A DNA stretch of 64,000 nt, taken from assembly GCA_964461055.1 (NCBI GenBank), contig CAYWSG010000006.1:7198-71197 (forward strand), written 5' to 3'. The stretch's first letter is position 1. Each line of letters begins with the position of its first letter. The translations under genes were made by a program, and so were the position numbers. This document shows, one piece after another, positions 1 through 64,000 of the stretch. The notes beneath the pieces were generated by a model, which was not told where the DNA came from, did not search any database, and worked only from the letters and a program-made list of their open reading frames with translations. This DNA is from an uncultured Enterobacteriaceae bacterium. GTDB taxonomy: Bacteria > Pseudomonadota > Gammaproteobacteria > Burkholderiales > SG8-39.

Positions 1-58
1 AGGGAAGGTAATGGATGTCCGTGATGCGGCCTTCGCGCGTCTCGACCGCCACCTTCAT
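1..58 (-). CDS. 5' end of an unidentified CDS running off the left edge (MKVAVETREGRITDIHYLP...)
   Basis: ATG at 56-58 (minus strand), 17 nt downstream of the Ldh_2 stop. Only 19 GC3-rich codons are visible and no family is assignable. Confidence 0.25.
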   Translation of the reverse strand, partial: MKVAVETREGRITDIHYLP

Positions 59-75
59 CTTCGGGAACGGGACGG

Positions 76-1080
76 TTACATCGAGCATAGCTTCTCGATC
101 TGGGCAAGAAGCGCCTCGGGCACCTCGATGCCGTCGGCACGCGCGGTCCGCTCCGCGGCGAAACGCCGTGCCCCGGGCAGCCGCACGCCCTCGTCGACGA
201 GCATCGCCGCCACGAGCGCTTCGACGCGCTCGAAGTACTTCTCCCGCCCGGCAAGCGCGCCGGGATCGATGGCGATGAACGCCTGGCCGATGCGCGGGCG
301 GTTGCCCTCTTCGGCGAAGAAGGAGTCGGCCTCGGAGCCGATCGCCGCGCCGGTGAGCGCGGCGCAGATGAGCTCGAACGTCAAGGCGAGCATCGCGCCT
401 TTCGCGCCGCCGATGGGGAAGAGGCTTCCATGCTCGATCGCCTCGCGCGGATCGGTGGTCGGATTTCCGTCGCGATCGAGCGCCCAGCCCTCGGGAATCG
501 GCTCGCCGCGCTTCATGGCCAGCATGATCTTGCCGCGCACCACCGTGGTGAGCGCGAGATCGATGACGAGCGGATCCTTGCCGGCGCGCGGAAACACCGC
601 AGCCACCGGGTTGGTGCCGAAGAGCGCCTTCTTGCCTCCCCACGCGGGAATTGCCGCGGGCGAGTTGGTGAAGGCGAAGCCGACGAGGCCCGCCGCCGCG
701 ACCGGCAGCAGATGGAGGCCGAGGACGCCGGCGTGGCCGCTATTGCGGATGCCGGCGAACGCGATGCCATTGCGGCGCGCCCGGTGAACGACCTCCTCGA
801 CGGCCCATTCGACCGAGCGATAGGGCAGCGCATCGCGGTTGTCGATGAGGCAGACGGCGGCCCGGTCGGCGACCATGACGGGCTCCGCGGCGCCGTCGGC
901 GCGGCCGTTTCGCAGCATGGCGCAATAAAACGGCACGCGCGACATGCCATGCGTCGGAAGGCCCTGCTCCTCGGCCGCCACGAGGTGGCGACCCGCCGCC
1001 TCGGCCATCTTAGAATGCGCCCCGGCCTTCTCCAGCGCCGTGCGCGCCAGCTCGAGCAGGGCCTGCGGTGTTTTTTTCAT
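76..1080 (-). CDS. Ldh_2-family 2-hydroxyacid dehydrogenase (malate / L-sulfolactate dehydrogenase, ComC-like)
   Basis: ORF 76-1104 trimmed to MKKTPQALLEL. Ldh_2-type motifs present: THGMSRVPFY, NSGHAGVLG, FGTNP, TTVVRGKI. Alternative starts at 1098 (ATG) and 1104 (TTG). Confidence 0.8.
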   Translation of the reverse strand: MKKTPQALLELARTALEKAGAHSKMAEAAGRHLVAAEEQGLPTHGMSRVPFYCAMLRNGRADGAAEPVMVADRAAVCLIDNRDALPYRSVEWAVEEVVHRARRNGIAFAGIRNSGHAGVLGLHLLPVAAAGLVGFAFTNSPAAIPAWGGKKALFGTNPVAAVFPRAGKDPLVIDLALTTVVRGKIMLAMKRGEPIPEGWALDRDGNPTTDPREAIEHGSLFPIGGAKGAMLALTFELICAALTGAAIGSEADSFFAEEGNRPRIGQAFIAIDPGALAGREKYFERVEALVAAMLVDEGVRLPGARRFAAERTARADGIEVPEALLAQIEKLCSM

Positions 1081-1096
1081 AGAGAGGATTCTAATC

Positions 1097-1768
1097 ATGG
1101 GCAAGAAGATCGAACTTACGGCCGCCGACGGCCACCGGCTGGACGCCTACCGCGCAGACCCGCAGGGCGCGCCCCGCGGCGCGATCGTCGTCATCCAGGA
1201 GATCTTCGGCGTGAACAGCCACATCCGCGCCGTGACCGACGGCTTTGCGGCCGACGGCTACGTGGCCATCGCGCCGGCCATGTACGACCGGGTGCAGCGC
1301 GGCTACGAGACCGGGTACAGCCCCGACGAGATCCAGGCCGGCCTGAAGATCATGCAGGGGCTCGACTGGGACAAGACGCTGGGCGACGTGGCCGCCGCCG
1401 TCGAGGCGGTCAAGTCGGCGGGCAAGGTGGGCATCGTGGGCTACTGCTGGGGCGGCACCGTCGCCTGGCGCGCGGCGGCCCTCACGCCGGGGCTCGCGTG
1501 CGCGGTGCCGTACTACGGGGGTGGAATGCCGAACTTCAGCGACGAGAAGCCGCGCGTGCCGGTCCTCTGCCATTTCGGCGAGCTCGACAAGAGCCCGAGC
1601 CCGGAGCAGGCGAAGGCGCTGCTCGCGAAGCACCCCGAGGTGCAGGCGCACTTCTACGACGGCGCGGGCCACGGCTTCAATTGCGACCAGCGACCCTCCT
1701 ACCACGCCGATGCGGCGAAGATGGCGCGCGAGCGCACGCTGGCGTTCTTCCGCCAGCACGTCGGCTGA
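1097..1768 (+). CDS. dienelactone hydrolase family protein
   Basis: ORF 944-1768 trimmed to MGKKIELT (ATG 1097), preceded by GAGAGGA. Cys nucleophile elbow GYCWGG and GAGHGF His motif. Confidence 0.85.
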   Translation: MGKKIELTAADGHRLDAYRADPQGAPRGAIVVIQEIFGVNSHIRAVTDGFAADGYVAIAPAMYDRVQRGYETGYSPDEIQAGLKIMQGLDWDKTLGDVAAAVEAVKSAGKVGIVGYCWGGTVAWRAAALTPGLACAVPYYGGGMPNFSDEKPRVPVLCHFGELDKSPSPEQAKALLAKHPEVQAHFYDGAGHGFNCDQRPSYHADAAKMARERTLAFFRQHVG

Positions 1769-1774
1769 AGGAGC

Positions 1775-2365
1775 CTAGATCAGGTCGGCGCCTTCGCCGA
1801 GCAGCGCGCGGCGAAAGCGGTTCTTGAGGAGCGCGCCCTCGCGCGGCGGCAGTACGAGCGGGATCTTCTCGGCGACCACCTTGATGCTGGCAAAGTGCGG
1901 GCCGGGCTCCTCATGGATCTTCTCCTTCAGGGCCGGCAGGTCCTGCGCCTCCCAGAGCGTGGAGGCGCTGCGGAAGAGACACGCTTTCGCCACGCCCGCC
2001 AGGTCGACGCCGCTCGCGGTGTGCGTGGCCTGCATGCCGGTCTCGCCATAGCGGCCGTTGTCGATGACCACGACCGTGAGGTTGGCCGGCTTCTGCACGC
2101 CGATGGTCGCGAGCGAGCCGATGCCCATCAGCATCTCGCCGTCGCCCGTCACGACGAGCACGCGGCGCGCGGGCTGCGCAAGCGCAAGGCCCAGGCCGAT
2201 CATGGCGGCCTGGCCCATCGCCCCCCAGAGCGGGAAGCTGAGCGGCGAGTCGCCCGCCGCGGTGATGTCCCAGGCCGTGGAGCCGAGGCCGGCGACCACG
2301 AGCAGGTCCTTGCGCTCGCTCAGGAGCTCGGCGACGACGTCGCGCCGGTGAAGGGTCGGATTCAT
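1775..2365 (-). CDS. comE: sulfopyruvate decarboxylase beta subunit-like (TPP-binding module)
   Basis: ORF 1775-2626 trimmed to MNPTLHRRD. TPP motif VVTGDGEMLMG...VVVIDNGRYGETG. About 196 aa, ATGA-overlapped with the alpha-like gene. Confidence 0.75.
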   Translation of the reverse strand: MNPTLHRRDVVAELLSERKDLLVVAGLGSTAWDITAAGDSPLSFPLWGAMGQAAMIGLGLALAQPARRVLVVTGDGEMLMGIGSLATIGVQKPANLTVVVIDNGRYGETGMQATHTASGVDLAGVAKACLFRSASTLWEAQDLPALKEKIHEEPGPHFASIKVVAEKIPLVLPPREGALLKNRFRRALLGEGADLI

Positions 2366-2889
2366 TGGCTCGCCTGCTCCTGGAAGCTCTTGATGCCGAT
2401 CACGCGCTGCGCGATGAGGACGGCGACCGAGACATAGCTGCTGTACGCGAGGCGCAGCGCCGCATTCACCGTCGGGGCGACCTCCTCCGCGGCGTGCGCC
2501 TCGTGGACGATCGTGCCCATCGCCTCGAGCACCGGGCGCGTCGCCTGGCCCATGGCGACCTGCCAGGGATTGAACTCGCCCTGGTGGCCGCGCATCGTCA
2601 CGATGCTCACCAGCGGAATGCGGCATTCCCGGGTCATGCCGATCACGTTGACGACGTTGCCCACGCCGCTCGATTGCATGAGAAGCACGCTCTTCTGCCC
2701 GCCGAGCCAGGCGCCCGCGGCAAGCCCGATGCCCTCTTCCTCGGTGCTCAGGACGACCGCGCGCATGGAAGGATCGGCGTGACAGAGCTCGATCAGGCGC
2801 TTGTGGCCGGCGTCGGGCACGTACCCCACGAGCGTGACGCCCGCACCGGCGAGCTCGCGATGGATCTGAAGGGGCCAGTCAGGCTGCAT
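2362..2889 (-). CDS. comD: sulfopyruvate decarboxylase alpha subunit-like (TPP-enzyme N-terminal pyrimidine-binding module)
   Basis: 175 aa with EEEGIGLAAGAWLGG and QSSGVGN. Split alpha/beta architecture typical of ComDE rather than single-chain phosphonopyruvate decarboxylase. Confidence 0.75.
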   Translation of the reverse strand: MQPDWPLQIHRELAGAGVTLVGYVPDAGHKRLIELCHADPSMRAVVLSTEEEGIGLAAGAWLGGQKSVLLMQSSGVGNVVNVIGMTRECRIPLVSIVTMRGHQGEFNPWQVAMGQATRPVLEAMGTIVHEAHAAEEVAPTVNAALRLAYSSYVSVAVLIAQRVIGIKSFQEQASQ

Positions 2890-4603
2890 TCTTGAGAAGA
2901 CTTTCTCCGGGGCGCACCCGGGTGAAGTTGACGGGCTTCATCTCGAGCTCGATGCCGCGCTCCGTCCAGCGGACGCTCGAGAAGGCCGACTGCTCGAGCG
3001 GCCCCGGCTCCGGATAGTCGCTCCGGAAATGGGCGCCACGCGAATCCTGCCTCGCGAGCGCTGCTTCGGCGATGACGCGGCTCACGCTGATCAGGCTCTT
3101 GAGGTTCATCCAGTCGTGCCACGTCAGGTTGTACGCGCGCGCGTGCTCGCCGATGCCCTGGGCATCGAGCTCTTCGTCGAGCGCGGCGAGCGCGGCCCGG
3201 GCGGCGGAGAGGCCGGACGCCTCGCGCACGATGCCGACCTGCTCCCACATGGTCTCGTAGAGCTTCTCGCGCACCGCGGCGATGCCGGCCGCCCCGGCGC
3301 CGCGCGCCCGCAATGGCCTCTCGCACCGCGCGATGGCCTCGTCGATGGCCGAGCGATCGGGCGCCCGCAGGCCCTCGCCTTTCACCCAGCTCGCCATCGT
3401 GTCGCCCGCGACGGCGCCGAATACGGTCGAGTTCGCCACGCCGTTTCCCCCGAGGCGGTTGGCCCCGTGAACGCCGCCGGAATCTTCGCCCGCCACGAAG
3501 AGGCCCGGCAGCGCCGTGGTGCAGTCGGGCGCGAACTCGACGCCGCCCATCATGTAGTGGGCCGTCGGCACGACCTCGACCAGCCCGCCGGCGAGATCGA
3601 AGCCGCAGTCGGCGCAGCGCTCGACCATGCCCTTGAAGCTGCGCGCAACCTTCTCCGGCCCGAGGTGCGCCATCGAGATGTAGAGGCCGCCGTGGGGCGT
3701 CACGTTGCCGCTTCGCATCTCCGCGAACATGGCGCGCGAGACGATGTCGCGGGTGGCCCGCTCGGCCCTCGCGTCGTACTTGTGCATGAAGCGCTCTTTC
3801 GCGCCGTTCAGCAGGTAGCCGCCGGCGCCGCGCAGCCCTTCCTCCAGAACGGTGCCGGTCATGCGCGTATGCGTGCCGGCGAGAAGGCCGGTCGGATGGA
3901 ACTGCACCATCTCCATGTCGCGCAACGAGAGCCCTGCCCTGAGCGCCATCGCGAGCCCGTCGCAGCTCTTGTCGCCGGAGGGCGTGTGGTACTTGTACAT
4001 CGTGGGCCCGCCGCCCGTGGCAAGAAGAACCGCCTTGGCGCGGACGAACACGTACTCGCCGGTGCGCATGTCCACGAAGAGGACGCCCGCGAGGGCATCG
4101 CCCGAAGGCGTCCTCACGAGCTCGACCGCGCGGTGCTCCTCGAGGCGACTGATGCGCCGTGCCCAGACCTGCTCGGCGAGCCGGTTGATGATCTCGATGC
4201 CGGTGAGGTCGCCCTTGTGGACCGTGCGGTCGAACGTCTGGCCGGCGAACGCCTTCTGGTGGACCGTGCCGTCGGGGTTGCGATCGAAGAAGCAGCCGAG
4301 CTCGTTCTCGAGCTCGTGGATGCGCTCCACCGCGAGCGTGACGAGCTTCCACGCGAGCTCCTGGTGCGGCAGCCACTTGCCGCCCTCGATCGTGTCCATG
4401 AAATGGCGCTCGACGGAGTCCTCGGCGGCGAGCGCGACGTTGAAGCCGCCCTGCACCATGCGAGTGCAGCCGCACTTGCCGAGCAGGCCCTTCACTGCCA
4501 CGGCGATGCGAAGCTCCGGATCGGCCTTGTGCGCATGGAGCGCGGCGAAGAGGCCCGCGCCCCCGGATCCGAGGATCAGGATGTCGGTATCAAGCGTTCG
4601 CAC
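2879..4603 (-). CDS. succinate dehydrogenase/fumarate reductase-family FAD flavoprotein (SdhA/FrdA/NadB-like, atypical)
   Basis: 574 aa with a GTG start. Rossmann ILILGSGGAGL, then QFHPTG, LRGAGGYLLN, PTAHYMMGGV, GANRLGGNG. The position of the covalent-FAD His appears to be Cys (KCGCTRMVQGG). Confidence 0.85.
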   Translation of the reverse strand: MRTLDTDILILGSGGAGLFAALHAHKADPELRIAVAVKGLLGKCGCTRMVQGGFNVALAAEDSVERHFMDTIEGGKWLPHQELAWKLVTLAVERIHELENELGCFFDRNPDGTVHQKAFAGQTFDRTVHKGDLTGIEIINRLAEQVWARRISRLEEHRAVELVRTPSGDALAGVLFVDMRTGEYVFVRAKAVLLATGGGPTMYKYHTPSGDKSCDGLAMALRAGLSLRDMEMVQFHPTGLLAGTHTRMTGTVLEEGLRGAGGYLLNGAKERFMHKYDARAERATRDIVSRAMFAEMRSGNVTPHGGLYISMAHLGPEKVARSFKGMVERCADCGFDLAGGLVEVVPTAHYMMGGVEFAPDCTTALPGLFVAGEDSGGVHGANRLGGNGVANSTVFGAVAGDTMASWVKGEGLRAPDRSAIDEAIARCERPLRARGAGAAGIAAVREKLYETMWEQVGIVREASGLSAARAALAALDEELDAQGIGEHARAYNLTWHDWMNLKSLISVSRVIAEAALARQDSRGAHFRSDYPEPGPLEQSAFSSVRWTERGIELEMKPVNFTRVRPGESLLKNAA

Positions 4604-6626
4604 GTCGGCGGCGGAGGCGGAGGAACTGGGAGACCAGGACGTAGGCCACCATGGCGAAGCCCACCGCGTTTCCCTGCTTCGCCGGATAAACGAGCAGGAA
4701 GCCCGCGGCGATCATCATCCAGCGCTCGTAGACCGGCAGGCGGCTGAAGAGCCAGCCCTGGAAGCCGCCCGAGAGCGCCAGGATGCCGACTGCGGCGGTA
4801 AAGGTGAGCATGATGATCGACCCCCAGTTCGCCTGGGCGAGCGTCTTCAGCGAGCCGGTGAGCAGCAGTCCCGTGCCGGCAGGATCGAGCACGAAGATGA
4901 ACGGCACGAGGAACGCCGGCAGGCAGTACTTCCAGCACTGCAGCGTCGTCTTGTACGGGTCCCCGCCGGTGATGGCGGCCGCCGCGAAGGGCGAGAGCGC
5001 CGTGGGCGGCGAGACCTCCGAGAGGACCGCGTAGTAGAAGATGAACATGTGGGCGGCGAATTCGGGCACCTTGAGCGCGATCAGGGCCGGCGCGGCGATC
5101 ACCGCGCAGATGATGTAGCTCGCGGTGACGGGCACGGCGAGGCCCACGATCCAGACGATGAGCGCCGTGTAGATGGCGGTGAGGAGGAGCGACCCGCCGG
5201 CGTAGGCAAGGACGATGGAGCTGAACTTGAGCCCGAGGCCCGTCAGCGTGACCACGCCGACGATCAGCCCGGCGCCGGCGCAGGTGGCCGCGACGTTCAG
5301 CACGGCGACCGCGCCGCCCTTGAGCGCCTGGATCAGCCCCGACTCGAGGAAGCCGCGCACGAGGGGCGCGCGGCCGGTGAGGACCTCGTACGGGATGAGC
5401 GCAGTGTCCCGGTGCAGCATGCTCGTCACGCCGGAGACGATGGTGGCCCAGAACACCGAGAGCTCCGGCGAGAAGCCCATGAGCATGAAGCCGATGATGG
5501 AAACGAGCGACAGAAAGTGGAACCAGTACTTCTTCGTCAGGCTCCAGGCCGACTCCACGCGCTCGAAGACCGTCTCGGCCATGCCGAACTTGCGCGCGTC
5601 GATCTCCACCATGATGAAGAGCGTGAGGTAGAAGAGGCCGGTCGGGATGACGGCCATCAGCAGCACGTCGAGGTAGGAGATGTGGAGGAACTCCGCGATC
5701 AGGAACGCCGCCGCGCCGAGCACCGGCGGAGAGATGATCGCGCCGAGCCCCCCCGCCGAGAGGAGGCCGCCGGCTGCGTCCTTCGAGTAGCCCACCTTCC
5801 TCAGCATCGGCCATGCGACCGCTCCGAGCGTCACGGTGGTCGCCACGCCCGAGCCCGAGGGGCCCCCGAGCAGGAAGGAGGAAAGCGTCACCGTGCGCCC
5901 GGCGCCGGTGGGCTTGCCGCCCATCAGCGCGAACGAGAAGTCGATGAAGAACTTGCCCGCGCCCGAGTACTGGAGGAAGGCGCCGAAGATGGTGAACAGG
6001 ATGATGAGCGACGAGGACACGGCGATCGCGGTGCCGTAGATGCCCTCCAGCGTCATGTACATGTGCCCGACGAGGCGCGGGATCTCGTAGCCCTTGTGGG
6101 TCCACGGCGCCGGCAGGTACGCGCCGAAGAACGCGTAGAGCAGGAAGCACGACGTGACGAAGGGCATCACCCAGCCCGTGGTGCGGCGCATCGCCTCGAG
6201 CACGAGAAGCGAGAGCGTGACGCCGAAGACGATGTCCCAGGTCTCCGGCAGGATGGAGCGGTCGAAGAACTCGTCGCCGCCCATGATCAGGTACACGGCC
6301 GTCGCCACGCCCGCCGCGGCGAGCAGCCAGTCCCACCACATCACGCGGTGGCGGAAGCGGCGGGAGACCGGGAAGAGGAGAAAGGTGAGCAGCAGCACGA
6401 GCGCCACGTGGGTCGCGCGCAGGTGCTCGGGCCGCACGATGGCGTACGCCGTATAGAGGTGGAAGAGCGAGGTGCCGACGGCCACGGCGCCCACGAACGC
6501 CGCGACCCAGCCGCGCAGCTTGTTGTGCGCGCCTTCCTCCTGCTCGACCAGCTCCTCGGCGCGCTGCAGCGCCTCTTCGCTGATCTCGGCTGCCGGCTTG
6601 TGAAGGTGTGCCGCGTGCTCGCTCAT
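4590..6626 (-). CDS. TRAP transporter fused 4TM/12TM permease (TAXI-associated type)
   Basis: 678 aa and highly hydrophobic along its whole length. Sits immediately downstream of a TAXI receptor gene. Cytoplasmic N-terminus MSEHAAHLHKPAAEI. Confidence 0.85.
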   Translation of the reverse strand: MSEHAAHLHKPAAEISEEALQRAEELVEQEEGAHNKLRGWVAAFVGAVAVGTSLFHLYTAYAIVRPEHLRATHVALVLLLTFLLFPVSRRFRHRVMWWDWLLAAAGVATAVYLIMGGDEFFDRSILPETWDIVFGVTLSLLVLEAMRRTTGWVMPFVTSCFLLYAFFGAYLPAPWTHKGYEIPRLVGHMYMTLEGIYGTAIAVSSSLIILFTIFGAFLQYSGAGKFFIDFSFALMGGKPTGAGRTVTLSSFLLGGPSGSGVATTVTLGAVAWPMLRKVGYSKDAAGGLLSAGGLGAIISPPVLGAAAFLIAEFLHISYLDVLLMAVIPTGLFYLTLFIMVEIDARKFGMAETVFERVESAWSLTKKYWFHFLSLVSIIGFMLMGFSPELSVFWATIVSGVTSMLHRDTALIPYEVLTGRAPLVRGFLESGLIQALKGGAVAVLNVAATCAGAGLIVGVVTLTGLGLKFSSIVLAYAGGSLLLTAIYTALIVWIVGLAVPVTASYIICAVIAAPALIALKVPEFAAHMFIFYYAVLSEVSPPTALSPFAAAAITGGDPYKTTLQCWKYCLPAFLVPFIFVLDPAGTGLLLTGSLKTLAQANWGSIIMLTFTAAVGILALSGGFQGWLFSRLPVYERWMMIAAGFLLVYPAKQGNAVGFAMVAYVLVSQFLRLRRRRANA

Positions 6627-6651
6627 GGCTCGCCTTTCTGGCCGTCCTCAA

Positions 6652-6688
6652 ACGAAAAAGAGCCCCGCCAGCGCGCTGGACGGGGCTC
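6652..6688 (-). terminator. intrinsic terminator/attenuator between the TAXI receptor and TRAP permease genes
   Basis: Minus-strand RNA reads GAGCCCCGUCCAGCGCGCUGGCGGGGCUC followed by UUUUUCGUUU. About 12 bp of GC stem plus a U-tract. Confidence 0.6.
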
Positions 6689-6703
6689 CGGCCGTCTCGA
6701 CCC

Positions 6704-7657
6704 CTACTTGATCTTGACGCCCTTCTCCGCGAAGTACTTGATGGCGCCCGGATGGAACGGCAGCGGCGACGCGTCTGCCTTCTGGTTCTCCAGCTTGATG
6801 TTCGCCGCCTCCTTGTGCACGCGCACGAGCTCGTCGCGCTTCTCGAAGATCGTCTTCACGATGTTGTAGGCGGTCTTCTCGTCCATGTCCTTGTGCGCGA
6901 CGAGGATGTTCATGACGGTGGCCTGGTGGTTGTCCTTGTCCATGCCGCTGTACACGTCCTTGCCGATGACGTCCTTCACGTACAGGTTGCCGTACTTCTT
7001 GTTCATGGCCGGGACCAGGTCCGCGTGGTCGATCATCTTGATCTTCACCCCCGGCGTGCTGGCGAGGTCGGTCACCGCCGCCGTCGGCAGGCCGCCCACC
7101 CAGAAGAACGCGTCGATCTTGCGGTCCTTGAGCGCCGAGACGGACTCGGCGACGCCGAGGCGCTCGCGCTGGATGTCGCGGTCCTTGTCGAGGCCCGCCG
7201 CCTCGATGACGCGGAAGGCCATGACCTCGGTCGCGCTGCCGCCGGAGCCGGTGGACACGCGCTTGCCCTTCATGTCCTTGATCGAGTTGATGCCCGTGCC
7301 CTCGATCGTCACCACGTGCATGCGGTTGGGGTAGAGCACGGCGAGGGTGCGCACGGGAACGGCGCGCCCCTTGAACTTGCCCTGGCCCTGCAGCGCGTCG
7401 AGCGCCGCGTCGTTCATCGACAGGCCGATGTAGGGCTTGCCCGTGCCGATGAGCTGCAGGTTCGCGACCGAGCCCCCCGTCACCTCGGCGGTCGCCTGCA
7501 TGCCGTCGACGTACTTGGAGAGCACCGCCGCCATGCCGCCGCCCAGCGGATAGTAGACGCCGCCGGTGCCGCCGGTGGCGATCGAGAGATTCTGGGCCTG
7601 CGCCGACATCGCGACGACGCCGAAGAGCAATGCTGCAAAGCGCAATAGCTGCTTCAT
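6704..7657 (-). CDS. TAXI-family TRAP transporter solute receptor
   Basis: 317 aa. Signal peptide, hallmark ATGGTGGVYYPLGGG, and AAGGAG Shine-Dalgarno 5 nt upstream. Confidence 0.9.
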   Translation of the reverse strand: MKQLLRFAALLFGVVAMSAQAQNLSIATGGTGGVYYPLGGGMAAVLSKYVDGMQATAEVTGGSVANLQLIGTGKPYIGLSMNDAALDALQGQGKFKGRAVPVRTLAVLYPNRMHVVTIEGTGINSIKDMKGKRVSTGSGGSATEVMAFRVIEAAGLDKDRDIQRERLGVAESVSALKDRKIDAFFWVGGLPTAAVTDLASTPGVKIKMIDHADLVPAMNKKYGNLYVKDVIGKDVYSGMDKDNHQATVMNILVAHKDMDEKTAYNIVKTIFEKRDELVRVHKEAANIKLENQKADASPLPFHPGAIKYFAEKGVKIK

Positions 7658-7707
7658 GGGATCTCCTTGCCTTCCGTGTCGAAAAGTGCGCGCGATTCTA
7701 ACCTACG

Positions 7708-8316
7708 CTACCGGACGCCGAGCCTGCGCAATGCCTCCGTCCGGCGGCCTGCGGAGCGCTCCTTCACCTGCGAGTAGAGGCTCGCCCCGTGGCTGTCCAT
7801 CGCCACGAGAAGCGGGCCGAAATTGCGCACCCGGAACTTCCAGAGGGATTCCGGATGCAGGTCGTCGAGGTCCACGTCCTCGATCGCCTCGATCCAGGTG
7901 GTCTCGAGCGCCGCGGTGCCGCCGATGATCGCCAGGTAGACGCCCCCCAGGTCGGCGAAGGCCTTGAGGGAGCCCTCTCGCAGGCCGCCCTTCCCGATGA
8001 TCAGGCGCACCCCATACTGCTCCATGAGGGGGCGCGTGAAGCGCTCCATGCGGTCGCTCGTCGTCGTGCCGATGCAAAGCGGCGCGTAGCCGGCGGGATG
8101 CGCCTCGCCGGGCGCGACCTTGCGCACATTCGGCGCGGTATGGATGACGGCGTGCCCCGAGAGGTCGAAGCGCGTCCTTCGCCCGCGGTCGAACATGTGG
8201 ATCTGCGTGGCGTCGCGGATGCCGAACAAAGTGCCGTTCAGCGTCACGGTGTCGTTCACCTTCAACGCGCGCGCCTGCTGCTCGCTGATCGGCATGTCGA
8301 AGTCGTAGTGCGCCAT
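7708..8316 (-). CDS. Fe-S hydro-lyase beta subunit (class I fumarase C-terminal domain / L-tartrate dehydratase TtdB-like)
   Basis: 202 aa with IIGKGGL, AIIGGTAAL and LWKFRVRNFGPLLVAMD, typical of Fumerase_C/TtdB. Confidence 0.8.
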   Translation of the reverse strand: MAHYDFDMPISEQQARALKVNDTVTLNGTLFGIRDATQIHMFDRGRRTRFDLSGHAVIHTAPNVRKVAPGEAHPAGYAPLCIGTTTSDRMERFTRPLMEQYGVRLIIGKGGLREGSLKAFADLGGVYLAIIGGTAALETTWIEAIEDVDLDDLHPESLWKFRVRNFGPLLVAMDSHGASLYSQVKERSAGRRTEALRRLGVR

Positions 8317-8347
8317 GGTCGTCGCCTGGGGGAGCTGCCGCTCGAGT

Positions 8348-9223
8348 CTAGTAGCCGTAGGCTATGCCGGCCGCGGTGATCGTCGCGCGCGCCCGGCGAG
8401 CCGAGTGGCATTGCATGTTCACCGCCACCGGGTTCATCGTGATGTGGGTGGCCGCCGTCTCGACGTGAACCGCGAAAGCGGTGGAGTCGCCACCGAGGCC
8501 CTGCGGGCCCACGCCGAGCATGTTCACCGCCGCGCCGAGCTCCGCCTCGAGCGCCGCGCCCTCGGGATCGTCGCACCGCGAGCCGAGCGGCCGGGTGGCG
8601 GCCACCTTGGCGAGATGCACGCAGAGGTCCGCCGTGCCGCCGACCCCGACGCCGACGATCGTCGGCGGGCAGGTCTTGCCCCCCGCCTCCAGCACGCAAT
8701 CGACGACGAAGGTCTTGATCGCGTTGATGCCCTCGGCCGGTATCGCCATGCGCAGCCACGAGTTGTTCTCGGAGCCCGAGCCCTTGGGGATCATCTCGAG
8801 CGTCAGCGTGCCCGGCTCGTCGGAGAAGTCGATGTTGATGACCGGCACGCCGCGTCCGCACGAGGTCTGCTCGTTCTTGCGGGTGGTCGGATGCACGACC
8901 GAGGAGCGGAAGGAGTACTCGCGCGTCGAGCGCTCGCAGCCGCGCCGGATCGCCTCCTTGAGCGCCCAGCCGTCCACCTCGACGCCGCGCCCGATGCGCA
9001 GGTTGTAGATCGGGAGGCCGGTGTCCTGGCAGAGGAGGTTGTCGGTCTGCTCGGCCACGGCGATGTTGCGGATCATGGTGCCGAGCATGCGCCGGGCGCC
9101 CGCGTCCGATTCTCCCGCCTGCAGCCCCGAGAACCCCTCCTTGATGTCGGGAGGCAGCCGCTTCAGGGCCCTGATATAGAGCTCCTTGGCGGCTTCCTCG
9201 ACGATGGCCGGATCGATCTTCAC
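8348..9223 (-). CDS. Fe-S hydro-lyase alpha subunit (class I fumarase N-terminal domain / TtdA-like)
   Basis: 291 aa. GTG start overlaps the Bug gene stop (GTGA). Cluster-region motifs LLCQDTGLP and KTCPPTIVGVGVGGT. Confidence 0.8.
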   Translation of the reverse strand: MKIDPAIVEEAAKELYIRALKRLPPDIKEGFSGLQAGESDAGARRMLGTMIRNIAVAEQTDNLLCQDTGLPIYNLRIGRGVEVDGWALKEAIRRGCERSTREYSFRSSVVHPTTRKNEQTSCGRGVPVINIDFSDEPGTLTLEMIPKGSGSENNSWLRMAIPAEGINAIKTFVVDCVLEAGGKTCPPTIVGVGVGGTADLCVHLAKVAATRPLGSRCDDPEGAALEAELGAAVNMLGVGPQGLGGDSTAFAVHVETAATHITMNPVAVNMQCHSARRARATITAAGIAYGY

Positions 9224-10179
9224 TTCACCGAGATCTTGCGTTCCTTCACCACTTTCGCCCAGAGGGCGGTCTCCTCCTTGAGCTCGCGCGCGAGCTCGTC
9301 CGGGGTGTTCCCCACCGGGGCGAGGCCCTGGGCATAGAAGCGGGCTTTCATCCTCGTGTCCTCGAGCGCCTTCTTGGTGTCGAGGTATACCTTGCGGATG
9401 ATGTCTTGCGGCGTGCCCGACGGAGCGACGATGCCGAACCAGCCGGCGTTCTCGAAGCCCGGGACGGTGTCGGCGATCGCCGGCACGCCCGGAAGCTGCG
9501 GCGCCGGCGTCTTGCTCGTCACGCCGAGCGCCCGCAGGCGACCCGAGTTGATGTGCCCGATGGCGGCCGCCACGTTGCCGAGGAAGAAGTGCGTCTCTCC
9601 GCCGACGTGCGCGGCGAGGCCCGGCCCCTCGCCCTTGTACGGCACCGCGATGGCGTCGATCTTCGCCTGCCAGACGAAGTTCTCGGCGGCAAGGTGCGTC
9701 TGGGAACCGATCCCGGCGTGGCCGAAGGTAAGCTTGCCCGGCTCCTTCTTCGCCGCGTCGATGAGCTCCTTGACCGACTTGAAGGGAGAAGAAGCCGGCA
9801 CCGTCAGCACCTGCGGCCCGGACACCACCTTGGTCACCGGCACGAAGTCCTTCTCCGGGTTGTAGTTCAGCTTGGCGTAGATGTGCTGGTTCGCGGTGAC
9901 CACCGACCCCGACGGGAAGAACAGCGTATAGCCGTCCGGCGTCGCGCGCGCCGCCTCGGCGGCGCCCAGTCCGCCACCCGCGCCGGCGCGATTCTCGATG
10001 ATGACCTGCTGGCCCCAGATCTGGGTGAGCTGCTCGCCGAGCAGGCGGGCCGAGATATCGGTCGCGCCGCCGGGCGAGAACGGAACAATGAAGCGAACCG
10101 GCCTTTGCGGCCAGTTCTGCGCGGAAGCGTGCAGCGCGACGAGCGCGAACGCCAGGAATGCGACCAGCTTGCGTGCCAT
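9220..10179 (-). CDS. Bug-family (TctC-like) tripartite tricarboxylate transporter substrate-binding protein
   Basis: ORF trimmed to MARKLVAF. Signal peptide, PFSPGGATD motif, and strong GGAGGAGG Shine-Dalgarno. No tctA/tctB adjacent. Confidence 0.9.
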   Translation of the reverse strand: MARKLVAFLAFALVALHASAQNWPQRPVRFIVPFSPGGATDISARLLGEQLTQIWGQQVIIENRAGAGGGLGAAEAARATPDGYTLFFPSGSVVTANQHIYAKLNYNPEKDFVPVTKVVSGPQVLTVPASSPFKSVKELIDAAKKEPGKLTFGHAGIGSQTHLAAENFVWQAKIDAIAVPYKGEGPGLAAHVGGETHFFLGNVAAAIGHINSGRLRALGVTSKTPAPQLPGVPAIADTVPGFENAGWFGIVAPSGTPQDIIRKVYLDTKKALEDTRMKARFYAQGLAPVGNTPDELARELKEETALWAKVVKERKISVK

Positions 10180-10318
10180 TTCGAGCCTCCTCCTCGTTTG
10201 GACATGCGAAAACCCGGACAATACACTAGAGATTGCACAGATGCGGCCAGCCGGATGATTCCGACGCCCGCCCCGGGGGCGGGCGTCTCTTGGGGCGGCT
10301 GACTATTATAGGGACACA

Positions 10319-11695
10319 ATGAAAAAGCCCAATCTGCTGGTCATCCTCATCGACGATCTGCGCTACGACGAATTCGGCGCGGGCGGCCATCCGTACATGA
10401 GGACGCCGCACATCGACCGCCTGGCCCACGAGGGCGCGCTCTTCGAGCGCGCCTTTCACACGACGCCCATCTGCTCGCCGAACCGGGCGTCGATCATGAC
10501 GGGGCAGTACGCCAGCCGCCACGGCATCATCGACAACGTCGCGCGCGACGCCATGAGCCACCGGCTCGACAACTACCACCTCGTGCTCCAGAAGCTCGGC
10601 TACGAGACCGCGCACATCGGCAAGTGGCACATGGGCAACGACAGCCGGCCGCGACCCGGGTACGACCACTGGATCTCGTTCGACGGCCACGGCCGGCTCG
10701 AGAACCCCAGGCTGAACGTCAACGGCCGGTACGTGAAGCGCCGGGGCTACATGACCGACCTTCTGAACGATTTCGCCGTCGAGTATCTCGAGCGCCGGCG
10801 CCGCAAGCCGTTCTCCCTCTTCTTCGCGCACAAGGCAGTCCATCCGGACGCGGAGCAGGCGGCCGACGGAACGCTCGACCTGGTGGGCTACGTGCCCGCC
10901 CGGCGGCATAGGAATCTGTACAAGGGATGCGTCTTTCCGCCGCTGCCCAACATGCTGCCGCCCGCGAAGGTGGTGAAGCAGAAGCCGGCCTGGGCCGAAG
11001 CGTTCAAGCTCAAGCAGTCGGGCAGGTCGCGGGCGCTGCTCGAGCCGATCCATGCCGGCCAGCAGGAGGAGATCCGCCTGCGCGCGGCGATGATGGCCTC
11101 GGTCGACGAAGGGGTCGGCCGGATCCTCGAGGTGCTCGAGCGGCGCGGCGAGCTCGACAATACGGCGATTCTCTTCCTGGGCGACAACGGCTACTTCTTC
11201 GGCGAGCATGGCCTGGGACCCGAGCGCCGGTTCGCCTACGAGGCGGGCATCCGCGCTCCGTTCGTTCTGCGCTTTCCGCCGCTCGTGAAGCCGGGCACGC
11301 GCCTCAAGGACCTGGTCATCTGCCAGGACATCGCTCCCACCTTCATCGAGCTTGCCGGCGGCACGCCCGGGCCCCAGATCCAGGGTCGCTCGCTCCTGCC
11401 CCTTCTCTCCCGCGGCAGAAGGCGCGGCTGGCGCAAGTCCATTCTCGTGGAGTACTGGGCCGAGCAGGCGATGCCCTGGCTCGTCGGCATGACGTACAAG
11501 GCGGTGCGCACCGATCGCTACAAGTACATCCATTGGGTCAACCGCGGCCGGGCGGGCGAGCTCGACGAGCTGTACGACCTCGCGACCGATCCGTACGAGA
11601 TGAAGAACCTCGCGGCGAGCGGCCGCCACGCCGCCGTCCGGTCTCGCATGGTTCGCGAGCTGAGGCGCCTCGTCGCCGAGGCTGCCGCGCTCTAG
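10319..11695 (+). CDS. Cys-type sulfatase (arylsulfatase family), no signal peptide
   Basis: 458 aa. Starts directly at the conserved core LLVILIDDLRYD. Formylglycine motif CSPNRASIMTGQY, and GKWHMG. Confidence 0.9.
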   Translation: MKKPNLLVILIDDLRYDEFGAGGHPYMRTPHIDRLAHEGALFERAFHTTPICSPNRASIMTGQYASRHGIIDNVARDAMSHRLDNYHLVLQKLGYETAHIGKWHMGNDSRPRPGYDHWISFDGHGRLENPRLNVNGRYVKRRGYMTDLLNDFAVEYLERRRRKPFSLFFAHKAVHPDAEQAADGTLDLVGYVPARRHRNLYKGCVFPPLPNMLPPAKVVKQKPAWAEAFKLKQSGRSRALLEPIHAGQQEEIRLRAAMMASVDEGVGRILEVLERRGELDNTAILFLGDNGYFFGEHGLGPERRFAYEAGIRAPFVLRFPPLVKPGTRLKDLVICQDIAPTFIELAGGTPGPQIQGRSLLPLLSRGRRRGWRKSILVEYWAEQAMPWLVGMTYKAVRTDRYKYIHWVNRGRAGELDELYDLATDPYEMKNLAASGRHAAVRSRMVRELRRLVAEAAAL

Positions 11696-11731
11696 CGGCG
11701 TCCCCGACCGGCGCGTCCCTGACCAGACGCG

Positions 11732-12064
11732 CTAGAGAGCGAGCGCGAAGGCGAGCCCGACGCCGAGCGTGAGCGCCACCGCGCTCGCCGCCAGGCCCTT
11801 CTGCCAGTCACGCCAGGGAAGGAGCTCGAGCGCGAGGACGCGCAGGCCGCAGCCCAGGTGGGCGGCGAGCGCCGTGACGATCGCCCATTCGGAAGCCTTG
11901 ACGAGCGGCTGGTCGGTCCACGAGAGGAACGCATCCAGGCCGCCCGCTTCGAGCGCCTGGCCAAGCGCCCAGAAGTGGAGCGGCAGGAATGCCGCCAGCG
12001 CCACGCCGGAGACGCGGTGCACCACGGCCACCCAGTAGGAAGAAGTCCTTTTCGCGGAAGCCAT
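11732..12064 (-). CDS. SDH/FRD-type membrane anchor subunit (cytochrome b-like, SdhC-like)
   Basis: ORF 11732-12172 trimmed to MASAKRTSSYW, 110 aa. Three hydrophobic helices with conserved His (VVHRVSG, LPLHFW). Starts 5 nt after the preceding anchor gene. Confidence 0.65.
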   Translation of the reverse strand: MASAKRTSSYWVAVVHRVSGVALAAFLPLHFWALGQALEAGGLDAFLSWTDQPLVKASEWAIVTALAAHLGCGLRVLALELLPWRDWQKGLAASAVALTLGVGLAFALAL

Positions 12065-12069
12065 CTTCC

Positions 12070-12408
12070 TCACCCGAACACCGCCATGGCGGCGCGAAGC
12101 CCCATGGCGGCCATCATCGCGCCGAACAGGAACACGAAGACCCCGCGCGAGCGACCACGCCAGCCGAGCCACTCCCCGAGCACGCTGCGAAGGCCGATCG
12201 GTGCGTGGACCGCGGCGGCGAGCACGAAGAGCGAGTAGAAGGCGAGCCAGGCGCCGTTCCCGCGCGTGCGGGCGAGGATCTCGGCCGCGCTCAGGCCGCC
12301 CTGCACCGCGTGGACGATCGTGGCGAGATGGACGACGACGCAGAAGGCGAGCACTACGGCGCTCGCGCGCTGCGCGATCCAGAGCCAGGTTTCGATCCTC
12401 GCTCTCAC
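12070..12408 (-). CDS. SDH/FRD-type membrane anchor subunit (SdhD-like)
   Basis: Tail of ORF 12070-12969. GTG start at 12408 overlaps the FeS-subunit stop (GTGA). 112 aa with three hydrophobic helices and His residues (VVVHLATIVHA, AAVHAPIG). Confidence 0.6.
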   Translation of the reverse strand: MRARIETWLWIAQRASAVVLAFCVVVHLATIVHAVQGGLSAAEILARTRGNGAWLAFYSLFVLAAAVHAPIGLRSVLGEWLGWRGRSRGVFVFLFGAMMAAMGLRAAMAVFG

Positions 12409-13124
12409 AGCTCGCCTTTCATCGCCGCCCTGAGGACGGCCCGCTTGAGCCCGGAGATACCGGCCGTGGGCGCAATGTGCTTCGGGCAGCGCGCGGTGCA
12501 GCTGAGATGGGTGTGGCAGGCGTGGCAGCCGGCATCGCCGGCGACCGCGCGCAGTCGCTCGGCCTTCCCCGCGTCCCGCTCGTCGCAGACGAGCGTCCAT
12601 GCGCGGTTGAGCGCGGCCGGGCCCAGATAAGCGGGGTTCCAGGAGACGACCTCGCACGAGCTGTAGCACACGGCGCAGCCGATGCACTCGATGCCGGCAT
12701 CGGCGCGCACGCGATCGGGAGAATCGGGCCGGACCGCCTCGAAATCGTCCGCTCTGGTGCGCCGGCCGGTGAACGAGCCCCTGGCCGCGGCCCACTTGTC
12801 GAAGAACTCGCGCATGTCGGTGACCAGGTCCCGGATCACCGGCAGGTTGCGCAGCGGCGCGACGGAGAGCGCGCCGCCTTCCGAAACCTTGTCCACGTGG
12901 GTGCGACAGGTCCAGCGCGCCACGCCGTTCACCGTCATGGCGCAGGAGCCGCACATGCCGACGCGGCACGCGAAGCGGTACGCGAGCGTCGGGTCGAGGC
13001 TGCGCTGGATGTAGGTCACGACGTCCAGCACCGTCTGGCTCGGATGGCGCGGAACCTCGAACGACTGGAAGGCGCCGTCCGCGCCGCCGCGCCAGACTCT
13101 TACGTCGAGGACGTCCCGTTCCAA
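12405..13124 (-). CDS. succinate dehydrogenase/fumarate reductase iron-sulfur subunit (SdhB/FrdB-like)
   Basis: 239 aa with a TTG start. 2Fe-2S CRVGMCGSCAMTVNG, 4Fe-4S CIGCAVCYSSC, third cluster CHACHTHLSCTARCP. Confidence 0.9.
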   Translation of the reverse strand: MERDVLDVRVWRGGADGAFQSFEVPRHPSQTVLDVVTYIQRSLDPTLAYRFACRVGMCGSCAMTVNGVARWTCRTHVDKVSEGGALSVAPLRNLPVIRDLVTDMREFFDKWAAARGSFTGRRTRADDFEAVRPDSPDRVRADAGIECIGCAVCYSSCEVVSWNPAYLGPAALNRAWTLVCDERDAGKAERLRAVAGDAGCHACHTHLSCTARCPKHIAPTAGISGLKRAVLRAAMKGEL

Positions 13125-13137
13125 GAGCGGCGGGACG

Positions 13138-14307
13138 TCAGGCGCTTTCGTAGAGCCGCGTCAGGACGAACTCCCGGTGCCCGAGCGCCTCGGCCGAGGT
13201 CAGCCGCCCGTTGGCGGTGCGGAACATGCACTCGAGGAGCTTGTCGCCCGCCTGGTCGGGCGTGAGCTCCTTCCGGAGGAGGCCGGTGACGTCGACGTCG
13301 ATGTGCTCGGACATGGTGCGCACCGTGCGCGGGTTCGCGCATAGCTTGATTACGGGCAGGATCGGGTTGCCGATCACGTTGCCCTGGCCGGTGGGGAAGA
13401 AATGCACCACGAAGCCGGCCGCGGCGCACAGCGTCACCATCTCCGCCGCTGCCGAGGACGAGTCCATGAACCAAAGGCCCGGCCCGGTGGGCGTCTCGGC
13501 CTTGTCGAGCACGCCGTCGACCATGCACTTGCGGCCGATCTTCTGGATGTTGCCGAGCGCCTTCTCCTCGATGGTAGTGAGGCCGCCCTCGATGTTGCCC
13601 TTGGTCGGCTGCGAGTCCATGAGGTCGCTCGTCTTGTGCCGCTCGACCACCTGCTGGTAGCGGTCGAACATGAACTGGAACTTCTTGCGCACCTCGTCGT
13701 TGCGGCAGCGCGCCGCCACGAGGTGCTCGCCGCCGGTGAGCTCGGTGGTCTCGCCGAAAACCAGCGTCACGCCGTGCGGATACAGCTTGTCGAAGGCGTT
13801 GCCCACGGTGGGGTTCGCGCCGCAGCCGGAGGTGGTGTCGGACTCCCCGCACTTGGTCGACACCCACAGGTCCTTGAGCGGCCGCTCCTCGCGCTTCAGC
13901 TCGCTCGCCCACTGCACGAATTCCTTCGCCGCCTTGGACGCGCGCATGATCGTGTCGTGGTCGCCGTGCTGCTCGATGCCGAAGTGCGCGACCGGTTTGC
14001 CGGTGGCGCGGATGCCGTCGGCGACCTTCTTCGCCCACTGCTCCTCGATGCAGATCACCACCACCGCGGCGACGTTGGGGTTCGACCCGGTGCCGATCAG
14101 GGTGCGGAAGTGCAGATCGAGGTCGGCACCGAACTGCAGCCGCCCGTACGGGTGCGGCAGCGCGAGCGTGCCCTTGATGTTGTGCTCCACCGCCTGGCAG
14201 GCGGCATTGGACAGATCGTCGACGGGCAGGATCACCACGTGGTTGCGCACGCCGATGCGCCCGTTTTCCCGACGATAGCCCCAGAACGTTGCTTTGGCGA
14301 GATCCAT
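13138..14307 (-). CDS. UxaA-family dehydratase/lyase large subunit (GD_AH_C domain; SuyB-like, candidate sulfolactate sulfo-lyase beta)
   Basis: About 389 aa. ATG at 14307 lies 2 nt after the small-subunit stop; alternative GTG at 14316. Motifs [17 protein letters not shown] and [16 protein letters not shown]. Confidence 0.8.
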
Positions 14308-14309
14308 CG

Positions 14310-14591
14310 TTACCACCGCTTGGTTTTGACGTTGTGGACGTGCAGGTGCTCGCCCTTGGCAATGGGCGCGACCACCTTGCCGATGTCCACGCCGTACTTG
14401 ATCACCGTGTCGCCCGGCTTGTAGTCGCGCAGCGCCACCTTGTGACCGATCGGGATATCGCTCTTCGCCTTCACTTCGACATCCTTGTCGTCTTCCATGA
14501 TCCAGCCGCTCAGCGACTGTCCGGCCTTGACGCCTTCCACGACGACGACGCCGACGCCATCGCCTTCTTCATGCACTACGAAATGAATCAT
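14310..14591 (-). CDS. SAF-domain small subunit of split UxaA-family enzyme (SuyA-like)
   Basis: Last 93 codons of ORF 14310-16001, starting [13 protein letters not shown] motif [22 protein letters not shown]. The upstream part of that ORF is antisense to phoD. Confidence 0.75.
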
Positions 14592-14636
14592 TGCGCGCTC
14601 CGCGAAGCTCCTCCGGGAAGCGGCTATTCTAGTCGC

Positions 14637-16172
14637 ATGGCCAGCCGCCGAAGCTTTCTGCAGGGTCTTGCCGCGCTCGCTGTTTCGAGCCCGCTCGCGG
14701 AGCCTCGCGCGCAGGGCGCGGCCGAACCGCCCGCTGACCCGTTCGGGCTCGGCATCGCTTCCGGATACCCCGGGCCGCGCGGCGTCGTCCTTTGGACTCG
14801 CCTCGTCGGCGCCGTCAGCGCCTCGCCCGTTACCGTTCGCTGGGAAGTGGCCGCGGACGAAGGCATGCGGCGCGTCGTCGCCGGAGGCGAGACCGTGGCC
14901 GAGCCGCAATGGGCGCATTCGGTCCATGTCGAAGTGGACGGGCTCCAGCCCGACCGCTGGTACTGGTACCGGTTTCGCACCCGGGAAGCCGAAAGTGCGA
15001 TCGGGCGCACGAGGACGGCGCCCGCGCCCGGCACGCCGGCGGCGCGGCTTCGCTTCGCCGTCGCGGCGTGCCAGCAATACGAGCACGGCTACTACGCCGC
15101 CTACCGGCACATGGCGGCGGACGCGCCCGACCTCGTCGTCTTCCTGGGCGACTACATCTACGAGGCGACGTGGGGGCGGGAGCTCCTTCGCAGCCACGGG
15201 GCGCCGGAGGCGTTCACGCTCGCGGACTATCGGGCGCGGTACGCGCTCTACAAGAGCGACCCCGATTTGCAGGCCATGCATGCCGCCTGTCCCTGGATCG
15301 TCACGTGGGACGACCATGAAGTGGTGAACGACTACGCGGCCGACCGCGGATCCGCCTTCGTCGAGCCCGCCGAGTTCTTCCTTCGCCGCGCCGCCGCCTA
15401 CCAGGCGTTCTACGAGCACATGCCGCTGCCGGCGCGCATGCGACCGAGCCGGGGCGCGCTGCCGCTGCACTGCGCGCTCGACTGGGGAACGCTCGCCCGG
15501 TTCTGCATGCTCGACGATCGACAGTACCGCGCGCAGCACGCCTGCCCGCAGCCCCGCCGGCGCGGCGGCGGCTCCACGCGCGTCGACGTCGAGGCCTGCC
15601 CGGACCTTGCGGCGCCCGAGCGCTCGCTGCTCGGCTGGCCGCAGGAGCGCTGGCTCGAGGGCGTGCTTGCCGCCTCGCCGGCGCATTGGAACGTGCTGGC
15701 GCAGCAGACCCGCATGGCACAGTGGGATCAGCGGCCCGGGAGCGGCCGCAATGCATGGACCGACGGCTGGGACGGCTATCCGGCCGCGCGCCGGCGGCTG
15801 CTCGAGCTTCTTGGCGAGGGACGTGCGCGCAATCCGGTTGTCCTGGGCGGCGACATCCATGCGTTCCACGTCGCCGAGCTGAAGCCCGACTTCGACGACC
15901 CGGCGTCGGCGGCGGTCGCCGCCGAGTTCGTCACGACCTCGATCAGCTCCTACGGACCTTCGTACGAGCGCCTGCAAGCAGCGCTTCCCGAGAATCCTCA
16001 CGTGCTGCTCGCCGACGGACGATATCGCGGGTACCTGCGGGTGGATCTCGTTCCGGGGCTATGGCGCGCCGACCTTCGCGCGATGGATCACGTGAGAAGC
16101 CGCGACGCCCCATGCCGGACGCTCGCTTCCTATGTTCTCGAAGACGCCCGCCCAAGACCGCAGCGGCTCTAG
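14637..16172 (+). CDS. phoD: alkaline phosphatase D family protein (PhoD), Tat-exported
   Basis: ORF 14289-16172 trimmed to MASRRSFLQGLAALA (twin-arginine signal). Motifs GDYIYE, WDDHEVVNDY, GDIHAF. Confidence 0.9.
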   Translation: MASRRSFLQGLAALAVSSPLAEPRAQGAAEPPADPFGLGIASGYPGPRGVVLWTRLVGAVSASPVTVRWEVAADEGMRRVVAGGETVAEPQWAHSVHVEVDGLQPDRWYWYRFRTREAESAIGRTRTAPAPGTPAARLRFAVAACQQYEHGYYAAYRHMAADAPDLVVFLGDYIYEATWGRELLRSHGAPEAFTLADYRARYALYKSDPDLQAMHAACPWIVTWDDHEVVNDYAADRGSAFVEPAEFFLRRAAAYQAFYEHMPLPARMRPSRGALPLHCALDWGTLARFCMLDDRQYRAQHACPQPRRRGGGSTRVDVEACPDLAAPERSLLGWPQERWLEGVLAASPAHWNVLAQQTRMAQWDQRPGSGRNAWTDGWDGYPAARRRLLELLGEGRARNPVVLGGDIHAFHVAELKPDFDDPASAAVAAEFVTTSISSYGPSYERLQAALPENPHVLLADGRYRGYLRVDLVPGLWRADLRAMDHVRSRDAPCRTLASYVLEDARPRPQRL

Positions 16173-16180
16173 AGAGCGCT

Positions 16181-16558
16181 CTATTTACAGCGCAGGTTGC
16201 CCGCCGAGAAATCGATGGGCTGCGTGCAGTCCTGCTCGGCGATGCGCCGCTCGGGCGCCATTTCGGGAACCGGGGTGGTATTGCCCGGCACGAGGTCCGA
16301 CAGGCGCGGGGCGGGATGCTCTTCGCGCGCATGCTCCACCATGCCGGCAAGAAGCGCGATGGCTACGAGGACGGTGGCGAGACCGCTGCCGCCATGCGCG
16401 TGCACGCTGACGGAGCCTCCGGAGACGACGCTGCTGCTCGCGGCGCTACGCGCCCCGGTGCTCACCGCGACCTGCGAGGACGCACAGGCCGAAACGCAGA
16501 CGAGCGCGACCACCGAGACTGTCGCTATCGCAGCCGAGGCGAAAGAGGGTAGCCGCAT
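16181..16558 (-). CDS. hypothetical small lipoprotein
   Basis: ORF trimmed to MRLPSFASAAIATVSVVALVCVSAC (lipobox-like VSAC). Has a second hydrophobic segment and a C-terminal Cys pair. No family recognised. Confidence 0.45.
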   Translation of the reverse strand: MRLPSFASAAIATVSVVALVCVSACASSQVAVSTGARSAASSSVVSGGSVSVHAHGGSGLATVLVAIALLAGMVEHAREEHPAPRLSDLVPGNTTPVPEMAPERRIAEQDCTQPIDFSAGNLRCK

Positions 16559-16574
16559 CGGGCCATTGTAGTCT

Positions 16575-17510
16575 TCAGCTACAGGCGCGCGCGAGGCGAT
16601 CGCGCACCGCGGCCCACTCCGGCGCATCGGGCGGCGCCTCGACGAGGATCTGCCGGCAGCCCGAGCCGTCCAGCTCGCGGAGCGCGGCGTAAAGCCTGCG
16701 CGCGTACCCGGCCGGGTCGCGCGGCATGCGCAACCAGAAGTCCACGCGCTCGTCCGGGCGCGAAAAGGCGAGCACGCCCACCCCCTCGCCCAGCCGGGCG
16801 ATCTCGCGGTCGAGCTCGTGCGTCGGCACGAGCCGCGCCGGCGTGCGGGGCGCGTAGTGGCGCTCGAGGCCGCCGGAGTGGCGCGGCGCGCCCTCGCCTT
16901 TCGGCCTGACCGCCGCCTGCAGCGCGTGCTCGATGGCTTCGCGCGTCACCGCGCCTGGCCGCAAGATCGCGGGCGAGGCGCCGGTCACGTCGACGATCGT
17001 GGATTCGATGCCGACCTCGCTCGGCCCGCCCTCGAGCACGAGATCCACGTCCGCGCCGAGATCCGCGCGCACGTGCGCGGCGGTGGTCGGGGAGATGCGG
17101 CCGAAGCGGTTCGCCGACGGCGCCGCAACGCCGCCGCCGAACGCTTCGAGCAAGGCATGGGCAACCGGATGCGACGGAACGCGCAGGCCCACGGACGATT
17201 GCCCTCCCGTCACCCAATCGCCCGCCTTTTCGGATCTTTTCACGATCAACGTCAGCGGACCGGGCCAGAACGCCCGCGCAAGCGCCCTTGCCTCGGGCGG
17301 AACTTCCGCCGCCCACGCGAATGCCGCGTCCGCGTCGGCGAAGTGGACGATCACCGGATGGCTGCCGGGACGGCCCTTGACCGCGTACAGGCGTGCGACC
17401 GCCTCACGGCTAGAGGCGTCGGCGCCCAGTCCGTAGACCGTCTCGGTAGGGAAGGCGACCAGTCCGCCGGCACGGAGAATCTCCGCGGCCCTGCGGATGT
17501 CGTCGCTCAT
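16575..17510 (-). CDS. tsaC: L-threonylcarbamoyladenylate synthase (Sua5/YwlC/TsaC long form)
   Basis: ORF 16575-17852 trimmed to [12 protein letters not shown]. Motifs [29 protein letters not shown]. Start ATGA-overlaps the purE stop. Confidence 0.9.
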
Positions 17511-17998
17511 GGCCGCGGCAGCTCGGCCTTCTTGACGGCTTCGGTCTGCTTCTGCCGGAATTCCGCGAGCTTCTTCGCCAGGGCGGCGTCCGAAAGCGCG
17601 AGCATGGCAATGGCGAAGAGCGACGCGTTCGCCGCGCCCGCGTCGCCGATGGCGAGCGTCGCCACGGGAATGCCCTTGGGCATCTGGACCGTCGAGAGCA
17701 GCGAGTCGAGCCCCTGCAAATGCCTGGAGGGCATCGGAACGCCGAGCACCGGGAGCGTCGTGTGCGCGGCGACGACGCCGGCGAGATGCGCCGCGCCGCC
17801 GGCGGCGGCGATGATCACCTTCATGCCCCTGCCTACCGCCGCGCCCGCCCACTCGGCCACGAGCTGCGGCGAGCGGTGCGCGGACATCGCTTTCGCCTCG
17901 TAGGCGACGCCGAACTCCTCCAGCATCTTCGCCGCGTTCTTCATGGTCTCCCAGTCCGACGTGGAGCCCATCACGATGCCCACCAGAGGTTCAGCCAT
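17507..17998 (-). CDS. purE: 5-(carboxyamino)imidazole ribonucleotide mutase
   Basis: 163 aa with [10 protein letters not shown] and [14 protein letters not shown]. Confidence 0.95.
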
Positions 17999-18896
17999 CG
18001 AGTCCCTTTCCGTCGAGTGTGCGTCCCGTCAGCCGCTGCAGCGCCTCGCGATACTTCTCGGAGGTCTTCGCGATCACCTCCGCCGGCAGCCTCGGCGCGG
18101 GCGGCTTCTTGTCCCAGCCGAGCGTCTCGAGGTAATCGCGCACGTATTGCTTGTCGTACGACGGCGGCGAGACGCCCACTCGGTAGGCGTCGGCGGGCCA
18201 GAAGCGCGAGGAATCGGCAGTGAGGACCTCGTCGATGAGGACCAGGGTGCCTTTCCCGTCCAGGCCGAACTCGAACTTGGTATCGGCGATGATGATGCCC
18301 CTGGTCGCCGCGTACTCGCTCGCCTCCTTGTAGAGGCGGAGGCTGATGTCGCGCACCTTCGCGGCGAGATCCTTCCCGATCAGCTTCTCGACCTCCTCGA
18401 ACGAGATGTTCTCGTCGTGCCCGCTTTCGGCCTTGGTCGCCGGCGTGAAGATCGCCTCGGGCAGCTTCTCGGCCTGCTGCAGCCCTTGCGGCAACGGGAG
18501 GCCGCAGATCTTTCCGGTCTTCTGGTAGTCCTTCCACCCCGAGCCGATGATGTAGCCGCGCACCACCGCCTCGATGGGGAGCGGCTTCAGCTTCTTCACC
18601 ACCATGGCGCGCCCTCGCACCTGGGGCCGTTCGTCGGGCTGCACCACCGTCTCCGGATCGATCCCCGTGAGCTGGTGCGGCACGATATGGCCGAGGCGGG
18701 CGAACCAGAACTCGGCCATCGCGTTCAGCACGCGGCCCTTGTCGGGGATCGGATCGGGGAGCACCACGTCGAAGGCGGAAAGCCGGTCGGAGACGACGAT
18801 CAGCATCTTGTCCTCGCCGACGGCGTAGATGTCGCGCACCTTGCCCTTGCCGATGCGCGGAAGGCTGCCGATCGTCGACTCGTAGAGGGCCGTCAC
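17991..18896 (-). CDS. purC: phosphoribosylaminoimidazole-succinocarboxamide synthase
   Basis: Tail of ORF 17991-19796. GTG start at 18896 overlaps the fba stop (GTGA). Motifs [23 protein letters not shown]. Confidence 0.9.
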
Positions 18897-19915
18897 GCGG
18901 CCTGTCTTTCGAGCTCCGGCCTCCACTTGCCCGTCGAGGCAAGGGCGTTCATGTGGGCTCGGTGGTAGAACGCCTTCTGCGCCGCGCCGACGTTCTCTGC
19001 CTGCCCGCGCCAGGTCTTGAGCGCCGGATTCTGCAGCGCCCTCGAGTACGAGAAGGTAAGCGGCCAGGGCAGGCCGGGCATGGCTGCCATGGCGCTCAAG
19101 TGCGCCGTGGCCGCCTCGTCCGACTGTCCGCCGGAGAGGAAGACGATGCCCGGCTGCGCGGCCGGCACGGTGCGCTTCAGCACCCGCACGGTGCGCTCGG
19201 CCACTTCTTCCACGCCGGCCTGGCGCGGATGGTCCTTGCCCGAGACCACCATGCTCGTCTTCAGGATCACGTGCTCCACCGAGACGTTGTAGGCGGCGAG
19301 CGCCGCGTAGGTGGCGCGCAGCGTCGCCTCGTGCACTTCTTCCGATCGCTCGACGCTGTGGTTGCCGTCGAGCAGCACCTCGGGCTCGATCATCGGCACG
19401 ATGGAAGCCTCCTGGCAGATGGCGGCGTAGCGCGCGAGCGCATGCGCGTTGGCGTAGAGGCAGGTGTGCGTGGGCAGCCCCTCGCCGATGGTGATCACCG
19501 CGCGCCACTTGGCGAAGCGGCACCCCATCTCGAAGTACTCCTTCATGCGCTTCTGCAGGCCGTCGAGGCCCTCGGTGACCTTCTCGCCGTTCGTGAACGG
19601 GATGTTGACGGTGCCCTTGTCGACCTTGATGCCGGGCACGATGCCCTTCTTCTCGAGGTACTGCGGGATGGGGCTGCCGTCGACCGCCTTCTGGCGCGCC
19701 GTTTCGTCGAAGAGAATGACCCCGGAGAGGAACTTCTCGACTCCCGGCGTGCTGAAAAGGAGGTTGCGGTAGGTGCGGCGGTTTTCCTCCGTGCACTCCA
19801 CGTTCACCGACTTGAACCGCTTCTCGCAGGTTCCGCTCGACTCGTCCGCGGCAAGAATGCCGCGACCCTTGGCGACCATCGCGGCCGCCGTACTGGATAA
19901 CAGTGCCTTGTCCAT
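18893..19915 (-). CDS. fba: fructose-bisphosphate aldolase, class I
   Basis: Tail of ORF 18893-20488, from MDKALLSS. Motifs [25 protein letters not shown] (Schiff-base Lys region), FLSGGQS. Confidence 0.9.
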
Positions 19916-20019
19916 GCGCTGGATCTCTCGAATAGTGGGTTTCAACTGCGCTCTGGCAGACAGGAAGCGGAAAATTCTACCGCTTCCCCGCACGAGCACC
20001 ATGGCTATCATAGAGAAGC

Positions 20020-20517
20020 ATGGCCTTGTTCCGCTCGCTCCGCTTGCAGCTGCGCATAGGCACGATGGCGCTCGCGCCGATCGCCGTGGGATTCGCGGCT
20101 GGCTGCGCGACGCCGCCCGCTCCGCCTGCCGTGGCGCCGGTCGAGGCGGCGGCGGCCGATGAGGCGGCGCGGCACGCCGCGGCGATGGTCGGCCGGCCGT
20201 ACCGTTTCGGCGGCCGCCATCCCTCCACCGGATTCGACTGCAGCGGCCTCGTCTACTACAGCTACCGCAGCGCCGGCGTGCAACTACCGCGCACGACGCA
20301 GAGCCTCTTCGCGTCGTCCCGGCCCGTCGCGCGCAAGGCACTCCGGCGGGGCGACCTCCTTTTCTTCGACCAGCAGGGCCAGAAACGCTCGCACGTCGGC
20401 ATCTATCTCGGCGGCGGCCGGTTCGTCCATGCGCCCTCTTCCGGCAAGACGGTGCGCACGGACCGGATCGACAATCCCTACTGGGCAAGGAACTTGTCGG
20501 CGCTGCGTCGCTTCTAA
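20020..20517 (+). CDS. NlpC/P60 (C40) family peptidoglycan peptidase lipoprotein
   Basis: 165 aa with lipobox GFAAGC, catalytic DCSGLVYY and HVGIYLG. Confidence 0.85.
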   Translation: MALFRSLRLQLRIGTMALAPIAVGFAAGCATPPAPPAVAPVEAAAADEAARHAAAMVGRPYRFGGRHPSTGFDCSGLVYYSYRSAGVQLPRTTQSLFASSRPVARKALRRGDLLFFDQQGQKRSHVGIYLGGGRFVHAPSSGKTVRTDRIDNPYWARNLSALRRF

Positions 20518-20595
20518 GCGATAATCGCGTCCCTTGAAGAAGGACGCGGCCGGCCCCATGCTGTGCGGCGCGGCTCGGCGAAAAGACGCAAATCC

Positions 20596-21516
20596 ATGAT
20601 CCGCATAGACAACCTGGTCAAGACGTTCGGCGCCAAGCGCGCTGTCGACGGCATCTCGTTCACCGTCGAGCGAGGCGAGGTGCTCGGCTTCCTGGGGCCC
20701 AACGGCGCCGGCAAGTCCACCACCATGCGCATGATCACGGGCTTCATTGCCCCGAGCGCAGGCACGGTCACCGTGGGCGGCTTCGATGTCGCGCAATCTC
20801 CGCTCGAGGCGAAGCGCCTCATCGGCTACCTCCCGGAGAACGCCGCCGCGTATACGGACATGACCGTGCACGGCTTCCTCGATTTCGCCGCGGAGATCCG
20901 CGGCCTCGCCGGCGAGGCGCGAAAGCGCGCCGTGCACGCGGTGGCCGAGCGCTGCTTTCTCGGGTCGGTCCTGTACCAGTCGATCGACACGCTTTCGAAG
21001 GGCTACCGGCACCGGACCTGCCTCGCCCAGGCGCTCATCCACGACCCGGACGTGCTGATCATGGACGAGCCGACCGACGGCCTGGATCCGAACCAGAAGC
21101 ACGAGGTTCGCAACCTCATCCGCGAGCTGGGACGAAGCAAGGCGATCATCTTCTCCACCCACATCCTTGAGGAGGTCGACGCCGCCTGCACGCGGGCGAT
21201 CATCATCGACCGCGGCCGCCTGGTGGCGAACGGCACCCCCGAGGAGCTGCGCGCGATGTCGACGCTCGCCGGCGCGGTCACGCTCAAGGCCGAGGGCGCC
21301 ACCGCGGAAGACCTCGCGCCGCTCGGGCGCGTGGAGGCGCTCGGCGACGCGTTCCGCATCTACCCCGCGGACAAGGCGAAGGCCGCCGAACTCTCCCGGG
21401 CCGTCATCGACCTCGTGAGCCGCCGCAGCTGGAAGATCCACGGCCTCTACAGCGAGCGCGGCGAGCTGGACGAGGTCTTCCGTCGCATCACCCTGCCCGA
21501 CACGGTGAAGGCATGA
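20596..21516 (+). CDS. ABC transporter ATP-binding protein (ABC-2/GldA-like)
   Basis: ORF trimmed to MIRIDNLVKTF. Walker A GPNGAGKST, signature LSKGYRHR, Walker B VLIMDEPT. Confidence 0.9.
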   Translation: MIRIDNLVKTFGAKRAVDGISFTVERGEVLGFLGPNGAGKSTTMRMITGFIAPSAGTVTVGGFDVAQSPLEAKRLIGYLPENAAAYTDMTVHGFLDFAAEIRGLAGEARKRAVHAVAERCFLGSVLYQSIDTLSKGYRHRTCLAQALIHDPDVLIMDEPTDGLDPNQKHEVRNLIRELGRSKAIIFSTHILEEVDAACTRAIIIDRGRLVANGTPEELRAMSTLAGAVTLKAEGATAEDLAPLGRVEALGDAFRIYPADKAKAAELSRAVIDLVSRRSWKIHGLYSERGELDEVFRRITLPDTVKA

Positions 21517-22247
21517 AGATCGTCGGCACCATCATCAAGCGCGAGCTGGGCGCCTACTTCGCCTCGCCGGTCGCCTACGTATTCCTGGTGATCTTCCTCC
21601 TCCTCACCGGCTTCTTCACCTTCACCGCCGGCAACTTCTTCGAGCGCGGAGAAGCGAGCCTCGCCGCCTTCTTCGGCTGGCATCCGTGGATCTTCCTGGT
21701 CGTCGTGCCGGCGATCGGCATGCGGCTGTGGGCCGAAGAGCGCCGCTCCGGAACGCTGGAGCTCCTCTTCACCATGCCCATCGCCACCTGGCAGGCGATC
21801 CTCGGCAAGTTCCTCGCCTCCTGGCTCTTCATCGCCCTCGCCCTCGCCCTCACTTTCCCGGCGGTCATCACGGTGAACGTCCTGGGCGACCCGGACAACG
21901 GCATCATCGTCGCGGGCTACCTGGGCAGCCTTTTCCTCGCCGGCAGCTACCTCGCCATTACCTGCATGACTTCCGCGATGACGCGCAACCAGGTGGTCGC
22001 CTTCATCCTCGCCATCGTCGTCTGCCTCTTTCTCATCCTCGCCGGGTTCACTCCGGTGACCGATCTGCTCGAGCGCTGGGCGAGCCCCGCGTTCGTCGAT
22101 GCCGTCGCGGCGTTCTCGTTCATCACGCACTTCGACGGATTCCAGCGCGGCGTCATCGACTCGCGCGACCTCGTCTTCTTCCTGTCGGTGATCGGCTTCG
22201 CCCTCGTGGCGAACGGCGTCATCCTGCGCGGCCACAGGGCCGGCTAG
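21513..22247 (+). CDS. ABC-2 type transporter permease (GldF-like)
   Basis: 244 aa with six hydrophobic segments. ATGA overlap with the ATPase gene. Confidence 0.85.
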   Translation: MKIVGTIIKRELGAYFASPVAYVFLVIFLLLTGFFTFTAGNFFERGEASLAAFFGWHPWIFLVVVPAIGMRLWAEERRSGTLELLFTMPIATWQAILGKFLASWLFIALALALTFPAVITVNVLGDPDNGIIVAGYLGSLFLAGSYLAITCMTSAMTRNQVVAFILAIVVCLFLILAGFTPVTDLLERWASPAFVDAVAAFSFITHFDGFQRGVIDSRDLVFFLSVIGFALVANGVILRGHRAG

Positions 22248-22266
22248 CCCGCCCAGCGAGACGATC

Positions 22267-24138
22267 ATGAAGAGATCCAGGCAAGTCCTCTATTCCATCG
22301 CCGGCCTCGCGGCGCTTTTCCTGCTCCTCGTGGCGGCGAACTTCCTCCTCGCGAAAGTGCCCGTGCAGGCGGACCTCACCGAAGGCAACCTGTACACGCT
22401 CGCCGAAGGGACCCGCAAGATCCTGCGCGGGCTCGAGTCGCCGGTGCGCCTCAAGCTCTACATCTCGCGCGGCGAGGACGTGCCCGTTCAGCTGCGCAGC
22501 TTCGCCCAGCGCGTCGACGACCTGGTGAGCGAGTTCAAGGCGGTCGCCGGGCCCAATCTCATCGTCGAGCGCTACAACCCCGAGCCCGACACCGAGGAAG
22601 AGGACGCGGCCCAGCTCGATGGCGTGGAGCCGCAGCAGCTCCTCACCGGCCAGTCGTTCTATCTCGGCGTGGTGGCGAGCCAGCTCGACCGCAAGCAGGT
22701 GATTCCGGGCATCACGCCGCAGCGCGAGCGCCAGCTCGAGTACGACCTCATCCGCGCGATCGCCCGGGCGGCGAACCCCGAGCGGCCGAAGATCGGCCTG
22801 ATGGCGGGCCTGCCGGTCATGGGGCAGAGCTTCAACCCCTTCACGCGGCAAAGCTCCGATCCCTGGGTGCTCGCGAACGAGCTCAAGCGCGAGTTCGACG
22901 TGCAGCAGGTGCCGCTCGGCGCAAAGGAGATCGACAAGGAGATCGACGTCCTGCTGCTCATCCACCCGCGCGAGCTCTCGGCCGAGACCGAGTACGCGCT
23001 CGACCAGTTCGTGCTGCGCGGCGGCAAGCTCATCGCCTTCGTCGATCCCTACGCCTACTTCGACCAGACGCCCACCATGCCGGGCATCCCGCCGCAGCCC
23101 ACCAGCTCGACGATGGAGCGGCTCTTCAAGGCCTGGGGCGTGGAGATGGACGCGACCAAGGTGCTCTCCGACGTGGTGTTCGGCGCGGGCGACGGGCAGC
23201 GCTACACCCCGACGGTGCTCGCGCTCAACCGCACGGCGTTCAACCGCGACGATGTCGTCACCGGCAGCATCGAGTCGCTGCTCTACCCGTTCGGCGGCGC
23301 CTTCCGGGTGAAGCCGCCCGAGGGGCTGTCGGCCACCACGCTCGTGCACAGCTCGCCCGAGTCGATGCTCGTGGAGAGCGCCGAAGCGACGAAGTCGGGC
23401 GACGAGGCGACGAAGCGCTTCAAGCCCTCCGGCACCGCCTTCCCGCTCGCCGTGCGGCTCACCGGAAAGTTCCGCACCGCCTTCGCGGACGGCGTCGTGC
23501 TGGACGACAAGGAGAAGAAGCCGCTGCCGGGCACGCCGCAGCTGCGTGAAAGCGAAAAGGAGAACTCGGTGGTGCTCGTCGCCGACGTCGACCTCCTCGC
23601 CGACGGCGCGGCCGTCGACATCCGCGAGATCTTCGGCCGGCGCGTGGTCACGCCGTCGAACGACAACCTCGCATTCGCAATCGGCCTCGTGGATCTCTTC
23701 GCCGCGGGCGAAGACCTCATCTCGCTTCGCAGCCGCGCCGGGTCGTTCCGTCCGCTCACCGTGGTGCGCGAGCTGGAAGCCCAGGCGCAGAAGCAGTACT
23801 TCGGCCGCATCCAGTCGCTGGAGGAAGAGCTGCAGCGCACCACCGAGAAGCTCGAGGCCCTTCAGCAGGCGCGCGGACCGCAGGGCGCGCCGCAGGGCGC
23901 GAGCGCCCAGCTCCTCACCCCCGAGCAGCAGGCGGAGCTCGAGCGCTTCCGCAAGACCGTCGCCGAGACGCGGCTCGCGCTGCGCGAGGTGCGCCGCGAG
24001 CTGCGCCAGGATTCCGAGGCGCTCGTCTTCTGGACCAAGGTCGCCAACATCGCCCTGGTGCCGCTCCTCGTGGCCCTCGCCGGCCTCGTGGTGGCGCTCG
24101 TTCGCCGGCGCAGGGCCGCCCGGTACGCGCGCGCATGA
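22267..24138 (+). CDS. GldG-like ABC transporter auxiliary protein (ABC-type uncharacterised transport system)
   Basis: 623 aa. N-terminal TM then DLTEGNLYTLAEGT...VRLKLYIS pattern, and a C-terminal TM (VANIALVPLLVALAGLVVALV). Confidence 0.75.
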   Translation: MKRSRQVLYSIAGLAALFLLLVAANFLLAKVPVQADLTEGNLYTLAEGTRKILRGLESPVRLKLYISRGEDVPVQLRSFAQRVDDLVSEFKAVAGPNLIVERYNPEPDTEEEDAAQLDGVEPQQLLTGQSFYLGVVASQLDRKQVIPGITPQRERQLEYDLIRAIARAANPERPKIGLMAGLPVMGQSFNPFTRQSSDPWVLANELKREFDVQQVPLGAKEIDKEIDVLLLIHPRELSAETEYALDQFVLRGGKLIAFVDPYAYFDQTPTMPGIPPQPTSSTMERLFKAWGVEMDATKVLSDVVFGAGDGQRYTPTVLALNRTAFNRDDVVTGSIESLLYPFGGAFRVKPPEGLSATTLVHSSPESMLVESAEATKSGDEATKRFKPSGTAFPLAVRLTGKFRTAFADGVVLDDKEKKPLPGTPQLRESEKENSVVLVADVDLLADGAAVDIREIFGRRVVTPSNDNLAFAIGLVDLFAAGEDLISLRSRAGSFRPLTVVRELEAQAQKQYFGRIQSLEEELQRTTEKLEALQQARGPQGAPQGASAQLLTPEQQAELERFRKTVAETRLALREVRRELRQDSEALVFWTKVANIALVPLLVALAGLVVALVRRRRAARYARA

Positions 24139-25145
24139 GCGGCCGCCTCGTTCTCGTCCTCATCGCGCTCGCCGTCGTGGTCGGCGGGGCGGCGCTCCTC
24201 TACCAGCGCCAGGAAGCCGCGCGTCAGCCGGACTCGGCGGCGCTCCTCGGCCAGCGGATCTTCGGCGAGCTGCAGGCCGCGGAGGTCGCGGCGATCCGCA
24301 TCGTCGAGCCGGACGGGAAGCTCACCATCGAGAAGAAGGGCGACGCCTGGGTAATCCCCGAGCGCGAGGGCTTCCCGGCGGACGTGAAGGCCGTGCGCGA
24401 TTTCGTGCTCAAGGCGCTCGAGCTCAAGGTCGGCCAGAGCGAGCCGATCGGCGACAGGGACCGCGCCCGCCTCAACCTCGACGAGTCGGGCACGCGCGTG
24501 GAGTTCGCCGGCGCCGACGGCAAGCCGCTTGCGGCCATGGTGGTCGGCAAGAAGTACTTCCGCCGCGAGGTCGCCGACCCGTCGAAGGCCACGGCCGACG
24601 GCCGCTTCCTCCAGGTGCCGGACAAGACCGGCGTGGTCTACATCGTCTCCGATCCGCTCGAGCAGGCGAGCGCCGAGAGCGCGAAGTGGATCGACAAGAC
24701 CGCCTTCAAGATCGAGAAGGTCAAGAGCCTCCAGGTGCGCTTCCCGGATGGCCACAGGTGGCGCGTCGAGCGCGCGCGCGAAGATGCCGACTGGAAGCTC
24801 GAAGGCGCCCGGCCGGGCGAGAAGCTCGAGATCACCAAGGCCAATGCCGCCACGTACACGCTGAGCCTGCTCGAGCTTGCCGACGTGCCGCCGCAGGATG
24901 CGAAGGAAACCGGCCTTGCCAAGCCGATCCGCCTCGACGCCACCACCCTCGAGGGCGCTTCCTACGTTGTTCGCGTGGGCGACAAGAAGGGCGACAACTA
25001 CTACGTGTCCTTCGAGTCCACGAGCGACAAGCCGATCGACAAGCGGCTCTCGCGCTACACGCTGCTCATTCCGCAGGCCAAGCTCGACGATGCGCTGAAG
25101 CGGCGCGACGAGCTGCTCGAGAAGAAGGAAGACGGCAAGAGCTGA
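24135..25145 (+). CDS. DUF4340-like protein (usual partner of GldG-like proteins)
   Basis: 336 aa with an N-terminal TM. ATGA overlap with the GldG-like gene. Family call rests on context and the recalled pattern. Confidence 0.55.
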   Translation: MSGRLVLVLIALAVVVGGAALLYQRQEAARQPDSAALLGQRIFGELQAAEVAAIRIVEPDGKLTIEKKGDAWVIPEREGFPADVKAVRDFVLKALELKVGQSEPIGDRDRARLNLDESGTRVEFAGADGKPLAAMVVGKKYFRREVADPSKATADGRFLQVPDKTGVVYIVSDPLEQASAESAKWIDKTAFKIEKVKSLQVRFPDGHRWRVERAREDADWKLEGARPGEKLEITKANAATYTLSLLELADVPPQDAKETGLAKPIRLDATTLEGASYVVRVGDKKGDNYYVSFESTSDKPIDKRLSRYTLLIPQAKLDDALKRRDELLEKKEDGKS

Positions 25146-25343
25146 GAGGGGAATCCCGGCCTGCGCAGGCCGGCAGGCATCCCGGCCCGCCGCTCGGCCC
25201 ACCTTCTGCGGCGCAGCATTCCGTTCTGGCGCCGCCTCGCCAGAGTTGATGCCTCTTCCTCGCCGCGCCCGCCGGTCAGACGGTTGATTTGCGGGGCCCC
25301 GCAGCGCGACACTGGAGCGGTCCACCGGCTTGAGGAGGCTCCC

Positions 25344-27407
25344 GTGCCACATTCCATCAAGCGTATCCGCACGCTCGCGCTCGTAGGCCAGGCGGGGTGC
25401 GGCAAGACCTCGCTTGCCGAAGCGCTCCTCGCCGCCGCCGGCGCCATCTCTTCCCCCGGGTCCGTCGCGCGCGGCGACACGACGTGCGACTACACGCCCC
25501 TCGAGAAGACGCTGGGCCATTCGCTCAAGCTAGCCGTCGCGAGCTTCGAGGCCGAAGCGGGCGGCGAGGGCGCGAGCATCCACCTGCTCGACACGCCGGG
25601 CTACCCGGACTTCCTCGGCCACTCGCTCCCGGCGCTCGCGGCGGTGGAGACGGCGGCGATCGTCATCGACGCGCAGAAGGGCGTGGAGATGATGAGCGGG
25701 CGCTTCATGCAATGGGCGGGCCGCCGCGGGCTCGACCGCCTGGTGGTCGTGAACAAGATCGACGCGGCCGAGGGCGCCGACCTCGAGCGGCTCCTCGCGG
25801 AGATCCAGGAGGCGTTCGGCAAGGAATGCCTGCCGCTCAATCTGCCCGCCGGCAACCGCTCGCGCGTCAACGACTGCTTCTTCGCACCCTCCGGGGAGGC
25901 GGACTTCTCGTCGGTGGAGGCCGTGCACCGGCAGCTGATCGAGCAGGTCGTCGAGGTCGACGAGAAGTTCACCGAGGCGTACCTCGAGAACGGCGACGTG
26001 GATCCCGGGTCGCTGCACGAGCCGCTCGAGCGGGCGCTTCGCGAAGGACACCTCATTCCGGTCGTGTTCACTTCGGCGACCACGGGCGCCGGCGTCGCCG
26101 AGCTCCTGCAGGTCATCGTCCGCCTGCTGCCGAACCCGACCGAGGGCAACCCGCCGGCCTACATCGCCACGCCCGCCGGGGGCGGCGAGGCGAGCGAGCT
26201 CGTGCCGGTCCCGGACCCCGGCCGGCACGTGCTCGCGCACGTGTTCAAGATCGAGATCGACCCTTACGTGGGGCGGCTTGCCGTGTTCCGCGTCCATCAG
26301 GGCCGCCTGACCCCGGGAACGCAGCTCTACATCGGCGAGGGCCGAAAGCCCGTCAAGGCCGGACACCTCTACAGGCTCCGCGGCAAGCAGCAGATGGAAG
26401 TAAGCGAGGCGCTGCCCGGCGACATCTGCGCGGTGACGAAGATCGACGAGATCCGGTTCGACCACATCCTGCACGACTCGCCCGCCGACGCCCACGTGCA
26501 CGCACGGCCGCTCGAGCTGCCGGCGCCCGTGTTCGGCCTCGCGGTGCAGCCGAGGAAGCGCGGCGACGAGCAGAAGCTCTCCGACGTCCTGCACCGGATC
26601 GTCGCGGAAGATCCGTGCCTGCACATCGAGCACAACACGCAGGCGAACGAGACCGTGATCCGGGGCCTGGGCGAGATGCACCTCAAGACGCTGCTCGAGA
26701 AAATCCAGGCGCAGTACCGGCTCGACCTCGAGACCCGCCCGCCGGCCATTCCCTACCGCGAGACCGTGGCCGCCCGCGCCGACGGCCACAGCCGCCACAA
26801 GAAGCAGACCGGCGGCGCGGGGCAGTTCGGCGAGGTGTACCTGCGCGTCGAGCCGCTGCCGCGCGGGGCGGGCTTCGAGTTCGTCGACTCGGTGAAGGGC
26901 GGCGCCATTCCCAGCCAGTTCATTCCGGCGGTGGAAAAAGGCGTGCGCAACGTCATGGAGTCAGGCTTCGTCGCCGGCTATCCCCTGCAGGACGTGCGCG
27001 TGACCGTCTACGACGGCAAGAGCCACCCCGTCGATTCCAAGGAAGTGGCGTTCGTCTCGGCGGGCCGCAAGGCGTTCCTCGACGCCCTGGCAAAGGCGCG
27101 GCCGATCGTGCTCGAGCCGATCGTCAACGTGGACATCACCGCGCCCGAGGCGCGCATGGGCGACATCGCGGGCGAGCTTGCGGGCCATCGCGCGCACATC
27201 AAGGGCTCCGATACCCCGCGCGCCGGAACGGTGCAGATCACCGCGCAGGCGCCGCTCGCGGAACTGGAGAGCTTTCCGACGCGCCTGAAGTCCCTCACGG
27301 CCGGCCACGGCTCCTACCGCCTCGAGTTCAGCCACTACGAGCCCGCGCCGCCGCAGCTTCAAAGCAAGCTGAGCGCCGCCCACCGGCCGTCGGCCGGCGA
27401 AGAGTAG
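25344..27407 (+). CDS. elongation factor G paralogue (EF-G-like translational GTPase)
   Basis: GTG start 5 nt after GAGGAGG. G1 GQAGCGKTS, G3 DTPGYPDF, G4 NKID, domain IV GGAGQFG. 687 aa. Confidence 0.85.
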   Translation: MPHSIKRIRTLALVGQAGCGKTSLAEALLAAAGAISSPGSVARGDTTCDYTPLEKTLGHSLKLAVASFEAEAGGEGASIHLLDTPGYPDFLGHSLPALAAVETAAIVIDAQKGVEMMSGRFMQWAGRRGLDRLVVVNKIDAAEGADLERLLAEIQEAFGKECLPLNLPAGNRSRVNDCFFAPSGEADFSSVEAVHRQLIEQVVEVDEKFTEAYLENGDVDPGSLHEPLERALREGHLIPVVFTSATTGAGVAELLQVIVRLLPNPTEGNPPAYIATPAGGGEASELVPVPDPGRHVLAHVFKIEIDPYVGRLAVFRVHQGRLTPGTQLYIGEGRKPVKAGHLYRLRGKQQMEVSEALPGDICAVTKIDEIRFDHILHDSPADAHVHARPLELPAPVFGLAVQPRKRGDEQKLSDVLHRIVAEDPCLHIEHNTQANETVIRGLGEMHLKTLLEKIQAQYRLDLETRPPAIPYRETVAARADGHSRHKKQTGGAGQFGEVYLRVEPLPRGAGFEFVDSVKGGAIPSQFIPAVEKGVRNVMESGFVAGYPLQDVRVTVYDGKSHPVDSKEVAFVSAGRKAFLDALAKARPIVLEPIVNVDITAPEARMGDIAGELAGHRAHIKGSDTPRAGTVQITAQAPLAELESFPTRLKSLTAGHGSYRLEFSHYEPAPPQLQSKLSAAHRPSAGEE

Positions 27408-27441
27408 CGTTCACGACCTGCCGCGCGGCCAGCAAGGCGCG

Positions 27442-28254
27442 TCACGTGGCCGCGTGGCGCTCCTTGATGATGGCAAGAACCTCGTCGGGGTCGCGCCGCC
27501 ACCAGTACTCCGAGAAGATCTCGACCTCGTGCAGGCCGCCGTAGCCGGCGCCCTCCACCCAGCCGCGCAGCCGCGGCAGGTCGATGACGCCGTCGCCCAT
27601 CATGCCCCGATCGTTCAGCAGGTCGCGCGTGGGCACGAGCCAGTCGCAGATGTGGTAGGCGAGCAGCCGATCCTTGCCCGCGCGGCGGATCTGCTGCTCG
27701 AGCTTCGGATCCCACCAGACGTGATACGCGTCGACGGCGACGCCGATTCCGTCGCCCAGCTCGTCGCAGAGGTCGAGCGCGTGCTCGAGCGTGTTGATGC
27801 ACGCGCGGTCGGCGGCCTGCATGGGGTGCAGCGGCTCGATGGCGAGCGGCACGCCTGCCTGCCGCGCCTCGGGAAGGATCCGCGCGAGTCCCTCCCGCAC
27901 CTCAGCCCTCGCGCGCGGCAGGTCCCTGGAGCCCTCCGCGAGGCCGCCGACGACGAGCACGAGGCACTGGGCGCCAAGGACGTGCGCCTCCTCGATCGCC
28001 CTGCGGTTGTCGTCGAGCCATCCGGGCTTGGTGAAGAAGCCCCCGCGGCAAAGACCGCTGACCACGAGCCCGTGCTGGTCGATGAGCGCTTTCGCTTTCG
28101 CCAGGCCCAGGGCGGCGACCTGGTCCCGCCAGGGCGAGATCCCGCGGAAGCCATGCCGCGCGCAGCCCTCGATGATCTGCGCGAGGCTCCATTGCTTGCG
28201 AACCGTGGCGCCGTTCAGCGAGAGCCTGTCGGCGCCCGGCGCGGTCAGCGGCAT
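27442..28254 (-). CDS. sugar phosphate isomerase/epimerase (xylose isomerase-like TIM barrel)
   Basis: ORF 27442-28419 trimmed to MPLTAPGADRLSLNG, 270 aa. AP_endonuc_2-like pattern (LAIEPLHP, AYHICD). Overlaps the upstream gene by 10 nt. Confidence 0.75.
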   Translation of the reverse strand: MPLTAPGADRLSLNGATVRKQWSLAQIIEGCARHGFRGISPWRDQVAALGLAKAKALIDQHGLVVSGLCRGGFFTKPGWLDDNRRAIEEAHVLGAQCLVLVVGGLAEGSRDLPRARAEVREGLARILPEARQAGVPLAIEPLHPMQAADRACINTLEHALDLCDELGDGIGVAVDAYHVWWDPKLEQQIRRAGKDRLLAYHICDWLVPTRDLLNDRGMMGDGVIDLPRLRGWVEGAGYGGLHEVEIFSEYWWRRDPDEVLAIIKERHAAT

Positions 28255-29420
28255 CCGTGCAGCGCGAGCAGCTCGCGCATGCGCCGGCAGGCGAGCTCCG
28301 GGTCGGCGAGCAGGCCGGCGGCGTCCGCCAGTCGGAAGAGCTCGGCGAAATGGAGCACGTTCCTGGCCGACTGCTGGCCGCCCACCATGACGAAGTGCTC
28401 CTGGTGGCCGTTCAGCCACGCCATGAAGACGACGCCCGTCTTGTAGAAGCGGGTCGGCGCCTGGAAGATGTGGCGCGACAGGGGCACGGTCGGCTCGAGG
28501 ATCTCTCGGAACTCATTCTTCTTGTTCTCGGCGAGGAAAGACAGCGCCTGGGACGCGGCCGGAGCGATGGAATCGAAGATGCCGAGCAGCGCGTCGGAAT
28601 GGCCCTGCGCGTCGCCCTCGATCAGCTCGGCGAAGTTGAAGTCGTCGCCCGTGTACATGCGCACGCCCGCGGGCAGGCGCCGCCGCATGGCGATCTCCTT
28701 CTCCTTGTCGAGAAGCGAGATCTTGATGCCGTCGACCTTCGTCCGGTTGCGCTCGATGATCGACAAGCATACGTCCATGGCCGCCTGGTGGTCCGCCGCG
28801 CCCCAGTAGCCTGCGAGCGCCGGGTCGAACATCTCGCCCAGCCAATGGATGATGACCGGCTCCTTCACCTGGGACAGGATGCGGTCGTAGACCCGCGCGT
28901 AGTCCTCCGGCGTGCGCGCCGCCGCGGCGAGCGCGCGGCTCGCCATGAGGATGATGCGGCCGCCGAGCTTCTCGATGGCGCCGCACTGCATCTCGTAGGC
29001 GGCGACGATGTCCTCGATCGAATGCTTGCGGGCGCCGTCCAGATGATCGGTGCCCGCCCCCGAGGCGACGCGCGCGCCCGGCACATCCCGTGACATCTCC
29101 ACCGATCTGCGGACCAGCTCCAGCGAGCTCGGCCAGTCGAGGCCCATGCCGCGCTGCGCGGTGTCCATGGCCTCGGCGACGCCGAAGCCCCAGGACCAGA
29201 GGTGGCGGCGGTAGGCGAGGGTCGCGTCCCAGTCAATGGCGGCTTCGAGCCAGGGCTCGCGCGTGGAGAACGGGTCGGCGACGACGTGCGCCGCCGCGAG
29301 AGCGACGCGGGTAAACGGCTTGTCAGGCCGCCGGAAGGCCTTCGGCGCCCGGACGGCATGCTCTTCCAGCCGTCCGCCGGCCACCGGCAGCTTGATGGTG
29401 AGGATGGTATCGCGCTTCAT
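28245..29420 (-). CDS. DUF993 / dihydrodipicolinate-synthase-fold protein
   Basis: Tail of ORF 28245-30032, from MKRDTILTIKLP, 391 aa. Recognised by overall resemblance to DUF993 proteins that co-occur with Gfo/Idh/MocA and TIM-barrel genes. Confidence 0.6.
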   Translation of the reverse strand: MKRDTILTIKLPVAGGRLEEHAVRAPKAFRRPDKPFTRVALAAAHVVADPFSTREPWLEAAIDWDATLAYRRHLWSWGFGVAEAMDTAQRGMGLDWPSSLELVRRSVEMSRDVPGARVASGAGTDHLDGARKHSIEDIVAAYEMQCGAIEKLGGRIILMASRALAAAARTPEDYARVYDRILSQVKEPVIIHWLGEMFDPALAGYWGAADHQAAMDVCLSIIERNRTKVDGIKISLLDKEKEIAMRRRLPAGVRMYTGDDFNFAELIEGDAQGHSDALLGIFDSIAPAASQALSFLAENKKNEFREILEPTVPLSRHIFQAPTRFYKTGVVFMAWLNGHQEHFVMVGGQQSARNVLHFAELFRLADAAGLLADPELACRRMRELLALHGCR

Positions 29421-29437
29421 GCTTGCCTTGTCCCGCC

Positions 29438-30601
29438 TTATGCCTTGAGCCTTGGCACGTCGAGCCACTTGCGCTGCCGCCAGCTCTTCAGGCCGAGCTC
29501 CGCGAGCTGCACGCCCTTCGCGCCTTCGAGCAGATCCCAGCGAAAGCGCCTCTCTTCTCCGGCTACGTGGCGCAGGAAGAGTTCCCATTGCGCCTTGAAG
29601 GCATTGTCGTAATCCTCGTCCGGCACTTCCTTCCACCCGGCGAAGAAGTCGATGGGCTGCGGGATGTCCGGATTCCATACGGGCTTGGGCGTCTCGGCAT
29701 AGGACTGCGTGAAGCATCGGCGCAGGCCCGCCACGGCGCTGCCCTGCGTGCCGTCCACCTGCAACGTCAGGAGATCGTCGCGCCGCACGCGCACCGTCCA
29801 CGCCGAGTTGAAGTGGGCGACCACGCCCCCGGCGAGCTGGAAGGTGGCGTAGGCGGCGTCGTCCGCCGTGGCCTTGTACTTTCTTCCCGACTCGTCCCAC
29901 CGGTGCGGCACGTGCGTCGCGCCGAGGCAGCTCACGGCGCGCACCTCGCCGAACAGGTTGTCCATCACGTAGCGCCAGTGGCACAGCATGTCGAGGATGA
30001 TCCCGCCGCCGTCTTTCTTGCGGTAGTTCCACGACGGGCGCTGCGCCGGCGGCTGGCCGCGCGCCGGGTCGCCCTCGAACACCCAGTAGCCGAACTCGCC
30101 GCGCACCGACAGGATGCGCCCGAAGAAACCCTCGTCGCGCAGCTTCTTCAGCTTGAGCAGGCCCGGGAGCCAGAGCTTGTCCTGCACGACGCCGTGCTTC
30201 ACCTTCGCCTTCTTTGCCGCTGCGTACAGGCTCCTCGCCTCCGCAAGCGTGGTCGCCACCGGCTTCTCGCAGTAGACGTGCTTGCTCGCCGCGATGGCGC
30301 GCTTGAGCAGCCGGGGACGCAGGTTGGTGGACGCGGCGTCGAAGAAGATCGCATCATCGCGGCTCTTCAGCGCCGCATCGAGATCGGTCGTCCAGCGATC
30401 GATCCCGTGCTCGCGCGCGAGCGCCTCGACCTTCGCCGCGTTGCGCCCCACGAGCAGCGGGTCCGGCATGAGCCGGGTGCCGTCCCTGAGCGCGACGCCG
30501 CCCTGCTCGCGGATCGCCAGGATGGATCGAACGAGATGCTGGTTGGTGCCCATGCGGCCGGTGACGCCGTGCATGACGACGCCGATGCGCTTTTCGGTCA
30601 T
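29438..30601 (-). CDS. Gfo/Idh/MocA family oxidoreductase
   Basis: 387 aa with N-terminal nucleotide-binding [12 protein letters not shown] and the CEKPVA motif. Confidence 0.85.
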
Positions 30602-30617
30602 TTCCTGTCGTGCTCCC

Positions 30618-32039
30618 TCATTTCGTTTCCATCGGTTTCATGCGCGTCCAGTCGGGCAGCGCGCCGCTCGCGAATCCCGGGCACCCGAGCGAGCCGATGG
30701 CGAGCTCGCCGCCCGAGATCCTGAGCCGCACGGCGCCGTGGCTGCGCTCGTAGAGATCGGCATGCGCCTCGAGAAAGGCCGCCTGCTCTTCCTCGGGAAG
30801 CCCCGCCATGCCGTTCACGTAGTGGTGGCCGTTGCGCTCGACGTGCCCGAGCCCGAGCAGGGAGGCGAGCGCGAGGTCCTGCTGCACCGCGAGGCCGGCC
30901 TGCGTCGTGAGATCCTCGCCGGAGAGGAAGTAGCGGCTGGAGCCCTCCTCGCGGTTCCAGAGCTGGCAACGCGCAGCGTTGAGGATCGACTTGTAGAGGC
31001 CCTTGCAGGCCTTCGACGACACGCCGGTGTAGCCCCGGCGCCGCGCCATGGGAAACGACTCGAGCGAGTCGTCCGACTCGTCGATGATCACCGGCTTCTC
31101 CTCGGCGAGCTCCGAGACGTCCTCGGTCAGCGCGTACTCCCGCTTGATCGGCTGCTCGATGAAGGCGATGCTCGCCGCGAGCTGCTTGAGGCGCGGATCC
31201 TTTCGCACCCGCCGCCAGAGCTCGAGCACGCCCTCGGCGTCCTCGTACTGCTCGTTGCCGTCGAGGGTCGCCTGGTAGCGCCCGCCCGCGGCGGCGAAGT
31301 GGCGATCGAGCACGGCGGCGATGGCCGCGAGGCGCTCGAGGTCGGCGACCGGATCGCCGGAGACCTTCAGCTTGAACCAGCGGTGGCCGTAGCGGTGCAC
31401 CGCCTCTTCCAGCGTCTCGGGCAGGCCGTCTCCGGCGGGCGCCTGCACTTCCGCGGGCGTGAGCGGATCGACAAGCCCTACCGTATGGCGGGCGGCAATC
31501 GACGTCCGCGGCGCAAGGCCATGGAGGAACTCGTCCATGTCGAACGCCATGAGGTCGGCCTGCCAGCCCGGGGCGGTAATCCCCGGCGCGTTCCTCGCGA
31601 CCGCGTCGTAGAACGACACGCCGAGCGCCCGGCAAAGAGCGTCGAGCACGGCCCGGTCGATGAGCGCCGGTCCATAGCACGCGACGAGGCTGTTCAGGCC
31701 CTGCAGCGCGCCCATGGCGATCTGCGGCGCATAGTTGTCGATGGAATGGCCGAACGCCGTGTTGGCCGGCCCGGCGAGATAGCTCGCCTTCGCGAGCGCA
31801 AGCGAGGCCCGAAGCTGCGCGAAGTTCTCCTCGTTCGTGAGCTCCGGGCTCTTGTCGAACCACTTGGGCACCAGGAGCTCCGCCGCCCCGCCCGTGCCGG
31901 CGCGTCCGTCCTCGAGCTCGATCGCCACCCGGACGAGCGCCTGCGGCGCCTCGGTCAGCGTCACCACGCCGAAGCGAAAGGGCAGCCGCAGCTTCACGTC
32001 GCGCTCGAAGAGATCGATCGCCTTGATGACGAATCTCAT
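30618..32039 (-). CDS. atypical long enolase-superfamily protein (MLE-subgroup-like residues)
   Basis: Tail of ORF 30618-32819, from [11 protein letters not shown], 473 aa. Candidate KxK FKLKVSG, metal ligands LDGNEQY / FIEQP / IIDESD, and second Lys SSKACKG. Confidence 0.65.
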
Positions 32040-32872
32040 GCCGCCTCCAGCGCCTCGAGGATGCCGCGGACGTAGCCGATCGCCCGCGCTGCCGCGCCGG
32101 GACCGTCGGGCACGTAGTCGAACGGCTCCACGGCGAGGTCCCCCGCGTAGCCGAGCCGCTTCAGCGCCGCGAGAAGGGGCGCGAAGCGCTGCTCGCCCTG
32201 CCCCGGGCCCCTTCGGTTCGGATCGTTCAGCTGCACGTGCGCGATCATTCCGGCAGGGAGCCAGCGCTCGACGAGCGCGTGCAGGGGCTCGCGCTCCATC
32301 CGGGCGGCGGCGCTGCAGTCGAGCATCGTGCGCACGCTCGCCGAGCCGATCGAGGCCACCATCGCCGCGGCCTCCGCCAGCGTGTTGAGGAGCGGCGTCT
32401 GCGGCGCCCCGAGCGGCTCGATGCAGTACACGACGCCGGCCTTCGCGGCGCGCTCGGCCACGCGGGCAAAGCATTCCTGGGCGCGGGCGAGGGCTGCTTC
32501 GCGCGTGTCGCCCTCGTCGATGCGCCGCTGCTGCGGCGAGCCGTGCACGAGGTAGCGCCCGCCGAGCGCGGCGCACAGGTCGACGAGCGCGAGCATCACC
32601 TCGACGGTCCGCTGCCGCGTGGCGTCGTCCCGCGTGCTGATCGACAGGCCGGCCGGCTTGACGAGCAGCCAGTGAAGCCCCGTGATCGCAATGCCCGCCT
32701 GCGCCGCGGCCCGACGGGCCGCGCTCACCTCGGCCTCGCTCATCCGATGCGGCGCCTCGGCGAGCGTGTAGGGCGCGACTTCGAGGCCATCGTAGCCGAG
32801 CGTCCTCGCGAGCGCGCATTGCTCGGCGAACGGCATGGCGCCGAGGACCTCGTTGCAGAGCGCGACCCTCAT
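32036..32872 (-). CDS. sugar phosphate isomerase/epimerase (xylose isomerase-like TIM barrel)
   Basis: ORF trimmed to MRVALCNEVLG, 278 aa. ATGA overlaps at both ends (TetR upstream, enolase-like downstream). Confidence 0.75.
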   Translation of the reverse strand: MRVALCNEVLGAMPFAEQCALARTLGYDGLEVAPYTLAEAPHRMSEAEVSAARRAAAQAGIAITGLHWLLVKPAGLSISTRDDATRQRTVEVMLALVDLCAALGGRYLVHGSPQQRRIDEGDTREAALARAQECFARVAERAAKAGVVYCIEPLGAPQTPLLNTLAEAAAMVASIGSASVRTMLDCSAAARMEREPLHALVERWLPAGMIAHVQLNDPNRRGPGQGEQRFAPLLAALKRLGYAGDLAVEPFDYVPDGPGAAARAIGYVRGILEALEAA

Positions 32873-33501
32873 GCCGCCTTGCGCATCGCGTGGAGGATCA
32901 TGCTCGCGTTGTGCCGCGCCCGGGCGGCAAGCGCGCGCGGATGCATGAGGTCGCGGCCGAAGATGCGGGAGAGCGTGAAGCGGTTGCTGAGGTAGAAATA
33001 GCACTCGCCGGCGATCGAGATGTAGAGCTGCACCGGATCCACCCCGCGCCGGAAGAGCCCTTCGCGCTCGCCGCGGCGCAGGATGTGGCGGAGCGTACCG
33101 ACGAGCGGCGAATGGATCTCGCGCACGCGGCGCGAGCGGGCCACGTGGCGGCCCTTGTGCAGGTTCTCGCTGTTCAGGAGCGTCATGAACTCGGGATGCT
33201 CGAGGAAATAGCGCCAGGTGAAGGCGACGAGCCGCCTCAGCGCCTCGCGCGGATCCTTGTGCTCGAGGTCGAGCGAGCGCTCGGCCGCCCGGATGCGCGC
33301 ATAGCTCTCCTCCAGGACCGCGAGGAAGAGGTCCTCCTTCGCGCCGAAGTAGTGGTAGAGCATCCGCTTGTTGACCCTGGCGAGCGCGGCGATGCGATCG
33401 ACCCGCGCGCCGCCGAGGCCGTGGCGCGCGAACTCGCTCGTCGCCGCCTCGAGGATCCGCCGTCGCGTGCGCTCGGGGTCGCGGGCGCCGTTCGTCCGCA
33501 T
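32869..33501 (-). CDS. TetR/AcrR family transcriptional regulator
   Basis: 210 aa with HTH GGARVDRIAALARVNKRMLYHYF. Paralogue of the TetR at 45931-46641. Confidence 0.9.
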   Translation of the reverse strand: MRTNGARDPERTRRRILEAATSEFARHGLGGARVDRIAALARVNKRMLYHYFGAKEDLFLAVLEESYARIRAAERSLDLEHKDPREALRRLVAFTWRYFLEHPEFMTLLNSENLHKGRHVARSRRVREIHSPLVGTLRHILRRGEREGLFRRGVDPVQLYISIAGECYFYLSNRFTLSRIFGRDLMHPRALAARARHNASMILHAMRKAA

Positions 33502-33508
33502 GCCGGCC

Positions 33509-34300
33509 TCATTCCATCCCGAGCAGCCGGTACACCCGCCTCGTGTACTCGCCGAAGCGCTCCTGGGTCTTGACGTCGAGCGTGCGCGGGTGAGGGAGCT
33601 CCACCGGGAAGTTGTCGGCCATGCGCGCGGGCCCGGCCGTCAGCACGACGACACGCGTGCCGAGGAAGACCGCCTCGGAGATGCCGTGCGTGACGAAGAC
33701 GATCGTCTTGCCCGACTCCTTCCAGATGCGCAGGAGCTCCAGGTTCATCTTCTCGCGCGTGAGCGCGTCGAGCGCGCCGAAGGGCTCGTCCATCAGGACG
33801 AGCTTCGGGTCGTGCACGAGCGCGCGCGCGATAGCGGCGCGCTGCTGCATGCCGCCCGAGAGTTCGTAGGGGTACTTGTCCTCGTAGCCGGAGAGGCCGA
33901 CGAGCGCGAGGAGCGCGCGCGCGCGCTCGCGCGCCTCGGCGGCCGGCAGGCCGAGGATCTCGGCCGGCAGCAGCACGTTCTGCAGGATGCGGCGCCACTT
34001 CAGAAGGAGCGGCGCCTGGAACACCATGCCGACGTCGCGCGCCGGGTCGAAGGGATGCTCGGCCGAGCCGATGCGCACCTCGCCGCCGTCGTGCTCGTGC
34101 AGGCCGGCGAGGACCTTGAGGAGCGTCGACTTGCCGCAGCCCGAGGGCCCCACCAGCGACACGAGCTCGCCCGGCATCACGTCGAACGTCGCATCGGAGA
34201 TGGCGAGATGCTCCTCCTTCCCGCGCCGGTAGACCTTGCGCACGCCGGCCAGGTGTATGAAGGGCTCGCGCGCCCCCGTCGTCGAATGCATGTCCTTCAT
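33509..34300 (-). CDS. ABC transporter ATP-binding protein (NitT/TauT nitrate/sulfonate/bicarbonate family)
   Basis: 263 aa. Walker A GPSGCGKST, signature LSGGMQQR, Walker B LVLMDEPF. Confidence 0.9.
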   Translation of the reverse strand: MKDMHSTTGAREPFIHLAGVRKVYRRGKEEHLAISDATFDVMPGELVSLVGPSGCGKSTLLKVLAGLHEHDGGEVRIGSAEHPFDPARDVGMVFQAPLLLKWRRILQNVLLPAEILGLPAAEARERARALLALVGLSGYEDKYPYELSGGMQQRAAIARALVHDPKLVLMDEPFGALDALTREKMNLELLRIWKESGKTIVFVTHGISEAVFLGTRVVVLTAGPARMADNFPVELPHPRTLDVKTQERFGEYTRRVYRLLGME

Positions 34301-34306
34301 GCGCGG

Positions 34307-35065
34307 CTAGGCGAGGCGCGCGTCCTTCGGCACGAGCAGGCGCTCGAGCAGGAGCACGATGCCGTAGAGAACCATGCCGATCAGGGTGATGAGCAGCACC
34401 GCCATGAACATGGCCGGCGTGTCGAGCGTCACCTGCACCTGGAGCATCAGGTAGCCGAGGCCTTTGTCGGAGCCGAGGAACTCGCCCACGATCGCGCCGG
34501 CGACGGCGAGGATGGCCGCCACCTTCATGCCGGAGAAGATGTAGGGCAGCGCGCCGGGAAGCTGGATCTTGGTGAAGAGCTGCCAGCGCGAGCCCTTCAG
34601 CGAGCGCACGAGGTCGAGAAGCTCCGGCTCGATCTCGCGCAGGCCGCGCGCGGTGGTGAGCAGGATCGGGAACACGCAGATCGAGAAGGCCATGAGCGTG
34701 TTCGGGAAGATGCCGTACTTGAACCACACGATGATGAGCGGGCCGAGCGCCACCTTCGGGATCATGTTGAGCGAGACGAAGAGCGGCATGAAGAACGCCT
34801 CGAGCGGCTTCGACCAGGTGAAGGCGAGCGCCAGGGCCACGCCCACCACCAGGGCGATGAAGTAGCCGCCGAAGATCTCGGTGGCGGTCACGGAGACGTT
34901 GCGCCACCAGTCGTAGTTCGGCTCGAGGAGGGCCTCCAGCGTCGCCCCGGGCGAGGGCATGACGAACTTGGGGACCTCCCCCAGCTTCACGAACAGGTAC
35001 CAAGCGACGATGAGCGCCACGTGCGCGAGCACGGCGAGCGTGATGCGTCCCCATTTGGCGTTCAT
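34307..35065 (-). CDS. ABC transporter permease (NitT/TauT family, BPD_transp_1)
   Basis: ORF trimmed to MNAKWGRITLAVL, 252 aa. EAA-type loop TTARGLREIEPELLDLVRSLKGSRWQLFTKIQLPGALP. Confidence 0.85.
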   Translation of the reverse strand: MNAKWGRITLAVLAHVALIVAWYLFVKLGEVPKFVMPSPGATLEALLEPNYDWWRNVSVTATEIFGGYFIALVVGVALALAFTWSKPLEAFFMPLFVSLNMIPKVALGPLIIVWFKYGIFPNTLMAFSICVFPILLTTARGLREIEPELLDLVRSLKGSRWQLFTKIQLPGALPYIFSGMKVAAILAVAGAIVGEFLGSDKGLGYLMLQVQVTLDTPAMFMAVLLITLIGMVLYGIVLLLERLLVPKDARLA

Positions 35066-35110
35066 GCCGGCCTCCCTGCTGTGATGGACGACGACAACCC
35101 GGCTTGACGA

Positions 35111-35138
35111 TGTAACTATCCGGTTACCCGATGGTAAC
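35111..35138. promoter_or_regulatory. candidate operator in the divergent permease/binding-protein control region
   Basis: TGTAAC-N6-GTTACC-cgat-GGTAAC. This includes a 6-bp inverted repeat with a 4-nt spacer plus a third half-site. It is the only AT-richer patch in the 103-nt intergenic region; TTGACG lies at 35104-35109. Confidence 0.4.
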
Positions 35139-35168
35139 ATCGCGACCATCTTCAACGAGGAGGCTCAC

Positions 35169-36176
35169 ATGCGAAATGTTGCAGGCATCGCCGCCGCTGC
35201 CGCGCTGGCGACCCTGGCCGTCCCGGCGGCCGCCCAGCAGAAGCTCGACTTCGTGCTGAACTGGGTGCCCGGCGGCGACCATGCGCCCTACTACTACGCC
35301 AAGCAGCAGGGCTGGTACGCCAAGGAGGGGATCGATCTCAACATCGAGCCCGGCAAGGGCTCGGCGCTCGCGGTGCAGAAGGTGGGCGCGGGGCAGAACC
35401 CGGTCGGCCTCGCGGACATGGCCAACGTGCTCACGCTGCGCGGCAAGGGCGCCGACGCGGTGGGCGTGTTCAACGTGTACGCGAACTCGCCGCAGGGCAT
35501 GTACTGGAAGAAAAGCTCCGGCATCAAGGGCATCAAGGACTTCCCCGGCAAGAAGATCGGCAACCCCGCGGCCGATGGCGCGCGCACCATGTGGCCGGCC
35601 CTCGCCAAGGCGAACGGCATCGACCCGAAGTCGGTCACCTGGGTGAACGTCGACGCGAACGCGAAGCTGGCGGCGCTCAAGGCGGGCTCGATCGACGTGA
35701 CGACCTCGTTCTACAACATCCACCACATCTTCCAGCGCGAGCTCGGCGCCGACATGGGCTTCCTCGCCTGGCGCGACGTAGGGCTCAATCCCTACGGCAA
35801 CTCGGTGATCGTCAACGGCGAGTTCCTAAAGGCGAACCGCCCGCTCATCGGCAAGTTCGTCGCCGTGACCCAGCGCGCCTTCGCCGCCTGCGTCGAGGCT
35901 CCGGAGCCCTGCGTCAAGGCGCTCGTCGCGGCGAACGGGGCGCTCAAGTTCGACAACGAGCTCACCAACTGGAAGCTCGTCGAGGTGCTGATGAGCGACA
36001 AGATCTCGCAGACGGTGGCGCTCGGCTGGCACGACGACGCGCGCATGAAGTCCGACTACGAGCTGGTGCGCGACTACGTCGGCATCGAGAAGCCGTACGA
36101 CGTGAAGAGCGCGTACACCAACCAGTTCCTCGACAAGTCGATCAAGATGAAGGCGGTCAAGGCGCCGGACGCCTGA
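35169..36176 (+). CDS. ABC transporter substrate-binding protein (NMT1/THI5-like, SsuA/TauA/ThiY family)
   Basis: 335 aa. Signal peptide, LNWVPGGDHAPYYYA motif, and GAGGAGG Shine-Dalgarno. Confidence 0.85.
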   Translation: MRNVAGIAAAAALATLAVPAAAQQKLDFVLNWVPGGDHAPYYYAKQQGWYAKEGIDLNIEPGKGSALAVQKVGAGQNPVGLADMANVLTLRGKGADAVGVFNVYANSPQGMYWKKSSGIKGIKDFPGKKIGNPAADGARTMWPALAKANGIDPKSVTWVNVDANAKLAALKAGSIDVTTSFYNIHHIFQRELGADMGFLAWRDVGLNPYGNSVIVNGEFLKANRPLIGKFVAVTQRAFAACVEAPEPCVKALVAANGALKFDNELTNWKLVEVLMSDKISQTVALGWHDDARMKSDYELVRDYVGIEKPYDVKSAYTNQFLDKSIKMKAVKAPDA

Positions 36177-36726
36177 CGAGCCGCCTTAGCCAATCGCGAA
36201 GCCTGCGGGTCCACGCGCGACCCGCAGGCGCTTCTTCCTTCAGCGAAGTCTTGAGCTCCGGCGGCTTTCCCGGCTCCGGAGCCTGCGGCCCGGACGCGCC
36301 GCCCGCAAAGCGCTTCTCCAGGCAATCGGCGAACTGGGCGGTCCGCTCGGTCGCCCGCTTCTCGAACAGCCGGTCGACGATCGGCTTCAGCTGCCCCGTC
36401 CCGGTGACGTCGAACACGCTCACGAGCGTCGTGCCGCGCCCGGCCGGCTCGAGCGCCACGTCGATGACCATGGTGAGGTGCTCGGCCTTCGCCACCGCGT
36501 GCAGGCGCCGCGGCGGGTCCTCCGACTCGATGACGGCGCGCAGCGTCAGGACCATCGGGATGACGCCGACCTTCTCCCTCACCGTGACGTCGGCGCTGCG
36601 ATCGTCGATCGGCTCGATTCGCTCCACCCCCGGGATGCACGTGCAGAGCGACCGGAAGTCGCGCAGGAAGCGCCATAGCGCCTCGGGCGAGGCGTCAACC
36701 GCGATCCGCGCTTCGCGCCGCGGCAC
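36157..36726 (-). CDS. SRPBCC-fold protein (CoxG-like)
   Basis: 189 aa. GTG start immediately follows the upstream stop. ARIAVDASPEALWRFLRDF pattern and a Pro/Arg-rich tail. Convergent 20-nt overlap with the binding-protein gene. Confidence 0.6.
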   Translation of the reverse strand: MPRREARIAVDASPEALWRFLRDFRSLCTCIPGVERIEPIDDRSADVTVREKVGVIPMVLTLRAVIESEDPPRRLHAVAKAEHLTMVIDVALEPAGRGTTLVSVFDVTGTGQLKPIVDRLFEKRATERTAQFADCLEKRFAGGASGPQAPEPGKPPELKTSLKEEAPAGRAWTRRLRDWLRRLVRRPAP

Positions 36727-38298
36727 TCAGCCCCACCACTTCGGAAGCTTGTAGTCCTCGGCGAGGATGCCGGCCGCGTTGTGCCCCGCACCCGCATGCA
36801 CGCCGCCGCCCGGGTGGCAGTAGCCGCCGCACATGTACAGGCCCTCCACGGGCGAGCGATAGCCCGACCAGCCGGCGAACGGCCGGAAGTAGCCCATCTG
36901 GTCCGGCGTCATGTCGCCCACCACGTCGACCCCGTTCACCATGTTGTCGTTGTGCCGCTCGGTGTCGGTCGGGTCCTGGATCGTCATGGCGAGGATCCTG
37001 TCCTTCGTCATGTTGGGCGCATAGCGTCGCCAGAGCCCGAGGCAGTGCTCGGCGTACTCCTCCCGCACCTTCTTCCAGCCGGCCGCGCCTTCCGGCGCCA
37101 CGGCGTAGGGCGCGTATTGCCAGATGAGCGCGGTGTGCTTGCCCGCGGGCGCCTGCGAGGGATCGAAAAGCGTCGGCACCGTGATCTGCAGCATCTCCCG
37201 GCGGGGCGGCCTGCCCGCGGCAATCTCCTGGTAGGCCTCGACCTGGTCGGCCACCCGGCCGCAGAACATCTCCTGGCTGAAGGCGCGCTCGACGTGCGAA
37301 TTGTGCGCCGCCGCCGTGTAGCGGGGCGGCTCGGACAGCGCGAGGTGCAGGCAGAAGAGCGAGCGGCCGCGCGAGTGGTAGTTCTTCACCCGCGTCACGA
37401 AGGCCTCCGGCAAATGCTCTTCGCCGACGAGCTGCAGGAAGCTCTTCTTCGGCTCGACGTTCGTGATCACCGCCTTGGCGGCCTGCACCCGGGTACCGTC
37501 CGTGAGCTCGACGCCGCTCGCCCGGTTTCCGGAGACGAGCACGCGCTTCACCTCCGCGCCGGTCCTCACCTCCCCGCCCGCGCCCTCGAGCGCGCGGCGC
37601 ATGCCCTCGGCCAGCTGCTGCGAGCCGCCCACGCAGATCGGCGCCTCGGCCTTCAGGATGCGGAAGAGGCAGATCCAGCCCTGCCCGTAGGCATCCGGCG
37701 GAAAGCCGAGCACCGTCATGCGCGCGAGCATGTGCACCCTGACCTCCTCGCTCTCGAAGAGCTCCTCGAGGAGCTGGACCGGCGTCGCCGCCTGCCACTG
37801 CATCAGGGCGCGTCCCTCCTCGGACTTCTCGAGCTCGGCGGTCTGCATCGACGGCGGCAGCGGCGGCGAATACATGAGCGGCAGGTACGTCGAGTCGATG
37901 AACTCGCCGTAGTCCTCCACGAGCTGCGTGAAGGTCCTGGCGTCGCGCGCCGAGAACTTCGCGATCTCGGCGGCCATGCGCTCGGGCTCCCGGTACATCA
38001 CGAGACAGCGCTGGTCGGGGAAGATCGTTCCCCTCAGGTAGTCGGGATAGACGTATTTCACGCCGTGGCGCTCGAGCTCGAGATCGCGGTAGACCGGGCT
38101 CAGCGGGATGTGCGTGTGCACCATCGAGCAGATGTTGTGCCTGAACCCCGGAAGCGTCGCCTCCTCGGTGTGGCAGCTGCCGCCGACGCGACGGTTGCGC
38201 TCGAGCACGAGCACCCTGGCGCCGGCGCGGGCGAGGTAGCCCGCGCAGGCGAGCCCGTTGTGCCCCGAGCCGATGACGATGAAATCGTACGTGGCCAT
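36727..38298 (-). CDS. NAD(P)/FAD-dependent oxidoreductase (phytoene desaturase/CrtI-like family)
   Basis: 523 aa with Rossmann DFIVIGSGHNGLACAGYLARAGARVLVLE. Confidence 0.8.
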   Translation of the reverse strand: MATYDFIVIGSGHNGLACAGYLARAGARVLVLERNRRVGGSCHTEEATLPGFRHNICSMVHTHIPLSPVYRDLELERHGVKYVYPDYLRGTIFPDQRCLVMYREPERMAAEIAKFSARDARTFTQLVEDYGEFIDSTYLPLMYSPPLPPSMQTAELEKSEEGRALMQWQAATPVQLLEELFESEEVRVHMLARMTVLGFPPDAYGQGWICLFRILKAEAPICVGGSQQLAEGMRRALEGAGGEVRTGAEVKRVLVSGNRASGVELTDGTRVQAAKAVITNVEPKKSFLQLVGEEHLPEAFVTRVKNYHSRGRSLFCLHLALSEPPRYTAAAHNSHVERAFSQEMFCGRVADQVEAYQEIAAGRPPRREMLQITVPTLFDPSQAPAGKHTALIWQYAPYAVAPEGAAGWKKVREEYAEHCLGLWRRYAPNMTKDRILAMTIQDPTDTERHNDNMVNGVDVVGDMTPDQMGYFRPFAGWSGYRSPVEGLYMCGGYCHPGGGVHAGAGHNAAGILAEDYKLPKWWG

Positions 38299-38308
38299 GC
38301 CGGAGGCC

Positions 38309-39265
38309 TCAGTTGGTCCCCGCGCCGACCGATCTTGCGATCTTGTCGATCTTCGCCACCTCGGCGGCGAGGAACTTGCCGAGCGCCTCGGGCGTGCTCG
38401 TCTCCGCGTCGGTGCCGAAGGAAAGGAAGCGCGCCTTCATCTCCGGCGTGGACATCGCCTTGACGATCTCGCGATTGAGGCGCTCGACGACCGCCTTCGG
38501 CATTCCGGCCGGTCCGACGATCGCCTGCCAGGTCGAGAAGGAGAAGTTCGGGTAGCCGGACTCGGCGAGGGTCGGCACCTCGGGCACGACCGCCGAGCGC
38601 TTCGGCGTGGTCACCGCGATGGGCGTCAGGCGGCCCGCCTTGACCTGCTGGATGACGTCCGAGATGTTCGCGAACATCACCTGGGCGTTGCCGCCGAGGA
38701 GGTCCTGCATCGCGGGCGCGCCGCCCTTGTAGTGCACCGTGACCCAGTCGATCCCGGCGACCTGCTTGAACATCTCGCCCGAGAGGCGCGTGAGCGTGGT
38801 CGCCCCGGGCGAAGCCATGTTGAGCTTGCCGGGGTTCGCCTTGGAGTAGGCGATCAGCTCCCGCGGCGTCTTGGCCGGCACCGAAGGATGGACGACGGCG
38901 AGAATCGGCACCGTGGCGACGAGGCTCACCGGGGTGAAGTCCTTGACGGGATCCCAGGAGAGATTCTCGAAGAACGCAGGCGAGGTCGCGAACGAAGTCG
39001 CTGCGACGAGCAGCGTATAGCCGTCGGGAGCCGAGCGCGCGACCTGCTCCGCCGCGATGTTGCCGCTCGCGCCCGGCTTGTTCTCCACCACCACCGTCTG
39101 CCCGAGCGCCTGCGAGAGCTTCTCGCTCAGCGCGCGCGCCGAGAGATCCGTCGAGCCGCCCGGCGGGAAGCCGACGACGAAGCGGATCGGGCGCGCGGGA
39201 TAGCTCTGCGCCTGGACGAGCGTGGCCGCGAGCGCGGCGATCAGGAAGAATGCAAGGCGTTTCAT
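38309..39265 (-). CDS. Bug-family (TctC-like) substrate-binding protein
   Basis: 318 aa with a signal peptide and the FPPGGSTD motif. Confidence 0.9.
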   Translation of the reverse strand: MKRLAFFLIAALAATLVQAQSYPARPIRFVVGFPPGGSTDLSARALSEKLSQALGQTVVVENKPGASGNIAAEQVARSAPDGYTLLVAATSFATSPAFFENLSWDPVKDFTPVSLVATVPILAVVHPSVPAKTPRELIAYSKANPGKLNMASPGATTLTRLSGEMFKQVAGIDWVTVHYKGGAPAMQDLLGGNAQVMFANISDVIQQVKAGRLTPIAVTTPKRSAVVPEVPTLAESGYPNFSFSTWQAIVGPAGMPKAVVERLNREIVKAMSTPEMKARFLSFGTDAETSTPEALGKFLAAEVAKIDKIARSVGAGTN

Positions 39266-39275
39266 CGGTGCCTCC

Positions 39276-40241
39276 TTACTCGACTTTCACGTTGGCGGCC
39301 TTGGCGACCTTGCCCCAGGTCGTGATCTCCTCCCGCAGGAAGCGGCCGAAGGCCTCCGGCGAGCCCGTCTGGATCGTCATGCCGAGCTGCGTCAGGCGTG
39401 CGCGCACGTCCGGGGCGTTCAGCGCCGCGGCGACGTCGGCGTTGATCTTCGCGATCACCGCCGGCGGGGTGCCCGAGGGCACGAGCACGCCCTGCCACAC
39501 CGAGGCGTCGATGCCCGGGGCCACGGTCTCGGCGAGCGTGGGCACGTCGGGCAGCAGCGGCGAGCGCGAGGCCGTGGTGGCGGCGAGCGCGCGGAGCTTC
39601 CCGCCCTGCACGAGGCTCGCCGCTTCCACCACGTTCACGATCATCGCCTGCGTCTCCCCGGCCATCGTCGCCTGCACCGCCGGAGCGCCGCCCTTGTAGG
39701 GCACCATGACGATGTCGGTGCCGGTCAGCTGCTTGATCAGCTCGAAGGTCAGGCGCTGGCCGCTCGCCGCCCCGGGCGCGGCGAAATTGAGCTTGCCCGG
39801 ATTCGCCTTCGCGTAGGCGATGAAGGCCTTGATGTCGCGCGCGGGCACCTCGTTGTTGACCACCAGCACGTTCGGGATCGTGGAGACGAGCGTGACCGGC
39901 GCGAGGTCCCGGAGGGCATCGTAGTTCAGCTTCTCGTAGACCACGGCGCTGATGGCGATCGCCGTCGTGGCGAGCAGCATCGTCGTGCCATCGGGCTCGC
40001 TCTTCGCGACATAGTCCGTGCCGATGTTCGCCGCCGCGCCAGGCTTGTTCTCCACGACGACGGCATGCCCCCACTTCTCGGCAAGCTTGGGGGCGATGAG
40101 GCGGGCGGTGGTGTCGGTCGAGCCGCCCGGCGGAAACGCCACCACGAGCTTCACCGTCTTGGAAGGGAACTGCGCCTGGGCGGCCGTGGCGGCCGCGACG
40201 GCGAGCACGGCGACGAGCGCCTTGCGGATCCACCGGTTCAT
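39276..40241 (-). CDS. Bug-family (TctC-like) substrate-binding protein
   Basis: 321 aa with a signal peptide and FPPGGSTD. Tandem paralogue of the previous gene. Confidence 0.9.
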   Translation of the reverse strand: MNRWIRKALVAVLAVAAATAAQAQFPSKTVKLVVAFPPGGSTDTTARLIAPKLAEKWGHAVVVENKPGAAANIGTDYVAKSEPDGTTMLLATTAIAISAVVYEKLNYDALRDLAPVTLVSTIPNVLVVNNEVPARDIKAFIAYAKANPGKLNFAAPGAASGQRLTFELIKQLTGTDIVMVPYKGGAPAVQATMAGETQAMIVNVVEAASLVQGGKLRALAATTASRSPLLPDVPTLAETVAPGIDASVWQGVLVPSGTPPAVIAKINADVAAALNAPDVRARLTQLGMTIQTGSPEAFGRFLREEITTWGKVAKAANVKVE

Positions 40242-40293
40242 CTGTGTCCTCCTCCTCGTTTCATGGGTCTCCTCCGTTATGGAAGTCCTTCTC

Positions 40294-41424
40294 TCAGAGC
40301 GTGAGCTCGAGCGCGAACCTGCGCACCTTCGCTTCGTCGATCTCGATCCCGAGGCCGGGCCCCTGCGGCACCTTCGCGACCTGCCGCTCGACGGGCAGCG
40401 GCCTGGCGAGATAGTCCTCGGCGATGAACTGCGGCCCGTTCAGGTCCACGGGCAGCGTCATGCCGTAGGCGGCAAAGAGGTGCACCGACGCGGCGAAGCC
40501 GATGGGCGCGTCCATGAGCCCCGAGCCGATGAGCGTGAGACCGGCATTAAGCGCGAGGTCGCACATCTGGCGTGCGTAGAAGAGCCCGCCCACCTTGGAG
40601 ACCTTGATGGCGAGGCCCTCCACGGCGTCGCGCCGGAGGAGCTCGACCACGAACGGCAGGCCCATGGCGGCCTCGTCCAGGGCGATCACGAGCCCCGTGG
40701 CCGAGAGGAGCTTGCGCATCGCATAGACGTCGCTCATGGGCACCGGCTGCTCGAAGAGCGTGATGCCGAGCTTCTCGAACGCCTTCGACATCCGCAGCGC
40801 CTCTTCGAGCGTATAGCCCTGGTTGGCGTCCGGCCAGACGTAGGCGCCGTCGGCGGCCTCGACCACCGCGCGGACGATGTCCGCATCGAGCGCCTTCTGA
40901 TGACCCACCTTGACCTTGAAGCCGCGGTAGCCCTCGGCGAGGCCCTCGCGCGTCATCTTCGCCGCCTCCTCGGGGCTGGCGGCCGACACGAGGCGGGCAA
41001 GCGGAACCGCGTCGGCGCGCCGCGCGCCGAGCCAGCTCTGCACGGGGATGCCGAGCCGCTTGCCGATGAGATCGTGCACCGCGAGGTCGATCGCGCACTT
41101 GGCGATCGGCTGGCCCGGATCGAGCCCGGTGGCGAGCTCCTGGTTCATGCGCGCGTGCAGCCCGGCGATGTCGAACACGTGATGGCCGATGAGGGCGGGC
41201 GCGAGGTATCGGCGGATGGAGCTGGTGCAGGACTCAACGGTCTCGGCCGACCAGCGCCGCGAGGGCCCCGCCTCGCCCCAGCCGACGTAGCCGTCGCTGT
41301 CGGTGAGCTTGACCAGCGCGATGCGCTTGCCTTCGTCCAGCGTGCGCGAAGGACCGCGCGGCAGCGTCAGCACCGCCTTCATCGGGAGCCGGACGGGGAA
41401 GACCTCGATGCTCTGGATGTGCAT
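40294..41424 (-). CDS. enolase-superfamily enzyme, muconate-lactonizing (MLE) subgroup (racemase/epimerase/cycloisomerase type)
   Basis: 376 aa. KxK FKVKVG, metal ligands WPDANQGY / LFEQP / ALDEA, and second Lys AIKVSKVGG. Confidence 0.85.
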   Translation of the reverse strand: MHIQSIEVFPVRLPMKAVLTLPRGPSRTLDEGKRIALVKLTDSDGYVGWGEAGPSRRWSAETVESCTSSIRRYLAPALIGHHVFDIAGLHARMNQELATGLDPGQPIAKCAIDLAVHDLIGKRLGIPVQSWLGARRADAVPLARLVSAASPEEAAKMTREGLAEGYRGFKVKVGHQKALDADIVRAVVEAADGAYVWPDANQGYTLEEALRMSKAFEKLGITLFEQPVPMSDVYAMRKLLSATGLVIALDEAAMGLPFVVELLRRDAVEGLAIKVSKVGGLFYARQMCDLALNAGLTLIGSGLMDAPIGFAASVHLFAAYGMTLPVDLNGPQFIAEDYLARPLPVERQVAKVPQGPGLGIEIDEAKVRRFALELTL

Positions 41425-41447
41425 GAATCAGCCCTTCTTCTCTTCGC

Positions 41448-42929
41448 TCATCGCCAGTTCAGGAAAACGGGACTCCCCCACGCGATATGCCCGTTTCGCT
41501 GGCGGGCGCGCAGGTACACGTGCGAGCGGCCGCGAGGAACCTCCAGCCGGCAGCGCCCTTCGAGCGCCGAGGCGCGGCGCGGGACGAGCCGGTGCCATTG
41601 GTAGCCCTCCTTCGGGAACGGGCCGGTGAAGAAGTTGGCCGAGCGATGCGCGAGCTCGCCAAGCGTGTGGCGCGTCGTCTGGAGGGCAGGCTCGGAGAGC
41701 GCGAGCTCGACGGCCGTGTCAGGGTTCGCCTGCAGCTCGAGCACGACGCTCTGGTTCGGGTTCTCGCGGTAGGCGTTCTGGCGCGCCGTGTACGACCGGA
41801 CGGCAAGGCCGCCGTCGCCGCGGCGCTCGAAGCGATGGCGCCGCCGCTCGTCGAAGGGCATGGACTGCAGGCAGGGAAAGAAGCGAAGCAGCCGCCCGCC
41901 GTGCACGCTGACCTCCATGGCCCAGTCGCAGACGCGGTCGAGCGCGAGGGCGCCCCAGGGGCCCCAGCCCCACTCGAGCCGCAGCTGCACGGGCTGCTCG
42001 AAGGATGTCGGCACCGCATCGTCGGCGAAGGCGCGGTGCACGATGCGCCCGTCCTGGATGAGCTCCACCACGTCGAGCTCGTCGCGGCCCTCGACGCGAA
42101 AGCGCGCCTCCACGCTGTTGCCCGCTTCGAGCGTCGCCCCCATGGGAGCGCCTTCCACGGTGAAGTCGAGCTCGATGCGATCGCCGGTCAGCGCGTAGGT
42201 GCGCCTTGCGCGGATCGCCTCGAAGATGCCCTCGCGCGAGAACTCGGAGACAAGCGCGGCCATGAGCCCCTCGCCGTAGGCGCCGGGAAAGCCGGCATGG
42301 TCGTCCGAGGAACCGACGAAGCCGAAGCGAAGCCCCGCCTCCAGCGCCGCGCGCGCGGTATTGGCCGTCTCCCGCCCGCCCATCGAATGGGAGAAGTAGG
42401 GAAACGGCCCGCGGTCGTCCTCCGAATTGCCGTGCTCGGAATAGATCTCCACGACCGGCGTGCAGGCTTCGTCGAAGCACTCCCAGTTCACGCCGCGGCG
42501 GCCCTTCGGATAGGCGAGGTGATGGGGGATCATGAGGGCGCCTTCGTCCAGGCAGAAGCGCCGCAGCTTCTGCACGTCGGCGGCGTAGAAGAGCGGCCGG
42601 TGGTCCTTGGGAAGGACGACGCACTGGTCGCCCCATTGCGAGGAATGCCACTCGAAGCCGAGGAAAGCGCAGAACTCGCCGTCGCGATTGCCTCCGGCGA
42701 TCACGTCCTGCACGCGCGGCCAGGTGTCCTTCAGCCGCTTGAAGCCCTCGATCCAGTGGCGCTCGCGCCCGCCCTCCATCGCCGGCATGTCGTGCCAGCT
42801 CGAGTGGCCGGTGAAGGCGAAGAAATCGAGGTGGGTGCGCGCGATCTCGAGCGAGCGCTCGATCGAGCCCACGCCGTAGCCGTGGGCGTTGTGGTTGTGG
42901 ATGTCGCCGTAGAGGATGCGGTACGTCAT
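41448..42929 (-). CDS. PHP/CehA-like metal-dependent hydrolase domain protein with long C-terminal extension
   Basis: Tail of ORF 41448-43577, from MTYRILYGDIHNHNAHGYG (His-rich PHP-type N-terminus), 493 aa. ATGA overlap with the upstream gene. Confidence 0.6.
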   Translation of the reverse strand: MTYRILYGDIHNHNAHGYGVGSIERSLEIARTHLDFFAFTGHSSWHDMPAMEGGRERHWIEGFKRLKDTWPRVQDVIAGGNRDGEFCAFLGFEWHSSQWGDQCVVLPKDHRPLFYAADVQKLRRFCLDEGALMIPHHLAYPKGRRGVNWECFDEACTPVVEIYSEHGNSEDDRGPFPYFSHSMGGRETANTARAALEAGLRFGFVGSSDDHAGFPGAYGEGLMAALVSEFSREGIFEAIRARRTYALTGDRIELDFTVEGAPMGATLEAGNSVEARFRVEGRDELDVVELIQDGRIVHRAFADDAVPTSFEQPVQLRLEWGWGPWGALALDRVCDWAMEVSVHGGRLLRFFPCLQSMPFDERRRHRFERRGDGGLAVRSYTARQNAYRENPNQSVVLELQANPDTAVELALSEPALQTTRHTLGELAHRSANFFTGPFPKEGYQWHRLVPRRASALEGRCRLEVPRGRSHVYLRARQRNGHIAWGSPVFLNWR

Positions 42930-43981
42930 CCGAGCCAGCGCTCCAGGTTGGCGCGCACGAACGCGTCGTCGTTCAGCTCGGGATAGGCGGCGTACACGCG
43001 GTCGATTTCCTCCGCCTGGCCGGGCGAGAGCGTCTCCTTCGGGTCGAGGCACCAGGTGCCGGCGAGCAGGCCCTGGCGCCGCAGCACCTCGTGGCAGCCC
43101 GGAATGCAGCCGGCGAAGTCGTTCGCCACGTCGAAGAAAGCGCTGTTGGAATCGGTCACGCGCGAATCGAGGGCGAGAAGGTGCGCATCCACCCGGTCCG
43201 CCTCGACCGCGGCATGGATGCGCTCGAGAAGCTCCACCGCGCGCTTCGTCCAGACGCTCCAGTGCCCGAGCAGCCCGCCGCGGATGCGGACCGTCACGTC
43301 CTTTCCGTCGCGCCGCACCGTGAACGGCGTGAGGAGGTCGAGGACGATGTGGTCGTCGTTGCCGGTATAGAGCGCGACCCGCTCCTCGGCGCGCGCCTCG
43401 ACCACGCCGCGCACGACATCCAGCGTGCGGTAGCGATTGAAGGGGGCGATCTTGATCGCCACGACATTGTCGATGGCGGCGAAGCGGCGCCAGAACGCGA
43501 CGGGCAGCTCGGGGCCGCCGACCGCCTTCTGCAGGTAGAAGCCGACGAGCGGCATCTCCTCGGCCACCGCAGCGCAATGCGCGACAAGCTCGTCGACCGT
43601 CGCGCCGGCCATGGGGGCGAGCGAAAGCATGGATGCCGTGTAGCCGAGGCTGCGGGCGAGCGCCGCCTCCTCGCGCGCCTGCGCGGTGCGGCCCGAAAGC
43701 CCGGCGATCATCACCAGCGGGCGCTTCGTCCAGCCGCGCGCTTCCTTCATCGCGATGCGAAGCACGGGCTCGTAGAGGCCGACGTCGCGGATCGCGAACT
43801 GCGTGGCATGCACGCCGACGGCGAGCCCGCCGGCGCCGGCGTCGATGTAGTAGCGGGCGAGCGCCCGCTGGCGCCGCTCGTCGAGCCGTCGCTGCGCGTC
43901 GAGCGCGAGCGGGTGCGCCGGGATGACACAGCCCTTGCGCAGGAGCGAGAGAACCTCGGGTTTGATTTCAGTCCAGTGCAT
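42926..43981 (-). CDS. dihydrodipicolinate synthase (DapA)-like class I aldolase/lyase family protein
   Basis: ORF trimmed to MHWTEIKPEVL, 351 aa. GGLAVGVHATQF and VAIKIAPF (candidate Schiff-base Lys). Confidence 0.65.
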   Translation of the reverse strand: MHWTEIKPEVLSLLRKGCVIPAHPLALDAQRRLDERRQRALARYYIDAGAGGLAVGVHATQFAIRDVGLYEPVLRIAMKEARGWTKRPLVMIAGLSGRTAQAREEAALARSLGYTASMLSLAPMAGATVDELVAHCAAVAEEMPLVGFYLQKAVGGPELPVAFWRRFAAIDNVVAIKIAPFNRYRTLDVVRGVVEARAEERVALYTGNDDHIVLDLLTPFTVRRDGKDVTVRIRGGLLGHWSVWTKRAVELLERIHAAVEADRVDAHLLALDSRVTDSNSAFFDVANDFAGCIPGCHEVLRRQGLLAGTWCLDPKETLSPGQAEEIDRVYAAYPELNDDAFVRANLERWLG

Positions 43982-44001
43982 AACCTTATCTATCGTGGCG
44001 C

Positions 44002-44901
44002 CTATCCGAGCTCCGGGCCGGCGATGGCGAAGGTGCGCGCCGGGTCTCCGAAAAGACGCTCCTGTCCGAGCGCCATCCGCGTATACGGTCGCTCCCTCCC
44101 GAAGCCGTTCGCCGCGAGCCACGCGGCAAAGGTTTCATGTCGCTCGAGGGCATCGACGATGACCGGCGACGGAACGCTCGCCGCGGCGCGCGCCGTCAGC
44201 GCCACCGCCGTGGCCTCGTCCTCGGCCACGATCGGGCCGAGCTGCGTCGCGATGCGACCGTCGCGGCCAAGCAGGAAGCCGGCCAGGCGGCCGCCTTCGA
44301 CGGCGACGCAGGCGAATGCCCGCGAGCGCTCGCGCAGCCGCTCGAGCAGCGCCGCCCTGTCGCAGCCAAACGCGCGGGCGTCGAGGGCGAGCACTCCGGG
44401 CCAGTCCCCGTCCTCGAGGGGCCGCACTTGCCGGGAACGCGCGTCTTGGAACTGCGCTTCTTTCGCGCGAGACGAGCGCAATCCTCCAGAGCCCGGGCGC
44501 TCGATGCGCCGCCAGCGCTGGATCGGCCAGCCATCGCGAAAGCCGAGCGGCCCGTAGACCTTGCGCCCGGCTGGCGTGGCGTCGAGCACCGGCACCATGC
44601 CGGCGGACTTCAGCTCGTCGATGCAGCGCGCCAGGAGCCGCTTGGCAAGCCCGCGGCGCCGGTGGGCCTCGTCGACGAGCACCATGCTGATCCAGCCGAA
44701 GCCGCTTGGGTAGGGCAGCACGGCCGCCGTGGCGACGAGCCCCTCGCCCGCCGACTTCATGGCGAAGGCGCGGCCGAGCTCGAGGAAGATCGACCAGTCG
44801 GCCTTCACCTGGTTCCAGCCCGACTGGGCGACGAGCGCCTGCGCGCCCTCGAGGTCGCCCGGCTCCAGCGCCGTCTCCTGCAGCGACTCAGTACTTGCCA
44901 T
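44002..44901 (-). CDS. GNAT family N-acetyltransferase with C-terminal YitH-like domain
   Basis: 299 aa with acyl-CoA motif [15 protein letters not shown]. Start overlaps the upstream gene by 14 nt. Confidence 0.8.
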
Positions 44902-45934
44902 CGCGCGTTTCGAAATGGGTCGGCTTGCCGAAGCTCGCGCCGCCGCGCGCGACCCAGTCCGCTACCCAGTCGATCATGACCGCGAGCGGAACGCGCGGCA
45001 CGCCGAAGAGGCGCTGCGCCTCGGTGGTATCGACGTGCCAGGCCGTCGGCGCCTCGGTGCCCGTGATTACAGGCTTCTTGCCGAGCCGCTCGCCGAAGGC
45101 CTGCGCGAGCCACCGCACGCTCACCTTGTCGGGCCCGGTGACGTTGAGCGGCGAGGTCGGCGTGGTGCAGCGCGCCAGCAGCCGCAGCGCCTGCTCGTTG
45201 GAATCGCCCTGCCAGATCACGTTGACGGTGCCCATGGTCACGTCGATCGGCTCGCCGGCGAGCACCTTGGAGGCCACGTCGTAGAGAACGCCGTAGCGCA
45301 TGTCGATGGCGTAGGAAAGCCGCAGGAGGCGCCCGGGGGTGTTCCACTTCTGCGAGCCGTAGAGGAACATCTGCTCGCGCCCGACGCAGGAGGCGGCGTA
45401 GTCCCCCGGCGGCGGCTCGGTCGCCTGCGCCTCGGTCCATCCCGGACCGCTCACGGGCGCGTACGGATAGACGCAGATGGTGGAGAAGCAGACGATGCGC
45501 GATTCGCGGAACGTCTCGGCGATCAGGAACGGCATGCCCGCGTTCATGGCCCAGGTGAGGGCCGTGTTCCCGGCGGCGCCGAACTTGTGGCCCGCCATGA
45601 AAACGGCGTTCTTCGCCTTGGGCAGGCGCTCGAGCGCGGCGCGGTCGAGGAGATCGCAGGCGATGCACTCGATGCCCCAGCCTTCCAGCCGCTCCCGCAG
45701 GCCCGGCTCCGAGAAGCGCGCGACGCCGATCACCCGCTTGCCGGGCGCGGCGCGCTTGGCCATGCGTGCGAGCGTCGGGCCCGTCTTGCCGCCCACGCCG
45801 AGGACGATCAGGTCCCCGTCCAGCCCCTGGAGCTCCTGCGGGAGGTCCGGTCCGGGCGTCGTCATGTAGTCCTCGAGGGCATCCACGTCGGCGAAGCCCC
45901 GGGGAAACGTGGCGGATGGTGCAGCGGCGGTCAT
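44888..45934 (-). CDS. NAD-dependent epimerase/dehydratase family protein
   Basis: Tail of ORF 44888-46684, from [10 protein letters not shown], 348 aa. Glycine-rich [18 protein letters not shown] overlap with the TetR stop. Confidence 0.7.
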
Positions 45935-46641
45935 GGAGCGATTCCTTTTTCGGAGGCGACGTACTTGAAAACCACTTCCATCATGTGGGCGAGGCGCGCG
46001 GCGCGCTGGCGCGGCGCGATGAGATCGCGCCCGAAGATGGCCGAGAGCGTGTGACGGTTGGAGAGATAGAAGTACCCGAGGCTCGCGATGGTGATGTAGA
46101 GCTGCATCGGATCGACGCCGCGGCGAAAAACCCCCTCGCGTACCCCGCGCTCGAGCAGGCGACCGATGGTCTCCAGAAGCGGCGCATGCAGCCGCTGGAT
46201 GAGGGAGGATCGCTTGAGGTGGCGGCCCTGGTGCAGGTTTTCGCTGTTCACCAGCGTGATGAACTCGGGATGGGCGATCTGGTACTCCCAGGTGAAGCGG
46301 ACCAGGCGCCGCAGCGCGTCCTCGGGCGGCCCCTGGTCGAGCTCGAGGCGCTTCTCCGCCTCCCGCACGCGGGCATAGGTACGCTCGAGCACGGCCAGGA
46401 AGAGCGCATCCTTGCTGCGGAAGTAGTAGTAGAGCATGCGCACGTTGACGCCGGCCTGCGCGGCGATGCGGCCGACGCGCGCGCCGCCGAGCCCCGCGGC
46501 GGCGAACTCTCGCGCCGCGGCCTCGAGGATCTGCGCCCGCGTGCGCTCCGCGTCCTTGATGGCGGGGCCCGCCGTGCCGAGCGGCGCTCGCGTCGCGGGG
46601 CTGAGGCGGCGGACATTGCGCGGCTGGGCGGCGCTCGGCAT
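45931..46641 (-). CDS. TetR/AcrR family transcriptional regulator
   Basis: 236 aa with [26 protein letters not shown]. Collinear with the TetR at 32869-33501 (shared NSENLHxGRH, FRRGVDPxQLYI, YFYLSNR). Confidence 0.9.
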
Positions 46642-46656
46642 GCGGAACGGGGAGCT

Positions 46657-46678
46657 GAATTAAGCGATTACTTAATTC
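46657..46678. promoter_or_regulatory. candidate TetR operator: perfect 8-bp inverted repeat
   Basis: GAATTAAG-cgatta-CTTAATTC. AT-rich in a GC-rich genome, 16 nt upstream of the TetR start and in the divergent region shared with the MetE-like gene. Confidence 0.55.
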
Positions 46679-46763
46679 GAGCACTTCGGCCGACCCGCCG
46701 TCAATGGGGGCGTTTCACCGGCGGCCGCGCGCCGACCCGCATCGCGGGCGGTATGCTTCGCAC

Positions 46764-47783
46764 ATGAAGACACCACGCATCCTCACCACCGTCGTCGGCT
46801 CCTATCCGGTCCCCGACTGGCTCTCGGCCGCGCCTTCGGAGCAGGCGCTCATCGACGCCACCCGCGTCGTCCTGCACACGCAGGAGCAGGCCGGCATCGA
46901 CCTCGTCTGCGACGGCGAGCTCTACCGGTTCGACCTCAACCATCCCGAGACAAACGGCATGATCGAGTACTTCGTGCGGCCGATGTCGGGCGTGCGCGCC
47001 GAGATCGGCTTCGGCGAATGGCTCGACTACTCGAGGGCCTCCGGCATGAGGTTCCGGACGCGCCCGCCGGGCGTCGTCGCCGGAAAGATCGGCGCCGGGA
47101 CGCTCAACCTGCCCCTCGCCTGCGCCCGGGCGCGCTCGCTCGCGCGCAAGCCGTTCAAGTTCACCCTCACCGGCCCCCACATGCTGGCGAAGACGGTGCA
47201 CGACCTGCACTATCGCAAGCCCGAGAAAGTGGCCCATGCGATCGCCGATGTCCTGGCCGCGCAGGTCCGGCACCTCGACGCGGACGTGATCCAGGTGGAC
47301 GAGGCCAACCTGCCGGGCCATCCGGACGAATGGAAGTGGGCGGCGGCGGCGATGAACAAGGTGCTGAAGGCCGTGCCGAAGAAATCGAAGGCCGCGGTGC
47401 ACCTCTGCTTCGGCAACTACGGAGGCCAGTCCATCCAGAAGGGAACCTGGAGCAAGCTGCTCGACTACCTCAATGCCCTCGCCGTCGACCACATCGTCAT
47501 GGAGACGGCGCACCGGCCGCCGGAGGAGCTCGCCGTGTTCAAGGGGCTGCGCAAGGACATCGGCTTCGGCCTCGGCGCGGTGGACATCAAGCGCACGGAG
47601 ATCGAGAAGCCCGAGGACGTGGCGCGCATGATCGAGCGCGCCGAGAAGCTCCTGGGGCGCGGGCGGGTGAAGTACATCCACCCCGACTGCGGCTTCTGGA
47701 TGCTCAAGCGCAACATGGCCGACGGCAAGATGCGCGCGCTCGTGGCCGGGCGCGATCTCTACGAGGGCCGCAAGCCCGGCTGA
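46764..47783 (+). CDS. cobalamin-independent methionine synthase II family protein (MetE C-terminal-like)
   Basis: ORF trimmed to MKTPRILTTVVGSYPVPDWL, 339 aa. Candidate Zn ligands in HLCFGNYG and IHPDCGF. Confidence 0.8.
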   Translation: MKTPRILTTVVGSYPVPDWLSAAPSEQALIDATRVVLHTQEQAGIDLVCDGELYRFDLNHPETNGMIEYFVRPMSGVRAEIGFGEWLDYSRASGMRFRTRPPGVVAGKIGAGTLNLPLACARARSLARKPFKFTLTGPHMLAKTVHDLHYRKPEKVAHAIADVLAAQVRHLDADVIQVDEANLPGHPDEWKWAAAAMNKVLKAVPKKSKAAVHLCFGNYGGQSIQKGTWSKLLDYLNALAVDHIVMETAHRPPEELAVFKGLRKDIGFGLGAVDIKRTEIEKPEDVARMIERAEKLLGRGRVKYIHPDCGFWMLKRNMADGKMRALVAGRDLYEGRKPG

Positions 47784-47788
47784 CCGCG

Positions 47789-49228
47789 CTAGGGCCTGAG
47801 CTGCTCGCCGACCTTCACGATCTTCATCGTGTTGGTCCCGCCGCTCTTGCCGATCGGCTCTCCGATGGTGAGCACGATGAGATCGCCCTGCTTCACCACC
47901 CCGTTCTCCACGAGGACCTTCTCCGCCTCGCGCAGGAGCTCCTCGCGGTCGTGGCCGATGTATCTCACCATCAGGGGCGACACGTCGCGAAAGAGCGCGC
48001 ACCGGTACCGCGTCCCGGTCTGGGAGGTGAGCGCGTAGATCGGCACGCCGCAGTTCAGGCGGCTCATCCAGAGCGCCGTCGAGCCCGACTCGGTCAGCGC
48101 GGCGATGCACTTCACTTTGAGGTGATAGGCGGTGAAGAGGGCCGCCATGGCGATGGACTGGTCCACCCGGGTGAACACGCGGTGCAGGAAGTCCTGCTCG
48201 AGGGTGAGCGGCTGGGTCTGCTCGGCCTCCACGCAGATGCGGTCCATGGCCTCGACCACCTCCACGGGGAACTTGCCGCTCGCCGTCTCGGCGGAAAGCA
48301 TGACCGCATCCGTGCCGTCGAGCACCGCGTTCGCCACGTCGGAGACCTCGGCCCGCGTGGGCACCGGGCTCGAGATCATCGACTCCATCATCTGCGTCGC
48401 CGTGATGGTGAGCTTGTTGTGCTCGCGGGCGAGCCGGATCATCTTCTTCTGCAGCGCCGGCACGGAGGCATCGCCGACCTCGACCGCGAGGTCGCCGCGG
48501 GCGACCATGATGCCGTCGGAGCCGCGCATGATGTCCACGAGCGCGCTCTCGGCGACGGCCTCCGCCCGCTCGATCTTGGCGATGAGGAAGGCGCGGCCGC
48601 CGGCCGCGCGCATGAGCTCGCGCGCCATGTACATGTCGGCGCCGGACTTGGGGAAGGACACGGCGAGGTAGTCGGCATTCAGCCGCGCCGCCGTCTTGAT
48701 GTCCTCCATGTCCTTGGCGGTGAGCGCCGGAGCGGTGAGCCCTCCGCCCTGCCGGTTGATGCCCTTGTTGTTGGAGAGCACGCCGCCGTGGCGCACGAGC
48801 GTGTGCACCTCTTCGCCGCGCACGTCGGTGACCTCCAGCACGATCTTGCCGTCGTCGAGGAGCAGGACATCGCCGGAGCGCACATCGCGCGGCAGCTCCT
48901 TGTAGTCGAGGCCCGAGCGCTCGTCGTCGCCCAGCGAGCAGGCCGCGTCGAGGATGAAGCGGCGCCCCTTCTCGAGCGCGACCCGGCCGTCCTTGAACTT
49001 GCCGACGCGAATCTTCGGCCCCTGCAGGTCGCACATGATGGCGACCGTGCGCCCGGTCTTTCGCGAGATCTCCTTCACCAGCTCGGCGCGGCGCAGGTGA
49101 TCCTCGGCGCTGCCGTGCGAGAAATTCAGGCGCACCACGTCCACCCCGGCGAGCACCATGCGCTCGAGCACGGCCGGGTCGCTGGAGGCCGGACCTAGGG
49201 TCGCGACGATTTTGGTGCTGCGGAGCAT
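47789..49228 (-). CDS. pyk: pyruvate kinase
   Basis: 479 aa with KIVATLGPAS, RLNFSHG, MVARGDLAVE. Confidence 0.95.
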   Translation of the reverse strand: MLRSTKIVATLGPASSDPAVLERMVLAGVDVVRLNFSHGSAEDHLRRAELVKEISRKTGRTVAIMCDLQGPKIRVGKFKDGRVALEKGRRFILDAACSLGDDERSGLDYKELPRDVRSGDVLLLDDGKIVLEVTDVRGEEVHTLVRHGGVLSNNKGINRQGGGLTAPALTAKDMEDIKTAARLNADYLAVSFPKSGADMYMARELMRAAGGRAFLIAKIERAEAVAESALVDIMRGSDGIMVARGDLAVEVGDASVPALQKKMIRLAREHNKLTITATQMMESMISSPVPTRAEVSDVANAVLDGTDAVMLSAETASGKFPVEVVEAMDRICVEAEQTQPLTLEQDFLHRVFTRVDQSIAMAALFTAYHLKVKCIAALTESGSTALWMSRLNCGVPIYALTSQTGTRYRCALFRDVSPLMVRYIGHDREELLREAEKVLVENGVVKQGDLIVLTIGEPIGKSGGTNTMKIVKVGEQLRP

Positions 49229-49291
49229 GAGGAAGAGGGAACGTTATCGGCTCCGGCGTCCCGGTGCAACATAGGGTCCCGCCCCGGGCGC

Positions 49292-49699
49292 TCAGCCGCC
49301 GATATGCAAGACCACCTCGCGGCGCGAGCCGCGCAGGCGATGCTCCCAGAGATAGATGCCCTGCCAGGTGCCGAGCGCGAGCGCGCCCGCCACGACGGGA
49401 ATCGAGAGCGACGTCGCCGTGAGCGCCGCCTTGATGTGGCCCGGCATGTCGTCCGGGCCTTCGGTGTCGTGGCGATAGAACGGATCGCCGTCGGGGACCA
49501 GGCGGTCGAGCCAGCGCTCGAGGTCGCGCCTGGCCGAAGGGTCCGCGTTCTCCTGGATGACGAGGCTCGCCGAAGTATGGCGGACGAACACGGTGCACAG
49601 GCCCTCCGCCACGCCGGACTTCCGCACCGCGGCCTGCACGCGCGTGGTGATCTCGTGCAGGCCGCGGCCCTGCGTCGCCACCGAGAACTGCTCAACCAT
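49292..49699 (-). CDS. yjbQ: YjbQ/UPF0047 family protein (secondary thiamine-phosphate synthase)
   Basis: ORF trimmed to MVEQFSVATQ, 135 aa. Motifs VRHTSASLVIQEN and GPDDMPGHIK. Confidence 0.85.
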   Translation of the reverse strand: MVEQFSVATQGRGLHEITTRVQAAVRKSGVAEGLCTVFVRHTSASLVIQENADPSARRDLERWLDRLVPDGDPFYRHDTEGPDDMPGHIKAALTATSLSIPVVAGALALGTWQGIYLWEHRLRGSRREVVLHIGG

Positions 49700-50522
49700 C
49701 GAGCCCGATGCGGCCGCGCGAGATGACCGCCTCTCCGCCGGTCTTTCGAGTCTCGAACAGGAGATCTCTTCCCTCGGGCCCCGCAAAGACCTCCAGCCGC
49801 GACGGCATCAGGACCATGCCGCTGAAGCGGCAGCGGACGCGACGGACGCGGCGCGGATCGATGCCTTCCAGCAGCCTCGACACGGAGAGGGCCAGGGTTG
49901 CCGTGCCGTGCAGGATGATCCCGGGAAGGCCGGCGGCCCGCGCGTGGGCGATGTCCGTGTGGATCGGATTCCAGATGCGCGCGCATTCGGTGTAGACGTG
50001 CGCGGCATTGGCGGCGACTTCGATGCTGCCCGCGGGCCGAAGCGGTTGGTCCGACGCGGGAATCTTCATCGGCTCGCCACGGTCCGGCCCCTCCACCGCG
50101 ACGCCGCGGTAGAGCACGCCGAAATCGGTGGTGGACACGGGCTCGCCCTGCGCATCCGTGGTCGCGAAGCGGAAGACGACGAACGCGCCCGGCTTGCGGG
50201 ACTCGACCGAAGCGATGTGCGCAGTCGTCGTGAGCCGGTCGCCCTGGCGCACGGGCCGGTGCAGGACGAGGTCGTGCTCGGCGTGCACGAGGCGCGGAAA
50301 GACCGGCGCGAGCGGCGGGATCTGCCGGATCGGCCGCGACACCGGCCACTCGTAGCACACGGGAAAGAGGGGATGCGCCATGACGCCCCCGGGCGCAGCG
50401 GTGTCGAAGTAGCGCGGATCGGTCTCGCCGAGCCCTGCGCTGTAGGCCATGAGCCAGCGGGCGTCGATCTCGTGCTCGAGCGGGCCGGCTTCTGCGCCGA
50501 CGATTTCGCCCGCGATCTTCAG
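49692..50522 (-). CDS. MaoC-like double hot-dog (R)-hydratase/dehydratase family protein
   Basis: C-terminal MaoC motif IWNPIHTD. Start uncertain: CTG at 50522 lies 4 nt after GAGGA and just after the pgk stop; the first ATG is at 50450. Confidence 0.7.
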   Translation of the reverse strand: MKIAGEIVGAEAGPLEHEIDARWLMAYSAGLGETDPRYFDTAAPGGVMAHPLFPVCYEWPVSRPIRQIPPLAPVFPRLVHAEHDLVLHRPVRQGDRLTTTAHIASVESRKPGAFVVFRFATTDAQGEPVSTTDFGVLYRGVAVEGPDRGEPMKIPASDQPLRPAGSIEVAANAAHVYTECARIWNPIHTDIAHARAAGLPGIILHGTATLALSVSRLLEGIDPRRVRRVRCRFSGMVLMPSRLEVFAGPEGRDLLFETRKTGGEAVISRGRIGLDG

Positions 50523-50529
50523 GCGATCC

Positions 50530-51687
50530 TCATCCCGCCGCGCGCGCCTCGAGCGCAGCCACCGCGGGGAGCGTCTTGCCCTCGAGGAACTCCAGGAATG
50601 CGCCGCCGGCGGTGGAGACGTAGTCCACACGGTCGGCGATGCCGAACTGGTTGATCGCCGCGACCGTGTCGCCGCCGCCGGCGATCGAGAAGCCCTTGGC
50701 GTCGGCGACCGCGCGCGCCAGCACCTCGGTGCCCTTGGCGAAAGCCTCCTTTTCGAACACGCCCACCGGACCGTTCCAGACGATGGTCGCCGCCCGGGCG
50801 ATCTCCGCCGCGTAAGCCTTCGCCGTCTCGGGTCCGATGTCGAGGATCATCTCCTCGGGCTTCACCTCGTCGGCCGCGCGGACCGTGCCCTCCCCGTCCA
50901 CGCTGGTCGAGACGACCACGTCCGTCGGCAAAGGGACCTTGCCGGAGGCGAGCAGCTTCTTCGCCTCGTCCACGAGGTCGGGCTCGGCGAGGGACTTGCC
51001 GATCGGCTTGCCGGCCGCGAGCAGGAACGTATTGGCGATGCCGCCGCCGACGATCAGCCGGTCGACCTTCTTCGCCAGCTCGCCGAGCACCGTGAGCTTG
51101 GTGGACACCTTGGACCCGGCCACGATGGCCACGAGCGGCCGGGCCGGGCTCGCCAGCGCGCGCCCGAGCGCCTCGAGCTCCGCCGCCATGAGCGGCCCGG
51201 CGACCGCCACCGGCGCGAAGCGCGCCACGCCATGGGTCGTCGCCTCGGCGCGGTGCGCCGTGCCGAACGCGTCGTTCACGTAGACGTCGCAGAGGGCCGC
51301 GATCTTCCGGGCGAGCGCCTCGTCGTCCTTTTTCTCGCCCTTGTTGGCGCGCGCGTTCTCGAGCACCACGATCTCGCCGGGCTTCACGTCGACGCCGTCT
51401 ACCCAGTCCTTCACCAAAGGGACTTTCCGGTTGAGAAGCGTTGACAGGCGCTCGGCGACGGGGGCGAGCGACTCCTCGGGCCTGAGCGCTCCCTCCTTCG
51501 GCCGGCCGAGGTGCGAGGTCACCATGACGGCGGCCCCCTGGTCGAGCGCGAGCCGCAGGGCGGGCAGCGAGGCGCGGATGCGCGTGTCGTCGGTGATGCG
51601 CCCGTCCTCGATGGGGACGTTCAGGTCGGCGCGCACGAGCACGCGCTTGCCGCGCAGGTCGACCTCGCTCATGCGCCGGAACTTCAT
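50530..51687 (-). CDS. pgk: phosphoglycerate kinase
   Basis: 385 aa with [28 protein letters not shown]. Confidence 0.95.
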
Positions 51688-51697
51688 GGCGAGGACC

Positions 51698-52711
51698 CTA
51701 CTTGGCGTTCATGAGCGCAACCGTCACGTCGAGCATGCGGTTGGAGAAGCCCCACTCGTTGTCGTACCAGGAGCACACCTTGACGAGCGTTCCCTCGGCG
51801 ACCTTGGTGAGCGTCGAGTCGAAGATCGAGCTTGCCGGGTTGTGGTTGAAGTCCGAGGAGACGAGCGGCTCGGTGCTGTACTCGACCACGCCCTTCAGGT
51901 CCGACTCGGAGGCCTCTTTCATCGCCTTGTTCACTTCTTCCACCGAGGTGGCCCGCTTCGCCTTGAACGAGAGGTCGACCAGCGAAACGTTGATGGTCGG
52001 CACGCGGATGGCGAAGCCGTCGAGCTTGCCGTTCAGGTGCGGCAGCACGAGGCCCACGGCTGCGGCGGCGCCCGTCTTCGTGGGAATCATGTTGTGGACG
52101 GCCGAGCGCGCCCGGCGCAGGTCCTTGTGATAGACGTCCGTGAGGACCTGGTCGTTGGTGAACGCGTGGATCGTGTTCATGATGCCCGTCACCACGCCGA
52201 TCCGGTCGTCCAGCGCCTTCACGAGCGGCGCCAGGCAGTTCGTGGTGCACGAAGCGTTGGAGATCACCGTGTCCGAGGCCTTCAGCTCCTTGTGGTTCAC
52301 GCCGTAGACGATCGTCCGGTCGACGTCCGACCCGCCGGGGGCGGAAATGATGACCTTCCTGGCGCCCGCCTGCAGGTGGGCGCCGGCTTTCGCCTTGCTC
52401 GTGAAGAGGCCGGTGCACTCGAGGACCGCGTCGACGCCGAGCTCCTTCCAGGGAAGCTTCGCGGGATCGCGCTCGGCGACCACGCGCAGGCGGTCGTCGC
52501 CCACCACCATGGCGTCCCCCTGCACGGAGACCCGTCCCGGGAAGCGGCCGTGGGCGGTGTCGTACTGGAGCAGATGGGCGTTCGTCTTCGCGTCGCCCAG
52601 GTCGTTGATGGCGACGAACTGCAGGTCGTGCTTCTTCCCGCCTTCGTAGTGCGCACGAAGGACCATGCGGCCGATGCGGCCGAATCCGTTGATGGCTACC
52701 TTGATCGTCAT
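51698..52711 (-). CDS. gap: glyceraldehyde-3-phosphate dehydrogenase
   Basis: 337 aa with INGFGRIGR and [12 protein letters not shown]. Confidence 0.95.
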
Positions 52712-52782
52712 CTCTTGCTCTCCTGCTCGCTGAACTGCCTGCCCTGAACCTCTACCTTGTGAAACCGGCTATGCGGGGCTGC

Positions 52783-54828
52783 CTATCCGAAGGTGCTCTT
52801 GACCGCCTCGGCGACGCGCTCCGGCGTGAAGCCGAAGTGCCGGAAAAGCTCGCCCGCCGGGGCCGACTCGCCGAACCGGTCGATGCCCACCACCGCGCCT
52901 TCCAGACCCACGTACTTGCGCCAGAAATCGGTCACGCCCGCCTCGACCGCTATTCTCGGCACATTCCGTAAGAGCACTTGCTCCTTGTACTCGTCCGGTT
53001 GGCGGTCGAAAACCGTCGTCGAGGGCATTGACACGACGCGTACGGCGATGCCTTCCTCCGCCAGCAGCTTTTGGGCCGCCACCGCGAGCTGGACTTCCGA
53101 GCCCGTGGCGATGACCACGGCACGCGGGTCCGGCGCATCGGACAGCACATAGCCGCCCTTGCGGATGTCGTCGCTCGACGCCCGCGCCTGGAACGGGACG
53201 TTCTGCCGGGTGAGGAGCAGCGCCGTCGGCCCGTTCGCCCGCTCGAGCGCCGCCTGCCAGGCGACCGCGGTCTCGACGGTGTCGCAGGGGCGCCAGACGT
53301 CCATGAACGGTATGAGCCGCAGCGCGGCCGCATGTTCAATCGGCTGGTGCGTCGGCCCGTCCTCGCCGAGGCCGATGGAATCGTGTGTAAAAACGTAAAC
53401 CACCCGCACCTTCATGAGCGCCGCCATGCGCAGCGCGTTGCGGGCGTAGTCGGAGAACACGAGGAAGGTGCCGCCGTACGGTATCAGGCCGCCGTGCAGC
53501 GCAATGCCGTTCATCATGGCGCACATGCCGAATTCGCGCACGCCGTAGAAGATGTGGTTGCCGGCGAGCACGCCCGGCAGGACTGCCTTCGAGGCCGCCA
53601 CCATGGTGAGGTTCGAGCCCGTCAGGTCGGCCGAGCCGCCGACGAGCTCCGGCAGCGCCGGCTTGAGGACCTCGAGCACGCTCTGCGAAGCCTTGCGCGT
53701 CGCCACCGTCTCGGCCTTGGCCACGAGCTTGTCGACGAGCTCGCGCATCGTGCCGGCGAAGCGCTCCGGCAGCTCCCCGGCCATGCGGCGCCTGAGCTCG
53801 GCAGCCTCCGCGGGAAACTGCTTCTCGTAGCTTTTCAGCAGGCGGCTCCAGCGGCGCTCGGCACGCTGGCCGGCTTCGCGCGCGTCCCAGGCCTCGCGGA
53901 CGGGCTCGGGGATCTCGAACGGGGCATGCGGCCAGCCGATCGCCTGGCGGGTCGCCGCGACCTCGTCGGCGCCGAGCGGCGCGCCGTGCGCCGCGCCGGT
54001 GTTCGCCTTGCGCGGCGCCCCCTTGGCGATGACGGTCTTGCAGCAGATGAGCGTGGGGCGCGGCTTCTCGCGCTTCGCCTCGCGCTTGGCCCGGCGGATC
54101 GCCTTGTCGAGGGCCGCCACGTCGTGGCCGTCCACGTTGGGGATGACGTGCCAGCCATAGGCGGCGAACCGCTTGGGCACGTCGTCCGTATACCAATGCG
54201 CAATCTCGCCCTTGTCCGAGTCGATGGAGATGCCGTTGTCGTCGTAGAAGGCGATGAGCTTGCCAAGCCCGAGCGTCCCCGCGAGCGCGCCGGCCTCGTG
54301 CGAGATGCCTTCCATCATGCAGCCGTCGCCCATGAACACGTACGTGTGGTGGTCGACGAGGTCGAAGCCGGGCCGATTGAACTCGGCGGCGAGGAGCTTC
54401 TCGGCGAGCGCCATGCCCACGGCGTTGGCGAAGCCCTGCCCCAGCGGGCCGGTCGTCGTCTCGACGCCCGGCGCATAGCCGTACTCCGGGTGCCCGGGCG
54501 TCTTGGAGCCGAGCTGTCGGAAGCGGCGCAGCTCTTCCATCGGCAGCGGATAGCCGGTGAGATGCAGCAGCGCGTAGAGGAGCATCGACCCGTGCCCGTT
54601 GGAGAGCACGAAGCGGTCGCGGTTGAACCAAGCCGGGTTGGCGGGGTTATGCCGCAGGTGGCGCGTCCAGAGCGCCACCGCGATCTCGGCCATGCCCATC
54701 GGCATCCCCGGATGGCCGGATCTCGCCGCCTCCACCGCATCCATCGCCAATGCACGGATGGAATTGGCGAGGTCGGCGTCTGACGCCTTGGTATTGGGAG
54801 CCGCTTTCGGCGGCAGCGGGGAATCCAT
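52783..54828 (-). CDS. tkt: transketolase
   Basis: Tail of ORF 52783-55086. Motifs [35 protein letters not shown]. Start chosen at MDSPLPP (54828); an alternative ATG is at 54852. Confidence 0.9.
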
Positions 54829-54841
54829 CGGAGGTGCGCAA

Positions 54842-54849
54842 ATTATACT
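54842..54849. promoter_or_regulatory. back-to-back -10-like hexamers between tkt and nudC
   Basis: The only AT-rich patch in the 30-nt gap. It reads TATAAT on the minus strand (54847-54842) and TATACT on the plus strand (54844-54849). Both lie within about 15 nt of their start codons. Confidence 0.3.
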
Positions 54850-54858
54850 CATCGCACC

Positions 54859-55788
54859 ATGCGACTGCCCTTCTCCTGCCCCGACCATTTCGAGCCGCTC
54901 TGCCACTGCGAGCGATCCGGCGCGCAGGCCGAAGGCGCTCACTGGTTCGTCTTTCGCGGCACCGAGCTGCTCGTCGAGATGGGCCCGCTCGAGCGCCCCT
55001 CGGACGACCTGCGCGTGCGCGCCCGCCCGGCCTGGGCGCGCCTGCCGGGGACGCCCGGGGGGGCGCCGGGGTTGCAAAAAAACCACAATTGGTTGGGGCA
55101 GGCCGCCGTCCGGACCCTATACCTAGGGCGTCTCAATGACGTCGACTGCTGGGCCGCCGAGCTCCCGGAAGGGGCGCCTGCGCCTGCCGAGCACCTGAGC
55201 TGGCAGGGGCTGCGCTCGCTCTTCTCGGTGCTCGAGGACGCGCACTTCGCGCTCGCCGGGCGCGCCCTGCAGCTCATCGACTGGGACCGCACGCACCAGT
55301 TCTGCGGCCGCTGCGGCGCCCGCACCGAGCCGCGGCGGGAGGAGCGCAGCCGCGTCTGCCCGGCATGCCGGCTCTCCGCCTATCCGCGAGTGGCGCCCGC
55401 CGTCATGGCGCTCATCAAGCGGGAGCGCCAGCTCCTCCTCGCGCGCAGCCCGCACTTCCCGCCCGGGATGTACAGCGCGCTCGCCGGCTTCGTCGAGCCC
55501 GGCGAGTCGCTCGAGCAATGCCTGGAGCGCGAGGTGGCCGAGGAGGTCGGCGTGCGAATAAGCAACATCCGCTACTTCGCCAGCCAGTCGTGGCCGTTCC
55601 CGCATTCGCTGATGATCGCCTTCGTGTGCGACTGGGCGGGCGGCGAGATCCGTCCGCAGGCTGGAGAAATCGAGGCCGCGGATTGGTTCGAAGTATTGCA
55701 ATTGCCTAAACTTCCAAGCAAAATCTCGGTCGCTCGCGGATTGATCGATGCCGTGGTCGAGGAGCTCCGCAGCACCAACGACGTCTAG
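54859..55788 (+). CDS. nudC: NAD+ diphosphatase / NADH pyrophosphatase (Nudix, NudC)
   Basis: 309 aa. Zn ribbon CGRCG...CPAC, Nudix box [23 protein letters not shown], and SQSWPFP. Confidence 0.9.
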
Positions 55789-55907
55789 GAGGTCTTGAAC
55801 GAGTTGAGCGCGATCAAAGAGCGCTGTGTGCGCCGCAAGGCGCGAATGGAAGGCGTGGCCTTTTCAGTATCAGGGGGCTGCGCCTTCGCATTTTGGAGGG
55901 TACGGGC

Positions 55908-57170
55908 ATGAATGGTCTGCATCTCATCGGTGACCTCACCGGCTGCCGCTGCGACCCGCAGCTCCTTCTGGACGGCGAGCGCTTTCGCGCCAAGGTCCTC
56001 GACATGGTGGCCGCCTCTGGCCTCACCACCATGGACGCCAGCTTTCATCAGTTCGAGGGCTCCGGCTTCACGGGCACGGTCGTGCTCGCGGAGTCGCACC
56101 TCGCCATCCACACGTGGCCCGAGCGCCAGGGGCTCACGCTCGACGTCTACGTCTGCAACTACAGCGCGGACAACTCGGCCAAGGCGCGCAAGCTCTTCGA
56201 CCAGCTCGTCGAGCACTTCCAGCCCGCCGAGGTGGCCCGGCACGCCATCGACCGCGGCGAGCACCTGCTCATGGAAGAGCTGAGCGACACCACCGGCTTC
56301 TATGTCAAGGCGTCGCGGCAGCTCGGCGAGTGGCAGACGCGCTACCAGAAGATGGAGATCTACGACACCCCGCAGTACGGGAAGATCTTCCGCCTGGACG
56401 GCTACAACATGACCTCCGAGAAGGAGGAGTTCTTCTACCACGAGAACCTCGTGCACCCGGCGCTCACGGCTCACCCGGCGCCCAAGCGGGTGCTCGTCAT
56501 CGGCGGCGGCGACGGCGGCTCCTCCGAGGAGGCGCTCAAGCACCCCTCCGTGGAGCAGGTGACCATGGTGGAGATCGACGGCGACGTGATCCAGGTGGCG
56601 AAGGAGCACTTCCGGGCCGTGCACAACGGCGTCTTCGACAACCCGAAGCTGCGGGTGCTGATCGACGACGGGATGAAGTTCGTGCGGGAGACCCAGGAGA
56701 AGTTCGACCTGATCACGCTCGACCTGAACGATCCCATCGGCCCGGCGGCGGCGCTCTACTCGAGCGAGTTCTTCCACCAGCTGCGCCAGGCGCTCGCGCC
56801 CGGCGGCGCGCTCACGCTGCACCTTGGCACGCCGGTGGGGCAGCCGGAGCGGGTGGCCGAGCTCGCCCAGCGCCTGAACGCGATCTTCCGCATCGTGCGG
56901 GTGTACACGATGTACATCCCGCTCTACGGGTCGCTGTGGGCCATGGCGGTGTGCTCCGACAAGCTCGATCCCAAGGCCTTCACGGCCGACGAGATCGACC
57001 GGCGCATCGACCAGCGCGGCCTGCCGGACCTCAAGTTCTACAACGGCGAGACGCACGAGGGCGTGTTCGCGCTGCCCAACTACATCCGCGACCTGGTCAC
57101 CCCGGCGCGCTTGAAGCAGCCGGCGCGTGGGCGCCGGCTCGGGGTAGTCCGCACCGCCAAGTCCGCCTGA
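55908..57170 (+). CDS. fused S-adenosylmethionine decarboxylase proenzyme (class 1, SpeH-like) - spermidine synthase (SpeE-like)
   Basis: ATG at 55908, 7 nt after GGAGGG. N-terminal domain carries the self-cleavage region VVLAESHLAIHTWPE. C-terminal domain has VLVIGGGDGG and TLDLNDP. Confidence 0.85.
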   Translation: MNGLHLIGDLTGCRCDPQLLLDGERFRAKVLDMVAASGLTTMDASFHQFEGSGFTGTVVLAESHLAIHTWPERQGLTLDVYVCNYSADNSAKARKLFDQLVEHFQPAEVARHAIDRGEHLLMEELSDTTGFYVKASRQLGEWQTRYQKMEIYDTPQYGKIFRLDGYNMTSEKEEFFYHENLVHPALTAHPAPKRVLVIGGGDGGSSEEALKHPSVEQVTMVEIDGDVIQVAKEHFRAVHNGVFDNPKLRVLIDDGMKFVRETQEKFDLITLDLNDPIGPAAALYSSEFFHQLRQALAPGGALTLHLGTPVGQPERVAELAQRLNAIFRIVRVYTMYIPLYGSLWAMAVCSDKLDPKAFTADEIDRRIDQRGLPDLKFYNGETHEGVFALPNYIRDLVTPARLKQPARGRRLGVVRTAKSA

Positions 57171-57191
57171 AGCGATCAGCCGGCAGGAACC

Positions 57192-57222
57192 GAAAGGGCG
57201 CCTCAGGCGCCCTTTCTTTTTT
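57192..57222 (+). terminator. intrinsic terminator between convergent genes
   Basis: GAAAGGGCGCC-tca-GGCGCCCTTTC followed by TTTTTT. The A-rich 5' flank could allow weak bidirectional function. Confidence 0.7.
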
Positions 57223-57239
57223 CTGGACCCTCCTCGCCG

Positions 57240-58586
57240 CTAGGCGAGCGTTTTCAACGCCTGCCGGACGGTGTCGAAGATTCGGTCGATATGCGCCGGC
57301 TCGGCGATGAGCGGCGGGGCGAAGGCGAGCGTGTCGCCCGTGAACCGGAAAAGCACGCCCGCCTCGAAGGCCTTCAGGAAAACCTCGTAGGCGCGCTTCC
57401 CCGGCGCGCCGGGGCGCGGCTCGAGCTCGATCGCGCCCATGAGGCCGCAGTTGCGCGCATCGATCACGTGCGGCGCGTCCTTCAGGGCGTGCAGGGCGTC
57501 TTCGAACTGCTTCTCCAGGGTGGCCGCCCGCGTAAGCAGCCCCTCCTCGGCATACGTATCGAGGGTGGCGATGCCCGCGGCGCACGCGAGCGGGTGCCCG
57601 GAATAGGTGTAGCCGTGGAAAAGCTCGATGCCTTCGGGCCCTTGCATGAAGGCGTCGTAGAGCGTGTCCTTCACGAAGACCGCGCCCATGGGCACCGTGC
57701 CGTTCGTCATTCCCTTGGCGACCGTGAAGAGATCGGGCACGACGCCGAAGCGCTGCGACGCGAACGGCTGGCCGAGGCGTCCGAACCCGGTGATCACCTC
57801 GTCGAAGACGAGCAGGATGCCGTGCCGCGTGCAGATCTCGCGCAGGCGCTCGAGGTAGCCTTGCGGCGGAACGAGCACCCCGGCCGAGCCGGCAACCGGC
57901 TCGACGATGACGGCGGCGATGGTCGAAGGATCGTGGAAGGCGCAGAGCCGCTCGAGCTCGTCGGCAAACTCGGCGCCATGGACCGGCTGCCCCCTTGAAA
58001 AGGCGTTGCGCTGCAGGTCGTGGGTATGGCGGATGTGGTCGACGCCGGCGACGCCCGGGCCGAAGGACTTCCGGTTCGCCCCGATGCCTCCCACCGACAT
58101 GCCGCCGAAGTTGACGCCGTGGTAGCCGCGCTCGCGGCCGATCAGCCGGAAGCGTTGGCCCTCGCCGCGGGCACGGTGGTAGGCAAGCGCGATCTTGAGG
58201 GCCGTATCGGCCGACTCGGAGCCGGAATTGGTGAAGAAGACGCGCGAGTAGCCCTCGGGCGCAATCTGCGCAAGCCGCTCGGCGAACTGGAAGGCGATCG
58301 GGTGGCCCATCTGGAACGTGGGCGCGAAATCGAGCTCCGCCGCCTGCTTGCGGATCGCCTCGACGATCCGCGGCCGGCAGTGGCCGGCGTTGACGCACCA
58401 GAGGCCGGACTGGCCATCGAGGACCTGGCGGCCCTCCGCGGTCCAGTAGTACATCCCCTCGGCACGCGCGAGCAGGCGCGGCGCCTTCTTGAACTCCCGG
58501 TTGGCCGTATAGGGCATCCAGAAGGCGGAACTCTCGAGCCCGGCCCCGGCCGGCCGGGCGAGATCGGTGTCGGCGCGCTTGTTCAT
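57240..58586 (-). CDS. class III PLP aminotransferase (omega-amino acid/beta-alanine--pyruvate type)
   Basis: 448 aa with FTNSGSESADTA, FDEVITGFGR, and the PLP Lys in FTVAKGMTNG. Confidence 0.85.
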   Translation of the reverse strand: MNKRADTDLARPAGAGLESSAFWMPYTANREFKKAPRLLARAEGMYYWTAEGRQVLDGQSGLWCVNAGHCRPRIVEAIRKQAAELDFAPTFQMGHPIAFQFAERLAQIAPEGYSRVFFTNSGSESADTALKIALAYHRARGEGQRFRLIGRERGYHGVNFGGMSVGGIGANRKSFGPGVAGVDHIRHTHDLQRNAFSRGQPVHGAEFADELERLCAFHDPSTIAAVIVEPVAGSAGVLVPPQGYLERLREICTRHGILLVFDEVITGFGRLGQPFASQRFGVVPDLFTVAKGMTNGTVPMGAVFVKDTLYDAFMQGPEGIELFHGYTYSGHPLACAAGIATLDTYAEEGLLTRAATLEKQFEDALHALKDAPHVIDARNCGLMGAIELEPRPGAPGKRAYEVFLKAFEAGVLFRFTGDTLAFAPPLIAEPAHIDRIFDTVRQALKTLA

Positions 58587-58601
58587 GCGCCTAGCTTACG
58601 C

Positions 58602-59450
58602 TCAGCCGCTGTAGCCGACCACCTTCTGCCGCTGCTGCCCCAGGCCCTGGATGCCCAGGGTCACCACGTCTCCCGGGTTGAGGAAGACCGGGTTCGGCTT
58701 GATGCCCAGGCCGACCCCGGGCGGGGTACCCGTGCAGATGATGTCGCCCGGCAGCAGCGTCATGTAGTGGCTCACGTGCGAGACGATCTGCGCGACGTTG
58801 AAGATCATGTTCCTCGTGTTGCCCGACTGCATGCGCTTGCCGTTCACGTCGAGCCACAGGTCGAGGGTCTGAGGGTCGCGGATTTCGTCGGTCGTCACGA
58901 GCCAGGGTCCGATCGGCCCGGCGGTGTCGAAGCCCTTGCCCTTGTCCCATTGCGTCGTGGCCATCTGGAAGGCGCGCTCGGAGACGTCGTTCACGACGCA
59001 GTAGCCGGCCACGTGCTCGAGCGCCTCGGCTTCGGAGACGTATTTCGCCTGGGTGCCGATCACCACGCCGAGCTCCACCTCCCAGTCGAGCCGGGTGGAA
59101 TTCTTCGGCTGCACGATGTCGTCGTCCGGACCGCTGATGCAGGTGGTCGCCTTCAGGAAGACGATCGGCTCGGAAGGGATCGGCAGGCCCGCCTCGCGGG
59201 CATGGTCGGAGTAGTTGAGCCCGATGGCGACGAACTTGCCGATTCCGACGTACGGAACCCCGAAACGGGGGCGGCTGGTCACGAGCGGCAGCGTCTCGGG
59301 CTTGAGCCTCGCGAGCATCTTGAGCCCCCGCGGCGAAAGCTCGTTCGGGCCGATGGTGTCGACGACCTTGGAAAGGTCGCGCAGGCGCCCCTCGTCGTCG
59401 ATCATGCCGGGCTTCTCGTAGCCCGCCTTTCCGTAGCGGCACAGCTTCAT
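58602..59450 (-). CDS. fumarylacetoacetate hydrolase (FAH) family protein
   Basis: 282 aa with GLNYSDH, EVELGVVIG, GDIICTGTPPGVG. ATGA overlap with the SDR gene. Confidence 0.85.
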   Translation of the reverse strand: MKLCRYGKAGYEKPGMIDDEGRLRDLSKVVDTIGPNELSPRGLKMLARLKPETLPLVTSRPRFGVPYVGIGKFVAIGLNYSDHAREAGLPIPSEPIVFLKATTCISGPDDDIVQPKNSTRLDWEVELGVVIGTQAKYVSEAEALEHVAGYCVVNDVSERAFQMATTQWDKGKGFDTAGPIGPWLVTTDEIRDPQTLDLWLDVNGKRMQSGNTRNMIFNVAQIVSHVSHYMTLLPGDIICTGTPPGVGLGIKPNPVFLNPGDVVTLGIQGLGQQRQKVVGYSG

Positions 59451-60187
59451 ATGGTCATTCCCCCATCGATGGAGTAGGCGTTGCCTGTGGCGAAGAGCGA
59501 CTCGTCGGACGCGAGGTACACGACGATGCCGGTGATGTCGTCGACCGTGCCGAGCCGCCCCATGGGCTGGCGGGCGACGAAGTCCTTGCGCGCCTGGACG
59601 GGGTCCGGCTGCGCGTTGATGCGGCCCTGGAGCGACGGCGTGTCCACCGTGCCAGGCGCTACGGCGTTGCAGCGGATGCCCTGGCGCACGTAGTCGGCGG
59701 CGATCGCCTTGGTGAAGCCGATGACGGCGGCCTTCGTGGCGCCATAGACGAGCCGGTTGGGCAGGCCGCGGATCGAGGAGGCGATCGAGGCCATGTTGAT
59801 GATGGAGCCGCCGCCCCGGCGCAGCATTCCGGGAAGGAAGGCGCGCGTGACGAGGAACATGGAGCGCACGTTCACCTCGAAGCCGAGGTCCCAGTCCTCC
59901 GGCGTCGCATCGAGGATGGTGCCGTGCTGCACGATGCCGGCGCAGTTGAAGAGGATGTCGACGTCGCCGACTTCCTTTGCCGTGCGCTCGATGGCCTGCG
60001 CGTTCGTGGCGTCGAGAACGCGCGTCCGGATGCCGTTGCGCCCTTCGAGCTCCCCGAGCGGCAGCCCCCGCAGATCCGTCGCCCAGACGCTTGCGCCCTC
60101 GCGGGCGAAGGCGAGGGCGGTCGCGCGGCCGATGCCCTGCCCCGCCGCCGTGATGAACGCGACCTTCCCAGCCAGCCTGCCAGCCAT
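59447..60187 (-). CDS. SDR family NAD(P)-dependent oxidoreductase
   Basis: 246 aa with ITAAGQGIGRA, the YGATKAAV catalytic YxxxK, and NAVAPG. Confidence 0.9.
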   Translation of the reverse strand: MAGRLAGKVAFITAAGQGIGRATALAFAREGASVWATDLRGLPLGELEGRNGIRTRVLDATNAQAIERTAKEVGDVDILFNCAGIVQHGTILDATPEDWDLGFEVNVRSMFLVTRAFLPGMLRRGGGSIINMASIASSIRGLPNRLVYGATKAAVIGFTKAIAADYVRQGIRCNAVAPGTVDTPSLQGRINAQPDPVQARKDFVARQPMGRLGTVDDITGIVVYLASDESLFATGNAYSIDGGMTI

Positions 60188-60302
60188 GCGTGTTGCGCGC
60201 CTCCTGAGAGAAGGCCAGCGATTATAAGTGCGGGATCGCGGGCCTGGCTCCGCGCCCGCGCAAGTTCGTGTATCTTGCTGCGGCTATCGGAGCACTCTCT
60301 TG

Positions 60303-61853
60303 ATGGACCAGACGACTTCCATGCCGAGTGCCGCGCATCAGGAAGCAGAGCCCACCATCCGGCTTCATCCCGCCGACGACGTCGTGATCGCGCGAGTCGA
60401 CGTCCCGGCCGGCACGATGATCGCGGCAGAAGGCGTGCGCGCCAGCATGGCCGTGCCGGCCGGGCACAAGCTCGCCGTGCGCCCGGTGGCGCAGGGCCGG
60501 CCGGTGCGGCGCTACAACCAGATCATCGGCTTCGCCACCCGGGCCATCGCCCCCGGCGAGCACGTCCACGTGCACAACCTCGGCATGGGCGACTTCGAGC
60601 GCGACTACGCTTTCTGCGCCGACCGGAAGGGCACCGAGCGCTCGAGCGATCCGGCGACGTTCCAGGGCATCGTCCGCGCCGATGGCCGGGTCGCGACGCG
60701 CAATTACATTGGCATCCTGACGAGCGTCAACTGCTCGGCGACCGTCGCGCGCATGGTCGCCGATCACTTCCGGAACAACCTGCACGACTATCCGAACGTG
60801 GACGGCGTCGTTGCGCTCACCCACAAGACGGGCTGCGGCATGGCAAGCGAGGGGGAAGGGATGGAGCTCCTGCGCCGGACCATGACCGGATATGCCCGGC
60901 ACCCGAACTTCTTCGCCGTGCTCAATATCGGCCTCGGCTGCGAGGCGAACCAGATCCATTTCTGGCTTTCGGCCGCGAAGCTGAAGCGCTCGGACAAGCT
61001 GCAGACCTTCACCATCCAGGAGAAAGGCGGAACCACCCGGTCGGTCCGCGATGGCATTGCCCGGGTCAAGGAGCTCCTGCCGGAGGCGAACCGGGTGGTC
61101 CGCCAGCCGGTGCCGGCGAGCCACCTCATCCTCGGCCTCGAGTGCGGCGGCTCCGACGGCTACTCCGGCATCAGCGCGAATCCGGCGCTTGGTGCCGCGG
61201 CCGATCTCCTGGTGCGCCACGGCGGCACCGCCATCCTGTCCGAGACGCCCGAGATCTATGGCGCCGAGCATCTGCTGACCCGGCGCGCGGCCAGCAAGGT
61301 GGTGGGCGAGAAGCTCCTCGCCCGCATCCGCTGGTGGGAGGACTACACGCGCCGCAACGGCAACGAGATGGACAACAACCCCTCGCCGGGGAACAAGGCG
61401 GGCGGCCTGACGACGATCCTGGAGAAGTCGCTCGGCGCCGCCGCCAAGGGCGGCACCACCGACCTCGTCGAGGTCTACAAGTATGCCGAGAAGGTGGAGG
61501 CACGGGGCCTCGTCTTCATGGACACCCCGGGCTATGACCCCGTCTCGGTGACCGGCCATGTCGCCGGCGGGGCGAACGTCGTGTGCTTCACCACCGGGCG
61601 CGGTTCGGTATTCGGCTGCAAGCCCGTCCCCTCCCTCAAGCTGGCGACGAACACCCGGCTCTACCGGCACATGGAAGAAGACATGGACGTCAATTGCGGC
61701 ACGATCGTCGACGGCTCGGAGTCGGTCGAGCAGGCGGGCCGCCGCATCTTCGACCTGATCCTCGAGACTGCCTCGGGAAAGCGGACCAAGTCGGAGCTTC
61801 TCGGCTTCGGCGAGGACGAGTTCGCGCCCTGGGTCGTCGGCGCGACGATGTAG
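60303..61853 (+). CDS. full-length UxaA/GarD family sugar-acid dehydratase (altronate/galactarate dehydratase type)
   Basis: ORF 60228-61853 trimmed to MDQTTSMPS, 516 aa. N-terminal SAF (VPAGHKLAVRPVAQG) plus GD_AH_C (LECGGSDGYSG, GGLTTILEKSLGA). Confidence 0.85.
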   Translation: MDQTTSMPSAAHQEAEPTIRLHPADDVVIARVDVPAGTMIAAEGVRASMAVPAGHKLAVRPVAQGRPVRRYNQIIGFATRAIAPGEHVHVHNLGMGDFERDYAFCADRKGTERSSDPATFQGIVRADGRVATRNYIGILTSVNCSATVARMVADHFRNNLHDYPNVDGVVALTHKTGCGMASEGEGMELLRRTMTGYARHPNFFAVLNIGLGCEANQIHFWLSAAKLKRSDKLQTFTIQEKGGTTRSVRDGIARVKELLPEANRVVRQPVPASHLILGLECGGSDGYSGISANPALGAAADLLVRHGGTAILSETPEIYGAEHLLTRRAASKVVGEKLLARIRWWEDYTRRNGNEMDNNPSPGNKAGGLTTILEKSLGAAAKGGTTDLVEVYKYAEKVEARGLVFMDTPGYDPVSVTGHVAGGANVVCFTTGRGSVFGCKPVPSLKLATNTRLYRHMEEDMDVNCGTIVDGSESVEQAGRRIFDLILETASGKRTKSELLGFGEDEFAPWVVGATM

Positions 61854-61855
61854 CG

Positions 61856-62050
61856 ATGCGCCTTCTCATCGCCATCTTCCTCCCCTGGCTTCTCTTCTTC
61901 ACGATCGGGAGGCCGATCGCGGGGCTCTTCTGCCTTCTGCTGCAGCTCACCCTCATCGGCTGGCTGCCCGCCGCGCTCTGGGCCGTCTACGCGCTGTCGC
62001 AGTACCGCACGGACCGGAAGATCGAGCAGGCCCTCGGCAAGCGGGAATAG
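61856..62050 (+). CDS. YqaE/Pmp3-like small membrane protein
   Basis: 64 aa, MRLLIAIFLPWLLFF...LIGWLPAALWAVYAL, with two TM helices. Starts 2 nt after the UxaA stop. Confidence 0.6.
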   Translation: MRLLIAIFLPWLLFFTIGRPIAGLFCLLLQLTLIGWLPAALWAVYALSQYRTDRKIEQALGKRE

Positions 62051-62052
62051 CC

Positions 62053-62829
62053 TTGGCTCGCCGGCCGCGCTTCTACGTCGAGCGGGCCTTGCGCGCGGGC
62101 GCCACGGCGCAGCTTTCGGAAGAGGCGAGCCATCACGCAATGCGGGTGCTGCGCCTGCGCGGCGGAGATGGCGTGACGCTCTTCGACGGCTCGGGCGGCG
62201 AATACGAGGGGACCATCTCGTCGGTCGGAAGGTCGGCGGTCACGGTGGCCGTGGAGCGGCACGTCCCGGTCGAGCGCGAGTCGCCGCTGCGCGTCTGGCT
62301 CGTGCAGGGCATCTCTTCCGGCGAGCGCATGGAATTCACCATCCGCAAGGCGGTGGAGCTCGGCGTGGACGAGATCGTTCCCGTGCTCGCCGCCGGATCC
62401 GTCGCGAGGCCGAAAGGCGAGCGCGCGGCCGCCCGGCAGGGCCATTGGCAGAAGATCGCCATCTCCGCGTGCGAGCAGTGTGGCCGCAATGCGGTTCCCA
62501 CCGTGCGTCCGCTGGCGCCCTTGACGAGCTTGCGTCAATGGCCGGCCGACGCGACGAAGATCGTCCTTTCGCCGCGCGCCGCATCCCGGTTCACGGAGGT
62601 CGTGGGGTTCCGCTGCCCGAAGGGGACCGAGAGCGACAAGCAGATTGCCAACCAGACAGCCGCCTTCGTCATCGCAGCCGGCCCGGAGGCGGGCTTCAAT
62701 GAGGACGAGGAGGCGTTCCTGGTGCGCTCGGGCTTCCGGCCGGCGAGCCTCGGGCCGCGCGTGCTGCGCACCGAGACGGCCGGGCTCGCGGCGCTCGCCG
62801 CGCTCAGCGCGTTGCGGGGAGACTTCTAG
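62053..62829 (+). CDS. rsmE: 16S rRNA (uracil1498-N3)-methyltransferase
   Basis: 258 aa with a TTG start. Motifs PRFYV, AAGPEAGF, LGPRVLRTETA. Confidence 0.85.
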   Translation: MARRPRFYVERALRAGATAQLSEEASHHAMRVLRLRGGDGVTLFDGSGGEYEGTISSVGRSAVTVAVERHVPVERESPLRVWLVQGISSGERMEFTIRKAVELGVDEIVPVLAAGSVARPKGERAAARQGHWQKIAISACEQCGRNAVPTVRPLAPLTSLRQWPADATKIVLSPRAASRFTEVVGFRCPKGTESDKQIANQTAAFVIAAGPEAGFNEDEEAFLVRSGFRPASLGPRVLRTETAGLAALAALSALRGDF

Positions 62830-63454
62830 CGAGGCGCTCGGCGAGCGCGGCGTTCTTGTTGGCCCGCGCGAGATCGAGCGCGGTGCGGCCTTGCGCATCG
62901 CGCGCCGAAACGTTGACGCCCTTGCCGATCAGGTAGAGCTCGACGGCCAGCGCGTCGTCGCGACGGACGGCGTCGAGAAACTGCCCCTCGTCGTAGTAGC
63001 GAAGGCCCATGGCCGCAAGGTCCTTGCGCGCCTGGAGCGCGCGCCCGGCATCTGGCATCGGGTCGGCCGGCGCACGAGCCGCCTCGCGGCGGGCAGCCGC
63101 GGCGAGATTGCGGGCGATGGCGGCCACCCGCTCCTTCTGCTGCGGCGGCAGGCCGGTCGTCGCGTCTTCGAAGAGCCCGGAGAACGCACGGTTCGCCTCG
63201 GGATTGCGGCCCGAGAGCAGCTCGTCGATCGCCCGGGCGCTCGCCCGCGGATCGTCCGAGCGGGACGCCGCGCTCACGAAGAGCTCGACGAGCGTGAGGG
63301 CGTGCCCGAAGGCCTGGTCCTCCTCCTCGGCGGCGGCCGTCTCATTTCCGGGCGCGGCCGCTTCGCCGGTCGCGCTCCCCGCGCCGGCGGCGCAGGCGGC
63401 CGATCCGATGATGGCGAGGCTCAGCAGTGCGACAAGTCCGCGGATCGGCTTCAT
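62804..63454 (-). CDS. ankyrin-repeat lipoprotein
   Basis: ORF trimmed to MKPIRGLVALLSLAIIGSAAC (lipobox). C-terminal ankyrin consensus GVNVSARDAQGRTALDLA. Convergent 26-nt overlap with rsmE. Confidence 0.65.
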   Translation of the reverse strand: MKPIRGLVALLSLAIIGSAACAAGAGSATGEAAAPGNETAAAEEEDQAFGHALTLVELFVSAASRSDDPRASARAIDELLSGRNPEANRAFSGLFEDATTGLPPQQKERVAAIARNLAAAARREAARAPADPMPDAGRALQARKDLAAMGLRYYDEGQFLDAVRRDDALAVELYLIGKGVNVSARDAQGRTALDLARANKNAALAERLARSLPATR

Positions 63455-63543
63455 GGAATGACCTCCTCGGCAAAGCATAACTCGGACCCGCACGCCGGAG
63501 TTCTGCCTATAGAATTTGCAAAAACTACACGCCGCCGGGACCG

Positions 63544-64000
63544 ATGACCGATTCCCCGCAACAGCAGGAAGCCTTCGTGCGCTGGCTGCGCCAGGTGACG
63601 CCGTACGTGCATGCGTTCCGCGGCCGCACCTTCGTCATCGCGTTCGGCGGCGAGATCTTCGCCGAGCGCACGCGCTTCACGAGCTTCGTGCACGACATCA
63701 ACGTGCTCGCGGCGCTCGGCATCCGCCTCGTGCTCGTCCACGGCGCGCGCCCGCAGATCGAGGCGGAGCTGAAGGCACGGGGCGTACGCTCGCGGTACTC
63801 CCACGGATTGCGCGTGACCGACGAAGTCGCCCTCATCGCCGTTAAGGAGGCGGTAGGCGTGCTGCGGGTGGAGCTCGAGGCTCTTCTCTCGCAGGGACTG
63901 CCGAGCTCGCCCATGGCGGGCGCGCAGATTCGCGTCGCCTCGGGCAACTTCCTGACCGCACGCCCCATCGGCGTGCTGAAGGGCACCGACTTCCAGTACA
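63544..64000 (+). CDS. argA: amino-acid N-acetyltransferase (N-acetylglutamate synthase), 5' partial
   Basis: My own translation from ATG 63544, open to the window edge and so absent from the ORF track: MTDSPQQQEAFVRWLRQVTPYVHAFRGRTFVIAFGGE...LVLVHGARPQIE (amino-acid kinase domain). Confidence 0.85.
   Translation, partial: MTDSPQQQEAFVRWLRQVTPYVHAFRGRTFVIAFGGEIFAERTRFTSFVHDINVLAALGIRLVLVHGARPQIEAELKARGVRSRYSHGLRVTDEVALIAVKEAVGVLRVELEALLSQGLPSSPMAGAQIRVASGNFLTARPIGVLKGTDFQY

Follow-up and report, generated by a model that had tools for sequence, protein, structure and literature searches.

A conserved Gfo/Idh/MocA, DUF993 and TIM-barrel trio in a TetR-controlled operon, with a possible role in acid-sugar catabolism

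Enzymes of the enolase superfamily that carry a KxK/D/E/D/K residue set abstract the α-proton of a carboxylate. The AP_endonuc_2 family of TIM barrels includes IolE and the dehydroshikimate dehydratases, and TctABC and NitT-type systems transport terephthalate and phthalate. Members of the two enzyme families occur beside a NitT/TauT-type importer in the window (the whole 64,000-nucleotide stretch that was analysed), where eight tightly packed minus-strand genes, called from GC3 phase and start-codon inspection, occupy 27442-35065 (Table 1). This is a real, TetR-controlled operon. In 5'-3' gene order its junctions are +6, +7, -4, -4, +16, +17 and -10 nt. Pfam and the start codons agree with the gene families, eight-gene layout and divergent binding protein of the sequence-only reading; the genes also form one tight, co-conserved unit, with small gaps or overlaps and a neighbour order that is kept in relatives. 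Neither flank is related to the operon: an EF-G paralogue (25284-27407, plus strand) on one side, CoxG and an FAD oxidoreductase (36157-38298, minus strand) on the other. A terminator-like hairpin lies 3' of the binding-protein gene, at 36201-36229.

Table 1. Features of the operon and its divergent binding-protein gene
Feature	Position	Strand	Basis
Periplasmic solute-binding protein, NMT1/SsuA-like (NitT/TauT-type ABC)	35169-36176	+	Pfam NMT1
Imperfect 35-bp palindrome, candidate TetR operator	35108-35142		Repeat search
ABC permease, NitT/TauT type	34307-35065	-	Pfam BPD_transp_1
ABC ATPase	33509-34300	-	Pfam ABC_tran
TetR-family regulator (TetR_N + TetR_C_29)	32869-33501	-	Pfam
TIM barrel a, accessory, ketose-3-epimerase / hydroxypyruvate-isomerase-like	32036-32872	-	Pfam AP_endonuc_2
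Divergent enolase-superfamily enzyme, 473 aa, MLE/MR-like, accessory	30618-32039	-	Pfam MR_MLE_C
Gfo/Idh/MocA NAD(P) oxidoreductase, core	29438-30601	-	Pfam N- and C-terminal domains
DUF993 (PF06187), DHDPS/NAL-fold protein, invariant K233, core	28245-29420	-	Pfam DUF993
TIM barrel b, core	27442-28254	-	Pfam AP_endonuc_2

The spacer between the operon and the divergent gene is 103 nt long. Its palindrome, with 17-nt arms that are 82% complementary and the core GTTACCcgatGGTAAC, encloses the operator proposed earlier (35111-35138) and is a candidate for TetR binding in the shared promoter region. In eight related loci (L016, L017, L056, L057, L060, L075, L077 and L083) similar palindromes (TGGTTAAC / TTCACCA-type) precede tetR by about 40-70 nt. 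The regulator itself (TetR_N 1.8e-13, TetR_C_29 3.8e-47) recurs, as orthologues of 45-79% identity, in 37 of the 54 related loci whose flanks are complete; in Firmicutes and Chloroflexi its place is taken by AraC or LacI. GGGAGG precedes the permease ATG at 35065. It is extremely improbable that the genes share no pathway and that an importer of the sulfonate/nitrate type has only come to stand next to unrelated enzymes here. A simple scan found no sigma-70-like promoter and carrier type is not conserved in relatives, both in keeping with chance neighbours, but all eight genes lie within overlaps of 4-10 nt or gaps of at most 17 nt, a TetR gene sits inside the operon with a palindrome in the promoter region, and the order NitT-type transporter, enolase, Gfo, DUF993, TIM barrel b recurs in Chelatococcus, Bradyrhizobium, Variovorax, Microvirga and Burkholderiales MAGs.

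The DUF993 neighbourhood was compared across 94 related loci, with adjacency counted on 80 species-representative genome loci, and presence or absence of TetR and accessory genes on the 54 fully flanked ones. A Gfo orthologue is directly upstream of DUF993 in 68 of the 76 loci with room for it, and TIM barrel b directly downstream in 59/70. Co-conservation of these three genes is far beyond chance. The order Gfo-DUF993-TIM barrel b is kept in Alpha- and Betaproteobacteria, Firmicutes and Chloroflexi, and the core stays together in at least four bacterial phyla, Actinobacteria having the Gfo-DUF993 pair only. The enolase-like gene is present in 34/54 loci and TIM barrel a in 15/54, adjoining the enolase-like gene in 13 of the 15. 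The unit is composite, with a near-universal core, a usual TetR, an optional enolase and TIM barrel a module, and a variable transporter. Of the eight-gene unit first described, then, the trio (usually with TetR) is what is conserved; the enolase, TIM barrel a and NitT/TauT importer are optional or variable. The trio had been said to lack an assigned pathway, and the literature yielded no function for DUF993, PF06187, SMc04129-34 or the orthologous PDB codes; the entries concerned (4dnh, 3ju2/3qc0, 3oqb, 7vpf) are structural-genomics-style and unannotated. None of the enzymes reaches an NCBIfam equivalog cut-off for a known pathway step. Because it is so widely kept and has no published function that we found, the trio is a good, if not revolutionary, target for pathway discovery.

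The importer subunits are nearest to the SsuC/TauC/NtrB, TauB and SsuA families, none at the NCBIfam equivalog cut-off. The binding protein matches NMT1 (1.6e-46) and, below cut-off, SsuA_fam (1.2e-18); its nearest PDB entries are 4nmy, an unnamed solute-binding protein, and ThiY/THI5. The permease (BPD_transp_1, 1.8e-29) lies nearest SaoP, SsuC, NtrB and TauC, all below cut-off, and the ATPase (ABC_tran, 1.1e-31) nearest the taurine ATP-binding subunit (TauB-type, 3.3e-60). Among relatives, however, the transporter may be a NitT/TauT, sugar or Opp-type ABC system, TctABC, or an aromatic-acid-type MFS protein. For example, TctABC takes the place of the NitT/TauT importer in about 18 loci, and neutral-sugar-type ABC transporters stand beside the Firmicutes and S. 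meliloti versions of the trio. In Brevibacillus an AraC gene and an MFS gene precede the trio, the latter best matching the aromatic-acid/H+ symporter family (TIGR00895, 5e-71; PcaK, 1e-38). Since carriers of several kinds can stand in for the NitT/TauT importer, its presence does not imply a sulfonate-like substrate. An anionic carboxylate fits the carrier pattern better, and replacement of the importer by TctABC and the symporter-type MFS supports an anionic substrate.

In the Gfo enzyme the catalytic motifs EKP (HVYCEKP) and D-x3-H (LDMLCHW) are retained. Its PDB orthologue is 3oqb (2e-171), followed by levoglucosan dehydrogenase (6a3f, 6.9e-18), scyllo-inositol/L-glucose dehydrogenase and 1,5-anhydrofructose reductase. 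TIM barrel a (AP_endonuc_2, 2.4e-34) weakly matches the NCBIfam models for psicose 3-epimerase, IolO, hydroxypyruvate isomerase and 2-oxo-tetronate isomerase, and its PDB neighbours are ketose 3-epimerases (1e-14), with a weak likeness to 3-keto-glucoside 4-epimerase (6wn6, 4e-04). TIM barrel b (AP_endonuc_2, 5.1e-36) is orthologous to 3ju2/3qc0 (SMc04130, 3e-101) and to 7vpf (1.2e-69), identical in sequence to a Paenibacillus periandrae protein; the next match is IolI (2e-06). The relatives of Gfo and the likeness of TIM barrel a to 3-keto-glucoside 4-epimerase would suit a route like those for 3-keto-glycosides, levoglucosan or C-glycosides, in which Gfo oxidises a glycoside or anhydro-sugar to a 3-keto sugar and the TIM barrels then carry out β-elimination and hydration, with DUF993 as an auxiliary. 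Extra Gfo and AP_endonuc_2 pairs, and GH42, GH4, GH51-like or GH29-like genes, also occur near the trio in Firmicutes and Chloroflexi. Nevertheless, we regard this route as rather unlikely. The Gfo protein scores 69.7 bits against the levoglucosan dehydrogenase model (cut-off 650) and 19 against glycoside 3-dehydrogenase (cut-off 750), glycosidases are absent from the proteobacterial loci and are not consistent neighbours among the related loci, and the enolase-superfamily partner and TctABC or NitT carriers indicate a carboxylate. The route would also leave DUF993, which is the best conserved member and has a lysine of Schiff-base type, without a role. The earlier analogy with 3-keto-glycoside and levoglucosan systems thus finds no specific support.

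The enolase-like protein (MR_MLE_C 6.3e-08, 33.0 bits, cut-off 29.4) has muconate cycloisomerase as its best NCBIfam match (1.9e-07). Its AF2 model (pLDDT 71) is matched by Foldseek to MR/MLE, glucarate and talarate dehydratases and 3,6-anhydro-L-galactonate cycloisomerase (E about 1e-13, 12-20% identity). It conserves K223-x-K225, D260, E295, D320 and K343 at predicted barrel-strand ends, and therefore probably acts on a carboxylate.

DUF993 (1.4e-186) matches neither the Pfam DHDPS model nor any in NCBIfam. Its closest PDB entry is 4dnh (SMc04132, 2.5e-171), labelled 'uncharacterized'; from a low-confidence AF2 model (pLDDT 59), Foldseek next finds DHDPS, NanA and keto-deoxy-galactarate dehydratase (8e-08 to 2.5e-05). 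The sequence link to DHDPS is below significance (hhalign E 0.056-0.084). In the alignment with E = 0.056, likewise not significant, residues 227-260 pair with E. coli DapA 155-188, K233 with K161, and YTGDD with LSGDD. K233 is invariant and lies where predicted strand 6 ends; YTGDD follows 27 residues on, a spacing like that of K161 and SGDD in DapA. By motif position only, His192 seems to replace the catalytic Tyr133 of DHDPS. DUF993 looks like a divergent DHDPS/N-acetylneuraminate-lyase-fold protein in which K233 would occupy the Schiff-base position. With such a class-I-aldolase-type fold and lysine, the claim that the locus has no aldolase is doubtful.

The reading we prefer, with a probability of about 0.42, is that of a TetR-repressed operon for the oxidative, non-phosphorylative catabolism of a small polyhydroxy-carboxylate, an acid sugar or a sugar first oxidised to one. 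The analysis shows which genes are present, how they are co-conserved, their folds and which catalytic residues are conserved; the substrate class, the step order and every reaction are inferred. The ABC importer with its NMT1-type binding protein (elsewhere TctABC or another carrier) would bring in the anionic substrate, and an effector would free TetR from the palindrome in the promoter region between the divergent genes. Gfo might oxidise a ring or hemiacetal C-OH with NAD(P)+; TIM barrel b, presumably metal-dependent, could isomerise or β-eliminate beside the new carbonyl to give a keto-deoxy acid. DUF993 would bind this as a Schiff base on K233 and cleave (or dehydrate) it to pyruvate and a C2-C3 aldehyde or semialdehyde, which enzymes encoded elsewhere would carry to glycerate and phosphoglycerate, or to 2-oxoglutarate. 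As an optional side entry, the enolase-superfamily enzyme and TIM barrel a may feed a related carboxylate into the same trunk, by α-proton removal from an epimer, lactone or aldarate/aldonate and then dehydration or epimerisation.

Possible end-game enzymes (glycerate 2-kinase, aldehyde dehydrogenase, hydroxyacid dehydrogenases) in independent relatives count for the acid-sugar route. Paracoccus pPAN1 has Gfo-DUF993-TIM barrel b-glycerate 2-kinase-TetR, next to genes for an aldehyde dehydrogenase like succinate-semialdehyde dehydrogenase (SSADH) and for a sugar ABC system, and an Arthrobacter pAO1-like plasmid has aldehyde dehydrogenase-Gfo-DUF993, although few loci (2-3 of 94) have glycerate kinase or aldehyde dehydrogenase as a neighbour. 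Five loci carry a tartronate-semialdehyde-reductase / threonate-dehydrogenase-like gene, which in L025 and L082 is 60-150 nt upstream of Gfo. Three Firmicutes have a D-2-hydroxyacid dehydrogenase gene no more than a few kb from the trio, and only in L090 does it come directly after TIM barrel b. In one Chloroflexi locus a PL22 oligogalacturonate lyase and a GH4 enzyme are encoded nearby. The route is weakened by the lack of an equivalog-level enzyme, the non-significant DUF993-DHDPS link and the neutral-sugar-type carriers.

The glycerate kinase, tartronate-semialdehyde-reductase-like and hydroxyacid dehydrogenase genes would be unaccounted for if the operon converted a hydroaromatic or cyclitol carboxylate (quinate/shikimate type) to an aromatic acid through non-canonical families. 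Gfo would then oxidise a ring hydroxyl like IolG, DUF993 act as a Schiff-base dehydratase like type I dehydroquinase, and TIM barrel b dehydrate like 3-dehydroshikimate dehydratase or IolE. The symporter-like MFS gene of Brevibacillus, the phthalate-type cargoes of TctABC and NitT-type systems, the family membership of TIM barrel b with IolI as its nearest characterised relative, and the muconate cycloisomerase match all suit this scheme, but it is very unlikely: PDB searches detect no specific similarity of TIM barrel b to dehydroshikimate dehydratases, a ring-cleavage dioxygenase is never adjacent, and Foldseek places DUF993 closer to DHDPS/NAL than to AroD.

A simple aldolase end-game for the acid-sugar route does not predict a second type of DUF993 cluster, which carries CoA-transferase, acyl-CoA dehydrogenase, enoyl-CoA hydratase and SDR genes and in which Gfo is not the adjacent partner of DUF993 (Gfo genes lie elsewhere in L009 and L096). 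Such clusters raise the idea that a deoxy or short acid sugar is degraded by way of CoA, much like oxidative deoxyribonate catabolism; Gfo or an SDR would make a β-keto acid and DUF993 would cleave a C-C bond or decarboxylate, giving CoA esters and glycerate. This route is quite unlikely for the window, where the CoA genes are absent, as they are from most trio loci; the genes may point to a paralogous function in one DUF993 subfamily, whose identity to the window protein is about 59%, and there is no sign of a β-keto rather than α-keto substrate. Still, DUF993 recurs with FadX-like CoA-transferase, SDR, acyl-CoA dehydrogenase, enoyl-CoA hydratase, ETF and glycerate kinase genes in S. meliloti pSymA (L093), Bosea (L052), L009, L059 and a metagenomic contig (L096), and another, divergent DUF993 member adjoins an acyl-CoA synthetase-type gene.

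The eight-gene operon in the window is the fullest proteobacterial version of a real, strongly co-conserved catabolic module that so far has no assigned pathway. A pattern scan of one genome per species gave at least 597 loci with a relative of its DUF993 protein; the best 80 of these were retained, and the nine window proteins were mapped onto them and onto three annotated plasmid loci. In 68 of the 76 loci with room for it, an orthologue of the Gfo/Idh/MocA dehydrogenase (Gfo) immediately precedes DUF993 on the same strand, and TIM barrel b immediately follows in 59 of 70. Accessory genes were counted in the 54 loci with at least 8 kb on each side. TetR is found in 37 of these, the enolase-like gene in 34, the NitT-type binding protein in 19 and the second barrel, TIM barrel a, in 15 (beside the enolase gene in 13 of the 15). 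In about 18 loci, as de novo clustering of the remaining ORFs showed, TctA, TctB and TctC genes take the place of the transporter. In Paenibacillus, Sediminibacillus, Lederbergia, Caldibacillus and Brevibacillus the trio of Gfo, DUF993 and TIM barrel b stands behind an AraC regulator, and in a Roseiflexaceae MAG behind LacI; the transporters at such loci are sugar ABC, Opp-type ABC or MFS systems. An Arthrobacter plasmid has kept only the Gfo-DUF993 pair of the trio. From the adjacency counts and the varying regulators and transporters, the conserved entity is therefore the trio, while TetR, the enolase/TIM barrel a module and the transporter are lineage-variable additions. Chance adjacency of the genes is scarcely credible. 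The module occurs in rhizobia, Bradyrhizobium, Burkholderiales, Rhodospirillales, Paracoccus, Paenibacillus and other Bacillales, Arthrobacter, Streptomyces and Chloroflexi, and DUF993 and the enolase-like protein each form at least 8000 clusters at 90% identity.

Because the G+C content of the window is about 70%, its ORF lists are crowded with shadow frames. Gene calls from third-position GC phase and start-site inspection give eight minus-strand genes, with junctions of +6, +7, -4, -4, +16, +17 and -10 nt. Every family assignment of the sequence-only reading was upheld by Pfam and NCBIfam. The limits it had set for the unit also hold: the flanking genes, an EF-G paralogue on one side and CoxG with an FAD oxidoreductase on the other, are unrelated to the operon, which thus ends where proposed. 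The promoter spacer holds an imperfect 35-bp palindrome, a candidate TetR operator, and a terminator-like hairpin lies 3' of the binding-protein gene. Palindromes upstream of orthologous tetR genes in related loci are loosely similar, in half-site resemblance only; the strict pattern ATGTWAC-N15-21-GTWACAT occurs in the window and has no match in the related loci. DUF993 and enolase-like proteins identical to those of the window are present in a 'Burkholderiales bacterium' MAG. The EF-G paralogue converges on the operon and is preceded by ABC_transp_aux/DUF7088 and DUF4340 proteins, a GldG-like auxiliary ABC pair.

Coordinates of features in the window and in related DUF993 loci (L-numbers; 94 loci compared)
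Sequence	Feature	Position	Strand	Remark
Window	Permease	34307-35065	-	GC phase, start site
Window	ATPase	33509-34300	-	GC phase, start site
Window	TetR	32869-33501	-	GC phase, start site; inside operon
Window	TIM barrel a	32036-32872	-	GC phase, start site
Window	Enolase-like	30618-32039	-	GC phase, start site
Window	Gfo/Idh/MocA	29438-30601	-	GC phase, start site
Window	DUF993	28245-29420	-	GC phase, start site
Window	TIM barrel b	27442-28254	-	GC phase, start site
Window	Binding protein	35169-36176	+	divergent, 103-nt spacer
Window	Palindrome	35108-35142		in spacer
Window	EF-G paralogue	25284-27407	+	
Window	GldG-like auxiliary ABC pair	22267-25145	+	
Window	TctC/Bug-type receptor	38309-39265	-	Pfam TctC 2.4e-72
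Window	TctC/Bug-type receptor	39276-40241	-	Pfam TctC 7.2e-68
L094	Trio with kinase and TetR	7820-16581		Paracoccus pantotrophus pPAN1
L092	Minimal operon	5243-12126		Brevibacillus massiliensis
L093	Second cluster type	3173-12774		S. meliloti pSymA
L052	Second cluster type	6880-11164		Bosea
L009	Second cluster type	10001-16242		
L096	Second cluster type	55-4931		metagenomic contig
L008	MetE-like gene	662-1678		
L012	MetE-like gene	529-1608		
L038	MetE-like gene	7637-8641		
L059	MetE-like gene	3163-4245		
L085	Lone DUF993, polyketide synthase	9001-19182		Streptomyces sp. NBC_00557 plasmid

DUF993 gives a full-length match to Pfam PF06187 (residues 9-389, 620.5 bits against a cut-off of 24) and is 68% identical to S. 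meliloti SMc04132, whose structure, 4dnh, is labelled 'uncharacterized'. Its many clusters at 90% identity become only a handful of full-length clusters at 50%, so that the family, to judge by its clustering, is both widespread and slow-evolving. Between Alpha- and Betaproteobacteria 60-80% identity is kept. Such constraint is unusually strong for a catabolic enzyme and may mean that DUF993 forms an obligate complex with Gfo, its translationally coupled partner.

PGAP names DUF993 orthologues 'dihydrodipicolinate synthase family protein'. Pfam PF00701 (DHDPS) has no match in DUF993 at E<=0.01. A profile search of the PDB returned 4dnh only, and hhalign against DHDPS, with shallow and 94-sequence alignments, gave E values of 0.056-0.084; sequence alone is therefore no proof of DHDPS membership, nor do these methods connect DUF993 significantly with another family. 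In Foldseek, the matches listed after 4dnh are exclusively DHDPS, NanA, YagE and the keto-deoxy-galactarate dehydratase KdgD, with E 8e-08 to 2.5e-05 and TM 0.37-0.46 for an AF2 model of pLDDT 58.6 that was used for fold ranking only. The model is poor because its alignment was restricted to near-identical homologues. At this low confidence, DUF993 is predicted to be a (beta/alpha)8 barrel nearest to DHDPS/NAL structures, and its fold would place it in that superfamily. Its K233 is invariant and ends a strand (229-235) predicted in the same pLDDT 58.6 model. The best local hhalign match (E 0.056) puts GIK233...YTGDD on GIK161...LSGDD of E. coli DapA (reference sequence checked against 1dhp) with identical spacing, and a weak, co-linear second segment puts D86-T87 on DapA G43-T44. 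DapA K161, at the C-terminal end of strand 6, is the Schiff-base lysine of that enzyme, and we take K233 to be the probable Schiff-base lysine of DUF993. The Tyr133/Thr44 relay of DHDPS does not seem to be intact; by motif position only, the strand-5 residue is apparently H192 where DapA has Tyr133.

Solved structures include no close relative of the enolase-like protein. MR_MLE_C scores above its gathering score in it, and a Foldseek search with its model (pLDDT 71) finds MLE, MR, dipeptide epimerases and glucarate/talarate dehydratases at E 5e-14 to 5e-12 and target-normalised TM 0.55-0.70. As modelled, it has the capping domain and modified TIM barrel of the enolase superfamily (MR/MLE). 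In members of this superfamily the metal is bound by three carboxylates at the ends of strands 3-5, with acid/base lysines on strands 2 and 6. In the window protein K223/K225 (FKLKV), D260, E295, D320 (DES) and K343 are invariant or nearly so and, by position in the pLDDT-71 model, end the predicted strands 221-225, 256-260, 291-295, 317-321 and 339-343. Since enzymes of this kind abstract the alpha-proton of a carboxylate, the substrate of the enolase-like protein should by analogy be a carboxylic acid.

Gfo has three Pfam domains, with the N-terminal Rossmann and C-terminal alpha/beta arrangement of Gfo/Idh/MocA enzymes, and the catalytic motifs EKP (as HVYCEKP) and D-x3-H (as LDMLCHW) can be read in its translation. 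Its PDB orthologue is 3oqb, and the characterised enzymes closest to it oxidise hexoses and cyclitols at ring hydroxyls or hemiacetals. TIM barrel b has structural orthologues in 3ju2/3qc0 (SMc04130) and in 7vpf, identical in sequence to a trio-borne protein of Paenibacillus periandrae. TIM barrel a resembles ketose 3-epimerases, hydroxypyruvate isomerases and oxo-tetronate isomerases. The importer is of the NitT/TauT type, with an NMT1/SsuA-type binding protein, an SsuC/TauC/NtrB-type permease and a TauB-type ATPase. It misses the sulfonate, taurine, nitrate and SaoXPA equivalog cut-offs by wide margins, so that a substrate is not transferable from known importers of this type. A sulfonate, nitrate or pyrimidine substrate, as might be read from the importer family, was rejected because TctABC, sugar ABC, Opp-type or MFS carriers replace the importer in orthologous clusters. 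Two tandem TctC/Bug-type periplasmic receptors with no TctA or TctB beside them lie elsewhere in the window; this orphan pair is typical of the Bug-receptor expansion in Burkholderiales, and is of note because orthologous DUF993 clusters often use TctABC transport.

Of the readings considered, the likeliest is that the operon encodes an oxidative, non-phosphorylative acid-sugar route, to which a probability of roughly 0.4 can be given. This reading is based on the combination of a dehydrogenase, a metal-dependent TIM barrel and a DHDPS/NAL-like Lys enzyme, on the carboxylate-dependent enolase partner and anion-type transporters, and on genes, present in some loci, that would take a C3 aldehyde or semialdehyde on to glycerate and phosphoglycerate. 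DUF993 would cleave or dehydrate a keto-deoxy acid by way of a Schiff base. Any particular substrate is much less likely than the general acid-sugar reading, within which a uronate or aldarate is unlikely.

Such a route would formally resemble the npED/Weimberg-Dahms and uronate/aldarate pathways, with different or very distant families and an obligatory AP_endonuc_2 barrel. Archaeal npED uses a DHDPS/NAL-family KD(P)G aldolase and a glycerate 2-kinase. Bacterial Weimberg/Dahms routes use a Gfo-type aldose 1-dehydrogenase, an enolase-superfamily aldonate dehydratase and a DHDPS-family keto-deoxy-pentonate dehydratase. The same superfamilies fill corresponding logical roles in the operon, which has a dehydrogenase of the Gfo/Idh/MocA type, an enolase-superfamily protein and a putative Lys enzyme of DHDPS/NAL fold, and likewise no sugar kinase; a Paracoccus relative adds glycerate 2-kinase and aldehyde dehydrogenase. 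However, the characterised enzymes have no orthologue among the operon proteins, the enolase member is not always present, and the obligatory barrel has no counterpart in those pathways. The transporters, by comparison, suggest that an acid rather than a neutral sugar is imported.

The oxidative uronate route of Agrobacterium (Udh-Gli-Gci-KdgD-KGSADH) consists of a dehydrogenase, an isomerase, an MLE-type enolase-superfamily enzyme, a DHDPS-family enzyme and an aldehyde dehydrogenase; the aldarate route of E. coli (GudD/GarD-GarL-GarR-GarK) of a dehydratase, an aldolase, tartronate semialdehyde reductase and glycerate kinase. Keto-deoxy-galactarate and glucarate/talarate dehydratases are among the structural neighbours of DUF993 and the enolase-like protein, tartronate-semialdehyde-reductase-like, glycerate kinase and SSADH-like genes occur in some relatives of the operon, and related clusters have TctABC transporters of the di-/tricarboxylate type. 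Each step would nevertheless use a different family or a very distant relative, and the NCBIfam models of KdgD and GudD are unmatched by the operon proteins. A link to pectin is seen at a single Chloroflexi locus, where a PL22 oligogalacturonate lyase and a GH4 enzyme lie nearby.

The sequence-only reading had compared the operon with the oxidise-then-eliminate logic of levoglucosan, 3-keto-glycoside and C-glycoside cleavage (LgdA-LgdB1/B2-LgdC; YcjS-YcjR; CarA/DgpA-CarBC). The pairing of a Gfo-type NAD enzyme with AP_endonuc_2 TIM barrels is indeed common to both, but those systems act on neutral glycosides and have neither DUF993 nor an enolase-superfamily member. Scores for the levoglucosan and glycoside 3-dehydrogenase equivalogs also fall far short (LevoglcsnDh 69.7 bits against 650; BT_2158 family 19.1 against 750), and a 3-keto-glycoside route is unlikely. 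Myo-inositol catabolism (IolG, IolE, IolI, IolO) shares IolG-like and IolI/IolE/IolO-like families with the operon; IolI is the nearest characterised relative of TIM barrel b, and IolG is among the nearest of Gfo. In contrast to that pathway, Pfam finds no IolD, IolB, IolC, IolJ or IolA in the window operon, Gfo scores 61.3 bits against the 355 of the IolG equivalog, and neither window TIM barrel matches IolE. The enolase and TctABC components, moreover, imply a carboxylate, and inositols carry no charge. A ThDP enzyme beside tetR in five Burkholderiales loci was considered as IolD and rejected; it matches the generic ThDP subfamily PRK08199, and no IolD model is among the best 25 NCBIfam matches listed for it.

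Neighbours that would belong to the end of an acid-sugar route are rare but occur in separate lineages. For example, on pPAN1, a mobilizable 100-kb plasmid, the genes for Gfo, DUF993, TIM barrel b, a Thermoproteus-type glycerate 2-kinase and TetR lie next to those for an SSADH-like aldehyde dehydrogenase and for a CUT2 sugar ABC system. Of all the loci this plasmid has the most complete module, and it offers a good experimental model. An aldehyde dehydrogenase gene is directly upstream of Gfo-DUF993 on the Arthrobacter plasmid. Five betaproteobacterial loci encode a beta-hydroxyacid dehydrogenase that most resembles threonate dehydrogenase and tartronate semialdehyde reductase; in L025 and L082 its gene precedes Gfo by 60-150 nt. 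In three Firmicutes a D-2-hydroxyacid dehydrogenase (hydroxypyruvate/glyoxylate-reductase-like) lies a few kb or less from the trio, and immediately 3' of TIM barrel b in L090 only. Rhodospirillales-type loci repeatedly contain canonical DHDPS-family and NAD-epimerase/dehydratase genes. A PfkB kinase and a ribokinase upstream of the Bradyrhizobium clusters were rejected as pathway members; they are confined to one genus and divergently placed, and are therefore probably inherited synteny. A MetE-like gene (cobalamin-independent methionine-synthase family, about 350 aa) lies beside the cluster in four beta- and alphaproteobacterial loci; in two of them (L059, L008) there is also a second gene of the MR/MLE enolase superfamily, a canonical one.

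The minimal operon of Brevibacillus massiliensis consists of AraC, an MFS carrier of the aromatic-acid/H+ symporter type and the trio. Its carrier suggests a hydroaromatic, quinate-like route, which is quite improbable for the module. A short gene of the aromatic-amino-acid-lyase family (PF00221) follows the trio there.

To our knowledge, an orthologous Gfo-DUF993 pair has been touched on in one published proposal only, that of an 'oxidative xylose' cluster on pAO1. Its evidence is reportedly expression- and growth-based, and we know of no reaction given in that study to the DUF993 protein. The cluster is that of Arthrobacter nicotinovorans (Mihasan et al. 2013, Res Microbiol 164:22, as cited in PMC6305408). 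Alongside a sugar ABC system and an aldehyde dehydrogenase, a pAO1-like Arthrobacter plasmid encodes orthologues of Gfo (56% identical) and DUF993 (50% identical); unlike the operon, the pAO1 cluster lacks TIM barrel b, TetR and the enolase-like gene.

A second type of cluster contains a DUF993 subfamily of about 59% identity to the window protein. Here an SDR, not Gfo, adjoins DUF993 (though L009 and L096 do have Gfo genes at other positions), and the neighbours include, besides this SDR, a FadX-like CoA-transferase, acyl-CoA dehydrogenase, enoyl-CoA hydratase, ETF and glycerate kinase; the S. meliloti pSymA cluster also has a TIM barrel. This suggests a CoA-linked branch of the same chemistry. 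That the operon itself encodes a beta-keto-acid or CoA-linked deoxy-acid route is distinctly unlikely. A bolder reading makes DUF993 the signature enzyme of an undescribed, very widespread bacterial pathway, and is less likely than not. DUF993 would then be a DHDPS-like Schiff-base barrel with His in place of Tyr, performing an uncatalogued C-C cleavage or dehydration on an abundant plant- or soil-derived acid sugar (a uronate or aldarate, C4-C6 keto-deoxy acid or ulosonic acid would be examples), with obligatory Gfo and TIM partners and a paralogous branch wired to CoA-dependent beta-oxidation.

The trio had been thought to have no assigned pathway, and no experimentally assigned one for orthologous clusters was found in the searched literature. 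DUF993, PF06187 and the PDB codes 7VPF, 3OQB, 4DNH, 3JU2 and 3QC0 are not mentioned there; such absence is no proof. SMc04129-SMc04134 appear in it only in two incidental mentions, in expression tables of transcriptome and regulatory-network papers, and searches with the three PGAP product names together or with 'Paenibacillus periandrae' returned no functional account of the module. With the substrate assigned, thousands of genes would receive an annotation together and carbon cycling by soil and rhizosphere bacteria would gain a further route; the DHDPS/NAL superfamily might also prove to contain a new reaction. The module is a worthwhile target because four PDB entries, which cover three of its proteins, and several genetically tractable hosts are already to hand. 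No principle is overturned and no conceptual surprise is involved, since catabolic operons built from these superfamilies are well known.

DUF993 also occurs outside such clusters. On a plasmid of Streptomyces sp. NBC_00557 a lone DUF993 gene, far from any Gfo or TIM-barrel partner, lies directly upstream of a type I polyketide synthase and may have been recruited into secondary metabolism.
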